From: Heterodontus francisci | Lineage: Eukaryota | Length of the DNA: 64,000 nt | Reading direction: 5' to 3' | Assembly: GCF_036365525.1 (NCBI RefSeq) | Contig: NC_090395.1 | Coordinates: forward strand, 65,869,326-65,933,325 | Shown here: positions 1-64,000 of the stretch, piece by piece | Layout of the letters: every line of letters begins with the position of its first letter | Numbering within the stretch: the first letter of the stretch is position 1 | Notes under the pieces: generated by a model | The model's input: only the letters and a program-made list of their open reading frames with translations | The model's database searches: none | Told to the model about the DNA's origin: nothing | Position numbers and translations under genes: made by a program

Positions 1-382
1 ATCCTGTCACAGGCTCATATTGGAATTGCACTCTTACAGAAAGGTCCTACACTATCCTTTGTAATTACAAAACACTATCCTTTGCTATTACTTCTGCACA
101 ATTACTTTATTTTCACTCATTACCAGAATCGTTCCAAATACCACTGTGATACAATCCGATCACTGTGTTATTGGTATGTTCACAGGGGCAGCTCTCTAAT
201 AACTGAATTGCAGTCATACAAAATCGGTCTGGCCGCATCATCCTTTCAATGGCCCCTTTGAAGGCTTGCAGGATGGCCATTATACTGCCTAATTTGTGAC
301 ACTGCAAATTCACAACATACTACCTTGAAACACATTAAATTTCGGGTCCAGGGCCTAAGTTTTATACAGATTTCACACTATA

Positions 383-815
383 GCCAGAAATTTATTGATG
401 CAGTGGAGGCCCTGGTGACAGGCCCGAAAGCTGGGGCAACCCCACCTCGGCCGCTAATGGGATCCCCCCAGCTGTATTTATCGGCCATCCGGCAACTAAT
501 TATTTGCTATCAGGGCTCCTGTCCCTTTAAAGGACAGGTGCCCATCCCCAGGAAGTGCCAGCCAATCAGAGGGCCAGCAGCTCAGCAGTCTCAGCAGTGC
601 CATCGGGAGTGGTGGCGAATGCTGGGACTGCGACTGGAGGAGAGGGCAGCAGATCGGCCTCCCAACCAGGTAAGTAGATTCTGGAGGTGGTGGTGGGGCT
701 CGTCAGGCAGGCCCCGGGGGGGGAGGGGCAGTGGGGGAAGGGTGGGTTGGTGAGGATGAAGGTGGGGGGGAATGCCGCAGGGGCAGCCATTGCCACCGGG
801 GGGGATCTTCCGTGA
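383..815. mobile_element. Partial GC-rich MITE, same family
   Basis: gccagccaatcagagggccagcagctc motif and G-rich body; truncated at an L2 tail (about 820-975). Confidence 0.6.
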
Positions 816-1033
816 ACAGTCCTTAAAACCTAACTCTTTGATCAAGCATTTGGTCGTTTTTCCTAATATCTCCTTATGTGGCTCAATTTCAATTTTATTT
901 TGCTCACGCTCCTGGGAAGTGCCTTGGGACGTTTAACTACGTTAAAGATGCTATATAAAATCAAGTAGTTGTTGTAGTGTCCAAGCGCTTGTCTCACTGC
1001 TGCCATTAACACATATTAACACACTTTAACAGC

Positions 1034-1500
1034 ATCAGCTGTGGCTCAGTAAGTCACACTCTTGCCTCTGAGTTGGAAGGTTCCAGATTCAAGTCCCACT
1101 TCAGGGCTTGAGCACAAAAATCAAGGCTAGCACTCCAGTGCAGTACTGGGGGAGTACTGTGCTGTCAGAGGTGCCATCTCTCAGATGAGCCATTAAACCG
1201 AGGCCCCATCTGCTTTCTTGGGTGGATGTAAAAGATTCCCGGGCACTATTTTGAAGAACAGCAGGTGAGTTATCCCTAGTGTCTTGGCTAATATTTATCC
1301 TTCAATCAACATCACAAAACAAACAGATTATCTGGTCATTATCACATTGTTGTTTGCGGGCACCTGCTGTGCACCTACTGGCTGCCATGCTTCCTAATTA
1401 CAACGGTGTCTACACTCCAAAAAGTACTTCATTGGCTGTAAAGCGCTTTGAGACCTCCAGTGGTCATGAAAAGCACTATATAAATACAAGTCTTTCTTTC
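1034..1500 (+). mobile_element. tRNA-derived SINE, SacSINE1/DeuSINE-like, full length
   Basis: A/B-box head (tggctcagt...gattcaagtccc), conserved core (gatgagccattaaaccgaggcccc...gatgtaaaagattccc) and tail cactatataaatacaagtctttctttc; many copies in the window. Confidence 0.8.
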
Positions 1501-1534
1501 TTTATCTATCTGCCTACCTATAATGGGTGTCATG

Positions 1535-1900
1535 GAATCATAGAGCATAGAATGAGGCCATTCAGCCTATTATGCCTGTGCTGGCTCTTAAAAAGAGCTA
1601 GTCCCATTCTCCTAATCTTTCCTCATCGCCTTTTCAAGTATATATCCTAGTCCTTTTTGGAAGGTACTATTGAATCTGCTTCCACCAACCTTTCAGGCAG
1701 TGCATTCCAGGTCATAACAATTCACTGCTTAAAAATGCTTCTCAACTTGCCCTCTGGGTCTTTTACCAATTGTCTTAAATCTGTCTCTTCTGATTGCTGA
1801 CCCTCCTGCCAGTGGACCTTCATAATTTTGAATACCTCTTCAGTCTCCCCCATAGCCTTCTCTGCTCTCAGGAGAATAATCCCAGCTTCTCTAGCCTCTC
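1535..1900 (-). mobile_element. Decayed CR1 3' fragment
   Basis: CR1 3' UTR (gaggccattcagcct) and gaatctgcttccacc...ggcagtgcattccag. Confidence 0.7.
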
Positions 1901-3597
1901 CTGTATGTAGGTGAACCCACACCTCCCCTCTTAGACTACCAACTTGATGGTTCGGCCTGAACCCGTCTGGGTGAAGAAAATGGTCAAGGCGCCTAACTGT
2001 TCTTTTAAGAGTTTATTGTAACATCGATAAACTTACAAAGATCAGTATCATACTCACCAACACCACTCCCATCTGAGCTGTACTCACACTGTTAACCCTC
2101 GAGTTGCTGCTTCTGAAAAGCTGCTGCTTCTCTACTGCTGTCTGCTGCTAATCCTTGTCAATTATTACATTTGGATTTTGAAGGCCACAGTTCCTAACAA
2201 ATGCTTCAACATCAGGAATTCGATTCAAAATGACCTCCCCTGGCCTTATTTTAAATATTATCAAGAGCACAGTGTTTCTGGCAGTGTTACGCCCTGCAAA
2301 CTGCCAAGGTGCGATGGAAATGAAAATTGACCCATATTTTCTGAAGGTAGCCTCCCGGTGAAAAGAGCAGGACTCTGTGTAGCAGTCCCTCGAACATTTT
2401 TTTTTTAAATCTTTTAAATATCTCTCACCTTACCATGATAAATTATTTTTGGCTTGAAAGGGAGAACTACAACAAAATGGCAAAACCAAAATATTCAAGG
2501 GGGAGAGGGTGGTGGAGCAGGGACAGGAGACGTTGCTGGAAAATAAATCTCCTGTCTCCAGCACTTTCATCTCTTTTCAGTAATTTCTAAATCCAACCTT
2601 TAGCTTCTTTCTACTGAAATAAAAAGATTCAAATTTTGGATATAATCTCCTGGTGGCCTCCCATCCTCCACCTTCTGCAAACTTCTGTTCACTGAAAACT
2701 TTGCTGCTTACATCCACAGCGAGTTCCACTCGCCCTTCATTTTCAGTGCTGTCACACACTTGCGACAGAGTTTCTTCAATTATTTTACAGCAGAGATTTG
2801 CTTTATGCCCCGATTAGCATGTTTCTGGGCACATATGCACAGGAAATTCCAAGCTTTGAAGTTTAAATCCATGTTCCCATTAACTTACATCTCTGACAAG
2901 TTGCTGATACTAACAGATTTTGATGTTCTAATTTATGTTTATTTTATGAACAGTACAACAAAGTTGATGAACTCTATGAATTGAAATAGGACAAATCAGA
3001 AAATAAGAAATACGAGACCAAATAGGATGAGTTGCCTGGGTCTAGACTGTCAAGGCTGGAGGTCCACAGGTATCATTAGGGCTGCAGATCAAACACCTCT
3101 AGAACACCTAAACCCAAGCATTGAAACTTCTCAAGGAGGCCGTCGGGGAGTGAGCCTGGTAAAATCATGACAAGTGATCAAAATCGGGGAGTCTTATTGA
3201 AACCCAGCAATATCCCACATGTCTGTTCTCAGTGGCAAAGGACTCTGGCTAGTGCCTTCCATCACAAGGAGACAGCGATACAGGTCATGTATTCAGGTGC
3301 ATGGAGAAGTTAGAGATCGAAGAGATCAGAAAGAATAGGATTGGTCTTGTACACTATCTCTCTGTGGGGAAAAGGACAGAGTGCTAATATGAGGTGAAAT
3401 GCAAAACCACGTAATTGGCAGCTGCCTCTTTCCACTGGTGACAATCTTTCACAGTTTCTTATCTTATTTTAACTCTACTAATTTAAAAGTAGCATTGTTT
3501 GAATTTATCACTCCCTTTCCTCCTACTGTGTTCTTACTTTGCACCTCTCCCTTTTGGAACAATTTACATAGATGTTCCTGCTCCCTTTTTTCCTTCA

Positions 3598-4040
3598 GTC
3601 AGCTCACTTGGGTAGCACTCTCGCCTGTGAGTCAGAAGGCTGTGGTTTGAAGTCACACTCCAGAAACTCAAGCATAAGTGTCTAAGCTGATGCTCATGTG
3701 CATTACTGAAGGAGTGCTGCATTGTTGGAGGTGCCTTCTTTCAGATGAGGCATTAAATTGAGGCCCTATCTGCTCTCTCAGGTGGACAGAAAAGATCCCA
3801 TGGCACTATTTCAACAGAGGAGGAGAGTTATCTTTGATGTCCTGGCCTATATTTATTACTCAATCAGCATCACTAAAATAGATGGGTTGGTCATTATATT
3901 GCTGTTTGTGGGAGCTTGTGGTGCACCAATTGGTTGTGATATTTCCTACAACACCAAACTTCAAAAGTATTTCACCGGCTGTAAAGTGCGTTGGGATGTC
4001 CTGTGGTTGTGAAAGCACTGAACAAACGCAGGTTTTTTTT
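3598..4040 (+). mobile_element. SacSINE1-like SINE
   Basis: Colinear with the 1034-1500 copy. Confidence 0.8.
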
Positions 4041-4221
4041 TTTCTTCTGTTGTTTGTGTTCATTTTCTATTACTCCTCATTTTTCCCCACCTCAATTTCT
4101 TCTCAGGGTTATGCACAACCAGCTCCTTACATTTCTGTCTTCAGGTTCCACGTCACTCACCACCACAGACATGTATGTTCCAGCATTGTCAAAAAAAACA
4201 TATCAGTACAATGACATTTAG

Positions 4222-5235
4222 GTATCAGTGGTAGGATCTCACTTCTGAGTCAGAGACTAGAGCACATAATCTAGGCTGAAATTTCAGTGCCAAACTGAGG
4301 GAGTGCTGCATTGTTGAAGATGCCATCTTTTGGATGAGATGTTAAATCAAGGCCCTGTTTGTCCTCTCAGATAGACATAAAAGATCACATGACACTACTT
4401 TGAGGTCCAGAGGTTATGAAAGATGTTAAATAAATGCAAATCATTAATAATAAACAAGTCCCAAATAAACCAGTAGTTGAAAGGTACAGCTTCATCCGTT
4501 TAAAAGTAGCACTATTTGAATTTATCACTCCCTTTCCTCCTACTACATTCTTCCTTTGCACCTCTTCCTTTTGGAACAATTTACAGATGTTCCTGCTCCT
4601 CCTTTTTCCTTCAGTCAGCTGTGGCTCAATTGGCAGCACTCTTACCTGTGAGTCAGAAGGCTGTGGTTTGAAGTCACACTCCAAAAACTCAAGCACAAGT
4701 GTCTAAGCTGACACTCCTGTGCAGTACTGAGGGAATGTTGCATTGTTGGAGATGGTTTCTTTCAGATTAGATGTTAAACTAAAGTCCCCTGTCTGCTCTC
4801 TCAGGTAGACATAAAAGATCCCATGGAACTATTTCAAAGAAGAGCAGGAGAGTTATCCCTGATGTCCTGGCCAATAACAGCATTTCTAAGTAACAAAAAC
4901 TTCACATCTTGAACATTCAGGATATCTCAGTTACCTCAGACTCAGAAGGTCATGGCATCAAACCCACTCCAAGACAAACCTTATCTTGACACTCAAGTAC
5001 AGTGCTAGCTTTCAGATAAGATGTTGTGGCCCATTAACCTGTTCAAATGGCACAAAAGATCCCAAAGTACTATGTAAAGAAAAGCAAGGGTTTTCTCATG
5101 GTGTTCTCACCTACCTTTATCCCTGAACCAATAGACATTAACTGATCATTTATTATTCCTGTTTGTTGGAGCTTGCTATGTGTAAATTGGCTGCCATGGT
5201 TGCCTCTGTAACAAAAGTGACTAGTCTTACTGTTA
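4222..5235 (+). mobile_element. Cluster of three partial SacSINE1-like SINEs
   Basis: Copies at about 4222-4440, 4614-4873 and 4925-5235. Confidence 0.72.
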
Positions 5236-5501
5236 ATGCCCTTTGGCACAAGCAAGGTGGGCAGAATGGCCTCCTTTTTATGCTATATGATTCTATAATA
5301 GTGACACCATTATATACCCATTCTTTAATGGGCTGAGCTGATACTATACTGATACAATTTACCATAAGGAATTTTTCATTGTGGCTTGAACTAAAAATAA
5401 CATTTGGCAAATTTTAGATTGAGCTGTCTTAGTTTAATAGTGATGTTAAACAGTTTTTAAAAAAATGTTCAGCAATTAACACAAAATCCATCATCCTTAC
5501 C

Positions 5502-5592
5502 TTAATTTTTCTTTGTCCACCACGTGCCTGAAATGGCACAAATCAGCAGGAATGCAAAGAGTATCCATCGTAGCCAATTCCAGATAACGTAG
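5502..5592 (-). CDS. Ig-superfamily receptor exon 5: transmembrane helix with Arg, then stop
   Basis: Acceptor ttttgatcag, phase 2. Reads (C)YVIWNWLRWILFAFLLICAISGTWWTKKN*. TAA at 5504-5502 is followed by G|GTAAGG (donor). The five exons sum to 894 nt = 297 aa + stop. Confidence 0.82.
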
Positions 5593-5777
5593 CTGATCAA
5601 AATGGACAAATATTAAATCAATCAATCAATGGGAGGGGAGAAATACTACAGGGTATAGGGATTTCTGGTGGCAAGCAATTTATCACTAGGAAACTGCTAT
5701 TTTCACTAGCTCCAGGACTTTTCATAGCATAAGTTCCTATGAAAAGCTTTCTATCAAACTATGTGTGGAAATTCATA

Positions 5778-6000
5778 GCACAGTGGTGCAGTGGTTAGCA
5801 CCGCAGCCTCACAGCTCCAGCGACCCGGGTTCAGTTCTAGGTAAAAGGGAATTGGCTAAATACTTGAAGGAGAAAAAATTGCAGGGATATGGAGAAAGAG
5901 CAGGGGAGTGGGACTAACTGAATTACTCTTCGAAAGAGCCAGTGCAGACTTGATGGGCCGAATGGCCTCCTTCTGTGCTGTACTATTGTATGATTCTATG
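5778..6000 (+). mobile_element. HE1 SINE head joined to a CR1 3' end
   Basis: 5778-5842 matches the head of the 6186 SINE and includes a B-box (gggttcagttct); 5843-6000 is CR1 C-terminus and 3' UTR. Confidence 0.7.
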
Positions 6001-6185
6001 ACCATCTCATTGCTGTTTGTGGGAGCTTGCTGTGTGCAAATTGGCTGCCGTGTTTCCTACATTACAACAGTGACTACACTTCAAAAGTACCTCATTGGAT
6101 GTAAAGCGATTTGTGACATCCTGAGATCATGAAAGGTGCAATAGAAATGCAAGTCTTCCTTCTTTTAACTTGCTTTAGAAGGGGT

Positions 6186-6510
6186 GGGTACAATGGCGCA
6201 GTGGTTAGCACCGCAGCCTCACAGCTCCAGTTCTGGGTACTGCCTGTGTTGAGTTTGCAAATTCTCCCTGTGTCTGTGTGGGTTTCTGCTGGGTGCTCTG
6301 GTTTCCTCCCACAGCCAAAGACTTGCAGGCTGATAGGTAAATTGGCCATTGTAAATTGCTCCTAGTGTAGGTAGGTGGTAGGAGAATGGTGGGGATGTGG
6401 TAGAGAATATGGGGTTAACGTAGGATTAGTATAAATGGGTGGTTGTTGGTCAGCACAGACTCAGTGGGCCGAAGGGCCTGTTTCAGTGCTGTATCTCTAA
6501 ATAAATAAAT
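6186..6510 (+). mobile_element. HE1-like V-SINE
   Basis: tRNA-like head (tggcgcagtggttagcaccgcagcctcacagc), V-domain (gtgggtttctgctgggtgctctggtttcctcccaca), CR1-derived tail (gggccgaagggcctgtttcagtgctgtatctct) and (AAAT)n. Confidence 0.85.
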
Positions 6511-7704
6511 TTATGACAGAATTTCACATAGTGCCAAAACAATCCTCATGATAAGGGAGAAGGAGTGCTGGCCCATTATGAGTTGTGTTTATAAGTACAT
6601 ATGTGAAAAACTATGATAAAGAGAAATGATGATACAGTGAGAGAAAAGTGATGCATTTTAGAGAAGAATCTGATATTTGCAGGATTGAAAAGATAAGCAT
6701 TGAAAGGGAAGTTAGGAGAGACCAGGCTAAACCAGAATTAGGATTAAAACTAGTGGGAGAGAAATTGGCCCGCGCTCGACTACAGGCACATATGAACACT
6801 AGGAACAACAGTAGGCTATTCAGCAAATTAGATCCTAGTTATTCTGTACCTAACTCCAACACAAAACGGGCGGCACAACTTTAACACAATGCAAACTATG
6901 TATAGTTTTTCACCAATTTCAGATCAAGGTCATAAAACTGACGAGAGGTCCCTGATCAGCATATGAAAGGGGGCTACCACCTGTTTAAGGTGGGTGTGAG
7001 GGATCTCTAAATACCTCCCGATCCAATTTCACATTCAGCGTACTTTTGGCATTATTGGGGTGCAGGCCTTAGTGCACTGAAATTGGATAGTTGATGTCCA
7101 TTTTACACCTGATAAATGGCAGCTGTTGTATTGGCTTCAAGGACTGCTCACCTGTTGATGCCCCCTATTCACCTTGTTTCCTTGATACACAGTTTTCTCT
7201 GGTTGCTCAATTAAATCAATTGGAAGGCCTCAATCTATAGCAATATTATGCAGCATACAGAAAACACTAACTTTTTTCCAACCTTCCATTGGAATTCATC
7301 TCCTGAGTGGCCAACCATATAAAGCACTAACTCAGAATCTCAATTATTTGCTCAGTAAGAGCACAAGCTGAGACAAGGGCATCACTCTATCCTTGCTTGG
7401 CTCTGTATGGGAATTGGTGCACAGGTACGAGCAGCCTTGGTTGCTCCATAAACTTATGTTTTGCTGCCAAGGGAACTGAGCATTAACTTGCACGATTTTC
7501 ATCTGTGCATCAAACACCAGCACATTGATTCAATGGAGTTCCTTTTGATTGATGTCAAGATTGTGATTTAGTGAATGAATAGCCAAATGCATGCAGAGAA
7601 TGATGCCCTGCATCTTTGAGAACCAACAAACAAAATAAAAAGCAAACATCCTTAGCTGCTGTTTCTGTTTGGTATTGGTGAATGTATGTATCCATGTGCA
7701 GGTG

Positions 7705-9030
7705 TTTGGAAGTCTTCTGTAATGTCCCTTGTGATAGAAGGTGTCATCACAATGCTATCAAGCGACACTTTCTCAGCAATAACCTGCTCATCAGTGTTCA
7801 GTTTGGATTCCACCAGAGCCACTCGGCTCCAGACCTCATTACAGTCTTGGCGCACATCAGGACAAAAGAGTTGAATTCCAGAGGTGAAGTGAGAATGAAT
7901 GCCCTTGACATCAAGGCAGCATTTGACCAAGTGTAGCATCAAGGAGCTCCAGCAAAATTGAAGTTAGTAGGAATCGGGGGAAAACTCTCCACTGGCTGAA
8001 ACCATACCTAGCAAAAAAGAAGATGGTTGTGGTTGTTGGAGGCCAATAATCTCATCCCCAAGACATCACTGCAAGAGTTCCTCAGGGTACTGTCCTAGGT
8101 CCAACCATCTTCAGCTGCTTCATCAATGACCTTCGCTCCAGCATCAGGTCAGAAGTGGGGATGTTCACTGATGATTGAGCAGCGTTCAGTACCATTCATG
8201 ATTCCACAGATACCGAAGCAGTCCGTGTCCAGGTGCAGCAAGACCTGGACAACATTCGGGCTTGGGCTGATAAGTGGCATGTAATATTCATGTCACACAA
8301 GTGCCAGACAACCAGAGAGAGAATCTAGCCATATGCCCTTGACATTCAACATCTTGACCATTGTTGAATCTCCCACCATCAACATCCTGGGGATTACCAT
8401 TGACCAGAAACTTAACTGGACCAACCATATAAATACAGTCGCTACAAGAGCAGGTCAGATGATGGAAATTCTATGGCTAGGAACTCACCTCCTACTCCCC
8501 AAAACCTGTCCACTATCTAAAAGTCACATGTCAGGTGTGATGGAATACTCTCCATTTACCTGGATGAGGGCAGCTCCAACAACACTTTAGAAGCTTGACA
8601 CCATCCAGAACAAATCAGTCTGCTTGATCAGCACCCCTTCCACCACCTTAAAACATTCACATGGTGGCAGCAGTATGAACCATTAATAAAATGCATTGCA
8701 GCAATTCACCAAGGGTCCTTTGACAGCACCTTCCAATCCCACAGCCTCTACTACCTAGAAGAACAAAGGCAGTAAACGTATGGGAACAGCACCATCTGTA
8801 AGTTTCCCTCCAAGTCATATACCATCCTCACTTGAAATATATCGCTGTTCCTTCACTGGGTCAAAATCCCAGAACTCCCTCCCTAACAGCACTGTGGGTG
8901 TACCTACACATATGGACTGCAGCAGTTCAAGAAGGCAGTTCACCATCACCTTCTAAAGGGCAATTAGGAATGGGCAAAAAATGCTGGCCTTACCAGCGAT
9001 GCTCCTATCCATTGAACGAATTTTTAAAAA
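7705..9030 (+). mobile_element. CR1/L2-group LINE (second family), RT and 3' end
   Basis: QFGFHQSHSAPDL, ALDIKAAFD, VPQGTVLGPTIFSCFINDL, FTDD, ILGITIDQKLNW; 3' end aagggcaattaggaatggg. Confidence 0.88.
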
Positions 9031-9644
9031 AGCAATTAGCAGCATTTCCATTGACTCCTGAGATATCTGCCACTCGGTTCCTGGAAGGTATATAAATGTT
9101 GAGAGTTATGGTGACTATAAAACTTTACCCAACAGCACAGTTTAACTGATGACTGCTTCTTCAAGTCTTTTGGGAGCACATCATGTAGATTAATCCAAGA
9201 AGTCTTTGTTCAGTTTTAGCCTTTCCTTGTCTTTAAAATTCATAAAACTACATCTAGTTTAGTAATGCTTCGCTCAGGGGTAATTTGTCCACACCATGGT
9301 GTGACTCACGTGACCCCAGTACACCTGAACGCTGTTTCTTCCATCTATCTCACCTGGTGTCATGACGCTTGCCTATAAAATACCCTGTAACAGTGCAGTT
9401 CTTCTTTTCCCACTTGTAAAGTTAATCCTTCATTTAGAAACTAACACCTACTAATCAACCCTAAGAATATCAACACATTTTTCTTGCAGTTCCAAATCAC
9501 CATGACCATCGCAAGTTGCAACAAGCTTGAACACACATTACTTTCAGAGCCCAATTGTTGTTTTTACATTGCACATCAACCATTATAATATTTGAGGAGT
9601 TCATAGAATTGTGCTAAAACTGAATTTGTGTCCATTTAGGGCAA

Positions 9645-10005
9645 CAACGACACCAATTTGTATTTATATAGTTCCTTTAATGTAATAAAACTTTCCAAGG
9701 CACTTCATAGGAGCATTATAAAGCAATATTTGCCATCGAGCCATATAAGGAGACATTAGGAAGCTGACCAAAAGCTTGGCCAAAGAGGTAGGTTTTAAGA
9801 AGCATCTTAAAGGAGAAGAGAGAGAGCGAGGTGGACAGGGTTAGAGAGGGAATTCCAGATCTTAGGGCCTTGGCAGCTGAAGACACGGCTGGCAATGGTG
9901 AAGCGATTAAAATTGGGTTGCTCAAGTGGCCAGAATTAAATGAGTGCAGATACCTGGGAGGGTTTTGGGGGGGGTTGGAGGAGATTGCAGAGGTAGGGAG
10001 GGGTG
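9645..10005 (-). mobile_element. L2 LINE 3' fragment
   Basis: FSFKMLLKTYLFGQAF C-terminal motif and the L2 3' UTR. Confidence 0.8.
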
Positions 10006-10128
10006 ACAGAACATTTATTTACGGCATTCTATGCACAAAAATTCTTAACCATATGACCAATTAGGAAAATACAGGCCTCTGAAGGCAATCATAAATTTTT
10101 CACTCTTAGCAAAACTAAAGGGATATAC

Positions 10129-10249
10129 CAATCATCGACAACAGCAGTGGCATGAGAAGTACTTTCATGAATTGTTGTTTGTTCATTAGTGCGATCAGGC
10201 TTCATGCCTGTATTTATTGGAAAATCTTCACAAGTGTAGAGCATATTTC
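10129..10249 (-). CDS. Ig-superfamily receptor exon 4: Ser/Thr-rich stalk
   Basis: Strong polypyrimidine acceptor tttttttgtcctattttag; 121 nt, phase 1 to 2, exactly the phase needed to link exon 3 to the TM exon. Reads GNMLYTCEDFPINTGMKPDRTNEQTTIHESTSHATAVVDD; donor GTATAT. Confidence 0.75.
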
Positions 10250-10773
10250 CTAAAATAGGACAAAAAAAATACATACTTATTTATACCAGTGCATCTCCCA
10301 TTGTAGTGTGCCATAAAATAGCGGGGGCTAAAGTGATTAGCCCTTGAAAATGGGATTGGGAATTGCAATATGCGAATAATCCGTGCCCGTTCATTTGTAT
10401 TGAAGCAGGACGACAACTTCTTGCTGCCTGCTCATGGTAGTTTCTACATGCAGCCGGAGTTCAGATCGCTATTAATTGGCTGCACGCATCAGAGAGGGGC
10501 CCAATCTGGGCACTTCCTAGCACCACTTAAAGTTGCACCTCTTAAAGGGAAAATGCATTGTGGCTGCTGGAGGTGTTGAGATTATTGGGAACAGTGCCAT
10601 GCAACAATCGCACCTGCACGTGTCACCCTCATGGTATAAGCATGCACTTCTTACTTTCTCCTCTCCCCTCACCACAACCCTACCCTTGTCCCTTTTACCT
10701 TTCACATACCCAAGAACTGCAACCTGCCCAGGTAGTGGAGGAATAGCATGAAGACAGTGAAGATTAAGTCATA

Positions 10774-11400
10774 GGGCTGGATTTTTGTGCAGCTGTCAGG
10801 GGATCCCGCCTCCAAGAACTGCCAGCCAATCAGAAGGCCGGCAGCTTAGCAGACCCAGCAGCACCACCAGGAGCAGTGGCCACTGCTGGAACTGTATCAG
10901 GCAGTTGAAGAGGAACAGCCATGGAGCCTAGACTAAAAGTAAGTGGCAGCGGGTTCGCTGGGCCCATTCTGGCAGGCCCCGGGGTTGGGTGGCAGTGGGG
11001 GGGTGGGTTAGTGCAGACAGTGGGGTGGGTGATGAAAGATGGGTGACCCTTGCCACCGGGAGCCCTCCGTGGGCCACGGATTTCCCATGGAGGAAGGCCC
11101 TCTCCACCCAAGCATGCAGGGAGACCACCTTGAGTTACTGGGTGACCTCCCCACATGGCAGAGGGTGCCCCCGCCCCATCCCCCGCTGCTGGTAAAATAC
11201 CAGCGGCAGCAGGAAAAGGCTCTTAAGTGGCCATTATTTGGCCACAAGGGCTTCAATTGGCCTCTGGGCGGAAAGCCCATCATTAGCCTTCCCTGCCTGG
11301 ACTAACTTGGAAGGCGGCAGGCACTCTGCCCCCTTGCCTTCCCTTGCAATTTTATGGGCCCCGTCACTGTTCCTGTCCCTAGAGGGCCCATAAAATTGTT
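10774..11400. mobile_element. GC-rich MITE, same family
   Basis: Starts GGGCTGGATTTT and ends ...TAAAATTG; shares gccagccaatcagaaggccggcagc and cttaagtggcc motifs. Confidence 0.72.
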
Positions 11401-11819
11401 CGATTTTACAGTTACAGCCACCAGCTCAGATACTGACAATGTGCCTAGTTTAAAGGATAGTATAGAGGCAGGATCCGCATGTGGTGAGACACCGGGGACA
11501 AGTGCGCTACAGCTAATGTAGGGGGAAATGGTAGCACAGGAGCCAGCTCACCAGAGGACAAGATCGCACATTATTTCTGCTGCAGAGGACAAGATGAGTT
11601 TGATGGGCCAGGCTACTGAAGAAAGCTGATGGGTGTACAAACACATATGCTTGGTGCACCAGGAACTCTGCTGGAAGGTTAGCCCTCAATATCTATGATC
11701 ATGGAGGAATCCAGTGCTAACTTAGCACAGAGCTTTGCACAGAACTTGGGCCTCATCCTTTCCAACATGACTTGGGTGGCATTTCCATCAACACACTTGG
11801 GGAGCCAACAATGAGCCAG

Positions 11820-13308
11820 CCATATATTCACCATAAGTGCTAATATCATTGTTGTGTATTCAGATAATGAAGGAGTCCATACCCGTATGCAGCATAACCC
11901 GGATAATAATCAGGCTTGGGCTGCTAAGTGACAAGTAGCATTCACACCACACAAGTACCAGACAATGAACATCTCCAACAAGAAATAATCTAACTACCTC
12001 TCCTTGGCAATCAACAACATTAACATCGCCAAACTCCCACAGTTCCCCCTCCCCAACCGCCATCAACAAACTGAGGGTCACCACTGACCAGTGTCAAGCA
12101 AACCCCCACCTACCCAGACTGAGGCACACATTATTTCGACACATGAACATTAAAACTTAAAGTTGCAAGCCCTGACTGGAAGGACATTTGCATAGTACTA
12201 GCAGTGTTGGAACAATGGGGACCCAGTCGTTGCTTCCAGAAGAAGTGGTCAGACCAGTTTCAGTCACATGACTAACTGGCTGTTGCAGAGAATTTGAACT
12301 TCCAACAAAGGATTTTGATCAGAGACAAAGCCATGTGCTCATGAAGCAAAGCTCTCTCCTGGAACCAAAGTAAGAAGACCTCTCTCCTGCCTGCTCCCAT
12401 CTCCTTCCCATGAAACTGAATCTTGTGAAAACACGTGAAACTCAAAGAGAGAAAAGTTTCCTATGTGAACAAGGTTTTAAGAAGACAACTGGGCCCCAAC
12501 AAAAAGCAAGACTACTTACAAAAGGACTACAGTGAGCTTGAAGTATCATAACAAGATATTGCCTCAAACTGTTCCACCTTATCTTTTCTTCTCTTTTCTG
12601 TTCCCCTATCTGCATGTGTATATCATGTGTGCATGCTAGCGTGGGCACGTTGTATATCCGTAGGCGTGAACCGTATTAGAGTTTAAGTTTTAATAAAATT
12701 TCATCTTTCTTCTTTAAACCTGAGAAAGCCTGTGTGAATTGGTTTATTTGTCTTATAATTGGAAAACTGTGAAAAAGGATTCACAAAAAAGGGAGCTCAA
12801 AACACAGTGTGTTTAAAATTAAACGCTGTTACGCTAAGACCAGGGGAAGATAGTAATAGACCCCTAGACACATTTCTCACCTGGTCATAACACCAGAAAC
12901 TTAACTGGCCCAGCCACATAAATACTGTGGCTGCAAGAGCAGGTCAGAGGTGGGCTAATCTGTGGTGAGTGACTCACCTCCTGACTCCCCAAAGCCTGTC
13001 GGCCATCTACAAAGTAAGAGTCAGCAGTGTGATGGAATACTCTCCACTTGCCTGGATGAGTGCAACTTCAACAACACTCACAAAGCTCAACATCATTCAG
13101 GTCAAAGCAACCCGCTTGATTGGCATCCCATCTATCAAGAATGCATAGTGGCAGCAGTGTGTACCATCCACAGGATGCACTGCAGCAACTTTCCAAGGCT
13201 TCTTTGACAAAACCTTCCAAACCCATGGCCTCTGCCACTTAGAAGAGCAAGGACAGCAGGTGCATGGGAACACCACCAAGTTTCCCTTCAAGTCACACAC
13301 CATCCTAA
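11820..13308 (+). mobile_element. Fragment of the same LINE family, split by a solo LTR
   Basis: Sequence matches 8250-8830 on both sides of 12092-12892 (accactgaccag|...|ccagaaacttaactgg). Confidence 0.8.
12092..12892. mobile_element. Solo LTR (801 bp), Gypsy-like
   Basis: TG...CA termini (TGTCAAG...CATAACA) with an exact 4-bp TSD, CCAG, at 12088-12091 and 12893-12896. Confidence 0.82.
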
Positions 13309-13439
13309 CACATTTAATCTCATCAAAATTGATTTTAATGGTGTAAATATGCCAGTAAATAGGTACAAATGATTGGTTTTATTTTAGTGTTCAGTTGATG
13401 AGAGATAAAACAAATGATTCAAAGGTAAAGAACACTTAC

Positions 13440-13760
13440 CAGTCTTGTTGATCTCCACCAAAAATCTACAGTCCTTCTCTGCTGCCTTTACGAGTGATAC
13501 TTTAAGCATTTCACTCGATGTTGTGCCTTTATTGTTTGAGGCAGTGCAGTAATATTGCTGATCCTCAGAGATATGCTTGCAGTATAGATGCAGGTTATTT
13601 GATTGAGAAATCTTGGAATCGGTGCTTTGCATCTTTTTATACCAAGCATAAGTGATAGGGAGGGACCCTTTGAGTGATTCACACAAGACTGACACTGGGC
13701 CTCCAATGCACGAAACATTTGACGGACGCACAAATTTAAGAAGTGGCTCAGATACGATTA
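13440..13760 (-). CDS. Ig-superfamily receptor exon 3: C2/I-type (FcR-like) Ig domain
   Basis: Acceptor ccccacag; 321 nt, phase 1-1; donor GTAAGT. Reads VSEPLL..GGPVSVLCESLKGSLPITYAWY...QYYCTASN; the GSLPITYxW motif resembles FCRL/PECAM-type domains. Confidence 0.9.
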
Positions 13761-14419
13761 CTGTGGGGTGGGGAAGAATAAAAAGTCTATTAGACAACAA
13801 TGGAAACTGGCAATGAGTGAGTGGGTTAATTTCCTGCATCATAAAATATATCTGTCTGTTTGAGCTGATCATTTTTCTTGAAATAAAAAAATTGCCCATT
13901 CAAATTTTACCTTTTTTAAAAAATTTCTGTGCAATTGTTGATTAGGGCACAATATTCATCATCTCATCAGTTTTAACTTGAAACTGCTTCTTTATCATAA
14001 TCTGTCTGCCCCAAAGTCTCAAAATGCCCTCTGCCCAAGTCCTTTAAATATGAACCCAGTGGCATTTCAGATAGGCGCCTTACTGCTCCACCCAGGGGCA
14101 GTCTGGCAGAAAACCTTTCTGGCTGTTCCCTGACTGGAAGGCCTATCTTCAAATGACAATCCATTTCCTTGGAGTGATAATTATTTGAATGTGGTGCTGG
14201 GCTCACATACAGCCCTGTACATTCGCTTTGTCAGGCATACTCACTGGCTGTAAAGGATGCTTAACTGGCGGGATTTCCTAGCGATCCTAACATGCCCAAA
14301 AAGTGACATTGGAACAGAGGGAGGGTGAAAAAAAACAACTGTCCCTCCCCCATTGGTATCGCTGCAGCTCCCACACCCCACCCCTCCCCAAATACTGCAG
14401 CAAGAGAAACCCCAAAGAA

Positions 14420-14790
14420 ATACACACCCTACATCCTTTCTGTAATACGGATACCAAAACTGAACAGAGTACTCCAGGTATAGCTTCACCAAGGCCAGAT
14501 ACAACTTCAACATAACCTCTTTTTAACTTATAAATCACATCCATAACCACACATCCCAGCATTTTATTTGTTTTCTTAACCACCTGTGAACACTAAACTG
14601 ACCATTTCATCCATGAAACACCCCAGAGCTTTTTCTTGCTCTATAATTTAATCATATACTCCACATTATTGCTTCTTTAACTTAATCTCATGACTTTACA
14701 TTTATTCATGATGAATTCTATCTGCTGCTTCTCTGTACTTTGACCTGACTGTCCAGGCCCTCTGGATATCTTGGACAATATTCTGTCCTT
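14420..14790 (-). mobile_element. Decayed CR1 fragment in intron 2 of the Ig receptor
   Basis: LYLALVKLYLEYSVQFWYPYYRKD motif. Confidence 0.7.
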
Positions 14791-14860
14791 TAAGTGAAAG
14801 CAATCAAAAACAAATGTTGGTAGTATAGTATAATAAGAATAAATGGCTAAGAGAAAACAC

Positions 14861-15181
14861 CGTCAGATATTTGTAGATATACAGCAAACATTGGATCGAA
14901 TCCAGTCCTCTTGATACCACAGTTGTACCATCCTGTATCTGCTGAAGTAAGATTCTTCATAGTAACAGCAAATATTCCTTGTGTCGTGTAATCTTTAATT
15001 GATACTCTTCCTTGCCACCCAATCTGCATATTGGTATCAACTACTGTCGTACAACTAGTGCGATACCACTTATGGCACCAGTATTTCCTGTATGATTCAT
15101 ATCTCTGTTTGTCGTAATAGCAGTATATTGTAACTGTTCTTCCCACAACTCCTGTTGCATTTTCTTCTGCCCACAAGGCAC
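14861..15181 (-). CDS. Ig-superfamily receptor exon 2: V-set domain of CD300/pIgR type
   Basis: Acceptor ttagtttcag; 321 nt, phase 1-1; donor GTGTTT. Reads GRTVTIYCYY..KYWC..SC..GRVSIKD...FAVTMKNLTSADTGWYNCG. Canonical B/F-strand Cys plus the extra C-C' Cys pair typical of CD300/TREM/pIgR V domains. Confidence 0.93.
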
Positions 15182-15934
15182 CTGAAACTAAGAAGATATT
15201 ATTTCAGGAATTAGATTTATTAATTGATTCCTTAATGCATGCTAATATCTTGTCAATTGATATATCGGCCTATCATATTAAATGTCTTGCATCTATTTGT
15301 GCTTCCTATTTGTCACATTTATGTCCCATTGTTATGCTTACACTGTAATATTTTGTTGATTGGCTTAAAGTAGAACAGCAAAAAATAAGAATTGAAGAAG
15401 TGGAGAATGCATGAATAAAAGCAAGGTAAGTGGCTAGAAAAATGCCAATGAGTAACCAGTAAAGATTTAAAGAACCATAAAAGAAACAGCGCAGAAAAGG
15501 GCTATTTGTTCCATCATGCTTGCATTCCTCTTTGCTAAAGAAATCCAAAATCAATTTCCCTGCTGTCTCCCCATAGCCTTCCATCGTCTTCGGTTTCAAA
15601 TATTTAACCAATTTCTGGCTTAGACACTACTAATGCAAAGCACTCCATGTTCCAACAACCCTCTGTGCAAATGGTACATCTCATTCTCTAACTGTGGCTG
15701 AACAAATGTTTTGCATAAATTAATCAATACTTCATTGTGATTTATAAAGCCTAAAATTCTATTAGTATTTTTTATGTTCCTCACTCATACATTCAGGGAA
15801 CTGTGTGTTTGATCCCCAGCCTTATTAAATTGTCTTAAAGTGCCATATAAAACAATGTTGGAAAATATTCAGATTTTTTAAAAATCAAAATGTACCATCT
15901 TGTATTTACTGGCTTTATAGGATCATAGGAATCT

Positions 15935-18140
15935 TAAGAAATAGGAGCAGGAGTAGGCCATTCAGCCCATCGAGCCTGCTCTGCCATTCAAACAGATCAT
16001 GGCTGATCATCTACTTCTACGCCATTTTTCCCCACTATCCCCATATCCCTTGATATCGTTAGTATTCAGAAATCCATCGATTTCTGTCTTGAACATGCTC
16101 AATGATTGATCTTCCACAGCCCTCTGGGGTAGAGAATTCCATAGATTCATCACTCTCTGAGTAAAGAAATTCCTCCTCATCTCAGTCTCAAATGGCCTGC
16201 TCCTTATTCTGAGACTGTGTCCCCTTGTTCTAGACTCACCAGCCAGAGGAAACATCCTATCCACATCTACCCTGTCACACCCTGTAAGAATGTTGTAAGT
16301 TTCAATGAGATCACCTTTCATTCTTCGAAACTCTCGAGAATACAGGCCCAATTTCTGCAATCTCTCCTCATAAGACAATCCCGCCATCCCAGGGATTAGT
16401 CTGGTGAACCTCCGTTGCACTCCCTCTATGGCACGTACATCCTTCCTTAGATAAGGAGACCAAAACTGTACACAATACGACAGGTGCGGTCTCACCAAGG
16501 CTTTATACAATTGAAGCAATACATATTTACTCTTGTACTCAAATTCCCTTGCAATGAAGGCCAACATACTATTTGCCTCTTAACTGCTTGATGCACCTGC
16601 ATACTAGATTTCAGTGACTCATGAACAAGGACACCCAGGTCTCTTTGGACATCAACACTTCCCAACCTCTCTCCATTTAAGAAATACTCTGCCTTTCTGT
16701 TTTTTCTACCAAAGTGAATCAATTCACACATATTCACATTATATGCCATCTGCCATGTTCTTGCGCATTCACTTAGCCTGTCCAAATCCCCTTGAAGCCT
16801 CCTTGCATTCTCCTCACAACTTACATTCCCTTCTAGTTCTGTGTCATCCACAAACTTGAAATTATTACAATTGGTCCCCATATCCAAATCATTTATATAG
16901 ATTGTAAACAGCTGTGTCCCAAGCACTGATCCTTGCAGTACCCCACTAGTAACAGCCTGTCATCCTGAGAATGACCCATTTGTTCCTGCTCTCTGTTTTC
17001 TGTCTGTTAACCAATTCTCAATCCATTGCAGTATATTACCCCAATCCCATGTGCTCCAATTTTTGTTTACTATGCTACAAGTAACATCCTCAAAAAACTC
17101 CCAACAGGCTTGTCAAACATGATTTTCCTTTCACAAATCCATGTTGACTCTCCCCAATCATATCATTATTTTCCAAATGTCCAGTGATTTCATCCTTTAT
17201 AATAGATTCTCACATTTTCCCGACTACTGATGTCAAACTAACAGGTCTGCAGTTCTCTGTTTTCTCTCTCGTTCCCTTCTTAAATAGTGGGGTTGCATTT
17301 GCTACTTTCCAGTCTGCAGGAACCCTTCCAGAATCTGTAGAATTTTGAAAGATAATCACCAATGCATCCACTATCTCTATAGCCACCTCTTTCAATACTC
17401 TGGGATGTAGCTCATCTGGTCCAGGGGATTTATCAACTTTCAATCAAATTAATTTTCCAAGTACTACCTCTTTATTGATACTAATTTCGTTCAGTTCCTC
17501 ATTTTTACAAGTCTGTTAGTTCCCTAGTATTTCTGGGAGATTTTCTGTGTCTTCCTCCATGAAGACAGACACAAAGTAATTATTTAGTCTCTCTGACATT
17601 TCCTCATTCTCCACCACAAACTCTCCTGTCTCCGCCTGTAATGGACCTACATTCGTCCTTGCTAATCTTTTCCTTTTCACATACCGAAAGAAGCTTTTAC
17701 AGTCCAAGTTTATATTTCTAGTTATCTTAGATTCATAATCCCTTTTCCCTTTCTTTATCAGTTTCTTGGTCCTCCTCTGTGGGAATCCAAATTGCTCCCA
17801 ATCCCCGTGCTCACCACTTTTTCTGGTGACCTTTTTCCTTTGATCTAATGCAATCCTTAACTTCTTTTGTTAGCCACGGTTGATTCATCTTTCCTGTTGG
17901 GTTTTTGTTTCTGAGAGGAATGTATATTTGTTGTAAACTGTGTAATAGTTCTTTAACTACTAGCCATTACTTGTCAAATCTTTTAATGTATTTTCCCAAT
18001 CCACTATAGCCAACTTGTCCCTCATACCTTCATAGTTTCCTTCGTTTAAGACCCTAGTTTCAGATGAACTACATCTCTTTCAAACTTAATATAGAATTCT
18101 ATCATATTGTGGTAACTATTTCCTAATGGCTGCTTTACAT
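15935..18140 (-). mobile_element. CR1 LINE (HER1-like), decayed
   Basis: RT ORF pieces ([48 protein letters not shown]) and a CR1 3' end. Confidence 0.92.
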
Positions 18141-18629
18141 CAAGGTTAAATTTCATCGCCTGCACTATTTGTTCCTTTTTATCAATATCTGCTTGCACCA
18201 AAAGCAGGTAAGGATTGCATTAGGTCAAAGGAAGTGGCTTTTAAGGTCACCAGAAAAAGTGCTAAGCTCGAGGATTGGGAGCAACTTAGAGTCCAAAAAA
18301 AGAGGACCAAGAAACTGATAAAGAAAGGGAAAGGGATTATGAATTATTTTCTATGCCTCCAATTTTAGCATCCTCTGTAAATCTGGACATCATTCTTTGT
18401 TGCCTAAGTCCAAATTAATAATGTACACAGTGAATCCCAGAAATGAATCCCATGGGACACCACTACCCATTTCAAAGCATTCTGCATTTAGCTTCTACCA
18501 CGTTTCTTCCCTCCTAAGCAGTTTTTAACCTACTATGCTACCCTCTAATAGTTGTAGCTATCTTTCCCTCACTGCATTGCCATCATATGTTCTCACCCCC
18601 TTTTAAGGAATGCCTGGGTTGGAGTCCAT

Positions 18630-19369
18630 GGCTGGAATTTTCCGTTGGGCGAGAGGCCCCATCCACCGGCCAAAATGTTGCTGGCGAGCCTGGCTCCACC
18701 GGGCCTGGGGAGCCAGACCGGGATTTTGCGCTCCCCAGGCCTTTAATTGGTCTTTGGTGGGACTTCCACCTCCTTGAGGCAGGAAGTCCAACCTAATGGA
18801 GCTGCCGGCCAATCAGCAGGCTGGCAGTTCTTAGTCCCAGCAGCTCCACTGGGAGCGGTGGCCACTGCCAGGACTACACCCAGCCATTGGAGGCAAAAAG
18901 AAGGATAGGCCCGGAAAAAAAGGTAAGTTTTTAGGGCCTCCCCGGGGACAATCGGTCGGGCCCCAGCAAGGCAAGGGGGGTTGGTTAGGGGGGCGGGGGC
19001 GTGTTGTGCATTGGGGAAGTTGGGGCTTCCGAGGCAGCCCTCCATGGGGCACAGGATGCCCTATAAGGAGGGCCCCCCACCAGCCCGCAGGAAGGCCGCC
19101 TGGTTTTACGAGGCGGGATTTTTGAGGCCTTAGCCGCCTGCCGGCCAAGGGGAAATTACCCATGGCGGCAGGCGGAGGCCCTTAAGTGCCGGATAATTGG
19201 CCACTTAAGGCCCTTGATTGCCATGGGGAAAGCAGGCTGTTTGTTGCTGCCCCGTGTAAAATTGCCACCACCATCCCCCCACCACTGCGCGCCCCACCCC
19301 CACCCCCACCACCACCCCCGCCTCCATAGCCACCAGCCTGCTTGTTTGGGGGATGTAAAATTCCAACCC
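18630..19369. mobile_element. GC-rich MITE (PIF/Harbinger-type TIRs)
   Basis: Imperfect TIRs GGCTGGAATTTT...AAAATTCCAACC; non-coding; internal motifs shared with the copies at 383, 10774 and 32655. Confidence 0.75.
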
Positions 19370-20204
19370 ATATGACAGCACATGGAGTGCCTTCATTCTC
19401 TCAACTGTCTTAAAGAGAAAATGCGCATAACCAAAGTACCACCTCAATCACCCAAGGTTCCTGCTGCAAATTGTCAGCCCAACACCTCAGAACCTCTTGC
19501 CAGAGAAATAGAAGGGTGGGGAATTGAAATGGTACAGTGGTCTTAACAGTGCCAGTGGGATAATGTTGTCACCGATGTGATATGTGTGGAATGATTTGAG
19601 GCAAGGGAGAGGAATGCCTGCACAAAAGGCAGAGCAGCATGATTTCTAAAAAGAAACCTTGGCAGCTGTGGAGGAAAGCTACATGTTAACACATAACTGA
19701 GTTAATTGGCCAAGGGTGGAGTTTTTTTTGGTAAGGCTCAGCTGATAGCCAGCTCAGATCTTGGTTGAAAGTCTCCCTTATGCTGTGCCCTTGGTTGTCT
19801 GGCAGCTGGCACAAGTTAATCAGTGCTTAATGAGGGAGGCAAAATGTGTATCATGGCTTAATGGGTAAGAGTGAGGTTTCCCTTGTTTGGACTGCAGATA
19901 TGGAGACAATAGTTCCAGCAGGCAGGAACAAGAGTTGTAAAATTTCTCTGTTTATCCTGGGATGTCTTTAGTGGATTCCCTGATGCACCTCTTCCTCCTC
20001 CTCAAAGCAGAGAAATGCAGAAGGCTTAAGGAGAAACCATTGGTATCCAAGGACCATTTTCCAGAACTAAACTTAAAAAATCTAAAAAACTTAAAAAACC
20101 TTTTCAAATACTTTTAAAATTTATATATATTATATATAGTTACACTTAAAAAACTCTTTAAAAATTAAATATACTTAATAAATCTGTAAATCCTATTCTA
20201 AATA

Positions 20205-22930
20205 AACATAAAGTCATAAGGTCATAAGAACTAGGAGCAGGAGTAGGCAATTCAGCCCCTCGAGCCTGCTCCGCCATTCAATACAATCATGGCTGATCTT
20301 ACCTCGGCCTCAACTCCACTTTCCTGCCCATTCTCCATAACCCTTCAACCCTTTACTAATTAAAAATCTGTCTATCTCCTCCTTTAATTTACTCAATATC
20401 CCTACATCCACCGCACTCTGGGGTAGTGAATTCCACAGACTCACAACCCTTTGAGAGAAGTAATTTCTCCTCATCTCTGTTTTAAATCTACAGCCCCTTA
20501 TCCTAAAACTATGACTTCTCGTTCTAGATTGCCTCACAAGAGGAAACATCCTCTCTACATCTACTTTGTCAATCCCCTTAATCATCTTATATACCTCAAT
20601 TAGATCTCCTCTCACTCTTCTAAACTCCAGAGAGTAAAGGCCTAAAGTGCTCAATCTCTCTTCATAAGATAAACCCCTCATCTCTGGAATCAATCTAGTG
20701 AACCTCCTCTGAACTGCCTCCAATGCAACTATATCCCTCCTCAAGTAAGGGGACCAAAACTGTACGCAATACTCCAGGTGCTGTCTCACTAACACCTTGT
20801 ACAGTTGCAGCAACACTTCCCTACTTTTATATTCTGTTCATTTAGCAATAAATGCCAAAATTCCATTTGCCTTCCTTATTACCTTCTGTACCTGCAGACT
20901 AGCTTTCTGCGATTCATGCATGAGGACACCCAGATCCCTCTGCACTGAAGCCTTCTGAAGTTTCTCTCCATTTAGATAATACTTTGCCTTTCTATTCTTC
21001 TGACCCAAGTGGATAACCTCACACTTATCCACGTTAAACTCCATCTGCCAAATTTTGGCCCATTCACCTAACCTACCCATATCCATTTGTAGATTTCTTA
21101 TTTCTTTATTGCAACTTACTATCCCACCTATTTCAGTGTCATCTGCAAATTTGGCTATAGTACCTTCTATCCCTGCATCCAAGTCATTAATATATATTGT
21201 AAATAGTTGTGGCCCAAGGACAGAACCCTGTGGCACCCCACTAGTTACATCTTGCCAACCAGAAAAAGACCCATTTATCCCGACTCTCTGTTTTCTGTTG
21301 GTTAGCCAACCCTCTATCCAAGCTAATAAATTGCCACAACCCCATGTGATTTAACCTTGTGTATTAACCTTTTGTGCGGCACCTTATCAAATGCCTTCTG
21401 GAAGTCCAGATATACTACATCTACAGGATCCCCATTATTCACTTTGCTTGGTACGGCTTCGAAGAACTCTAGCAAATTAGTCAAACTCGATTTACCCTTC
21501 ATAAAACCCTGCTGACTCTGATGGATTGTGTTTTTCTAAATGTCCTGTTATTACTTCCTTAACAATGGATTCTACCAATTTCCCAACAACAGATGTTAAA
21601 CTAACTGGTCTGTACTTTCCTACTTTCTGCCTCCCTCCCTTTTTGAATAAGGGCGTTATATTAGCTTTTTTCCAATCCATTGGAACCTTTCCCGCATCCA
21701 GGGAATTTTGGAATATTATAACCAGTGGATCCACTATCTCCCCTGCCACTTCCTTTAAGACCCTAGGATGTAAGCCACCAGGCCCTGGGGACTTGTCTGC
21801 CTTCAATCCCAATAGTTTGCTCAGTACTTTTTCCCTAGTAATGATGATTTTTCTAAGTTCCTCTCTTTCTATAACCTCTGCATTTCCTGTTACTGTTGGG
21901 ATGGTACTAGTGTCCTCCACTGTAAAAACTGAGGCAAAATACTGATTTAGTGTTTCCGCCATTTCTGTGTTCCCCTCTATTAACTTCCCAGTCTCATCCT
22001 CCAAAGGACCAATATTCACTTCAGCTACTCTCACCTTTTTTATACTTATAGAAGCTTTTGCTATCCATTTTTATATTTTCCTTTAGTTTTCTTTCATAAT
22101 TTACCTTTGCTCTTTTTGTTACTTTTTTAGTAACCCTTTGTTGATCTTTAAAAGTTTCCCAATCTTCCAGCCTGCCACTGGCCTTTGCAATATGGTATGC
22201 CTTAATTTTTGTCTTTATGTTATCCTTAACTTCCTTGCTTAGCCATGGATGTTTTTTCCCCTCTTAGAATCTTTCTTCCTCTCTGGAATATATTTTAGTT
22301 GGGAGGAATTGAATATCTCCTTAGTGTGGGACTCCAGTTTCTCGCCCTCAAACTGAATTTTAAATTTTAACATGCTATGATCACTCTTCCCTAGAGGATC
22401 CTTAACTATGAGATCATTAATTAATCCCACCTCATTACACAATACCAAATGTAGAAAAGCCTGCTCCCTGGTTGGTTCCACAACATATTGCTCCAAAAAA
22501 CAATCTCTAATACCTTCAATGAGCTCTCTCTCGAGGCTACCCTTGCCAATTTGATTAATCCAGTCTATATGCCTATTAAAATCACCCATGATTATTGCAG
22601 TACCTTTCTTACAAGCCCTCAGTATTTCCTGGTTTATACTGTGCTCCACTGCAGAACTACTGTTTGGGGACCTATAGATTACTCCCACCAGGGACTTCTT
22701 TCCCTTGTTATTTCTTATTTCTATCCAGACTGATTCTACGTCTTGATCTCCAGTGCCTATATCGTTTCTCACTACAGCACTGATCTCTTCCTTTACTAAC
22801 AAAGCTACACCTCCTCCTTTTCCTTCCTGCCTATACTTCCAAAATACTGAGTACCCTTGGATATTCAATTCCCAAACCTGGTTTCCCTGCAACCACGCCT
22901 CAGTAATCGCCACTAAATCATACCCATGCT
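20205..22930 (-). mobile_element. CR1 LINE with APE endonuclease and RT, decayed
   Basis: ORFs 22239-22913 (GGGVALL, MGDFN, LGKSDH), 21492-22034, 20838-21236 (PQGSVLGP, FADD) and 20310-20816. Confidence 0.93.
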
Positions 22931-23719
22931 TTCAAATTGTTCCAAGCCCCTTGTGATCTTTAGCTATGAAGACCTCTGGCCCATCACCATGTCCAAACAT
23001 CAGCAGGAAATAGGGGGAGAAAAGGGGTCATTCAGGAGACTTATCTACCCACTCTCATTTGTGTGCAGCTGAATAAGGATGCAGCAGGCGTCAATTGACA
23101 TGCCCAGCACACCTGAGGTAAATGACTGTGTGCATTTTTCAGGATGAGGATCCCATGATAGGCTTCACCTCCTGATTTCTCTGTTGGCCAACCCAGGCGC
23201 ATTTGAAATGGACAGCAAAACTGAAGAAAATCTCAATTTATTCTTCCCCTTAGGCACCCACTCACATTTTAATGCACGCATCTCTTTAAGTTTGATCTGC
23301 TGTCCTTATTTCCATAAACCTCGATGAGAGTGGCACCCTACACTAGACCTCTAAGCTGTACAGGCAGCTATAAATAATTGTTCAGATAAGCTGACCACAG
23401 GAAATTTTGAGTGGTCAGCTTAGTGTGCTGCAGGCCAGCTTTGCAGCAGCAACTAGATGGAAATTATAAGCTTAGCCTGCGCTAGAAACTTAGTACTATA
23501 TTGTTTTAACATGACAAAATTGCTTAACAAGAAGCTAAAAGATTATTTAGATTTCAATAACTGAAATGTTGCTGTGAAACTTGGTATTTTCTGATTACAG
23601 TTGTGTCAATTGACTACATTGGCCGCAAAAGAATATTTTATTTTGTTTTTTTCCTCAGGCTCACTGAATAAAACTGACATTCTGGTGATCGGTTTAACTG
23701 GATTAGAAGTGTTACTTAC

Positions 23720-23759
23720 CCGGCAAAAAACAGATCAGAACAATCAGAAAATGCTGCAT
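23720..23759 (-). CDS. Ig-superfamily receptor (CD300/pIgR/MDIR-like), exon 1: signal peptide
   Basis: ATG at 23759 reads MQHFLIVLICFLP+G (40 nt, phase 1), followed by a consensus donor GTAAGT. It joins in frame to the V exon, giving ...FLPGALWAEE, a typical leader. Confidence 0.85.
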
Positions 23760-24269
23760 TTTCCTCGAGGAAAGCAACGGATGCTTGTTTGCCTTCAGCG
23801 TTTTGGATCAGAGCTGGGGTATGCTTTCCCCTTATGCGATCAGCTTACCACCTCTCTCACTACAAAAACTAGTTATTGACAACTAGCTCGGGCACCTAGC
23901 AGATCAAAGTAAAAATTCATTTAATTAAGATATATTCTTAACATAGAGTGGAGCTTTTGCGTTCTTTACTAACTTGTCGCTGTCTTACTAAGCCGTTTGG
24001 AGATCGATTTGTGTTAGAAGTGTTGGAAATGGCAGGATGCAAGCCTGTCGAGAATAGCAGCCACTCAAATACAAGAGCAGGGCTAAGTTGCTGGCTTCAC
24101 CATCATTTACATATTGTGGGCGTGAACCTGTAGCAGCTTAACAGGGAGAGGGCACTGTTCCAGGAGTTGGGGAGGCTCCTTAAGGTGTATTATGGCTGTG
24201 CAGTCACATCTGTGGGGAAATGGTAAAGTTGCAGGACACTTCAGTTTTCTGATGTCTCCTATATCCAGT

Positions 24270-24690
24270 AAACTTGAGCTCATCCAAAACTCTGCTGCCC
24301 GTAACCAAATCCAGTTCACCAATCACCGCTTTGCTTGCTGATCTACATTGGCTCCCAGTCTGGCAATGCCTTGATTTTAAAATTCTCATCCTTGTTTTCA
24401 AATCCCTTCATGGCTTCACCCCTCCCTATCTCAGTAAGCTCTTCCAGTGCTACAACCCCCCCAAGATCTCTTCACACCTCCAATTCGGGCTTCTTGAGCA
24501 ACCAGATTTTCTTTCACTCCACTATTAGTGGCCATGCCTTCAGCTGCATAGGTTCTAAACTCTGGAATTCCCTCCCTAAACCTCTCTCCTCCTTCAAGAC
24601 ACTCCCTAAAAGCTATCTCTTTGACCAAGCATTTGGCCATTTGGCCTAATATCCTCTGACGTAGCTCCGTGTCAAATTTTGTTTGATAAC
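24270..24690 (+). mobile_element. L2 LINE 3' fragment
   Basis: PITALLADLHWLPV..DFKIL and KLWNSLP..FKTLPKSYLF. Confidence 0.85.
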
Positions 24691-25629
24691 AAATATGGAC
24701 ATGGTAACTGGACCCAGATTTCATCTGACTACTGATCAGTGGAGCAGTGAGAAAATGATTCCCATTACATCCTAGAAGCCCTGATATACACTGGCCTCAA
24801 TCCTAGCCCCAAGGCTCTGGAACCTAAAAGACATTGCGCTCTCCCCCAGCATTTCAAGGACTGTACTCTGTGTATCTGTTGAAGAGGCACAATGCCTCCT
24901 GGGCCACTAGGGTTGTGGGAGATGGTTGCAGATGTAGATGAAGCTGTCACACATTCCATGGAATTTTCCTGAATCTCTCCCTAGGTCCAAGAGGGAATGG
25001 GGAGAACATTGATCAGAGAAAAGCTGATATTTCATTCATCTGATGTCGTCATAATTTTGCAACTGTCATATCACTTGAGAACATATCATTGCACTTTGGA
25101 AGTACTCCAACAAAAGGAAGAAAATATTTATTAATATTTGATAAATATTCCATATGAATTTAGCCGCTTAGATTTAAAAGAAACGCAACTCTAATCCTTT
25201 TATCATTTACATTATGTTGTCAGTCATGGTAACTGGCCACACTTGTTTGAAGAATGGTATACAGATAGTAAAGGTGCTTTTGAATATTCCACAATAGCTT
25301 GGGGCTACTTATAAGATTTTTGATTATCTCAGTGAATCACAGTTTAATAAACTGCTCTTAAATCATATTTTATGTTCTGGAATCTGATTTAAAGTTTTTT
25401 GACTGCAATACTCACAGCATTCAACAGTGGCAGTTATCAAACAATAAGCATTTTAAATTTGCACTGTCATTACTTTTCTCTTTGCGGTCACTATATTAAC
25501 TTCGATTCAATTTAATACAGTTTCTCAAAACATCCAATTAGTTACTCCACACAGCAACAATGTTGTAGAACTATTTTCATTTGGCGCTATATTTGAGGTT
25601 GCTTTCAGATAGAAATTCCTCCAACCCAC

Positions 25630-25980
25630 TTTATATTTGTAACTCTTGCAGCTCTACAACTCCACGAGAACACTGCATTCCTCCCACTCAAGCATTTGCT
25701 CCATCCCTGACTTCCTTTGCACCACCATTGGTGGCTGAGCCTTCAGTTGTCTAGGCCCAAGCTCTGGAATTCCCTCTCTAAATGTTTCTGCCTCTCTCTC
25801 CTCCTTGAAGGCCATCCTTGGCTACCTTGAAGGCTACCTCTTTGAAAAAGATTTTGGTCACCTGTCCTAATATCTTCTTCTTTGGCTCAATGTCAACTTT
25901 TTTCTGATTACGTTCCTGCGAAACACCTTGGGACATTTTACTACGTTAAAGGTGCTTTATAAATACAAGATGTTGCTGTT
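25630..25980 (+). mobile_element. L2 LINE 3' fragment
   Basis: Colinear with the 24450-24690 and 27655-27937 copies. Confidence 0.75.
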
Positions 25981-27099
25981 GAACTGAGTCTAGGAATTGA
26001 GTGGGCTACGGAGGCAGGATCGTGACTCCTGTGAGTGTGGGGAGCAATCCTGCTCCTCCTTGTTCCATAGGAAGGTGTTTTCTTTTTTAATTAAAAACCT
26101 ACATTTGGTTGATGGCTACTGAGGATGCTGAAGAACCCTGAGTGGGCAAGCCTGAAACCTGCCCTGCTCATGTAGTGATCAATTTGTCAAAGGGGCCCTT
26201 TAATAGGTGTTCAGCTCCTAATTTACATTTTAAGGGGCTCTACACCCGTTTTGGCATCTGCCCAAAACACCTAAAAAAAATGGGCACCAAAAATTTGGCT
26301 GTGGGACCAACACCTGCGCATTCTGGGTGCAGGCCATGCCACTCCTAACTTAACCTTTCAAGCATGAATAGCGTGATATGCCAACTGATCTAATATCTTC
26401 TCTTACATATTTCAGGAGAAAACAAACCTGAGCACAGTAACTCTCCGGCTCAATTTTCAAGGTAACCTGGCATTAAATGAAGCCAATTGGAAAATCCAGA
26501 TTTCAGTCTAACCGGTAATATAAATCTCATTTATACTGATAATCAACCAGGTGTGTAACTGTTTCTTCAAGCTGAGATATCACTGTGATACAATCAGCAC
26601 TGTCTATCTTTACATGACAGTCACAGAGGGAATCTCTCTGTTTGCTCTGAGTGCTGGGGAGATATAAATGTGCTGACAGCAGATGCCACCACTGCTAGCT
26701 GTCTTATTTTCCACTGACACTGATAACAGTGCCTCAGTATTCATATCAGCGAGGTACTAATATCAAACAGCATGAAACCCAAGGACAAGGATGAGTTTCC
26801 ATGCAGATTTCACATTTGTGTGCTGGTTGCCTCCAACTTTACACTAGAACGGCTTCACCCCAGTAGATTATTACCAATACAAATGGAGTTCTTAAAATCT
26901 GTAGTTTGAGCTATGATTTGACATGGCAAACTCAACAGCATATGATTTAAAACATTTGCCAAACAGAGCATGGCAAGAGTCAAAACTAACCAGGCATTTT
27001 GGTAGCATACAATTGCAAAATAAATAACTCTGACAATTAGTTGTAGTCTTCCAGAAGACACTGAACATGAAGTGGGCTTTTCAATGCCACATCTACACC

Positions 27100-27650
27100 T
27101 TGAGTAGATGGTGGTAAACCGTGGTGTACCTAGACTTCGAAGAGACTCGGCAAAGTGCCATATGAAAGAGTATTAGTTAAAATCAAAGCTGCTGGGATTC
27201 AGGGTAAACCCTGAGAATGGATCAGAAATTAGCTAAAAGTGAGAATATAAGTACTTGTTAAACGAGTTATGTCAGGATGGGGAGAGATACTCAGCAGGTG
27301 CCCCAAAGCTTAGTATTGGGATCACCACTGCCCCTAATTTGCAAAAATGACCAGAATTCAGAAATTCACTGCAAAGTGCTCAAACTTGCAGATGATAGCA
27401 AACTAATAGGGCAGTGGAATTGGAGGAGGCAGCTCAGAAATCATAGAATGAAATGGATAAAATATCCAAGTGGACAGAGAAATGTAAGATGAAGTTTACT
27501 GTACTGCACATCGGAAGGTCAAATAGGTAACAGAGATGAAATAGCTAAGGATGAAGCAGGAAATGATGAAAGAGTTTTATATGACTTGAAACTCAGCATG
27601 TTTGACCAAAGCAAAGCAACAATCAACAATATCAAGGAAATGTTGAACCA
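27100..27650 (+). mobile_element. Old CR1-type RT fragment
   Basis: VVYLDF.K, VPQSLVLGSPL and KLADDSKL remnants. Confidence 0.65.
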
Positions 27651-27654
27651 CAAC

Positions 27655-27937
27655 CAGTCTCTTGATTATCCCTGATTTCAATCGCTCCACCATTGGCAGC
27701 TGTGCCTTCAGCTGCCTGAGCCCCAAGTTCTGGAATTCCCTCCCTAAACCTCTCTACCTCTCTCTCCTCCTTTAAGATGTTTCTTAAAATCTACCTCTTT
27801 GACCAAGCTTATGGTCACCTCTCCTAATATCTTCCTATGTGGCTCAGTGTCAAATTCTGTTTGATAACACTTCTATCACGTGCCTTGAGACATTTTGCTA
27901 CATTAAAGGCACTATATAAATACAAGTTATTGTTATT
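27655..27937 (+). mobile_element. L2 LINE 3' fragment
   Basis: gccttcagctgcc...tctggaattccctccctaaacc...cactatataaatacaagttattgtt. Confidence 0.8.
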
Positions 27938-28239
27938 GCACTGGCTTCTCTGAGTGAGAAGATGATGAGTTCAAGTTCCACTTCAAAACTTGGGCACATA
28001 ATCCAGGCTAACATACTTCAAGGTTAGGAATGAGGGAGTGTTGGAGGTGCCATCTTTTGGATAAGATCTTAAACTAAGGCATTGTCTTCCTGTTCAGGTG
28101 GAAGTAAAGGATCCAACAAAATATGTGAAGAACAAGAGTGTTTTCATGTCTCTGGTTGGATGGGTCAAGTGGATTTCCTCATCTATAACTACCTTACAAT
28201 CTACTGAGTGAAGTAATTTTGCAGTTACAGAAAATACGA

Positions 28240-28615
28240 AAATATGAACATATGAATTAGGAGCAGGAGTAGACCACTCGGCCCCTCGAGCATGCTCCCC
28301 CATTCAATAAGTTCATGGCTGAACTGATTACTCCACATTTCCACCTACTCCCGATAACATTCCACCCCCTTGCTTATCAAGAATCTATCTACCTCTGCCT
28401 TAAAAATATTCAAAGACTCTGCTTCCACTGACTTTTGAGGAAGAGAATTCCAAAGACTCATGACCTTCTGAGAGAAAAAATTTCTCCTCATCTCTGTCTT
28501 AAATGGGCGACCTTTTATTTTTAAACAGTGACCCCTAGTTCTAGATTCTCCCACAAGGGGAAACATCCTTTCCACATCCACCCTGTCAAGACTCCTCAGG
28601 ATCTTATATACCCTT
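28240..28615 (-). mobile_element. CR1 LINE 3' fragment
   Basis: ERMFPLVGESRTRGH...RRNFFSQ plus a CR1 3' UTR. Confidence 0.88.
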
Positions 28616-28834
28616 GTGTCTTTTAATCTATGAATGAAGCTCTTCATTGTCATCTGTGGTTTGCACTTGAATCAAACTGAAAGCACCCAACTACAGCAGA
28701 AATACCCAAAGCACAATATTTCATATGTGGGTTTAAGTTCTCTTTTCATAGCGACAACCTACTGTATCATTCCTCTTGTTTTTGTTTGTGCCCACAGCGT
28801 ATTTGAAATGGAGATGACAATACTTAATAATAGG

Positions 28835-28930
28835 GGAATAAAAACAGAAAATGCTGCAAAACTCTCAGAAGGTCCGGCTGTATCTGTAGGGAGAGAAACA
28901 AAGTTAACTTTTCAGGTCATTGACGCTTCG
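28835..28930 (-). repeat. Penelope pLTR fragment
   Basis: Reverse complement of the 62475-62560 segment, including the 3' half of the hammerhead. Confidence 0.6.
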
Positions 28931-29854
28931 ATGGTAATTGAAACAATTATTATGGTAATAATATCCCAGAACATCAGAATGACATATTCTTATTTCCTTC
29001 TTGGTCTGCCCCTTCATGCTCCTGCGTCAGAGCCTACTTCCTATGGACCGTGTGGGCAGGGTTTCAAGAGGAAATGCAGCTCATCACTTTCTCACAAGCT
29101 TCTTCTTGTAGTTTCATTGATGGCTGCTTAGACAGGCTAAGTGCAGGGGTTTGCAGTCAATCAGAATAAGTACTTTATTTTAAAATAGAATCAAGTTAGA
29201 AAGGTATTACGAGGAGCCCCAGCATATGTTTAGAAAATATTGTTTTTAAGCTATTAGTGTACAAACACTTTAACAGGTTCATTTGACAATCCTCTCTGTT
29301 ATTTCAACTGAGCCATTAACCTGTTTGGTTTAATATTGCAAACAATAAATTCTACCCCATCAATAACATGGAACCTTTCTTCCCAAATTGACAAATACTG
29401 GGCAAATGCAAAAAATGACGATTTTGGTAAGCGCAAAGGAATACCGTGGGACTGAGAACAAAAAACAGGAAACTCAGAGGAGGTGCTGGCAAAGTAACAA
29501 AGCTGATTTTAACTTCTCTGTATTTTGTCTGCATTTTTTTGATCTAATGTCCATTCATGCATGTCTCAATTCTGCTATAACAACTTCAAAGTTCAGTTAA
29601 AAAGAATTGAGAGACAGGTGGTCTTTGATCAAATATTTTTTCACTTTTTGCCTGCATTCCATTCTGTCTGCCTGCACCATACATTACCAAAGAGGGCAGT
29701 GCCATGCTAGGCCTTCTGCTTGGACCACTCAGCAGTCAGTCACTGGTGTGTAAACTCGGAATTTCCTTCCTTCCTTTTTACAATGTTGACATTTTCTCAT
29801 TTGTACCTGTCTAGTTTTTGGGTCTGCTGTTTAGAAATAAAGAATGTGCGATTC

Positions 29855-30218
29855 AATAGGAGGGCATCAAATCCTCAGCACATCCCAAAGTACCTTCCAA
29901 ACAATGGATTACTTTTTGCTGTGGAGTCACCACTTCACATAGGAAATCATAGCAGCCAATTTGCTCACTAGAAAGTCCTACAAAGAGCATAAAAGAAAGA
30001 AAGACTTGCATTTATATAGTGCCTTTCATGACCTCAAGATGTCCCAAAGCACTTTATAGCCAATTAAGTACTTTTGAAGTCACTGTTGCAATGTAGGAAA
30101 TGTGACAGCCAATTTGTGCATTGCAAGCTCCCACAAACAGATAATCTGTTTTGTTATTGATGTTGGTTGAGGAATAAATATTGGCCAAGACACCAGGGAG
30201 AACTCCCCTGCTCTTCTT
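29855..30218 (-). mobile_element. SacSINE1-like 3' fragments
   Basis: Reverse complement of the SINE tail (aaagacttgcatttatatagtgcctttcatgacctc). Confidence 0.75.
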
Positions 30219-31214
30219 GTTCAATTGTTTGATGTCATTGTGGAAGAAAATAGAAGGCTTACTACTCAACCTGTCATATAGTGGGAGCTAAGTAAGAAGA
30301 TTTATTCTGAGACGGGTGGAGGAAGGCAATTTTGAAACAGTAATTGCAGTAGTTGCTGCAGAGCTAATTATGTCCTGTTCTGGGATCCATTGCTTTTATT
30401 GAAACTGAGGCAGAAATTTGAGTCATTCCAGCAGATGTTAGTTAAAATTATGTGTAGTTATAACTAATGGTGGTGGTAAACACATAAAATAGAATGCTAA
30501 ATTGGACAGAAGGTTATGTATGGATAATTAATAGAGAAAAAGGATTTTCTAGGCAGCACAGCCCACTGTCATGGTGAGTCAGAGCTCACTGTCACAAGAA
30601 GTGTGAATGCAAATTTCTTAAGTGTGCAGAAATTATTTTACAATTGCCATAAGAGAATCCGTAACCTTTAACTGCATTGTGTATATTAGATCATAACTAC
30701 AGCATCTGGCTATGGGAGGCCACCTAGGGAATCACTGGTCCTTAAATACTCTTCGTTTGGAATCTGTCAAGTAACAGAACAACTTTCCTGGCATTTGCAA
30801 TCCTTAATAAACCTCTGGCTTCAAAATCTATGTGTTGCATTGTTGTGAGCTTGCAAGCAAGAGGTGTTGCATATCTTCAACTAACAACACCGTATATTGT
30901 TTACTATTTGCATATTTCAAGTCAACAATTTAAGTAATTGTTTTCTGTCCTTTGCAATAGCATTACTATAGACAATTCAGTGGTCCATCAGTGTGCAGAG
31001 TTAATGATGCAAAACAACTCTTAAGTCTTCAAAAATGAGTACACCACTGATCCAATGGAGGAGACCAACCCCATTTTTAGAAGACAGTGAAGGGGTGCTC
31101 AGTAGTGTAGTGACTTGGGCATTAGCCTTTCATTTCTGGGACCGAGGCTTAAATCCAACCCAAAGTGATGGGATAAAAGTAATTTACTGTAGACATTTCA
31201 AGCCAATGTTCAAA

Positions 31215-31750
31215 CAGCAACTTGCATTTGTATAGTGCCTCTAACAGAGAAAAGAACTGCCCCAAGGTGCTTTACATAAGCATAGTTAGGCAACTACCTA
31301 CACCAAGCCAAAAAAGGAGATTTTAGGAGAGGTAACTTAGGCTTGGTCAAAAAGGTGGGTTTTAAGGAGGTTCTTAAAGGAGAAGAGAGAGATGAAGAGC
31401 TTTAGGAAGGGAATTCCAAAGCTTAGGGCTGAGACAGCTGAAATCATTGCTGAAAATAATGATGTGAAAGGAACAGGGCCAAAGTCGAAGGAACAGAGAT
31501 TTCTTAGAGGGTGGTAGACGTAGAGAACATTAGAGGTAGAGGTGAGAACATGAAAGGATTCGAACATGAGGATGAGAATTTTAAATTTGAAGTATTGGGG
31601 GTTCGGGAGCCAATGTAGGGCTGCAAGCACAGAGGTGATGAATGAATGGAACTTGAGCAGGATAGAATATGGACAGCAGAGTTTTGGATAAGCTGAAGTT
31701 TATGGAAGTTGGAGGATGGGAGACCGGTCAGGAAAGCTTTAGAACAGTCA
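31215..31750 (-). mobile_element. L2 LINE 3' fragment
   Basis: ORF 31337-31630, LHWLP..FKIL...FKNLLKTHLFDQA. Confidence 0.8.
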
Positions 31751-32581
31751 AAATCGCTTCCCTGTCCTTACATGTTACCCTGAATGCTACTTTTCAGTTA
31801 CATACTGCTCCATAGTATCGTTGGATACCAGCCTACGTACCCTGCACCAAAACCACAAGCATTATCCTTGTATCTGCAATCCATTCATCTAAAGCTAAAG
31901 TCCTAACCCAACAATTTTCCAAACTATCAGGTAGAGGAAACACGGTGCCCACATTTTGATTGAGAGACTAGGTGAAGGGACAAGGCTCATGGTGTAAGAC
32001 ATCTTCATCATCTCAAAGAGTGGGAAAAAGGCAAGAAAAGTCAAGATTAATGGCTGGCTGATACCAAGATTAGGTTTTAAAATCCTCCAGGCTGCAGGAG
32101 GAAAGTAAACTTGAGCGAGTTAAGGAATTCCACAGGTCTTGGCAAAGATTGAATTAGATTAGGCGACAGCATGATGGGTCTTGATTTCAGCACAGAAAAT
32201 CCAGAAAAGGGAAAGAGCAGGCAAGAATATGACTGTCCTTCAGTAAACATTTCACATCCTTGCACAGTGTATTCCTCAATTATCATGGTCACTGCAAGGG
32301 GACTGGCTGAAGAGAAACATGGCTTACAAAAAAAAAGAAACTATTTCAATTTTACTTTTGGACAGTTTTCGTCTTCACCGCCTGGGTGATAACCAGGCAG
32401 AGTGAATCACCCGCCCATTACAGAACCCATCCAATTTTCATTCCATTGATTTCATTGGGTTTCCCCTTTTTCTCTAAAACTGTCCTGCAAATGGTTGCTA
32501 CACAGTAGCCAAAATAAATATCAGCACAAATCTCAATGGATACCAGTGAAACAGAATGACTGCCAGGGTTTGCTTGTTTTG

Positions 32582-33390
32582 AAATAAAAATAGAAAATGC
32601 TGGAAATACACAGCAGGTCTGGCAGCATCTGTGGAGAGAAAAACAGGGTTAGCAGGCTGGATTTTATGCCCCCCCCCCCCAAAAGTCGGGGAAGGTGGCG
32701 GGGTTGGGGGGGTGGGTGGCTCGGGGGGCTTTTCGCGATCCTCTCCTGCTTCCGCCACCACTTTACACAGAGCAGCGAGAGGCAAGAAACAGCCCGCCCG
32801 CCCCAGGCCAATCAAAACCCTTAAGTGGTCACTTAAGGGCCTCCGCCCACCACCACAGGATTTTACCTGTGGCCGGTCAGGCGGCTCAGGCCCAAGAGAA
32901 GCTGCCTGACAAAAGCAGGCGACTTTCTGCTAGGCTGGGGGAGCAGCCCTCATGATCAGGCACCCTGTGCCTGAGGGAGGGATGCCCCCACTGTGCTAAC
33001 CACCCCCAACACCCAACACGCCCCCGGTTCCCCCGATCAACCACTCTTGCCTTGCCGGGCCCGATTGATCACCCCCGGCGTGGCCCCCAAAACTTACCTT
33101 TGTAACGGGGCTCCCCAACGTCTTCCTTATGATGGCTAGGTGTAGTGCCAGCAGTGGCCATTGCTCCCGGTGGTGCTGCTGGATACTAAGAGCTGCCGGC
33201 CTGCTGATTGGCCTCAGACCAATTAAAGGACTTGGGACTGCAAAATGTGGTCCGGATTCAGGTTGACCATTTCTCAATTCCTGAAACGTTAACTCTGTTT
33301 CTCTCTCCACAGGTTGCTGCCAGACCCGCTGAGTATTTTCAGCATTCTCTGTTTTCGTTTCAGATTTCCAGCATCTGCAGTATTTTGGCT
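32582..33390. repeat. Inverted pair of Penelope pLTR fragments with a MITE between them
   Basis: 32582-32653 is the reverse complement of about 33288-33360 (aaatgctggaaatacacagcaggtctggcagcatctgtggagaga versus tctctccacaggttgctgccagacccgctgagtattttcagcatt). Confidence 0.72.
32655..33253. mobile_element. GC-rich MITE, same family, opposite orientation
   Basis: Starts GGCTGGATTTTA; internal motifs are reverse complements of those at 18630-19369. Confidence 0.72.
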
Positions 33391-33450
33391 TGGTTTGTCT
33401 GTGTGTGTATGTGCGTGTGTGTTCTTGTGTGAGTGTGTACAGGTATGTGT

Positions 33451-34431
33451 TGTTACGAGATTGCTTCTATTTATTTTGTAAAATATGTTTTAAGAACTTA
33501 TACTTGAATTATGAACACTGATTCATCTGGGATTTTAAAGAGACTGCTGAACTTTCTGTTTTTTTGAAAAGAAGTTACCAAAAGGTTCCTGGTTTTGGCT
33601 AGTAAACAAATCTCACTGGAAGGCATCTGGGTGTGGATCGTCGCCCAGCAGGGGTTGTTCTGACTTGGGGTGATGTTTACAAAGAAGTGACAAGCCAAGA
33701 TTTATAAATGTCAGGAGACTTGACTTCTGGAAGGTTTTCGTTTCAGTTTGAAATGTTACAACAGAGAGTTGATTTTTGCCTGCCAGCAGAACAGTTCAAT
33801 TCTCTCTCACTTGAAAACAAACCCTGCATCTAGTGTTGCAGTTTCCTATTTCCGCCTGTATTTGAAGAAACCTTTGCATTTCGAATGTGTGGGAACTGAA
33901 ACCTTGTTACTGCATTCCTGCTGTAAGACTTATTTAGAGCCTCTGTAGCTGCAGTTCTTGGAAAGCCTACCCAAACTGATCTTCAACATCGCCTGGAAAG
34001 ATCCATTCTAGGAAGATCCTATTGACAGCTGCCTATACACATTTGGGATGCCTAACCAAAACAAAGGACAGCTTTCCATAACTTCTTTTCAGCCTAAGTT
34101 TTTTTTTATTCCTTCTGTTTAACAGCTGTAAACAGAAATCCCTTTTATTTTTCCGGTTAACCAGAGTGTATGTGTGTGTATGCAAGTGCATGAGGGGCTA
34201 GGATAATTAAGTGGCTTTAATAGTTCAACTTGTGTGTATGTTTTACTTCATTATTGGTTAAGACTTGGTTTATAAGCAACTGATAATTTTGTTGTTTATT
34301 AATGATACCTAGTTGGTGTGTTTTATTCTGGGGAAAAATGGAGTTTATGATTGACTATATCAGTAAGTGGGAAAATTTAAATATATGTTGTGAGCTGTGG
34401 AGAAGTGGGACTAGAATAAACAGTGGTAACA
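33451..34431. mobile_element. Solo LTR (981 bp), Gypsy-like
   Basis: Perfect terminal inverted repeat TGTTAC...GTAACA; flanks GTGT/GTGC (4-bp TSD with one mismatch); AATAAA near the right end. Confidence 0.75.
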
Positions 34432-35459
34432 GTGCATGTTTGACAAGAATTAGTGTAATTATCAGGGATTAATAGCTCTGACTAAAAGGATTTGGCTTGA
34501 ATGTACATGTACTGCTCTAAGTGTAATATATTGTACTTGACATTTCCTTTATGTATTGATTTTGGAAAAGTAATACAAACTGATAATTAAGTGCCAGTTT
34601 TTCAGAAACTATTGTATTGATGTCTTTACATTATAAATTGAATTGTACTTAAGCTTTTGCAAAACTGCATTGATTAACTGGATAACATGAGGATCAAAGT
34701 GGTCTTGGCAGCTGAGTTGTCATTAAGTGAATAAACTGCTGTTACAGGCTGCTTTAATTGGAGGACTGGTGCTGAATGCATTTTCATTGGAGTGCAAGAG
34801 ACTGACAGTTTTTCAATCCCTTATTAAAGAGGGAATTGACTGTATAATGCCTCACTCAATCAGCTATTGGCCACTAGTTTTATAGACAAATATGATGGCC
34901 AATTTACACACAGCTGGGTCCCACAACCAGTGAATGAGATCAATGACCGGTTTATCTGTTTTGGTGGTGTTGTTTTAGAGGTGATTATCGACCAGGACAC
35001 TAGGAGAACCCCCTGGTTTTCCTCAAATATTGCTTTGGGACCCTTTGTAGTCAATTATGACAGCAGTTCCAATGACCATTTGGTTTTGCAAGTTGTGACC
35101 CACAATAACAGCAGTGCCATTATGTAATTTATTTGTGACAAATATTAGTCTTTGCCCAGATAAATCACTCTTGCCCAGCACCAAAGAATGTGATTGAATA
35201 TATTGTAATCAGCTCACTAAATTGACATAAGCCTTCTATAATTCTCCTAACCTTCGGATAATGGAAAAATAAATGCTCTTATCAGAACTTGTGATTTAAG
35301 CTACAACTATGAATGATATCTATCGAAGGAAAAGTTTAAACATTAGCATGAATTTAGTACAGCAGCTTTGAATTGAATAGAGAACAATTAGCTTGGATAT
35401 GCAAAATAACAAATGTACAACACTTCACTAATTCTCGTTGTAATACTAAAGGCAAAAAA

Positions 35460-35895
35460 GGAAAGGACCCGCATTAATATAGCACCTTTCATGACCTCAA
35501 GCTGTCCTAAAATGTTTTACAGCCAATTTAAATACTTTTGAACTGTAATCACTGCTGTAAGGTAGGAAACGCAGCAGTCAATTTGCACCTGGCAAGGTTC
35601 CAAAAACAGCAATGTGATAATGATCAGAGAATCTGTTTTAGTGATGTTGGTCGAGAGCTAAAAATGGTCATGACACATGGAGAACACCATGCCCTTCTTC
35701 AAAATAATGCCATGGGATCTCTTACACCCATCTGAGCGGGTTTACATTTCATCCAAAAGACAGCACCTCCAAAAGCGCAGTGCTCCCTCAGTACTGCAAT
35801 GAAGTATCAGCCTGGATTACATGCTCACATCTCATGCTTGACCCCATGACCTTCTGTCTCAGAGGCTAGAGTGCTACCACTCAGCCAAGGCTGAC
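35460..35895 (-). mobile_element. SacSINE1-like SINE, full length
   Basis: Tail through head on the minus strand, ending gtgctaccactcagccaaggctgac. Confidence 0.78.
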
Positions 35896-36974
35896 AGCAT
35901 CTGTAACATAAAACTTACACATGAGGTTTCATTTAGCCACCACCATCTCAATCTCAATGAACTCAGTAGAACTGGCAAACAGCAGCAAAATATGCCTCTG
36001 TGCCTGGGAAAGGAGCTGTCAATCAATTCCTACACTCAGCGGCTCCTCTGAGATGCCCATCAGTAGGACAGGGTTACTTGAGGTCAAGAAAGCAATGATT
36101 AAAAGTTGCAATCGTACCTGAATGACTTCTGTTCACAACAAAACTGATTCAAATAGTTTGGCCATTACAATTGATATGTGGCTGCAGCAACAATATGTGT
36201 TTGAACTATTCAGACCTAAAAGAGATGTAGGCTGAACAATCAGACTAGTTGAAGTGATTGCTTGCAGCCACTCGCCATAACAAAAGACCGATTGACCTCC
36301 TATGGCATTCCTAGCCACACATTCGCAATGGGGATTCTCAAACAATCTAAGAATGCAATAAGGAAAATTAAACAGACTAATCACAACTCATCAATACATA
36401 CAAATATGTATCTCTTTCCTATGATTTGCATTTGACAGAACCCCCAATCATCACAGTGATGTCTTTATTAAATGATTCATGCCTCTGGAATGATTCAACA
36501 TTTACTGGGAGTTCATCAGTTAGAAATGCTGTAATGCTATCAATATATACAGGAAAAAGAAACTGAGAAAAGCAGAAATAAAATTAGTTTGAGGGTAGAA
36601 AGAATTTCTCATTTTATTCCAGTACAGATAGCATTATATACAATGATCTGTGCTTCACAACCAATAAAGGGAAGAACTTGTATTTATGTAGTAATCTCAT
36701 GACCTCAGGACATGTTTAACCAACTCACAGCCAATTACGTAGTTTTAAATTGTAGTCACAGCAGTAGTCAATTTCCACATACCAAGTTTCAGAAAGAGCA
36801 ACCGATTATCTGATCTTAGCGATGTTGGTTGGCACTGGGAGAACTCCCTTGCTCTTCTTCAAAGTGTTCCATGGAATCTATTTCATCCACCAGACAGGGC
36901 AGATGGGGCTTTGGTTTAATGTCTCAGCCAAAAGATGGAACTGGTGTCAGCCGAGGTTATGTGCTCAAGTCTCT

Positions 36975-37480
36975 GAGGGTCCTTGAGAGGGTGCAGAGGA
37001 GATTTACCAGAATGGTTCCAGGGATGAGGGATTTTAGCTACAAGGTTATGTTGAAGAAGCTGGGGTTGTTTCCTTGGAGCAAAGGAGATTGCAGGGAGAT
37101 TTGATCAAGCTGTACAAGATTATGACAGGTTTAGATAAGGTAGTCCAAGAAAAGCTGTTCCCATTACCTCATGGTACAAGGAATAGGGGACACAGAACTA
37201 AGGTTTTGGGTAAGAGATGTGGTGGGGGGTGGTGGGAAGCTGTGGTGGTGTGAGGAAGGACTTTTTTAAGCAGCAAGTGGTAATGATCTGGAATTCACTG
37301 CCTACCGGGGTGGTGGAAACAGAGATGATGAATGCTTTCAAAAGGAAATTGGATGGGCACTCGAGGGAAATAAATTTGCAGGGCTATGGAGATAGAGCAA
37401 TGGAATGGGACAGACTGGATTGCTGTACAGAGAGCTGTCATGGACATAATGGGCTGAATGGCCTGGGTGTGCCATAATAA
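36975..37480 (+). mobile_element. CR1 LINE 3' fragment inserted into a minus-strand SINE
   Basis: LERVQRRFTRMVPGMR motif; SINE sequence resumes at about 37490. Confidence 0.82.
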
Positions 37481-39009
37481 TTCATAACTCTGGAGTGGGG
37501 CTTGAACCCATAAATTTCTAGCTATGGAGCTATAATATTATCTCTGAGCAAGACTCACTGGAGATAAGGTTCCCTCTACACTGCCCCATTAAACATTTAA
37601 AGAGGTTGATAGATATGATGCTTGCGTTTAAAGCATTCTCCCAGAAGTATTAAGATACTCAACCACTGGTTCACTGCAATCTCTAAGAATTATACAGACA
37701 ACTGATTTGAAATGGAAAAACTGTGCAGCAATATTTGGATATTACTGTACAATCCTTCCAATGAAATTAGAACATTGCAGTGATAATCAGACCACAGCAC
37801 ACAGATGTAATTCAATACCCATTTTGAAGTAATACATACTGTCCTTTAATAATTCCTACTATAAATTTTAAACGTCTACATTTATAATGAAAACTGCCAA
37901 TGTAAACTTGTCAGCCTGTAATTATAATCACCTTCTTTCTCTCAACCACCTCTCTCTCCTCTATCTTCAGAAAAACAGATTATCTAGTCATTATCACATT
38001 GCTGTTTGTGGGAGCTTGCTGTGCGCATACTGGCAGCCTTGTTTTGCTACATTATATCAGTGACTACACTTCAAAAAGTACTCCTTTGGCTGTAAAGCAC
38101 TTTAAGACGTCCAGTGGTCTTAAAAGATGCTTAATAAATGCAAGTCTTTCTTTCTCACACTCTTTCTTTTTCTCTCAGCCCAGGTGGGCAGAATCTCCTT
38201 TCGTTTTCACTTTTTGTTGGCTTAATACAGAAATTCCCAAATTGGGGTTGCACTGATGTTATCGAGGGGAAGGGTGGGGGTGGAGTGCGTGAGAAGCATC
38301 AGCTGGTCTGGAACGAGAGACACTAGTGCTGCCTTGCATAGCCACAGGATCCTGGGCCCTCCAAGTGAAGCCTTTAATGAGGGCATTAAAAGACACAGAG
38401 GATAATTCAATGGCTAAGTTTAACCATGTTATTGTGAAATATATAATTTTTTTTATTTTGGTTAAAGTCTTGATGTAGGAACTTTGAAATTTAAGCTCTT
38501 CAGAAAAATAGCATGCATAGAAAATGTGAAAACATTTTCAGAAAGCATTTTGAAACAATTGTTGGAACGCAGCAGTCAGATTTCACAATCAGTGTGATAG
38601 GATTACATACGCACTTTCCGTGATAAATGTGTACTTAAAGGTTTAGAATGGAAACTGTTGACACAAAATGTGATAATAAGAAATCATATGATGCAGACAA
38701 GAAGTGCACACAGACGTTGAGTTTTAATATATAGATAGATGTGATAGGAAAATATGTAAATTGCATTGCATCTTAATTGATACAGTCCAGCATCCACACC
38801 CCAACCTATTTTTAATTTGTAAAGAAATTAATTGCCACGTTTCCTAAATTACAATAGTGACTACACTTTAAAAGTACTTCGTTGGCAATAAGGCACTCTG
38901 GGACATCCTGAGGTCATATCAGTGCAAGCCTTCCATTTTTATGATGTTTTTTAAATAGCTACACAAATGCTGATCTATGTTAACTAAACAGTAATACTGT
39001 ATGTTCTAA

Positions 39010-39880
39010 GGGACAAGGTGTTGCATTTCCACCCCTGATCACACTAGATAACACGCCACTGGAAGTGATTAGCAAATTTTGCTACTATGGGTACACAGTG
39101 ACAGACAATCTGTCCCTTGATGCAGAGCTCTATACACACATAGGGAAAGCAGCTTGCACCTTTGGCCAACTTGCGAAATGCACATGGGATAACACCAAGC
39201 TGACACTTAGCACCAAACTGATGGTTTATAAGGCCTGTGTTCTCAGCACCTTGCTGTATGGCTGTGAAACATGGGCAATTTACAGCTACCAGGAAAAGAA
39301 GCTCAATAATTTCCATCTTTGCTGTCTGTGGCGTATTATGGGTATATCCTGGCAGGACAAAATCATAAATGTGGCAGTCGTCTCAAAGGCAGAGCTCCCA
39401 AGTGCATTGGCACTAATCAAACAGAGGCGGCTTCAATGGATCGGACATGTCCGCGGGATGGAACATGGTCGCATACCCAAGGACCTTCTGTATGGTGAGG
39501 CTGCCAGCGCCAGACGGCCAGTGGGGCGCCCAAAGCTCTGCTTCAAGGGTGCTTGCACTGTGACATGAAGGCCCTAAATGTTGACTGTCACACCTGGGAG
39601 TCACTAACTGGCGAAAGAGGGAAATGGCGACACATCCTGTGGAATGGTGTGCAATACCATGACAACCAGTTGCTATAGCAGCTTGGCAACAGGCGCCAAT
39701 GTCAAAAACGACTCACAGTGTCATTTGGCAGCTTCACTTGCGGCACTTGTGACAGAACCTGTCTCTCAAGGATTGGCCTTCACAGCCATCAGCAAAGGTG
39801 GACCAAGAGAAGACACCCCACCTAAATGGATTGTTTGCTGTGTATTCCTCATCTTTTGTAGATGAAAGGATGCCAATCAT
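39010..39880 (+). mobile_element. RTE LINE, 5'-truncated
   Basis: ORF 39065-39568 with VLSTLLYGCETW and RRLQWIGHVRGMEHGRIPKDLLYGE. Confidence 0.88.
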
Positions 39881-40174
39881 GTTCTGTGGTGGTTTGGACT
39901 TTGAAAGTGTCACTTTTTTTAAACTTCCTAAAATAATGTTGAAGTGCAACAAAAATGTAATATGAAGAAGTTTGAAAAACAAGATGCATTTTGCATAAAG
40001 ATTGGTTTTCGTTTTCTATCAAGGTGAAACTGAATCACACAGACCAGAAAGGTTCCCAAATTCTATTCCTGGCCTATGTTCCACTTGCCGATCCGAGCTG
40101 GGCTGGCAGTAGGGACAATACAATTCTTCTCAGCAACTCGGACTAGGGTGGGAAGAAAAACCATCATTTAGGAC

Positions 40175-40810
40175 ATAGAACAAAATACAGCACAGAAGGA
40201 GGCCATTCAGCCCACCTTGTCTGCTCTGGTCCAATAAGCTATCCAACCAAACTAATCCCACCTTCCGGCACCTGGTCCATAGCCCCACAGGTTAGGTGCA
40301 TGTCCAGGTACCTTTTAAAAGAATTGAGGGTCTCTGCCTCCACCACCAATCCTGGCAGTGAATTCCAGACACCCACCTTCTGGGTGAAAAAGTTTCTCCT
40401 CATGTCCCCTCTAATCCTTCTACCAATCACCTTAAATCTGTGTCCCCTGGTAACTGACCTCCCTGCCAGGGGAAACAGGTTCCTTCCGCCTACTCTATCT
40501 AGACCCTTCATAATTTTGTACACCTCAATCAAGTCACCCCTCAGCCTCCTCAATTCCAGGGAAAACAACCCCAACCTATCCAATCTTTCCTCATAGCTGT
40601 AACTCTCAAGCCCTGGCAACATTCTTGTAAATCTCCTCTACACTCTCTCCAGAGCAATTATGTCCTTTCTGTAATGTGGTGACCAGAACTGCACGCGATA
40701 CTCCAGCTGCGGCCTAACCAGCGCTCTATATAGTTCCAGAATCACGTCCTGCTTTTGTACTCTATACCTCGGCCAATAAAGGAAATGCCTTCTTCACCAC
40801 TCTATCTACC
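40175..40810 (-). mobile_element. CR1 LINE 3' fragment
   Basis: ORF 40239-40622, SYEERLDRLGLFSLE...RRNFFTQ. Confidence 0.88.
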
Positions 40811-41031
40811 TGCTTCTTATCTTGCCTATTCACCCATGCTGGAAAAATGTTCATGCGTTGATGTTGGCTGTGGTTAGGGTTGGGCTCATTTGTGATTTCC
40901 TGTGCAGTTACCACTCAACTTTTACATTCATACATGAGGGGTGTCCCCTAGGCCCAGGTCCTGGAGGGTGAACCAGCATCCATGGCACTTCATCTCACCA
41001 AAAATTCAGAAGAGATTAGGGAACATAATTG

Positions 41032-41885
41032 CATAAGAAATAGGAGCAGGAGTAACCAAATGGCCTCTTGTGCTTGCACCGCCATTCAGTAAGATCATGG
41101 TAATCTTCTACCTCAATTCCGAATTCCCACCTACTAAATGGAGAAAGACTGCAGAATTCCGAGGTGCAGAGGGATCTAAGTGTTCTAGTGCATGAGTCAC
41201 AAAAAGTTAGTATGCAGGTACAGCAAGTTAGAAAGAAGGCTAATGCAATGCTATCCTTTATTACCAGAGGAATTGAAAATAAAAGTAAGGTTGTTATGCT
41301 TCAGTTATACAGGGCATTGGTGAGACCACATCTCGACTACAGTGTGCCGTTTTGGTCTCCTTATTTAAGGAAGGATGTAAATGCATTGGAGGCAGTTCAG
41401 AGGACGTTTACTAGATTCTTACCTGGAATGAGCGGGATGTCTTATGAGGAAAGGTTGGACAGACTGGGCTTGTTTTCACTGGAGTTTAGAAGAGTGAGGG
41501 GAGACTGGATTGAAGTTTATAAGATCCTGAATGGTCTTGACAAGGTGGATGTGGAAAGGATGTTTCCTCTTGTGGGTGAGTCCAGGACTAGGGGGCACTG
41601 TTTTAAAATTAGGGGTCACTCTTTTAGGACAGAGATGAGGAGAGATTTTTTCTCTCAGAGGATTATGCGACTTTGGAACTCTCTGCCTCAGAAGGTGGTG
41701 GAGGCAGGGTCGTTGAATATTTTTAAGGCGGAGGTAGATAGATTCTTGTTAGGCAAGGGAATCAAAGATTATCTGGGGTAGATGTGAGTGTGGAATTCGA
41801 GACAGCCATGATCTTACTGAATGGTGGTGCAGGTTTGAGGGGCCGAATGGCCTACTTCTGCTCCTAATTCGTATGCTCCTATGTT
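41032..41885 (+). mobile_element. CR1 LINE 3' portion preceded by an inverted CR1 3' end
   Basis: ORF 41164-41781 (205 aa CR1 C-terminus); 41032-41133 is a reverse-oriented CR1 3' UTR. Confidence 0.88.
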
Positions 41886-41894
41886 CACCAATTC

Positions 41895-42440
41895 CTACCT
41901 TTCAGGCTCAACGTTACGATGAACAATTTCAGATCATAACAACTGCTCCCATTTTTTCAGACAGCAGGTGTTGGTAATGTTTCTGCCTTTGCCATTTACA
42001 GTTCCTCCATCTTTTGTAGATTTACTTGTCCTATTACTTTTGCCTTGCATCATTGTCCCTTTTGCCACTTAATCACTCTTTATTTTAATTATGCCTTCCA
42101 TCCTTACCCTTTTGCCCACTAACCCCCACACCGCCGAACCCTTTCCCTGACTCTGTACTTGCTGGTACATCTCTAACATTTTGCAGTTCTGACAGAAGGT
42201 CATTGACTTGACACGTCGAAATAGAAGGAGGCACAGAAGGAGGCCATTTGGTTCATTGTGTCTGTGCTGGTTGAAAAAGCTATCCAGCCTAATTCCACTT
42301 CTCTCCTCGTGGTCCACGGCTCTGTGGGTTACAGAACTTTAAGTGCATATACGAGTTTTTTTTTTAAATGCAATGAGGTTTTCTGCCATAATTTTCTTTC
42401 TTTCTCTCTCCCACTGATGTCAGCCTGACCTGCTGAGTGA
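41895..42440 (+). mobile_element. Decayed Penelope 3' end/pLTR, interrupted by a short CR1 tail (about 42218-42385)
   Basis: aacaatttcagatcataa matches the end of the PLE ORF at about 61491; degenerate hammerhead at 42185-42217; pLTR resumes with cagcctgacctgctgag. Confidence 0.6.
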
Positions 42441-42830
42441 TCCCTCCATGGTGTCGCTCCCCCAATCTCTGTAACCTCCTCCCGCCCCACACCCTCCAGG
42501 ATCTCTGCACTCCTTCAATTCTGGACTCTTGAGCATCTCCGATTTTAATTGCTCTACTATTGATGACCGTGCCTCCAGCTGTCAGGGCTCGAAGCTCAGG
42601 AATTCCCTCCCTAAACGTCCCCACCTCTCTTTCTTCCTTTAGATGTTCCTTCAACTTCAAATAGTACTTCATTGGCTGTAAAGCACTTTGAGACGTCCAG
42701 TGGTTGTGAAAGGTGTTATATAAATACAAATCTTTCTTTTTTTTAAATTTACCTATTTGACCAAGGTTTTGGTCATCCACCTTAGTGTCTCCTCATGTGG
42801 CCTGGTGTCAAATTTTGTTTGACTATTGTA
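42440..42830 (+). mobile_element. L2 LINE 3' fragment containing a SINE tail (42655-42740)
   Basis: Colinear with the other L2 copies on either side of the SINE tail. Confidence 0.72.
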
Positions 42831-42844
42831 CTGAATGTTTTGGT

Positions 42845-43220
42845 GCTATTCTACTCAGAACTTGGTCATGGCAGGAGAATCCCAGGAGGACAACGGAAAC
42901 ACTTTAGAGACGTCCTCAAAGCATCTCTCAAGAAATCAAACATCCCCGCCGACTCATGGGAGTGCCTGACTTGTGAACAAACTAGATGGAGAAAGCTCAT
43001 TCAGGAAGGCATCGAGGCACTTCGTCGGGAACGTGTGGAGGCGAAGTCAACGCATGGCAGGGAGCGCACCAACCTCCAAACTACTCATGGACCTGACCAT
43101 TCAAGCACCAGTTGCCCCTCAGGTGGCATAGTCCGCATTGGACTTAGTGGCCATCTCAGAACCCCTCCAACCATTACAGAAGCAAGTCGGCCTTGATCCT
43201 GAGGGGCTGCCTGAGAAGAT
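42845..43220 (+). mobile_element. RTE LINE 3' fragment immediately upstream of the GNAI promoter
   Basis: LFYSELGHGRRIPGGQRKHFRDVLKASLKK is an RTE C-terminal motif. Confidence 0.8.
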
Positions 43221-43289
43221 ATATGGCGTTGAAGGCGCCATATAAATGCAAGTTGTTGTTGTATTTCCAGTTGGCATCTTCCCTCCTGC

Positions 43290-43880
43290 TGCTGCGCCCA
43301 GGTGTGGCCGCAGGTGAACTACAACTCCCGCGGTGCCTTGCGCGATGACGGTTTCCGGTTGGCGGGAGGGGGAGGGAAGGTTTCCGGTTTTCGAGCCTAA
43401 CCGTCGCGGATCGCGCTGGCCGCTCGCTCGAGCAGTTGGGTTTGAATTCCTAACGGTCACCGGGTCAAACTTTTCTTTTATTTTCCTCTCCTTCTTAAAG
43501 CGCTTGGGAGGTTTAATGACTTGACCGAACAGAACAAAGGAAAAAAAAAACTTGTTGCACCGTCTGTGAGGGAGGGTCTGGTGTCCTCGGGCTCCGCACC
43601 GGGAGAATTTCTGATTTCCCCCCCCTATCCTGCTCCGGTCCGGCCTCTCTCCGCTCTCTCCGGACCCTGAGCTTCGGCTCTCCCGGCTGCCAGGATGGGC
43701 TGCACCATGAGCGCCGAGGACAAGGCGGCGATGGCGAGGAGCAAAATGATCGACCGCAACCTGAAGGAAGACGGCGAGAAGTCGTCCCGGGAGGTCAAAC
43801 TTCTGCTACTCGGTAAAACAAAACACATTTTTGAGGCTGGAGCTTTGGTTTTCACCGCCGAGGGTGCATCCGAGATTGCA
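43290..43880 (+). promoter_or_regulatory. CpG-island promoter of the GNAI gene
   Basis: CpG-dense, no TATA seen. ACTACAACTCCC (ZNF143/THAP11-type motif) at 43318-43329; TTCCGG ETS cores at 43353-43358 and 43382-43387; half-CRE TGACG at 43346-43350. Confidence 0.8.
43695..43812 (+). CDS. GNAI3: G protein alpha-i subunit, coding exon 1 (probably GNAI3)
   Basis: [39 protein letters not shown]+G; 118 nt then a GTAAAA donor, the conserved length of GNAI coding exon 1. Gly2/Cys3 lipidation motif is intact. Gi family is near-certain; the paralogue (i3 versus i1/i2) is an inference. Confidence 0.85.
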
Positions 43881-46159
43881 TCATGTCTAATAGTTATGCG
43901 GACTGCATCTTGCGCCTTATAATGGAACAAAAATAAACCTCTCCCAAAAAAAGGAGGGGAGGGTTGGGAGTGAGCAGTACTTTGGATTAAGAGTTTTGGG
44001 AGGTTAGGTAGGTCTTAAAGGTAGGGGAAAGGTGTTTTACTTTTCATTATTTTGGGGGCGAAGAGTGTTTGCCCACCCATTGTTGTGGGTGCCTGAGGAG
44101 AGTTTGCCTACCCACTTGTGGGCTTTGGTGGGCATTCCCACCCACTTATGGTGCCCAAGGAGGATTTGCACACCCACTGGGTTTGCCTGGCCACTGTTGT
44201 GGATTCTCGAAACTGACTCGTTGTGGTGATGGGCGAAGTGCACATAATCCAGACCTAGTGAATTGGAGGATGAAAACTGGCAAAGACCCTAAAGGTCGGG
44301 TGAGGCATAGCTGTAGCTGCCATTTGCAAGTGGACCACCTTTTCTTGGGGCAGTGGGGTGAAGTTAGTGCTTTCGGCGGGGTAAGAGGAGCAGGAATTCT
44401 ACAATATAGCCAGTCCTGCTACCCCACCGAACACGCTAACTCCCACCCCACTGCCCCTAGACAAGAAGGACCAGTTGAAAATCGTGGCTACAGCTGTGCT
44501 CCAACCCACTTTTGCAGTCTTCACCAGCTTGCGTCAGAAGTGTGAATGAATTCTTTAACTGGATCAGGTTATATGTTGCAGTAACAAGGAAATGCATGGC
44601 CAAGGGATAGAAGTAGAAGTCCTGCTGAGCAAATTTTAAATTAGGAGTTGGAGCTATTAAAAATAGCTATTTAAAATCTTGAGGCAGTGAAGTAATCGTT
44701 GAGTTTTTTGTGATGTATTTGAACCAATCGTGTTTTTGTGAGATGCATAGTGGGTACAGTAATAAAGTTCATTTACCCATATGTACATCACATTTAGGTA
44801 TCTATGACAATCTGGAAATAGCTCTTTGGATCCTGAAATGGACTAGCATATTTCAATTTACAAAGATATAACCAAAAATCAAATAAAGCCTGACTGTGGG
44901 CTCTTTACTTAATTCTGACTCTGGCCTTCATGGGGCATAGCTCAACATTACCAGACCAATCATGTCAGGTATTACATGATGAGGTTGATTTTAATTTTGG
45001 GGGGGGATGGGAGGTGTGCAAAGGTGCAGGGGGCAGGTGATTGGACAAAGCAGGTGAAGTTCCCTCTGGTCATCCAGGTGGTGAGGTTCAGAAGATTTTA
45101 ACTCCCTGGCCATATTTGAATACCGCAAAACTGATTCCCACCCAAAGACAGTTGGAATGACATCAATACCAGCGGACAGGAATCGAAAATTGTGGAGGGA
45201 GATTTTGTCGTTGCTGGGGACCCAATGAAACAATATCCAACAAAGTAAGTAAAAGTAATATCAATCACAGATGTTGGAGGGGTTGGAGCCAGGGGAAGTG
45301 GAAATCCAAATATTCTTTTAGGGCCAGCGAGAGTACTGCTACATCTCCTGGCCGACAAGGATTCTGCATAAAAGTTCATTTTTTTCAAATTTACCATGTA
45401 GTTTTCTGGACCCTTACGGGCCTCTTGAACACCTGAGGTAACGTGCCATTGTGGTGTTGATGTCATGAGAAAGGTATGTGGACTTGGACATTTTACACCT
45501 TCCAATGCACTGTTCCATTGCGGGAGGGTTGAAGCTGATCCCATTAAACACTCCTATCCTGATAAAACAGTCCATTTCAGGAGCAGTCATGGGATATCCA
45601 CATTGGACACATTATATTCCTAATGTATGACATGTAAGGTTCAGTACAATTCAGTAGTTGCTATGTGTTAAACTGGCGCGTTCAAGTTCGCAACTGATTG
45701 AGTAACTGTTGCAAGATCCACTCAAAACAGGCTAATTATGGAAAATTGCATATGCACTGATTTTCTGAAAGATCTATTCAAAGTGATGTGTGCAACAAAG
45801 AAGATATATTGTAGTAAAACCATCTTATGGGAGGAGTGGAAGGTTTGTCTGGGGGAGGTTATAGAAAATGTTAGAAATATACAGTAGGTCTGCCAGCATC
45901 TGAACATGAGCACAGTTAACATTTTGGGTGGTGACTGTTCAACACTGATGGGTGTGTGTCTGCCTTTGACCTTTTTTTAGTTCTTTAGGTATTAACTGGC
46001 CTACTGGTGTATTTTCAGTATTATCTGTTTTTTAATTCACATTTTGAGCATTTATTTACCCCCTCCCGCCCGCCCGCACTTCCACCCTCTATATGTTGCC
46101 TTATAAAATGAATCCTCGTGTATATGGTGAGTTGTAGGGAACAGTTGAATTCGTGTGAA

Positions 46160-47100
46160 TATTTTTTCTTACCGAATGGGTGAACCTCACTCAGGGCTCA
46201 GTACCAGGTCTCTTGTTTTTCATGATGTATATATTAATGATTTAGTCTTGAATGTAGGGGTATGATTAAGAAGTTTTCAGATATATAATTGGCCGAGTGG
46301 TTGATTATGAGGAAGAATCTTGTATAATGCAGGAAGAGATCAATGGTCTGGTCAGTTGGGAAGAAATGTGGCAAATAGAATTCACTCTAGAGACGTGTGA
46401 GGTAGTGCACTTGTGGAGGGAAGCCAAGGCAGGGAATACACAATAAATTATAGGATACTATAGAGAAACAGAGGGGTTAGCATGCCTGCAAATCCCTGTA
46501 GGTAGCAAGGCAGGAAGATAAGGTGATTAAGAAGGCATGCAGGATACATTCCTTTATTAGCTGAGGCATAGAATATAAGAGCAAGGAGGTGATGCTAGAG
46601 CTGTATAAAACACTAGTTAGGTCACAGCTAGAGTGCTAAGTACAGCTGTGGTCACCTCATTACAGGGAAGATGTGATTGCACTGGAGAGGATACAGAGGA
46701 AATTTACGAGGATGTTGCCAGGAATGGAGAATTTTGGATAGGCTGGGGCTTTCTTTGGAATAGAGGGCACTGAGGGGAGATTTAAATTCGGGTGTATAAA
46801 ACTTTGTGAGACCTAGATAGATTGGAAAGGAAAGACTTATTTCCTTTAGTAGTGTGGTCAATAACCAGGGAGCATAGAATTAAAATAATTGGCAGAAGGA
46901 TTAGAAGGGAGTTGAGAAGGTTCTGGAAGGGTGGTGGAAGCCCTCATTGCATTTAAAAAATAGTTGGATATGCACTTGAAGTGCCGTACGTAAAGGGTGA
47001 CCCAAGAACTAGAAAGTAGGATTAGGCTGGATAACTTTTTCGGTCAGCAGAAACATGATGGACTGAATGACCTCCTTCTTTGCTGTAATATTTCTATGTT
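46160..47100 (+). mobile_element. Old CR1 LINE fragment
   Basis: Degenerate RT and C-terminal CR1 motifs (ctgtataaaacactagttagg...cagaggaaatttacgaggatgttgccagg) and a CR1-like 3' end. Confidence 0.75.
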
Positions 47101-50100
47101 TCAGGATGCTGTAGTGTGAACTTGTTTCTTCTATTCGACCCTTTTGCTTAGAAATGGCCATCTGTAGGATCCTGAAAAATTTATCACCAAGGACACACTG
47201 GTCACTTTAATTTTTTGATTACTTTCCCTTAATTTAATCATTGTAATCTGTTGGTCTTTTGAATAACGTTGAACTTTGGAGGAGGTGTCATTAATGCATT
47301 AGAGTTTTAATTAATGCTGCTATTCTGATGCCTGATAATCCAATCTTGTCTTGCTATTTTGAATAGGCAAAGGACATTGTGTAGAGTTGCCATGGCAGTT
47401 ACGTCTATGCAAGAAAATTGCTTGTAGATTGTGACATAAACACTGAATATAAGGGAGTAGAATAGAATGCTGAGTGTTGGACCAATAACTTTTATGCTAA
47501 ATTTCATTTGCTGAAATGGCCTTGCTACAAGATTATATTACAGTGACTATACTATAAATAGAATCTGCAGTGGGAAGTAACATTCTCTATATTTAATCTT
47601 GTTCATTTTCCTTTTTTTGCTATCTATGATGAAAGCAGCTTCTAACTGGAATTTATGCAGCTTACTGATACTCTGCATTATATATCCAACAAAAATGTCC
47701 TATGTTTCATTGTGAAAGTGTTTTAACCAGTTTGTTTTTTCAGATTTTGGTCAGGTTTGCAACCATTTTAGGCTCTATCTGAGAACTCGTCATTCATGAC
47801 AGCATGTTAAGTTTGTTCTCCTTTCTACTCACGAATGTGATCGATCACATGTTCAAATTCATGACTGAGGAAATGAACATCATAATACAAAAAAGCGTAT
47901 AATTTTTTTCCCATGGGTGGAAATGAATTAATTCTTTTTGTGCTGTCAAAGCCATAAATATATCTCCCTTTTAATTGATCATCTGTGAGAGAGAGGCTCA
48001 AAAGGGAAGGAAAGTACTGAAGTAAATTTGGTACACAACACTCCATCTAATTTTTTTTTATCAAAAGCTATGTTACATTTGTGAAAGAGTTCATTTCCTC
48101 TCCCTTTAAGGCCAGCCATTTCAGTTCGCCACTTGCACCGCAGTATTCTGGTGTAATATGTATTTCCTGTAACACACGCACTGCTGCAATTTCCTTGTCA
48201 ATAGCTTAATTTAAAAAGTCTAATATATACTTGCTGTGAGCAACACCAAAGGGGTTTTGCTAGTGGTAAATTTAAGTATCAAATGATTTTCTACTGAGCA
48301 TTCTCTTTAGAATGTGAAATGACAATCAAAATTTATTACTATCTTTTAGTCTTGCTGTAAAATGAGCAACTAAATTATTGCCTCTATATGGCTTTCAACT
48401 TTCACTAGATACGTTTCTCATTCCCTGAAAATCTCATTGCAGAAAAGGAAAGCCTAAGTTCCCTTTTTATTCAAAGCATTCACCCATTTTATAGTGATAA
48501 ACTTTTTTTAAAAAATGCAAAATAAACTTAAACTATCAATTTCTGTGCTGGATCATTCCAATATCGTGAAACTCCCTCCCTAACAGCACTTTGGGAATAT
48601 TTTCACGAACCAGACTGCAGCAGTACAAGAAGGCAGTTCACCATCACCTCCAGGGCAATTAGGAATGGGAAGTAAATGCTGGTGTTAACAGTGACACTCT
48701 CATCCCATGAATGGTCCCGACAATAGACATTTTCTTTTATTCAATCAGGAGTGGCTCCATCACAGCAACGGGTTGGAGAGACCACACTACAGCTTGGAAG
48801 GAACATTTCTCACCCGCACTGGTAGCTGTCAGACTGGTTGGGAAGCATGCCCCCTGTCTCTGCAGTGGAGTCATGTGTAAATGTTTGTTTATAATTGCTA
48901 TCACTAGAGCATCTTAGCAGGGAGGGTGGCTGTTTCCATGTCAGCAAGTACTCATTAAATTAATGTAAGTTTATCATTTCCTTTTTTTTTTCCAAAAAGG
49001 CAGAACTTTGAATTACAAAGTCATCTCCCTAGCCTTTCCTTCCCCTTTCTGTTGGATTAAAGTTCTTTTTTAAAAAAAAAAGTATGGTATGGACTCAACA
49101 ACTGTAATTACTTTCTATATTGGTAGTTTAAATTTCCAGCTTCTTGACTTTTGGCACTGAAGTACATTTCTGTTGGGTGGTATTGCTGCTGGTAACTGAT
49201 ACTCCCTTCAGTCATTTCCTGGCCTGGATTTAAAATATAAGTATATTTACCATGAAATGCAAGTCACAATAGAAACTTACACTGACCTTTTGACAAATTA
49301 TTAATCTATACTGCATTCCAAATATTAACTGGGGGTGGTTCCAGAATCCTGAGCATGAAATTATTCCTTCATCAAAATATTGAATAAGGCTGAACATGTG
49401 AAATGCTGAACAAGTTGAGCTTTTGTGGACTCCGGGTACTGTCATCTATGTGGTACCAGACCAAAATGTATGGCCCAAACTTGGGAACTAACTGCCTGCC
49501 AGGCCCCAGTTAAGCAGCTCAACAGTTCCTCAAGCTTGTTATAGTGCCTGTACTAGTGGCACCAGTTGCTCATGTCATGGCCACATTCAGCCAGCTGTAG
49601 TCTGAAAGTAAATTTACCAGGATCCATTAGCACCCAATTAAACATTCTTCCTGCTGCCATTTCAAGTTTACTTTCATGATGCAACCAACTATATGGCGAC
49701 AGAGTATCATGAGCCAACACCACTGATTCAGGTGTTAGTGCAATGTAAAAACAGCTTCATGATGTTGCAAGATATGTATTAAACATGGATTCTTCCAGTT
49801 TACAGTCATCCTTGATACTAAAGAATAGTAATTTATTTTGTCCCCTGCAGCTTCAGACATAGAATAAGAGTTTGCAAGGTCCTAGCAACCCAAGTTAATC
49901 TGGTGTGTCTGAAGCCTGAGTTTTTTTTTAGATATATGTATAATGGGATAGCTAGGGAAAAAGGATAGCTGTATTCACAGCCAGCAATGGTCTGACAAAG
50001 TGTTGAGATCTACTAAATCTTTTGGTTACGTGTGACTTATTTGACCAGTTTCAAATCCTTAGCATGAAGAAATTTCTTAACTGGCATATTTCACTTTATA

Positions 50101-50929
50101 TCTAAAGCAAGATCTTTTGCATTGCTTGGAAGCAGAAGAAAACAACTTGTGTATTCATAGGATAAATGTAATTCCATTAACTAAATTAATGAAATAAGAG
50201 CTTGTTCTGTTCATTATCTTGGGCAGGTTACCAAAAACCTACCCAGATATCAAGGCTAATTAAGATAAATTTTGAAGGCACTGAGTTGGGTCTCATCTAT
50301 GCAAATGATCCAAGATATAAGAACTTAAAAATCTGGTAGAAAAACAAAAATATAAACACTTTTCTAAAATGTTCGTAAAGAGTGACATTACATTTTGCTT
50401 TTGGGCAATTTTAGTTTGCATTTTGAAAAGTGCAACGTAACAGTTTGTTAATGTAGGTGACAGAATATTGTTGAGCTGCGAAAATGGGTTACTGATAGTC
50501 CTGTTATTTTGCACATGCATTGATTCCTGGACAGTGCGCAGTGATATGAATCCTGTGCCTGTGGTGTAATAGCAAGAAAAAAAAAATAACTTGCAATCAA
50601 AATAAATGCACACACTGGTAAGAACATTCTGCAAATTAACTAGTGTTTAAAGCTGAAAATTTGGTCTTCAGACAACACAAAAGAATAAAGCCACTTATGT
50701 TACGTCATACCCTGCTTTATTGCATATTGGAGTATTAATCACACTGCCATATACAAACACTGATGCAAATCTCTACCCTATACTTGGGTTTACATCTAGA
50801 CAAAGTATGTCACATCACATGTTACAGTAGGGAGATGACTTATTATTCACAGAAATTTTGAGGTACACTAGAGGATTTTATATTGCTTATGTCTGGTAGT
50901 ATATGCAAGTTCTTCAGTTAGTTCATAAT

Positions 50930-53900
50930 CTTCTTTAGCCTCCTTGTCTCGAGAGACAATGGGTAAGCGCCTGGAGGTGGTCAGTGGTTTGTGGAGCGGC
51001 GCCTGGAGTGGCTATAAAGACCAATTCTAGAGTGACAGACCCTTTCACAGGTGCTGCAGATAAAATTGGCTGTTGGCTCTCCCCTTGCGCTTCTGTCTTT
51101 TTTCCTGCCAACTGCTAAGTGTCTCCAACTCGCCACACTTTAGCCCCGCCTTTATGGCTGTCCGCCAGCTCTGGCGATCACTGGCAACTGACTCCCACGA
51201 CTTGTGATCGATGTCACAGGACTTCATGTCGCGTTCGCAGACGTCTTTAAAGCGGAAACATGGACAGCCGGTGGGTCTGATACCAGTGACGAGCTTGCTG
51301 TACAATGTTTCCTTGGGGATCCTGCCATCTTCCATGCGGCTCACATGGCCAAGCCATCTCAAGCGCCGCTGGCTCAGTAGTGTGTATATGCTGGGGATGT
51401 TGGCCGCCTCGAGGACTTCTGTGTTGGAGATACGGTCCTGCCACCTGATGCCAAGGATTCTTCGGAGGCAGCGAAGATGGAATGAATTGAGACGTCACTC
51501 TTGGCTGACATACCTTGTCCAGGCCTCGCTGCCGTAGAGCAAGGTACTGAGGACACAGGTTTTATACACTCGGACTTTTGTGTTCCGTGTCAGTGCGCCA
51601 TTTTCCCACACTCTCTTGGCCAGTCTGGACATAGCAGTGGAAGCCTTTCCCATGCGCTTGTTGATTTCTGCATCGAGAAACAGGTTACTGGTGATACTTG
51701 AACCTAGGTAGGTGAACTGTTGAGCCACTTCCAGAGCGTGGTCACCGATATTGATGGATGGAGCATTTCTGACGTCCTGTCCCATGTTCGTTTTCTTGAG
51801 GCTGATGGTTAGGCCAAATTCGTTGCAGGCAGCTGCAATCCTGTCGATGAGTCTCTGCAGACACTGTTCAGCGTGAGATGTTAATGCAGCATCGGTAGCA
51901 GAGAAGTTCCCTGATGAGGACTTTCCATACTTTGGTCTTCGCTCTAAGATGGGCAAGGTTGAACAACCTGCCATCTGATCTTGTGTGGAGGAAAATTCCT
52001 TCTTAAGACTTGAACGCATGTGAGAGCAGCAGGGAGAAGAAGATCCCAAACAGTGTAGGTGCGAGAGCACAGCCCTGTTTCACGCCACTCAGGATAGGAA
52101 AGGGGTCTGATGAGGCGACGCTATGCTGAATTGTGCCTTTCATATTGTCATGGAATGAGGTGATACTTAGTAGCTTTGGTTGACATCCGATCTTTGCTAG
52201 TAGTCTGAAGAGACCACACCACGTCTGCTGACGAGGTCAAAGGCTTTGGTGAGATCAATGAAAGCAACGTAGAGGGGCATCTGTTGTTCTCGGCATTTCT
52301 CCTGTAGCTGGCGAAGGGAGAACAGCATGTCAATGGTGGATCTCTCTGCTCGAAAGCCACACTGTGCCTCAGGGTAGACACGCTCAGCCAGCTTCTGGAA
52401 CCTGTTTAAAGCGACTCGAGCGAAGACTTTCCCCACTATGCTGAGCAGGGAGATTCCATGGTAATTGTTGCAGTCACCGCGGTCACCCTTGTTCTTATAG
52501 AGGGTGATGATATTGGCGTCGCGCATGTCCTGTGGTACTGCTCCCTCATCCCAGCACAGGCAAAGCAGTTCGTAGAGTGCTGAAAGTATAGCAGGCTGGG
52601 CAGTCTTGATTATTTCAGGGGTAATGCCGTCCTTCCCAGGGGCTTTTCCACTGGCTAGAGAATCAGTGGCATTACTGAGTTCCGATTTTGTTGGCTGTTC
52701 GTCCAACTCATCCATGACTGGCAGAGACTGGACTGCATTGAGGCGGTCTCAGTGACACCATTTTTCCTGGAGTACAGTTCTAGGTAGTGCTCCACCCAGC
52801 GGTCCATTTGCTTGTGTTGGTCAGTGATTGTGTCCGTCAGTGATTGTGTCCCCTGATTTAGACTTGAGGGGGGCAATCTTCCTGATGGTTGGCCCAAAAG
52901 CGCGCTCAATGCCATCATACATTCCTCCTGATGTTTCTGGTGTCGGAGGCCAGCTGAATATGACTGCACAGGTGTTGCCAGTAGTCATTTGCGCAGCGCC
53001 TGGCTGTTCTTTGTGCAGCACTTCTGGCTGCTTTAAGTGCTATGGATGTTAACTCGCTGGGGGCTTTCTTGTAGTTCAACAGTGCAATGCGCTTAGCGGC
53101 TATGACTGGTTCCAGCTCTTCAAAGTGAGATTGAAACCAATCTGCGTTCTGCTTCACATGTTTGCCATAGGTGGTCATTGCTGAGTCATAGATGGCGCCT
53201 CTGACGTGGGCCCACTTAGTCTCTGCATCCCCTGTAGGAGTGTTTTGAAGGGCTTTTTCAAGTGAATTTAGAAACTTATGTAACAGCTGTGGATAAGAAA
53301 TTCTGCTAGTGTTGATGCACGGGCAGCCTTTCTGCTTGGAGTGATGCAGCTTCTTTGGTTTTAGTCTAACCTTGCTGCACACCAGGGAGTGGTCGGTGTC
53401 AGTCCGCACTGTGGAAGCTGCATGTGATTTGAAAGAGGCTCGCCTTGTGACGATGAGGTCCAGGTGGTGCCAACGATGTGATCTTGGATGCCTCCAAGAA
53501 ACCTGGTGACAGGGTTTAGTATGAAAGAACGAGTTGGTGATGCAGAGGTTGTGATAGGTACACAACTCCAGCAGTCTCTGTCCATTCTCATTCATCCATC
53601 CAATGCCATAGCGCCCAAGGCAGGAGCGCCATGAGTCATGGTCGGCCCCAACCCTGGCATTAAAGTCCCCCAGCAGGAACAGATGTTTGGTATTGGGGAT
53701 GCTACTAATGATATGATGGAGTTTTTCGTAGAACTGGTCTTTAACTTCAGGTGGGGAGCAGAATGTTGGAGCATAGATGCTGAGTAGCTGTTTTGGACCA
53801 GAGGCGGTGAGCAGTCGGATGGACAGTATGCATTCTGAGCCATTTGAAGGTGGCTCCATCATGCTGAGCAAGGAGTTTCTGATGGTGAAGCCCACTCCGT

Positions 53901-54777
53901 GCTGTCGTGGTTCTTCAGGATCCCTACCCTGCCAGAAGGTGGTGTAGTCTTGCTCTCTTAGATATCCGCTCGCTGGAAGGCGTGTCTCCTGAAGTGCTGT
54001 AATGTCCACATTGAGTCTAATGAGCTTGTTGTTAATGATGGCGATCTTCCGAGCATTGTTGATTTGTGTAAGGTCTTCCGACACGCCAGGGCACACAGTT
54101 CTGACGTTCCAACTTGCAAACGAAGGGCTGGTACCTTTTTTTTTTTTGTCGTGCTGTTTGTTGCGGTGTTACAGTCCACTTGTCGGGTAGTGACCCTGAG
54201 CTCCAAGCACCCATTGATGCAGGTGGACTGTGGTGGGACAGAACCTTGCAGCCTCCGGTCAGTCCGGTTTGAGTCGGGCGGTAGCTGTCCAATGAGATGC
54301 GATGACCTCTCCCACCAACAAAGGCAACCCGTAGCGCCCAATCTCTATGCCAGTTGAGCTGGGCTTATAACCCGTAACTGCTGCCTTCCGTTTTGCTTTG
54401 GTCGCGGTGAGGTAACTATGGAGTGACCTCTCCATGGCGCATGCCTGGGTGGATGTACGGAGGTTGTGAATTGCCCAAGCGTCAAAACCCCCCCCTCTCG
54501 ATCTTCCTGGTGGGGTCCAAAGGAGTGCAGAGCAGTACGTTTGGCACCGGTATGGCTGCAGGAACTGCCAGAAACATGCCAAAGGTGACACAGGACCCCC
54601 TTCGGGGTTCTGCTCCGGATTTTCTGTTAGGGTTTGCTCCCTTAGCCTTGGTCTCTCCCAAGATGCCCACAAGGCAGTGGGGTTGTTAGGGCCCCTGCTC
54701 AGGGAGAGGTAGGGGGAGGGGGCGCGAGGGGAAGATGGTGCGAGAGGGGAGCTGGGAAGGGGTATATAGGGTGTTAC
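50930..54777 (-). mobile_element. RTE-clade LINE, near full length, frameshifted
   Basis: APE endonuclease (ALQETR, SIYAP, LLGDFNARVG; ORF 52915-54096), RT motifs (KAPGKDG, QCGFR, AFIDLTKAFD, YLGS, LLYGSEAW) and an (AAG)-type 3' tail. TTCATAAT is duplicated at 50922-50929 and 55200-55207. Confidence 0.93.
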
Positions 54778-55193
54778 AATGGCGTCCCCTACATATAGAG
54801 CTTCGGTCTTGTCAGCTGCCAGATGTTTGAAGATCTTTGAGATCAGGATTGGCATCTTGTTTTCCCTGCCTCCCTTGATGCTGATCCCCAGGCCCCCGAC
54901 TTCGTGCTTGATTACCTTGACGCTTTGTTTCTTGTTGCTGATGGTCTCGGGGATTTGTTCCGGGAGCTCGGTGTAGGCATTGCGGATCCCGATGGCTTTC
55001 GGACTGCGGGACCGGGCTGAGGACTTTGCGTGCCGGCTCCGTTGGTGAGACCATTTCAGGCGGCGGGGTCCCCTGGCTGCTCGCAGCTCAGAATGAGATT
55101 CTCCTGGTTCAGAGTGGCCAGCACACAGAGCCAGCTGTCCCTGACTAAAACTTCCAGCAGCCCACTTCTCTCCAGCCTGCTGACTAACGCCAT
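54778..55193 (-). pseudogene. SNTB1: Beta-1 syntrophin 5' fragment (ATG, PH1a, most of PDZ), fused to the 5' end of an RTE LINE
   Basis: [21 protein letters not shown]...AA* (TGA at 55058-55056), then a frameshift, then [81 protein letters not shown], LPEQxPExISN and ALYVGDAI fit SNTB1 better than SNTA1/SNTB2. Confidence 0.9.
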
Positions 55194-56004
55194 CTTTTTT
55201 TCATAATAGTGGTTATAAAAGCTTTAATAATGCTGTATCTATGCAAACCATTATCAAAATGCAAAGAAAATCTCAATTTCCAGGCCTTTTTTCTGTTAAC
55301 AGTTCGGTTCATTGTTGCATCTATACTGATGTCATGTCTTGCTTGAGAAAAGAAGACTTGAATGCTATCACTCCCGTTTCTGTCACGTGAATTCAAAATG
55401 ATATCCCTATTTTGGTAACAACACTACACTCAATCTCTTAATTTGTAAGATTTTATGATAGTTGTAATTTCTACAGTTCTACCAAAGATAAAAGATTAAA
55501 GTCCGTTGCTAAATTTTTAGATCTGATTTGCTTAAATGGGTATTTTTTGGATTATGGAAAGGTTGGAAGTGGTGTACCTCAGCTAGGTCCACTTTGTGTG
55601 TGTGTGTACACAGAAGCAGACCTATCTATCGCATTTTTTAGGCCACTTTTAGCTTGCATATAAAAAAAAAGCCAGGAGTTACAAAATGTCCATGTAAGTA
55701 ATGTTATGTTATTGAGCTATGAAACTGAGTTACTTATTATTCTGCTATTGATCACCTAAGAACATAAGAAATAGAAGCGGTAGACTGACTATATTGCCTC
55801 TTGAGCCTTCTCTGCCATCCAATACAATTATGGCTGATCTGCCTCAACTCCACTTACTCGCCAGGTCCCCAAATCCCTTGATTCCCAAGAGACCAAAAAT
55901 CTGTCCATCTCAAAGGTCAGGTGGCATCTGTGGAGTGAGAAACAGAGTTAACATATCTGCCAGCTCTGAGCAGAGCTCCTCCTTACTCCTTGACAGTGAC
56001 AGGA

Positions 56005-57275
56005 GAACATAAGTAATAGGAGTAGGCCATTCAGCCCCCTCAAGCCTGCTCTGCCATGCAATAAGATCATGTTTGATCTGATTGTGGCCTTAATTCCGTT
56101 TTCCTGCCAGCCCCCCATAAACCCTTAACTCCCTTGTAGATCAAAAATCTGTCTAGCACAGCCTTGAATATATTCAATGACCCAGCATCCACTGCTCTCT
56201 GGGGAAGAGAATTCCAAAGATTAACGACGCTGAGAAAATAAGTTCCTCCTCATCTCTACCTTAAAAGGGAGACCCCTTATTTTGAAACTGTGCCCCTTAG
56301 TTCTAGATTCCCCCATGAGGGGAAACATCCTCTCAGCATCTGTCCCCTCATGTCACCTCAGAATCTTTTATGTTTCAATAAGATCACCCCTCATTCTTCA
56401 TTCATCTCAACTCCAATGAGTATAGGCCCAAACTGCTCAGCCTTTACTCATAAGACAACAACTTCATCCCAAGAGTCAGCCTAATGGACCTTCTCTGAAC
56501 TGATTCCAATGCAAATATTTCCCTCCAATCAGGGGACCAAAACTGTACGCAATACTCTAGATGCGGTCTCACCAATGCCTCATACAGTTATAGCAAAACG
56601 TCCCTAATTTTATACGCCATTCCCCCTTGCAATAAATGCCAACATTCCACTTGCCGCCTTAACTATTTGCTGTACCTGCATGCTAACTTTTTATGATTCA
56701 TGTACAGGGACACCCAGATCCCTCTATACTGCAGTATTGTGCAGTCTCCCTCCATGTAAATAATCTGTTTTTCTATTTTTTCCTGCCAAAATGGACAACC
56801 TCACATTTTCCCACATAATCCATCTGCCAAATTTTTGCCCATTCACTTAACCTGTCTGTATCTCTTTGCAGACAGTTTGTGTCCTCCTCACAACTTGTTT
56901 TCCTACCTATCTTTGTATTGTCTGCAAATTTGGCTACAATATACCCACTCTCTTCTTCTAAATTATTAATATAGATCATAACTAGTTGAGGCCCCAGCAC
57001 TGATCCCTGTGGCTCTCTACTACTTACAGCTTGCCAAACTGAAAATGCCCCATTTATCGTGACTTTGTTTCCTGTTAGCCAAACCTCTATCCATATTACT
57101 CCCAGCACCATGAGCTTTTCTCTTATGTAGTAACCTTTTATGTGGCACCTTTTCGAATACCTTTTGGAAATCCAAATACACTACATCTACTGGGTCCCCT
57201 TTATCCACTCTGCTTGTTATATCCTCAAGGACTCTTATAAATTTGTCAAACACAATTTTCCTTTCCGGACAATAC
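56005..57275 (-). mobile_element. CR1 LINE fragment
   Basis: VDVVYLDFQKVFEKVPHKRL, PQGSVLGPQL, KFADNTK and a CR1 3' end. Confidence 0.9.
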
Positions 57276-57277
57276 AC

Positions 57278-58682
57278 TCGTTAGAATGCATGCCCGTCGA
57301 GGTCCTCATTTGAGCCTTCCACAGTAGAATTCATCTGCGACTTGCCCAGCAGCGAGTTTGCAAACGAACCATCCTGTACCCCCTAGCATGGCTACAGCCC
57401 ACTCATACCCGCACGACTCAGCATGTGCTAATCCTTACCCTATACTGGCTGCCAAGATATATGTTGTGCCAGTATCTGAGCTGGTGGCTGCAAGTGCCAG
57501 ATCAAATGATGGCACCTCTTCATCAGTACTCTGCTGTTGCTCTCTCTTCCTCCTTGGACTGATGTGGCTGGGTAGGCGATAGTTATTGAGTGTCTAAAAG
57601 CAGGAACTGGAAGGGAAGATTGATGAGGGGAGGGGCCATAGGGTGGGAAGCAAGAGGCCTATGGCCACAGCATCAGCTTGCCATATATCAGGGTGAGGGT
57701 GTTATGGGAGTTGAGAAGGGTCATAAGGCAGGAACATTCCGCCATCCTCAATGTTCTCAGCGATGGTGGTTGGTCCCGTGAAGCAGACAGTCAGCTCCTC
57801 CTTAGGGCTCAGGAGATGCAGACGTCTTTACCCTCCACCACTTCTGTTTTGCTCCCTTCAATTGTAAGCCACCTTATCCTGAAGAGAGGGGTCAGAATGT
57901 CAGTGATTGTGTTGATCTGCCTTCCAGGGCTGAATAGTTGCTGGTATTTGGAGGCAAAGAGTTAAGAGTGTGAGGCTGGCAGCATTCGAAGCTGTGTGAG
58001 GGTGAGGTGGAGTACTTGGATGTTGGGCGCAAATCCTGAGTGCCAGGGGCTGGTTCTGGGAGAGTGGTGCTGGTGTGGTGCATTGCACAGCATGAGAGGT
58101 TGGTGGTGTGGGTAAGAGATGTCACTTGAAGATGCATTTACTGATCTTGACCACCTGTGTGATGTCATTAGACTCCTTATGGCACTGCTGCCAGTCATCA
58201 GATTCAGTCTCCTGGAGTTGATCTCCCTGACCACCCGCTCCCACTGCATTCTGAGGATGGTCCATGAGTGTCTCCTGGCCCCCACAAAACAATGGCATCT
58301 CTTCTCCTGCCCACTAATGTCTCCAGTGCTGCACCTATCATCCTGGAAGTGCCTCTGCCCTAGTGTTTACTTTGCCATCATTTAAATTGGAACAGTGTTC
58401 TTCATTGCAGCTTCCCTTTAAGAAGAGCAGCCTGCCTTTAAGACAAGCATGCACCATGTAGTTTCTGAACAACACTACTGGGCTCCTCTGCTGAGTGTAG
58501 AGGCAGCCAGTAGCGTTAAAAAGACAGCAGCACAAGATGCATTTGGCCAGATGCTACAATCATGCAGATGAGATGAGTGCTCCAAATTCGGGTGCCACCC
58601 ACCTTGGTCTGAGCAGATGTAGGCAGGTCAGGAATCATGACCACCCCCGCACCCGAAAATCGGGGCAATCCGATTTCTGGCT
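57278..58682 (-). mobile_element. PIF/Harbinger-derived element with decayed Myb/SANT-like gene
   Basis: 58140-58345 reads, across frameshifts, AALETLV..RRRD...QWERVVREINSRRLNLMT/WQQCHKESNDITQVVK (trihelix Myb/SANT pattern); TIR-like end GAGCCAGAAAT at about 58682. Confidence 0.65.
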
Positions 58683-58729
58683 CTTTGTTGTTCTGAATGT
58701 TGTCCGTGTCTTATAACAAATTTGTAAAG

Positions 58730-59290
58730 TGGCTTTGGATTAAGTATAGAGAATATAATTGTGAAATTTACTGACAACGCAAAAGTAAAGGTTTTGGAAA
58801 ACAGTGAGGAGGATTGTAAAATACTTCAGGGAGATACAGGTTAGTGAAATGGACAGACAGGTGGCAGCTGCAGTCCAGTGTGAAGTAATATTTCAGAGAA
58901 GAAATAAAGTAGTAGGAGTATTTTCTCAATGGGAAATGCTTAAAGATGTGGCTAAACAGACCAGGGGTTCAAATACATAATTTCCTGAACACGCAAGTGC
59001 ATATATAAAAACATATATTAAAAACTGTAAAAAGGTATTTTAGGTTTTATAAATAAAAGCATAGAGTACATCTGTAAAGTAAGTCTAAAGTTATAGAAAA
59101 CATTGTTTCGGCCAAAGTTTGAGTATTGTAGTTTTTGTGCCCCATTATAGAAAGTACAGCATTCATTTACCAGATGTATCTAAAATGGGTTGCTACAGTT
59201 GAAGAGACATGAGATACTATGATTATTTTCACTTTAGCAGAAGAGGCTAAGAGGAGATTTAATATAGATTTTTTAAATGATGAATGATTT
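58730..59290 (+). mobile_element. Highly decayed CR1 fragment
   Basis: Residual KF.D..K, cttcagggagatacaggttagtgaaatgg and RP.FEYC..F motifs. Confidence 0.55.
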
Positions 59291-61548
59291 TCTGCTGATT
59301 GTCCCTTCACAAGGACAGAACTTTCTGGACTATATAGTATCATCCCACACCAGGCAGTGCACTTCTGCACTTTACCAGACCTGATGGTATACTACTGCAC
59401 TATACAAAACACCTCTTCCTATCTTCAAACCGAATTTGTGGTCACTTTTTTAATGATACCATACTCTTATTTCAAATTTTTTAAAATAAAAAATGAATTT
59501 AAATTCTCATCCTGCTGTTTTTGGTTTGAAGTTGCAATCTCGGAATTATTAGTTCAGCCCTCTGGATTACTAGTCCAGTAATATAACCAATATATTGCCA
59601 TACCTTGGCTTCCTATGCAGCAAACTTCTGCAATTCTAAATTTCATCTAAATTTGCTCCATGATAAAAGATGCCTAAATACCTGATGCTGAATGAAATTA
59701 AAATTATTTTAAGCTTTACACAATAGGGTGTAAATATTGTGTTTTATATGGCTGTACTTTTAAAGTGGTATTCAAAAACTAGAATACTGTCTAGGTTCTT
59801 GATTGTCACCACTAAAAGGGAGGATTTTATAAAGGACTCAATTGAAGAACTAGTTTTCATTCACACTTGTCTGCTGCAAGATGGTCTGAAAGCTTTGTGA
59901 TCTGTTCATATCTTGATGGAATCCTGTGCTTTTTGCCATATATACCCTGGTATCTATGATTTTAACAAAAGAAAAATATCAGTGTTATATGGTACCTATT
60001 AAATAGAACTCAAAATTTGAGTTCCACTAAAGTCAATCTAATAGTCATCATTATGTAGACTTGTTCACAAAATGCATTGCCTTTCTGTACTTCTAAGATG
60101 CCAGTTCTATATAAGGTAAGATGACAAATAATATGAAATTTTCGACATTATATTAATATTTTAGTAACTTATGACAGCAGACTTTAACAGCAGGATTCAG
60201 TGAAATGCTTAGCCACAATATTTTCCAGAAACAAAATTATTTTTGGCAACAGAAAATATGATTTGTTGGATTTAGGTAAAAGCATGGGTTTTATACAAAG
60301 AACTGCTTGATAGGATTGTTGGAGCTTTGATTTGAAAAGGATGGACCTACCAGTGTTACTGAACAATAAGGTTATTAAAATTATAGTTTTAAAGTACTGC
60401 CTAAGCGGTTCTTTAGAGATATTAAATTGTGGATTTTTAAAGTGATTATAGACATGGGATCCTGTCCATTTAGGCATAGTTCACTCTAGTTTGCTGAATT
60501 TGTGCACAAATCTCAATGTATGTACTCCTACCAGGCATCAAGATCGGCGCAGGCTTGGAGGGCCGAATGGCCTGTTCCTATGCTGTACTGTTCTTTGTTC
60601 TTTGTTCTTTTTGTTGGTTTCATTTATGTATACCTCAGAAATTGATATGTTCTGACGAGGACTAATTTGTGCTTTCAACCACAGTTTATATCTACTTTGC
60701 AGTACTGGATTCATATTTAAATATAGCAGAAGGAAAGGGTAGGAAGTCTGCACTGTTTGTGTGTAAACAAGTAATATCGAACTTTCCATACAAAGAATTT
60801 ACCAAATTCAGCTACTATTAATTATTGTTAAACTTGATGGTGTCAAGTTAATTTACAGCATGAGTGTAAAATATGTTGCACAGAAAATCAATTTCTAAAA
60901 AGTGCTTTCCACATGAAATTGGAAGGACAATTGTGAGACATACAATTCTCTCTGGCTCGGGAGACCTCCATCCTTACAGACCATTAGTAGTTTGCATTGC
61001 ATAAGGAGCTTGGTTATTCTGCCAGTGCTGAGAAACTGGGTGGATTCCAGACCACCCAGAGGTCTTTCAAGTAAATCTGCTTTTGTAATACAAGAATGTT
61101 GGTATTTTCCCTTTTTCCCATCTAACCATTGAGGGCATCATAGGTGCTTTTTCCAGAAGAGAATATTCTATCAATGCAAGATGTAGCCCTTTGGTCTTAT
61201 GTAAGCATTCTATCTGCATAAAGTGACACTTGATGTTAGCTGCATATTAATTGCTCTGATAGTTAGATTATTTGCATCATTTGAAGGAACTTTGTTAGCT
61301 TGGTTCAGTTGGTAGCACCTTTTCCTTTAAGTCAAAATTGTAGATTCTAGTCCCATTACAGATTTAAGCATGTAGTCTAGGCCGTAGTGCGCTGCTGTAA
61401 TGTTCCAGTGAACAGTAATGCAAGCTCGAGGAACAGCACCTGATCTTTCGATTAGGCACTCTACAGCCTTGCAGACGTAACCTTGAGTTCAACAATTTCA
61501 GAGCATGACTGGCCTTTTTAAATATTTTTCAAATTTTTTTTTTAAAAA

Positions 61549-62175
61549 GCATAGAAAATAGGAGCAGGAGTAGGCCATTTGGCCTGCTTTGGGCCTGCTC
61601 CGCCATTCAAAAAAGATCATGGCTGGTCGTCTAATTCAGTACCCTGTTTCCGCTTTGTTCCCATGTCCCTTGACCCCTTTGGCATTAAGAAATATATCTG
61701 TCTCCTTCTTGAATATATTTAATGACTTGGCCTCTGCTGCCTTCTGCCGTAGAGAATTCCACAGGTTCACCACCCTCGGAGTGAAGAAATTTCTCCTCAT
61801 CATGGTTCTAAAAGGCAGACCCCATATCCTGAGACTGTGACTTCTGGGTCTGGACTCCCCAGCCATTGGGAACATCCTCCTTGCATCTAACCTGTCTAGT
61901 CCTGTTAGAATTTTATAGGTTTCTATGAGATCCTCCCTCTTCTCGTGAATATAGGCCTAGTCGACCTAACCTCTCCTCAAGTGTCAATCCTGCCATCCCA
62001 GGAATCAGCCTAGTAAATCTTATTTGCACTCCCTCTAAGCCAAGAACATCCTTACTCCGATAAGGAGACCAAAACTGCACAAATGTGGTCTCACCAAGAC
62101 CTGTATAACTACAGTAGGGCATCCTTGCTCCTGTACTCAAATCCTCTTGCAGTGAAGGCCAACATGCCATTCGCA
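61549..62175 (-). mobile_element. CR1 LINE 3' fragment nested in a Penelope element
   Basis: ORFs 61636-61875 and 61913-62185 carry CR1 C-terminal motifs. Confidence 0.88.
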
Positions 62176-62460
62176 AATTTTGCAAAATAGCATATTTTAT
62201 TTTAGTTTATTTTTTAATCGTGCCTGTTTTTCATGTGGACAGAGCTGCTCATTATTCTGCCATTAACACTCACTCTGGACTAACGTTTTGTCTTTCACCA
62301 CAAGTATTAACACGCTCTTTGCCTTTGTCCCATGACCGCTTTATTAATCTTTTTTGCCCTCTGCCTGATCACACTTTCACTTTTGTTCATTTCCCCACCA
62401 ACCACCACCCACCCTAACTGCTTCACTTGCTTAAAACCTGATTCTTTTCTAACTTTTGCC

Positions 62461-62497
62461 AGTTCTGGTGAAAGGTCACAGACCTGAAACGTTAACT
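62461..62497 (+). ncRNA. Minimal type I hammerhead ribozyme motif in the Penelope pLTR (core A6G variant)
   Basis: AGTT-CTGGTGA-A-AGGTC(ACA)GACCT-GAAAC-GTT-AACT: stem I AGUU/AACU, stem II AGGUC/GACCU, GAAA core, palindromic stem III, GUU cleavage triplet. Confidence 0.7.
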
Positions 62498-63192
62498 CCG
62501 CTTCTTGCCCCACAGATGCTGCCTGATCTGCTGAGTGTTTCCAACACTTGGTTTTTATTTCAGATTTCCAGCATCTGCAGTATTTTGCTTTTATATTAGT
62601 CTAGGCCATAATCTAAGCCAACACTTCAGTCCACTGCTACGTTGTTGGAGGTGCTGATGTGACATTAAACCAAGGTCCCCATCTGCCTACTTGGGTGGAT
62701 GTTAAAGATCTCATGGCAGTATTTGAAGAGCAGGAAACATCCTTCCCTGAAATAGCACCATTCATTAATTTGCACTTTAATTGCCATGTTTGCATTAATA
62801 AGTGACTGCCTTCAAAGTGACCTATTTCATAAATTCTGAGGCACTGTAAAAGTGCAAGATCATTCTCTAAATTGCTGTTTTCCTGTTGTCATCTAAGTAG
62901 ACCAGCTTTGTCACCACAGCCAATAAAAGTGATAGCACAGATGGTGCATCAGTCTGCCATTACCTGATCTTTGCCTTGACATGCAGTTGAGCCACAGACT
63001 GGCTGAAGGTCACACAGTGAGACAGTCAATCCCACCCTGTCCCCTCTCCCAGTTGGGTACACAGTTACATTGCCTTTCTTTCCCATACTCCTCCACCGTT
63101 CCTCCACCACCCCTTGCTGAGTGAGGGACGTGGACAGAGTAGGGAAAAATCTTGAGGCTTAACACTTTAGACTGGTCCCAAACTCTGCTGCT

Positions 63193-63612
63193 TAGCCATA
63201 CCTCAGTAGTAGCATTCTTGCTTCTGTGTCAGAACATTGTGGGTTCATGTCCCACTGCAGAGATATGAGCATGACCTAGGCTGATACATGTACTGAGGAA
63301 GTGCAGCACTGTCAGAGGTGCTGTTTTTCAGATGAGGCATTCAACTGACACCCCTTCTGCTATCTTGGGTGAATGTCAGAGACCATAGCATAATTCAAAG
63401 AACAGCGGGGAACTCCTGACCAACATTTATCTTTCAGCCGCTATTTCTAATATAGATTGTGCTCGTTTATCGCTGTTTTTTCTGGGACTTTGCTGTGTGC
63501 AAATTTGCTGCTGCATTTCCTACCTTACAGTAATGATTGCACTTGGAGTATTTTATTGCTGTAAAATGCTTTTAGTTGAGATTGTGAAAGATGCTGTAGA
63601 ATTACAAATCTT
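63193..63612 (+). mobile_element. SacSINE1-like SINE
   Basis: Head, core and tail colinear with the 1034-1500 copy. Confidence 0.75.
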
Positions 63613-64000
63613 TTGACCTCCGCATTGTTTATAGTTTTCAGTCAGTTGCTGGTTGTGCTGGGATAAGTTATCGAAATTGTTTGCTCCATAAACACAGATT
63701 GGCTTGCTGTGTTTATCATAATCAGCATCCTTAACCTGACATATTTATAGGCTCATATGGTTCTATGTTGGTAATTGTTTCCCCCAAAGCTTGGGCATTT
63801 GTACATGGAGTTCAACTAATTGAAGAGACCAGTATTTTTCATGTAGGCTGTATTTCATGTGATAAAGTGGTAAACTAGTCTTTTCTCTGATCTCAATAGC
63901 TTCCACAAGCCTTGAGGATGATGAGGACAGTTATATTGGACCGGCTGTTGACATTAGACCACATTAAAGTCCTGGGGTTGACATCTAGTCATAGCAGTTG

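What the first reader, a model, noticed from the sequence alone, without database searches (positions are those of the whole stretch)
5502..23759. Complete tailless V-C2 immune receptor with a transmembrane arginine (activating type)
Seen: five phase-compatible exons give an intact 297-aa protein; the leader and TM exons are invisible in the ORF track. It joins a CD300/pIgR-type V domain to an FcR-like C2 domain. The TM (IWNWLRWILFAFLLICAISGTWW) has Arg near its outer end, and the tail is only TKKN. Known: Arg in this position recruits FcR-gamma/CD3-zeta in FcaRI, GPVI, NKp46 and activating LILRs, whereas activating CD300s mostly use a central Lys with DAP12. Skate MDIRs are modular receptors of this general kind. 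Inference: a shark activating receptor, possibly binding Ig or lipid, with a domain mix not typical of mammalian CD300/PIGR.
Basis: partly seen in the sequence, partly recalled or inferred. Interest (0 to 1): 0.75.

Follow-up and report, generated by a model that had tools for sequence, protein, structure and literature searches.

The report
Shark activating MDIR immune receptor
This is an intact horn-shark gene of the known MDIR immune-receptor family, matched exon for exon in catshark, whose conserved membrane arginine likely recruits an activating signalling partner and whose outer domain is predicted to bind lipid rather than antibody.

Summary
Five minus-strand exons give a stop-free 297-aa leader-V-C2-stalk-TM protein ending in TKKN (299 aa with an acceptor 6 nt upstream). 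Leader and V match a truncated 149-aa RefSeq model from Heterodontus francisci; the full-length form was not among the database hits. A catshark protein has the same layout and end, and is its sister in V and C2 trees.

It is a member of the MDIR family, not a new domain mix: skate MDIR2 has the same V-C2 ectodomain (57%/51%) and MDIR5 the same Arg-bearing TM exon. Among 91 close relatives with a TM, 44 carry the Arg and 39 instead carry ITIM-like tails: a paired family. The Arg sits at about TM position 3-5, the FcR-gamma/CD3-zeta position, but coupling is untested and one survey found no FcR-gamma in sharks. The V domain keeps the CD300lf calcium/lipid-pocket residues and lacks the pIgR Ig-binding loop, favouring lipid over Ig. 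A V-C2-Arg counterpart exists in ray-finned fish, so the design is probably ancestral to jawed vertebrates. The scan noted this TM class before in other shark genomes. New member of a known kind; modest interest.

The parts
23720..23759 (-). Exon 1, signal peptide (13 codons + 1 nt), strong phase-1 donor
   Evidence: 13 of 13 residues identical to RefSeq XP_067913702.1
14861..15181 (-). Exon 2, CD300/pIgR-type V domain; alternative acceptor at 15187 adds two residues; weak donor
   Evidence: exact-match 251-nt contig 14862-15112 in run X1
14895..14897 (-). Asp codon equivalent to the calcium-binding Asp98 of mouse CD300lf
13440..13760 (-). Exon 3, FCRL-like C2 domain with extra family cysteines, strong donor
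   Evidence: exact-match 179-nt contig in run X1
10129..10249 (-). Exon 4, stalk (phase 1 to 2), begins with the family's Y-x-C-E motif; weak donor
   Evidence: 120 letters of a 200-nt contig of run X2 match it exactly and leave the genome at both exon ends
5501..5592 (-). Exon 5, transmembrane segment, TKKN tail and stop (5502-5504), then one base and a strong donor
5568..5570 (-). Transmembrane Arg codon (8th full codon of exon 5; 19 residues before the first cytoplasmic charge)
12978..13064 (-). Repeat-derived intronic stretch that the truncated RefSeq model uses as an exon; not part of the full-length receptor
   Evidence: very high repeat depth over it in all four runs

Best explanation
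It is an intact single-module (V-C2) member of the chondrichthyan MDIR paired-receptor family, of the tailless arginine class, and it likely signals by pairing its membrane arginine with the aspartate pair of an ITAM adaptor dimer of the FcR-gamma/CD3-zeta type after its V domain binds a ligand that is predicted to be a lipid head group held with calcium. Shown: exon structure, family membership, orthologue in catshark, Arg conservation and position, retention of CD300lf pocket residues. Inferred: full-length splicing to the TM exon, surface expression on leukocytes, adaptor identity (about 0.75 that it couples to an ITAM adaptor), lipid ligand (about 0.5), activating output balanced by ITIM-bearing paralogues.
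For: MDIR2 has the same single V-C2-stalk ectodomain (V 57%, C2 51%) and MDIR5 the same TM exon (41%, Arg kept); best mammalian V match only 39%. Of 124 close relatives among 259 fetched proteins, 91 have a TM: 44 with the Arg (43 scored plus P0194, misfiled by the script), 39 without Arg but with ITIM-like tails, 8 other; only 2 of the 44 have a loose ITIM-like match. With the Arg column masked, 56 of 56 TM hits above 25 bits have Arg and none scored 10-25. Arg-to-cytoplasmic-charge spacing is 19 in 35 of 46 distinct TMs; ITIM-class spans are mostly 21-23, which puts the Arg at about TM position 3-5; Fc-alpha-RI uses Arg at position 3 for Fc-gamma (PMC1440944, passages); amphibian NxxR TMs associate with FcR-gamma (PMC2413239, passages). 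V keeps CD300lf Tyr34, Cys36-Cys44, Gly96, Asp98, Pro99, Met100; CD300lf takes the top nine fold matches (TM-score 0.88-0.91). Window and catshark P0016 are sisters in V (99/94) and C2 (100/99) trees and share the WTKKN stop. One contig appears to join C2 to the stalk exon.
Against: No binding or signalling test exists for this protein. A 2014 genome survey found no FcR-gamma chain in cartilaginous fish (PMC4016189, passages); CD3-zeta (cd247) is present as a T-cell marker in bamboo shark (PMC11372145, passages). The Asn of the NxxR motif is present in only 4 of 46 family TMs, so the match to mammalian NxxR is not a family trait. The seeds of the masked profile were chosen on Arg-Trp, and Arg and ITIM classes are two inherited exons, so the counts are not independent events. 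Three CD300lf pocket positions differ (Trp89 to Asn, Arg42 to Thr, Gln41 to Arg). RefSeq models the locus as a 149-aa protein without C2 or TM and two donors are weak. The V tree's support for one chondrichthyan clade is only 91/79.
Confidence: 0.68

Rival explanations
1. The Arg is an interfacial anchor (snorkelling between Trp residues) and the protein is a non-signalling capture, adhesion or decoy receptor that competes with the ITIM paralogues for ligand.
For: The Arg is flanked by aromatic residues at -4, +1 and +4 in nearly all members; 20 of 46 family TMs carry a second basic residue at -3 and only 4 have Asn there; no shark FcR-gamma in one survey. Recalled, not read: the original MDIR paper described MDIR5 as lacking a typical activating motif.
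Against: Arg, never Lys, in 56 of 56 masked-profile hits, as expected from Fc-gamma's preference for Arg; a mere anchor should tolerate Lys. The 17-residue core after the Arg is short and less hydrophobic (mean 2.2 against 3.0 in the ITIM class). Lys at -3 in many members marks the outer boundary and leaves the Arg inside.
Confidence: 0.14
2. It is an activating Fc receptor for shark IgM, IgW or IgNAR, working like pIgR domain 1, Fc-alpha/mu-R or FCRL5.
For: V resembles pIgR domain 1 (46-54 bits; TM-score up to 0.88); best solved C2 matches are FCRL5 domains 4-8 and FCRL4; databases label many relatives pIgR-like or FCRL-like.
Against: CD300lf scores higher (69 bits); the V-N-R-H CDR1 of pIgR domain 1 (seen in the alignments; its role in Ig binding is recalled) occurs in 0 of 216 family V domains; the C2 match is weak (best domain 25.9 bits) and to the repeated membrane-proximal FCRL5 domains. 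Fc-mu-R binds IgM without that loop (recalled), so Ig binding is not excluded.
Confidence: 0.13
3. The gene is decaying or mainly yields truncated, secreted transcripts, and the 297-aa product is rare.
For: RefSeq XP_067913702.1 truncates V, uses a repeat-derived exon and ends by reading through the stalk donor; weak V and stalk donors; intron 1 carries LINE insertions; an exact intronic contig is present beside the exon contigs.
Against: All five exons are open and 51-75% identical to the catshark orthologue, with the same stop; the V contig runs through the point where RefSeq truncates V, and the stalk contig leaves the genome at the predicted donor instead of reading through.
Confidence: 0.1

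Closest known systems
MDIR2 of clearnose skate (ABC86796.1, P0221)
   Same: Leader, one V, one C2 with the same extra cysteines, stalk; V 57%, C2 51% identical.
   Different: Uncharged TM and a long tail with tyrosine motifs (inhibitory class).
MDIR5 of clearnose skate (ABC86800.1, P0208)
   Same: Same TM exon with W-x3-R-W, Arg 19 residues from the cytoplasmic charge, no ITIM.
   Different: Two V-C2 modules and a roughly 20-residue tail; the window gene has one module and stops after TKKN.
Scyliorhinus canicula P0016 (313 aa, auto-named 'PECAM-like')
   Same: Same five-part layout and WTKKN end; sister in both trees: probable orthologue.
   Different: Stalk 4 residues longer; C-S-S in place of W-N-W before L-R-W; a database prediction, not a studied protein.
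Mouse CD300lf (CLM-1; PDB 6C74; PMC6166816)
   Same: Best solved match of the V domain by sequence and fold; calcium Asp98, Gly96, Met100, Tyr34 and the CC' disulfide kept.
   Different: Single V domain, no C2, inhibitory tail (recalled); Trp89, Gln41, Arg42 not kept.
FcR-gamma-coupled Arg receptors (Fc-alpha-RI, GPVI, NKp46, LILRA2, OSCAR; Xenopus XFL TM1)
   Same: [quoted passage not shown]
   Different: C2-only ectodomains (recalled); NxxR is conserved there, but Asn is rare in the MDIR class; homology of the TM exons not shown.
Unnamed V-C2 receptor of bony vertebrates (gar XP_015197915, arapaima, teleosts, caecilian, toad, crocodilians)
   Same: Same V-C2 order and cysteine pattern, 30-41% identity in the three compared; R-W TM without ITIM in 15 of 16 ray-finned fish records.
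   Different: A separate clade (V 100/99); none of the 4 tetrapod models examined shows a complete Arg TM (one has an R-W remnant).

Membership tests
MDIR | V-type domain related to CD300/TREM/pIgR | tested here: met
   48-57% identity to the six MDIR2/3/5 V domains reported; family description in PMC3031540 passages.
MDIR | MDIR-type C2 domain in V-C2 modules | tested here: met
   46-53% identity to five MDIR2/3/5 C2 domains; inside the clade holding them, 96/94.
MDIR | Family TM exon: charged/short-tail or uncharged/ITIM | tested here: met
   Same TM exon as MDIR5.
MDIR | V domain nests with named MDIRs to the exclusion of bony-vertebrate and mammalian relatives | tested here: inconclusive
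   38-row chondrichthyan group at 91/79, below the starred threshold; midpoint root, 106 columns.
MDIR | Part of a clustered multigene family | not testable with these tools
   No genome held; tblastn with 12 relatives shows one copy in the window. An earlier AI note places another MDIR gene 221 kb away (unchecked).
MDIR | Relation to MDIR1 and MDIR4 | not tested
   Neither appeared under that name in the three homologue searches; the original paper is not held.
CD300 (mammalian) | Single V ectodomain without C2 | tested here: not met
   A C2 exon is required for the TM frame only via the stalk, and is conserved in the orthologue.
CD300 (mammalian) | CC' disulfide and CDR3 calcium Asp of the lipid pocket | tested here: met
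   three other pocket residues differ.
pIgR / Fc-alpha/mu-R | Domain-1 CDR1 V-N-R-H motif | tested here: not met
   0 of 216 family V domains.
pIgR / Fc-alpha/mu-R | Binds polymeric Ig | not testable with these tools
   Needs a binding assay.
FcR-gamma/CD3-zeta-coupled activating receptors | [quoted passage not shown] | tested here: met
   against PMC1440944; position estimated from charge spacing, not from a membrane structure.
FcR-gamma/CD3-zeta-coupled activating receptors | Arg-dependent assembly with the adaptor dimer | not tested
   No shark adaptor sequence was obtained; no complex prediction was run.

The most novel reading that the evidence does not exclude
A tailless V-C2 receptor with an outer TM arginine and a CD300-type calcium/lipid pocket already existed in the last common ancestor of jawed vertebrates. 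Sharks and rays multiplied it into the MDIR paired family, while ray-finned fish kept an unnamed conserved counterpart and some tetrapods kept the ectodomain. It would be the ancestral activating lipid sensor, and if sharks truly lack FcR-gamma it would signal through CD3-zeta.
Probability: 0.35. Interest if true: 0.55.

Novelty: new member of a known kind. Interest (0 to 1): 0.3.

Why it matters
It corrects a truncated annotation and gives a compact, single-module, orthologue-anchored MDIR that is easy to test. MDIRs are barely studied (1 paper in the library names them with skate or CD300), and their adaptor and ligands were not found in my searches. Testing this one would say whether Arg-based ITAM coupling and CD300-like lipid sensing date to the origin of jawed vertebrates. 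A specialist would not be surprised by the gene itself.

Tried and rejected
Own-genome search: no genome held. Run search: no RNA holder listed; all five rows are only guessed to be RNA. Other candidates for exon 4 were dropped: repeat-like or without homology; only 10249-10129 matches the orthologue. Skipping the stalk exon breaks the TM frame. An ORF at 2148-2429 that looked Gla-like has no Pfam match. Cannon et al. 2006 is not held; what I say of it is recall. Searches for shark FcR-gamma gave one negative survey and no positive paper (finds); a later catshark report of the chain is recalled only (its reference seen). No complex prediction was run for want of an adaptor sequence. dN/dS could not be computed (no catshark DNA). 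Earlier-findings look-ups near this place and by C2 sequence were empty. Synteny from the G-alpha-i neighbour could not be resolved to a paralogue from one exon.
Full report
Observation. The gene lies on the minus strand. Boundaries read from the sequence: leader 23759-23720, V 15181-14861, C2 13760-13440, stalk 10249-10129, TM and tail 5592-5502. Phases are 1, 1, 1, 2; joined they give 894 nt, 297 aa, no internal stop. Pfam gives V-set (E 3.7e-11) for exon 2 and Ig_2/Ig_3/Ig_C17orf99 for exon 3. The stalk exon was the only uncertain one; of the candidates listed only 10249-10129 matches a relative.

Source and annotation. P0118, RefSeq XP_067913702.1 'CMRF35-like molecule 2' of Heterodontus francisci, is identical over the leader (13 of 13) and 86 of 86 V residues, so the window is horn shark or nearly identical to it. 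That model is 149 aa: it truncates V, uses a repeat-derived intronic exon and ends by reading through the stalk donor. No full-length version of the window protein was listed in the three homologue searches.

Transcription. Four runs, only guessed to be RNA and held as contigs, were laid on 10050-15260. Two runs of one sample hold exact-match contigs: 14862-15112 (V), 13522-13700 (C2), 14141-14307 (intron) and a 200-nt contig whose letters 78-197 equal 10248-10129. That run's depth in bin 13356-13529 is 1.46, which equals 3.3 x 77 / 174, so its first 77 letters lie on the C2 end; I infer a C2-to-stalk splice, since the joint row itself was among 178 not shown. Its last three letters do not follow the intron, so the weak stalk donor appears to be used. 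Depth figures do not measure expression. The junction to the TM exon was not examined.

Orthologue. Catshark P0016 has the same layout and the same WTKKN end; per-exon identity is 62, 68, 75, 51 and 62%; the two are sisters in the V tree (99/94, 60 rows) and C2 tree (100/99, 42 rows) built from 39 chosen proteins of the 259 fetched. In the V tree the pair groups with chimaera domains (96/93). Open exons and a shared stop in two shark orders argue for a working gene.

Family. The profile search returned skate MDIR2, MDIR3 and MDIR5. MDIR2 is leader-V-C2-stalk with an ITIM-type tail; MDIR5 carries the W-x3-R-W TM. Window identities: V 57% and C2 51% to MDIR2, TM 41% to MDIR5, against 39% to a rodent CD300f V. 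So this is an MDIR2-type ectodomain on an MDIR5-type anchor. Of 259 fetched proteins, 124 are at least 44% identical to the window V or C2; 33 have no TM in the model, 44 have the Arg TM, 39 have an uncharged TM with ITIM-like motifs and 8 are other (P0194 moved by hand to the Arg class; isoforms and near-duplicates not removed). These are two inherited exons, so the split shows a paired family, not 83 independent events.

The arginine. With columns -1, 0 and +1 masked, all 56 hits above 25 bits among 260 sequences have Arg and nothing scores between 10 and 25; seeds were picked on Arg-Trp, so this shows only that no Arg-less version of the exon was fetched. The Arg lies 19 residues before the first cytoplasmic charge in 35 of 46 distinct TMs; ITIM-class spans are 21-23 in 31 of 39, which places it at about TM position 3-5. 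Feng et al. (PMC1440944, passages) show Fc-alpha-RI uses Arg at position 3 for Fc-gamma, that Arg-to-Lys impairs assembly and that DAP12 prefers a central Lys. Guselnikov et al. (PMC2413239, passages) show NxxR TMs of Xenopus XFLs associate with FcR-gamma. The window has N-W-L-R, but Asn occupies that place in only 4 of 46 family TMs, so the NxxR likeness is incidental. Against: Akula et al. (PMC4016189, passages) found no FcR-gamma in shark genomes of 2014; cd247 is used as a T-cell marker in bamboo shark (PMC11372145, passages); I recall a later catshark report of the gamma chain but saw only its reference.

Ligand. The V domain's best solved relative is mouse CD300lf (69 bits; pIgR domain 1 46-54), and CD300lf fills the top nine fold matches of an AlphaFold model (pLDDT 95). 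Nelson et al. (PMC6166816, passages; supplements not read) place calcium on Lys94 and Gly96 carbonyls and Asp98, and phosphocholine in a cleft of Cys36-Cys44, Tyr34, Gln41, Arg42, Trp89 and Met100. By the alignments the window keeps Tyr34, Cys36, Cys44, Gly96, Asp98, Pro99 and Met100 and differs at 41, 42 and 89. Across 216 distinct family V domains Asp98 is kept in 75% of first domains (n=115) and 36% of later ones (n=100), and none has the pIgR V-N-R-H loop. Lipid is the better guess; Ig is not excluded. The C2 is closest to FCRL5 domains 4-8 (best 25.9 bits) and probably acts as a spacer (inference).

Beyond sharks. The unindexed search and look-ups found single V-C2 proteins in gar, arapaima, teleosts, a caecilian, a toad and crocodilians. 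They form their own clade (V 100/99). Fifteen of 16 ray-finned fish records examined carry an R-W TM without ITIM (some are isoforms; the sixteenth is short); none of 4 tetrapod models has a complete one. The design is therefore probably as old as jawed vertebrates. I found no paper on this bony-vertebrate gene or on MDIR adaptors in the held library; the only paper naming MDIRs was PMC3031540 (passages). The library lacks most subscription journals, including the original MDIR paper. PMC6795676, PMC10529500 and PMC9321927 (passages) added nothing on this family.

Mechanism, marked. Shown: intact five-exon frame, MDIR membership, catshark orthologue, conserved outer Arg, no tail, CD300lf-like pocket. 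Inferred: full-length transcript and surface protein; calcium-dependent binding of lipid on dying cells or microbes; assembly with an ITAM dimer through the Arg; activation offset by ITIM paralogues with similar ectodomains.

Verdict. Real gene, correctly read, new member of a known family; the scan's earlier notes describe the same TM class in other shark genomes. Interest 0.3.

Noticed in passing
window 43695-43814 (+): First coding exon of a G-alpha-i gene, head to head with the receptor about 20 kb from its leader; paralogue not resolved. It could anchor synteny of the MDIR cluster's edge.
   Followed up: partly
window 54259-55200 (-): Stretch with a partial PDZ domain that reads like a syntrophin fragment without introns (name recalled); likely a retrocopy remnant in the G-alpha-i intron.
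   Followed up: partly
window 16000-18100 and 20230-22930 (-): Two CR1-like LINE pieces in intron 1 of the receptor; the second has endonuclease and reverse-transcriptase Pfam matches.
   Followed up: partly
window 51045-54168 (-): Another broken LINE with an endonuclease domain.
   Followed up: no
window 5501 downward (-): Strong donor one base after the stop; candidate acceptors for a 3' UTR exon at 5069, 3361 and 633. The stop sits where relatives continue into a tail exon, and catshark shares it.
   Followed up: partly
P0133, P0113, P0144, P0145, P0149, P0240-P0255: An unnamed, conserved V-C2 receptor of bony vertebrates, with an R-W transmembrane segment in ray-finned fish; sister group to the shark family. 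Worth its own study.
   Followed up: partly
family V domains: The calcium Asp is kept twice as often in the outermost V domain (75%) as in inner V domains (36%) of multi-module members, suggesting only the tip domain binds the CD300-type ligand.
   Followed up: partly

Follow-up and report, generated by a model that had tools for sequence, protein, structure and literature searches.

Buzdin and co-workers reportedly described chimeric retrogenes made by template switching of a reverse transcriptase, among them U6/L1 chimeras, in which the LINE part is said to be 5'-truncated and the acceptor RNA to be copied from its natural 3' end. In human LINE-1/mRNA 5' chimeric insertions, a search of the donor gene often fails to find the source element (Law & Burns, bioRxiv 10.1101/2025.02.02.635956). 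The subfamilies SVA_F1 and, in chimpanzee, pt_SVA_D6 are non-autonomous SVAs mobilised by L1; their host sequence was acquired by splicing from an exon-1 donor, they number 84-94 copies, and promoter activity of the captured exon was shown (PMC6139936). Plant RTE LINEs, studied in tobacco, switch their 5' UTR; their variants form successful families, with new 5' ends for which no donor is known (Hartig, Seibt & Heitkam, bioRxiv 10.1101/2022.11.04.512097). Fusion with host mRNA and template switching by the reverse transcriptase have both been proposed as sources of these plant 5' ends (bioRxiv 10.1101/2022.11.04.512097).

Here, we analysed 64,000 nt of genomic DNA from the shark Heterodontus francisci (the window), which carries a related structure on its minus strand. 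As in the human LINE-1/mRNA chimeras, a sense, first-exon piece of a host mRNA precedes a near full-length LINE, and one target-site duplication surrounds both. Unlike those chimeras, the LINE appears to belong to the RTE clade and has no poly(A) tail, the duplication measures 8 bp, the host is a shark and the junction lies inside exon 1.

Structure of the insertion

A single insertion spans 50922-55207 on the minus strand, where an 8-bp repeat, 6 nt, a 415-nt copy of beta-1-syntrophin (SNTB1), the RTE and the repeat once more follow one another. All features claimed in a preliminary description of this DNA were found where it had placed them. The features are as follows, with their basis in parentheses.

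43695-43814, plus: first exon of a GNAI-like gene for a G-protein alpha subunit (six-frame translation scanned for motifs)
55200-55207, minus: target-site duplication (8 bp), 5' copy, reading ATTATGAA on this strand (sequence inspection, repeat statistics, bridging contig)
55194-55199, minus: AAAAAG between duplication and ATG, the last SNTB1 5' UTR bases or filler (sequence inspection)
54779-55193, minus: sense copy of the SNTB1 mRNA 5' end, 415 nt (Pfam, PDB, shark protein comparison, RNA contig)
55056-55058, minus: nonsense change TGG>TGA; shark SNTB1 has Trp and the other contigs TGG (frames, contig variants)
55008-55014, minus: 1-nt deletion (frameshift) between ...QSPQPG and SRSPK..., near 55011 (frames against shark SNTB1)
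54772-54778, minus: junction TGTAACA, the 7 nt that separate SNTB1 homology from the C-rich tract (sequence; homology ends at 54779)
54214-54771, minus: RTE 5' UTR, apparently non-coding, whose first ~70 nt are a C-rich tract (family contig depth)
50981-54213, minus: remnant of the RTE reading frame, probable ATG at 54213, stop at 50983-50981 (domain search, frame path)
50930-50980, minus: RTE 3' UTR, 51 nt, ending ...AAAGAAG, no poly(A) tail (sequence, family contigs)
50922-50929, minus: 3' copy of the 8-bp target-site duplication (sequence inspection, repeat statistics, contig comparison)

The GNAI-like exon 1 lies on the plus strand, and the motif scan of the six-frame translation found no exon 2 downstream within the window; the insertion therefore lies antisense in intron 1, and the GNAI intron context proposed earlier holds. 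Other-species DNA contigs covered the flank only at 55533-55700, with the insertion site outside this segment; no empty site appeared among them, and the window contains no second copy of the insertion.

The direct repeat reads ATTATGAA on the minus strand and TTCATAAT on the plus strand (55207-55200 and 50929-50922). It had been described as bracketing both parts, and one target-site duplication does enclose the SNTB1 piece and the RTE together. The same 8-mer recurs at comparable spacing (within ±10 nt) at 6e-4 of window positions. The G+C fraction rises from 0.34 outside to 0.50-0.57 inside, with the steps located at both repeat copies. At the 5' boundary, a 712-nt same-species DNA contig (depth ~11) bridges the flank, the repeat copy and the SNTB1 piece as far as 55142, and separate contigs in two runs bridge the flank-to-SNTB1 junction. 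At the other boundary, the RTE family's 3' end (50930) directly adjoins the repeat copy. The rare repeat, the composition steps, the position of the RTE 3' end and the 5'-retained, 3'-truncated shape of the SNTB1 piece support the single chimeric insertion suggested previously; the SNTB1 5' end and the RTE very probably arrived in one event.

The SNTB1 piece, the RTE and their junction

The SNTB1 piece starts at its ATG (55193-55191) and runs through the PH1a segment and a linker into the first ~60% of the PDZ domain, corresponding to shark SNTB1 residues 1-141. The preliminary description had listed the ATG, PH1a and PDZ segments correctly, and its "most of the PDZ domain" was too much: the fragment covers profile positions 2-50 of 81, about 60% (Pfam E=1.3e-6). 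Over the N-terminal 45 aa, identity to Stegostoma SNTB1 (residues 1-45) is 80%, and over the 74-aa PDZ piece (54996-54775), identity to Carcharodon SNTB1 (residues 68-141) is 84%. The top named protein matches were all SNTB1, with sharks leading at 81-85%, and the best PDB match was beta-1-syntrophin (2e-22), followed by alpha-1 (1e-21) and beta-2 (1e-17). Furthermore, the piece is collinear with SNTB1 from the initiator Met (residues 1-45 and 68-141), and its best match is SNTB1 rather than SNTA1, SNTB2 or SNTG.

Letters 1-415 of a 2454-nt RNA contig align to 55192-54779 at 95% identity (20 mismatches, 1 gap), beyond which the contig is unlike the window; this contig is probably the parental SNTB1 mRNA. 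Its sole gap coincides with the 1-nt deletion in the piece. Two SNTB1-like RNA contigs both start at 55192, and the piece starts at most 7 nt 5' of the ATG, where these contigs begin; it lies in sense orientation, joined to the RTE 5' end. It retains the 5' but not the 3' end of the mRNA, the reverse of an ordinary 5'-truncated retrocopy. Such a shape is expected of a 5' extension of a LINE cDNA. Neither the piece nor the chimera has a coding function at present, and annotators should treat the SNTB1-like PDZ sequence within the GNAI intron as a dead retro-fragment, neither exon nor gene.

The RTE frame contains an AP-endonuclease (~54125-53389), a reverse transcriptase (RT; ~52715-51700), DUF6451 (51620-51534) and then a C-terminal Cys/His motif; Pfam placed Exo_endo_phos (2.6e-9) and RVT_1 (4.2e-11) in this order on the minus strand. 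An AP-type endonuclease and a reverse transcriptase in one long frame and a very short 3' UTR without poly(A) are RTE-clade traits. The clusters nearest to the endonuclease frame (score 0.96) bear the name "craniofacial development protein 2-like", which we take to be a BovB/RTE-derived gene. Assignment to the RTE clade appears justified by the domain order, the 3' end, these nearest clusters and DUF6451 at the RT C-terminus. At the 3' end, 385 family contigs diverge into unrelated A/T-rich sequence precisely at 50929/50930, and some family copies bear extra AGAAG-like units there. The contig consensus shows A/T-rich flanks of family insertions, and the site here is TTCATAAT. The earlier reading of a near-complete RTE applies to its extent, to which we add that the copy is dead: its frame carries at least 8 disruptions (frameshifts or stops), and it is short of ~13 nt that the family has at 51072.

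The C-rich RTE 5' UTR measures 565 nt in total, and Pfam and protein-relative searches found no protein relatives of its open frame. Summed contig depth was 1.4e5-4.1e5 over 54117-54824, ~200 over the SNTB1 piece and ~11 in the flank; family-level depth persists across the leader, up to the 54648-54824 bin, beyond which it drops ~1000-fold. Same-species contigs thus place the leader within the RTE family. The element appears full-length at its 5' end to within about 20-50 nt only, because the family's exact canonical 5' end is not visible. For the TGTAACA at the junction, the candidates are untemplated filler, microhomology and the RTE 5' terminus.

In five other vertebrates (sturgeon, birds, snake and gecko), SNTB1 exon 1 extends to ...KEVLLE, 29-30 codons beyond the break, and read-through proteins of these species place the end of exon 1 at ~codon 170. 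The break, at codon 141, is therefore in mid exon 1, ~90 nt short of this inferred donor, in an exon of 56% G+C. Judged from these gene structures, ordinary splicing at the exon-1 donor is unlikely to have made the junction. The trans-splicing model of Law & Burns does not fit either, since the junction falls within exon 1 rather than at a splice donor.

Routes to the joined sequence

The two leading routes are those of the preliminary description, namely a template switch and a source RTE in SNTB1 exon 1. We tentatively favour the template switch as the means of joining the two RNAs. A single event of target-primed reverse transcription would have put a composite cDNA antisense into intron 1 of the GNAI-like gene. 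Two steps of it we treat as established: the RTE endonuclease nicked an A/T-rich site (TTCATAAT^), and full-length RTE RNA was reverse-transcribed, starting at the 3' end (50930) and reaching the C-rich 5' end (~54778). The reverse transcriptase may then have jumped onto the 3' end of a 5'-terminal SNTB1 mRNA fragment, whose break lay at codon 141 of exon 1, and have copied this fragment as far as its 5' end or to a few bases short of it; the 7-nt TGTAACA may be filler left by this jump. Second-strand synthesis would have produced the 8-bp duplication around both parts. The copy has decayed since then: it departs from the probable parental transcript by ~5%, its SNTB1 piece carries a stop and a frameshift, and its RTE frame is disrupted at least 8 times.

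A template switch is consistent with extra nucleotides of unclear source at the junction, and the A/T-rich family flanks, set against a breakpoint in an exon of 56% G+C, disfavour a source RTE at that place. LINE reverse transcriptase template jumps and host-mRNA 5' fusions are also on record (bioRxiv 10.1101/2022.11.04.512097; 10.1101/2025.02.02.635956). However, the acceptor SNTB1 RNA must end inside exon 1, whereas classical jumps land on natural 3' ends.

Copy number bears on the choice. The SNTB1 piece was found on 5-6 distinct same-species DNA contigs per position, equivalent to ~7-12 copies, with a summed depth over positions of the piece of 83-148 versus ~11-12 for single-copy flank. 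At 6 of the 7 variable places with the best support, the window copy stands alone against the other contigs, which all agree. A count of one or several hits had been proposed as a means of telling a one-off switch from a mobilised subfamily; a partial answer is that the piece is multi-copy in the species, but in no other copy was the junction observed. Should the multi-copy pieces share the junction, they would require one productive source, which a one-off jump does not provide unless the captured exon acts as a promoter.

A 5' transduction is a serious possibility beside the template switch. A full-length RTE would once have sat in sense orientation inside SNTB1 exon 1, in a lost allele or a duplicate, and been transcribed from the SNTB1 promoter; each offspring would therefore start at the SNTB1 transcription start and carry the same 415 nt before the RTE. 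The sense orientation of the piece and its attachment to the RTE 5' end agree with this, as does its start at most 7 nt from that of the two SNTB1-like RNA contigs. The multi-copy state and the star-like variant pattern (6 of 7 places) are expected of siblings from one source, and human L1 has the same class of insertion, with a source element that is often no longer found (bioRxiv 10.1101/2025.02.02.635956). Against it, an RTE within a coding exon of SNTB1 would be a null allele, the family favours A/T-rich targets whereas the break lies in a G+C-rich exon, and other SNTB1-like copies joined to RTEs are presupposed.

The multi-copy state of the piece leans towards a small mobilised lineage; searches for protein evidence of a chimeric subfamily found none. 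That the window copy is itself a member of a small RTE sub-lineage (~10 copies), repeatedly retrotransposing with an SNTB1 first-exon 5' cap, is nonetheless rather doubtful. If so, the captured G+C-rich exon would be a portable promoter or start site, the lineage would be an autonomous-LINE counterpart, from a cartilaginous fish, to the SVA_F1/MAST2 and pt_SVA_D6/STK40 subfamilies of primates, and it would offer a directly traceable case of RTE elements renewing their 5' ends.

Splice-mediated capture, as for SVA_F1/MAST2 and several human L1-mRNA chimeras, is improbable. A shark-specific or cryptic donor at the end of the piece (ATT|GTAACA) would have been joined to, or have lain just upstream of, an RTE in the next intron, and the spliced or read-through RNA then retrotransposed. 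The 6 nt past the break, GTAACA, do start like a donor (GTAA), a donor is the exact end point in 6 of 17 human L1-mRNA chimeras (bioRxiv 10.1101/2025.02.02.635956), and SVA_F1 and pt_SVA_D6 originated in this way (PMC6139936). However, exon 1 goes 29-30 codons further in the five other vertebrates, the exon side ATT and the +5 C make a poor donor fit, the RTE side begins at and not within the family 5' region with no acceptor AG before it, and a strong pyrimidine tract with AG near 54700 was left unused.

Two independent events with a chance repeat, the SNTB1 fragment being present earlier or through DNA duplication and the RTE landing beside it later, are very improbable. Some copies of the multi-copy piece may exist without an RTE, but the chance of the repeat is 6e-4, the RTE by itself has no repeat beyond 3 nt around it in the window sequence, and no SNTB1 sequence follows its 3' end in the window. 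In addition, both flanks are intron at 34% G+C in which no promoter-like or additional exon sequence was found, and the shape of the piece is not that of a normal retrocopy. An assembly artefact, with the SNTB1 piece wrongly joined to an RTE of an enormously repeated family, is the least credible reading even though none of the contigs listed spans the 54779 junction or the entire insertion, since separate contigs in two runs bridge the flank-to-SNTB1 junction, a misjoin would not yield a matching duplication at the far end, and private mutations are evenly distributed over both parts.

Comparison with described chimeras

The locus gives a clean and completely delimited case from outside mammals and outside the L1 clade, and indicates that RTE reverse transcription is able to place a host mRNA 5' end ahead of a full-length element. 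The donor gene is identifiable, so the route of 5'-end acquisition is traceable through the parental SNTB1 locus and sibling copies.

Like the Buzdin-type U6/L1 chimeras, the insertion is bipartite with one duplication and co-oriented parts, the second RNA being copied to its 5' end; unlike them, the LINE is full-length and the acceptor begins in mid exon. The likeness to SVA_F1 (MAST2 exon 1) and chimpanzee pt_SVA_D6 (STK40 exon 1) is that a G+C-rich host first exon caps a non-LTR retrotransposon and that the captured piece is multi-copy in the genome. In contrast to both, the element is an autonomous-type RTE, the break is intra-exonic, and there are ~10 copies of the SNTB1 piece at most, any linkage of the others to RTEs being putative.

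RTEs probably rely on 5' ends that are borrowed or renewed, as seen in the 5' switching of plant RTEs, where the LINE body and 3' end are conserved and non-homologous 5' sequence is swapped. The shark element appears to share the clade with these plant elements, but here the donor is known (SNTB1), the old 5' UTR was retained rather than replaced, and the copy is dead. This type of chimera is well known for mammalian L1 and SVA; on the present comparison, we regard the shark RTE case as a new example and not a new mechanism.

Layout and boundaries of the chimeric insertion

The insertion at 50922-55207 was read on the minus strand, on which a piece of SNTB1 (beta-1-syntrophin; 54779-55193, 415 nt) stands in front of an RTE LINE.

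Features of the insertion 55207-50922, read 5' to 3' from the sequence
5' end, minus strand: 8-bp repeat ATTATGAA, then AAAAAG
3' of AAAAAG, minus strand: syntrophin frame starting at the ATG
3' of the syntrophin frame, minus strand: C-rich tract, then endonuclease/reverse-transcriptase frame
3' end, minus strand: short tail with AAAGAAG end, then second ATTATGAA

Self-comparison of the window showed that both 8-mers at the insertion ends (55200-55207 and 50922-50929) match exactly, and an 8-mer recurs at this spacing by chance at 6e-4 of window positions within +-10 nt and at 2.7e-3 within +-20 nt. The G+C content is 0.34-0.35 in either flank compared with 0.51-0.58 within the insertion, each step falling at a copy of the repeat. 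Both parts share a single flanking duplication, at which the composition changes and which the RTE 3' end abuts, so that one retrotransposition event very probably made the whole insertion; the SNTB1 piece, furthermore, has a 5' end and no 3' end, as expected of a 5' extension of LINE cDNA. Both the single insertion and the bracketing 8-bp direct repeat claimed in the preliminary description thus stand. No second copy of any insertion part was detected when the insertion was searched against the window by self-BLAST.

The insertion is antisense to a GNAI-like G-protein alpha subunit gene, exon 1 of which lies at 43695-43814 (+) and is followed by an intron. No GNAI-like exon-2 motif was found downstream of 43814 within the window, so that 43815-64000 is probably intron 1 throughout. 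About 2 kb upstream of exon 1, an open frame at ~41500-41700 (+) reads ...YKILNGLDKVDVERMFPLVGESRTRGHCFKIRGHSFRTEMRRDFFSQRIMRLWNSLPQK and looks like the C-terminus of a further non-LTR retrotransposon frame, CR1/L2-like.

Identity and copy number of the SNTB1 piece

Two frames in the 5' piece match shark SNTB1: frame A (55193-55059, 45 aa) is 80% identical to residues 1-45 of the Stegostoma protein, and frame B (54996-54775, 74 aa) is 84% identical to residues 68-141 of the Carcharodon protein. Between them the piece is disrupted by a TGA at a shark Trp codon and by a 1-nt deletion near 55011. Positions 2-50 of the 81 in the PDZ profile were matched (Pfam), beta-1-syntrophin was the best solved-structure match, and the top database matches were SNTB1 throughout, with sharks ranked first. 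On this sequence evidence SNTB1 is the donor, and the copy is collinear with it from the initiator to codon 141, which bears out the earlier reading of an SNTB1 5' end that includes the ATG. In truncated SNTB1 gene models from sturgeon, two birds, cobra and gecko, the protein runs to ...KEVLLE and then reads through into the intron; the chimera junction would therefore fall within exon 1, and the exon-1 donor is predicted from these models to lie 29-30 codons (about 90 nt) past the break.

Contigs of the same species came from DNA (X1 and X2) and probably RNA (X7), all from one sample that is possibly the assembly's own and hence not independent support. Letters 1-415 of a 2454-nt RNA contig align to 55192-54779 (20 mismatches and one gap, 95%), and the following 2 kb is unlike the window, the homology ending exactly at the chimera junction. 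Since contigs crossing the RTE are only 140-230 nt long, this contig represents unique sequence; it would most simply be the parental SNTB1 mRNA. Several places in the SNTB1 piece are each covered by 5-6 distinct DNA contigs, whose summed depth of 83-148 equals 7-12 single-copy equivalents, contig depth being only a rough guide to copy number. At 6 of the 7 best-supported places, every other DNA contig differs from the window. The piece itself is thus multi-copy in the H. francisci genome as read from contigs, and the changes in the window are mostly private. Protein searches for sibling chimeras returned one weak, unrelated match with the junction-spanning open frame (54262-54855) and no candidates with the 45-aa N-terminal frame, length limits weakening both blanks. 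A common TGA stop was considered as proof that the master copy had been mutated and set aside as too weak, window-type depth at 55056 being 62 versus 33 between two runs of the one sample, with letters near contig ends possibly uncounted.

The RTE element and its family

The RTE part contains Exo_endo_phos, RVT_1 and DUF6451 in that order (Pfam), and its endonuclease frame is closest to clusters carrying the name craniofacial development protein 2-like, a gene derived from BovB/RTE. The coding path, whose probable ATG is at 54213, ends with a stop at 50983-50981 and requires at least 8 frame changes or stops; the 3'UTR is 51 nt long, without a poly(A) tail. In the same species, summed contig depth of the family is 1e5-2.6e6 versus about 11 for the flank, and it declines from 3' to 5' as is usual. 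Family-level depth (1.4e5-4.1e5) continues over 54117-54824, across the C-rich leader between the SNTB1 piece and the RTE reading frame, and then drops ~1000-fold, which makes the leader the 5'UTR of the family and the element full-length as far as the depth bins resolve. At 50929/50930, 385 contigs depart from the window into unrelated A/T-rich sequence, and the 50930 side is the true 3' end of the family, touching the repeat.

Two other readings of the leader were rejected. An A13 run (54150-54136) taken as the poly(A) of a 5' mRNA part would make the 640-nt leader a third cargo, but leader depth is at family level. The leader might also have been an ORF1 sharing a frame with the PDZ piece, but Pfam and homologue searches drew blanks, and its open frame fits its C-rich composition.

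The family is extremely abundant in H. francisci and also occurs in RNA contigs. Five nt at 52213 are missing in about a third of its depth, which suggests two subfamilies, and ~13 nt of family sequence at 51072 are missing from the window copy. DNA and RNA contigs of the species also join 50985-50996 to 54416-54421, skipping about 3.43 kb; this brings the terminal ~55-65 nt of the RTE up against the initial ~360 nt of its 5'UTR, in what looks like a derivative with an internal deletion that is probably non-autonomous. The first ~70 nt of the 5'UTR are a pyrimidine/C-rich tract (54700-54771, minus strand) ending ...CTCCCTGAG; this strong polypyrimidine tract plus AG could be a candidate splice acceptor in sense intronic elements. 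Within the family the tract varies, ~50 nt being swapped for another C-rich string in other contigs. DNA contigs from another species (X10) contain the family and stop short of the insertion site, where an empty site would be an orthologous GNAI intron 1 with a single TTCATAAT and neither part.

Origin of the chimera and comparison with known systems

As to how the SNTB1 and RTE RNAs were joined, we infer, as a tentative first choice, that the reverse transcriptase would have switched template at the 5' end of the RTE RNA onto a fragment of SNTB1 RNA. The family prefers A/T-rich targets whereas the break point is G+C-rich, and 7 nt at the junction (TGTAACA) are assigned to neither part, both of which favour a switch. 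A source RTE residing in SNTB1 exon 1 and transcribed from the SNTB1 promoter is only slightly less likely; it would fit the multi-copy signal of the SNTB1 piece and its beginning where RNA contigs begin, but would have required insertion at that G+C-rich point. Splicing at the known exon-1 donor is unlikely, the break being intra-exonic. With one duplication around both parts, chance juxtaposition is a minor alternative, and so is misassembly: one 712-nt contig of single-copy depth from the same species runs from the 5' flank through the repeat into the SNTB1 piece, of which it covers 58 nt, although no contig among those listed spans the junction into the RTE.

The observation holds, its first interpretation was correct and its limits are well defined, yet it is ordinary in kind. 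It is the same kind of event as the LINE-mRNA chimeras of human L1, of which 17 insertions are catalogued; these carry first exons in sense orientation, a near full-length L1 and one duplication, with a splice-donor endpoint in 6 of the 17 (bioRxiv 10.1101/2025.02.02.635956). No such chimera in a shark or in an animal RTE was described in the literature searched, a statement about that literature only. Plant RTEs cycle 5'UTRs, with host-mRNA fusion as one proposed source (bioRxiv 10.1101/2022.11.04.512097), and SVA_F1/MAST2 and pt_SVA_D6/STK40 are amplified subfamilies capped by exon 1 (PMC6139936). The shark finding would gain interest if its sibling copies were chimeric and mobilised via the captured exon.
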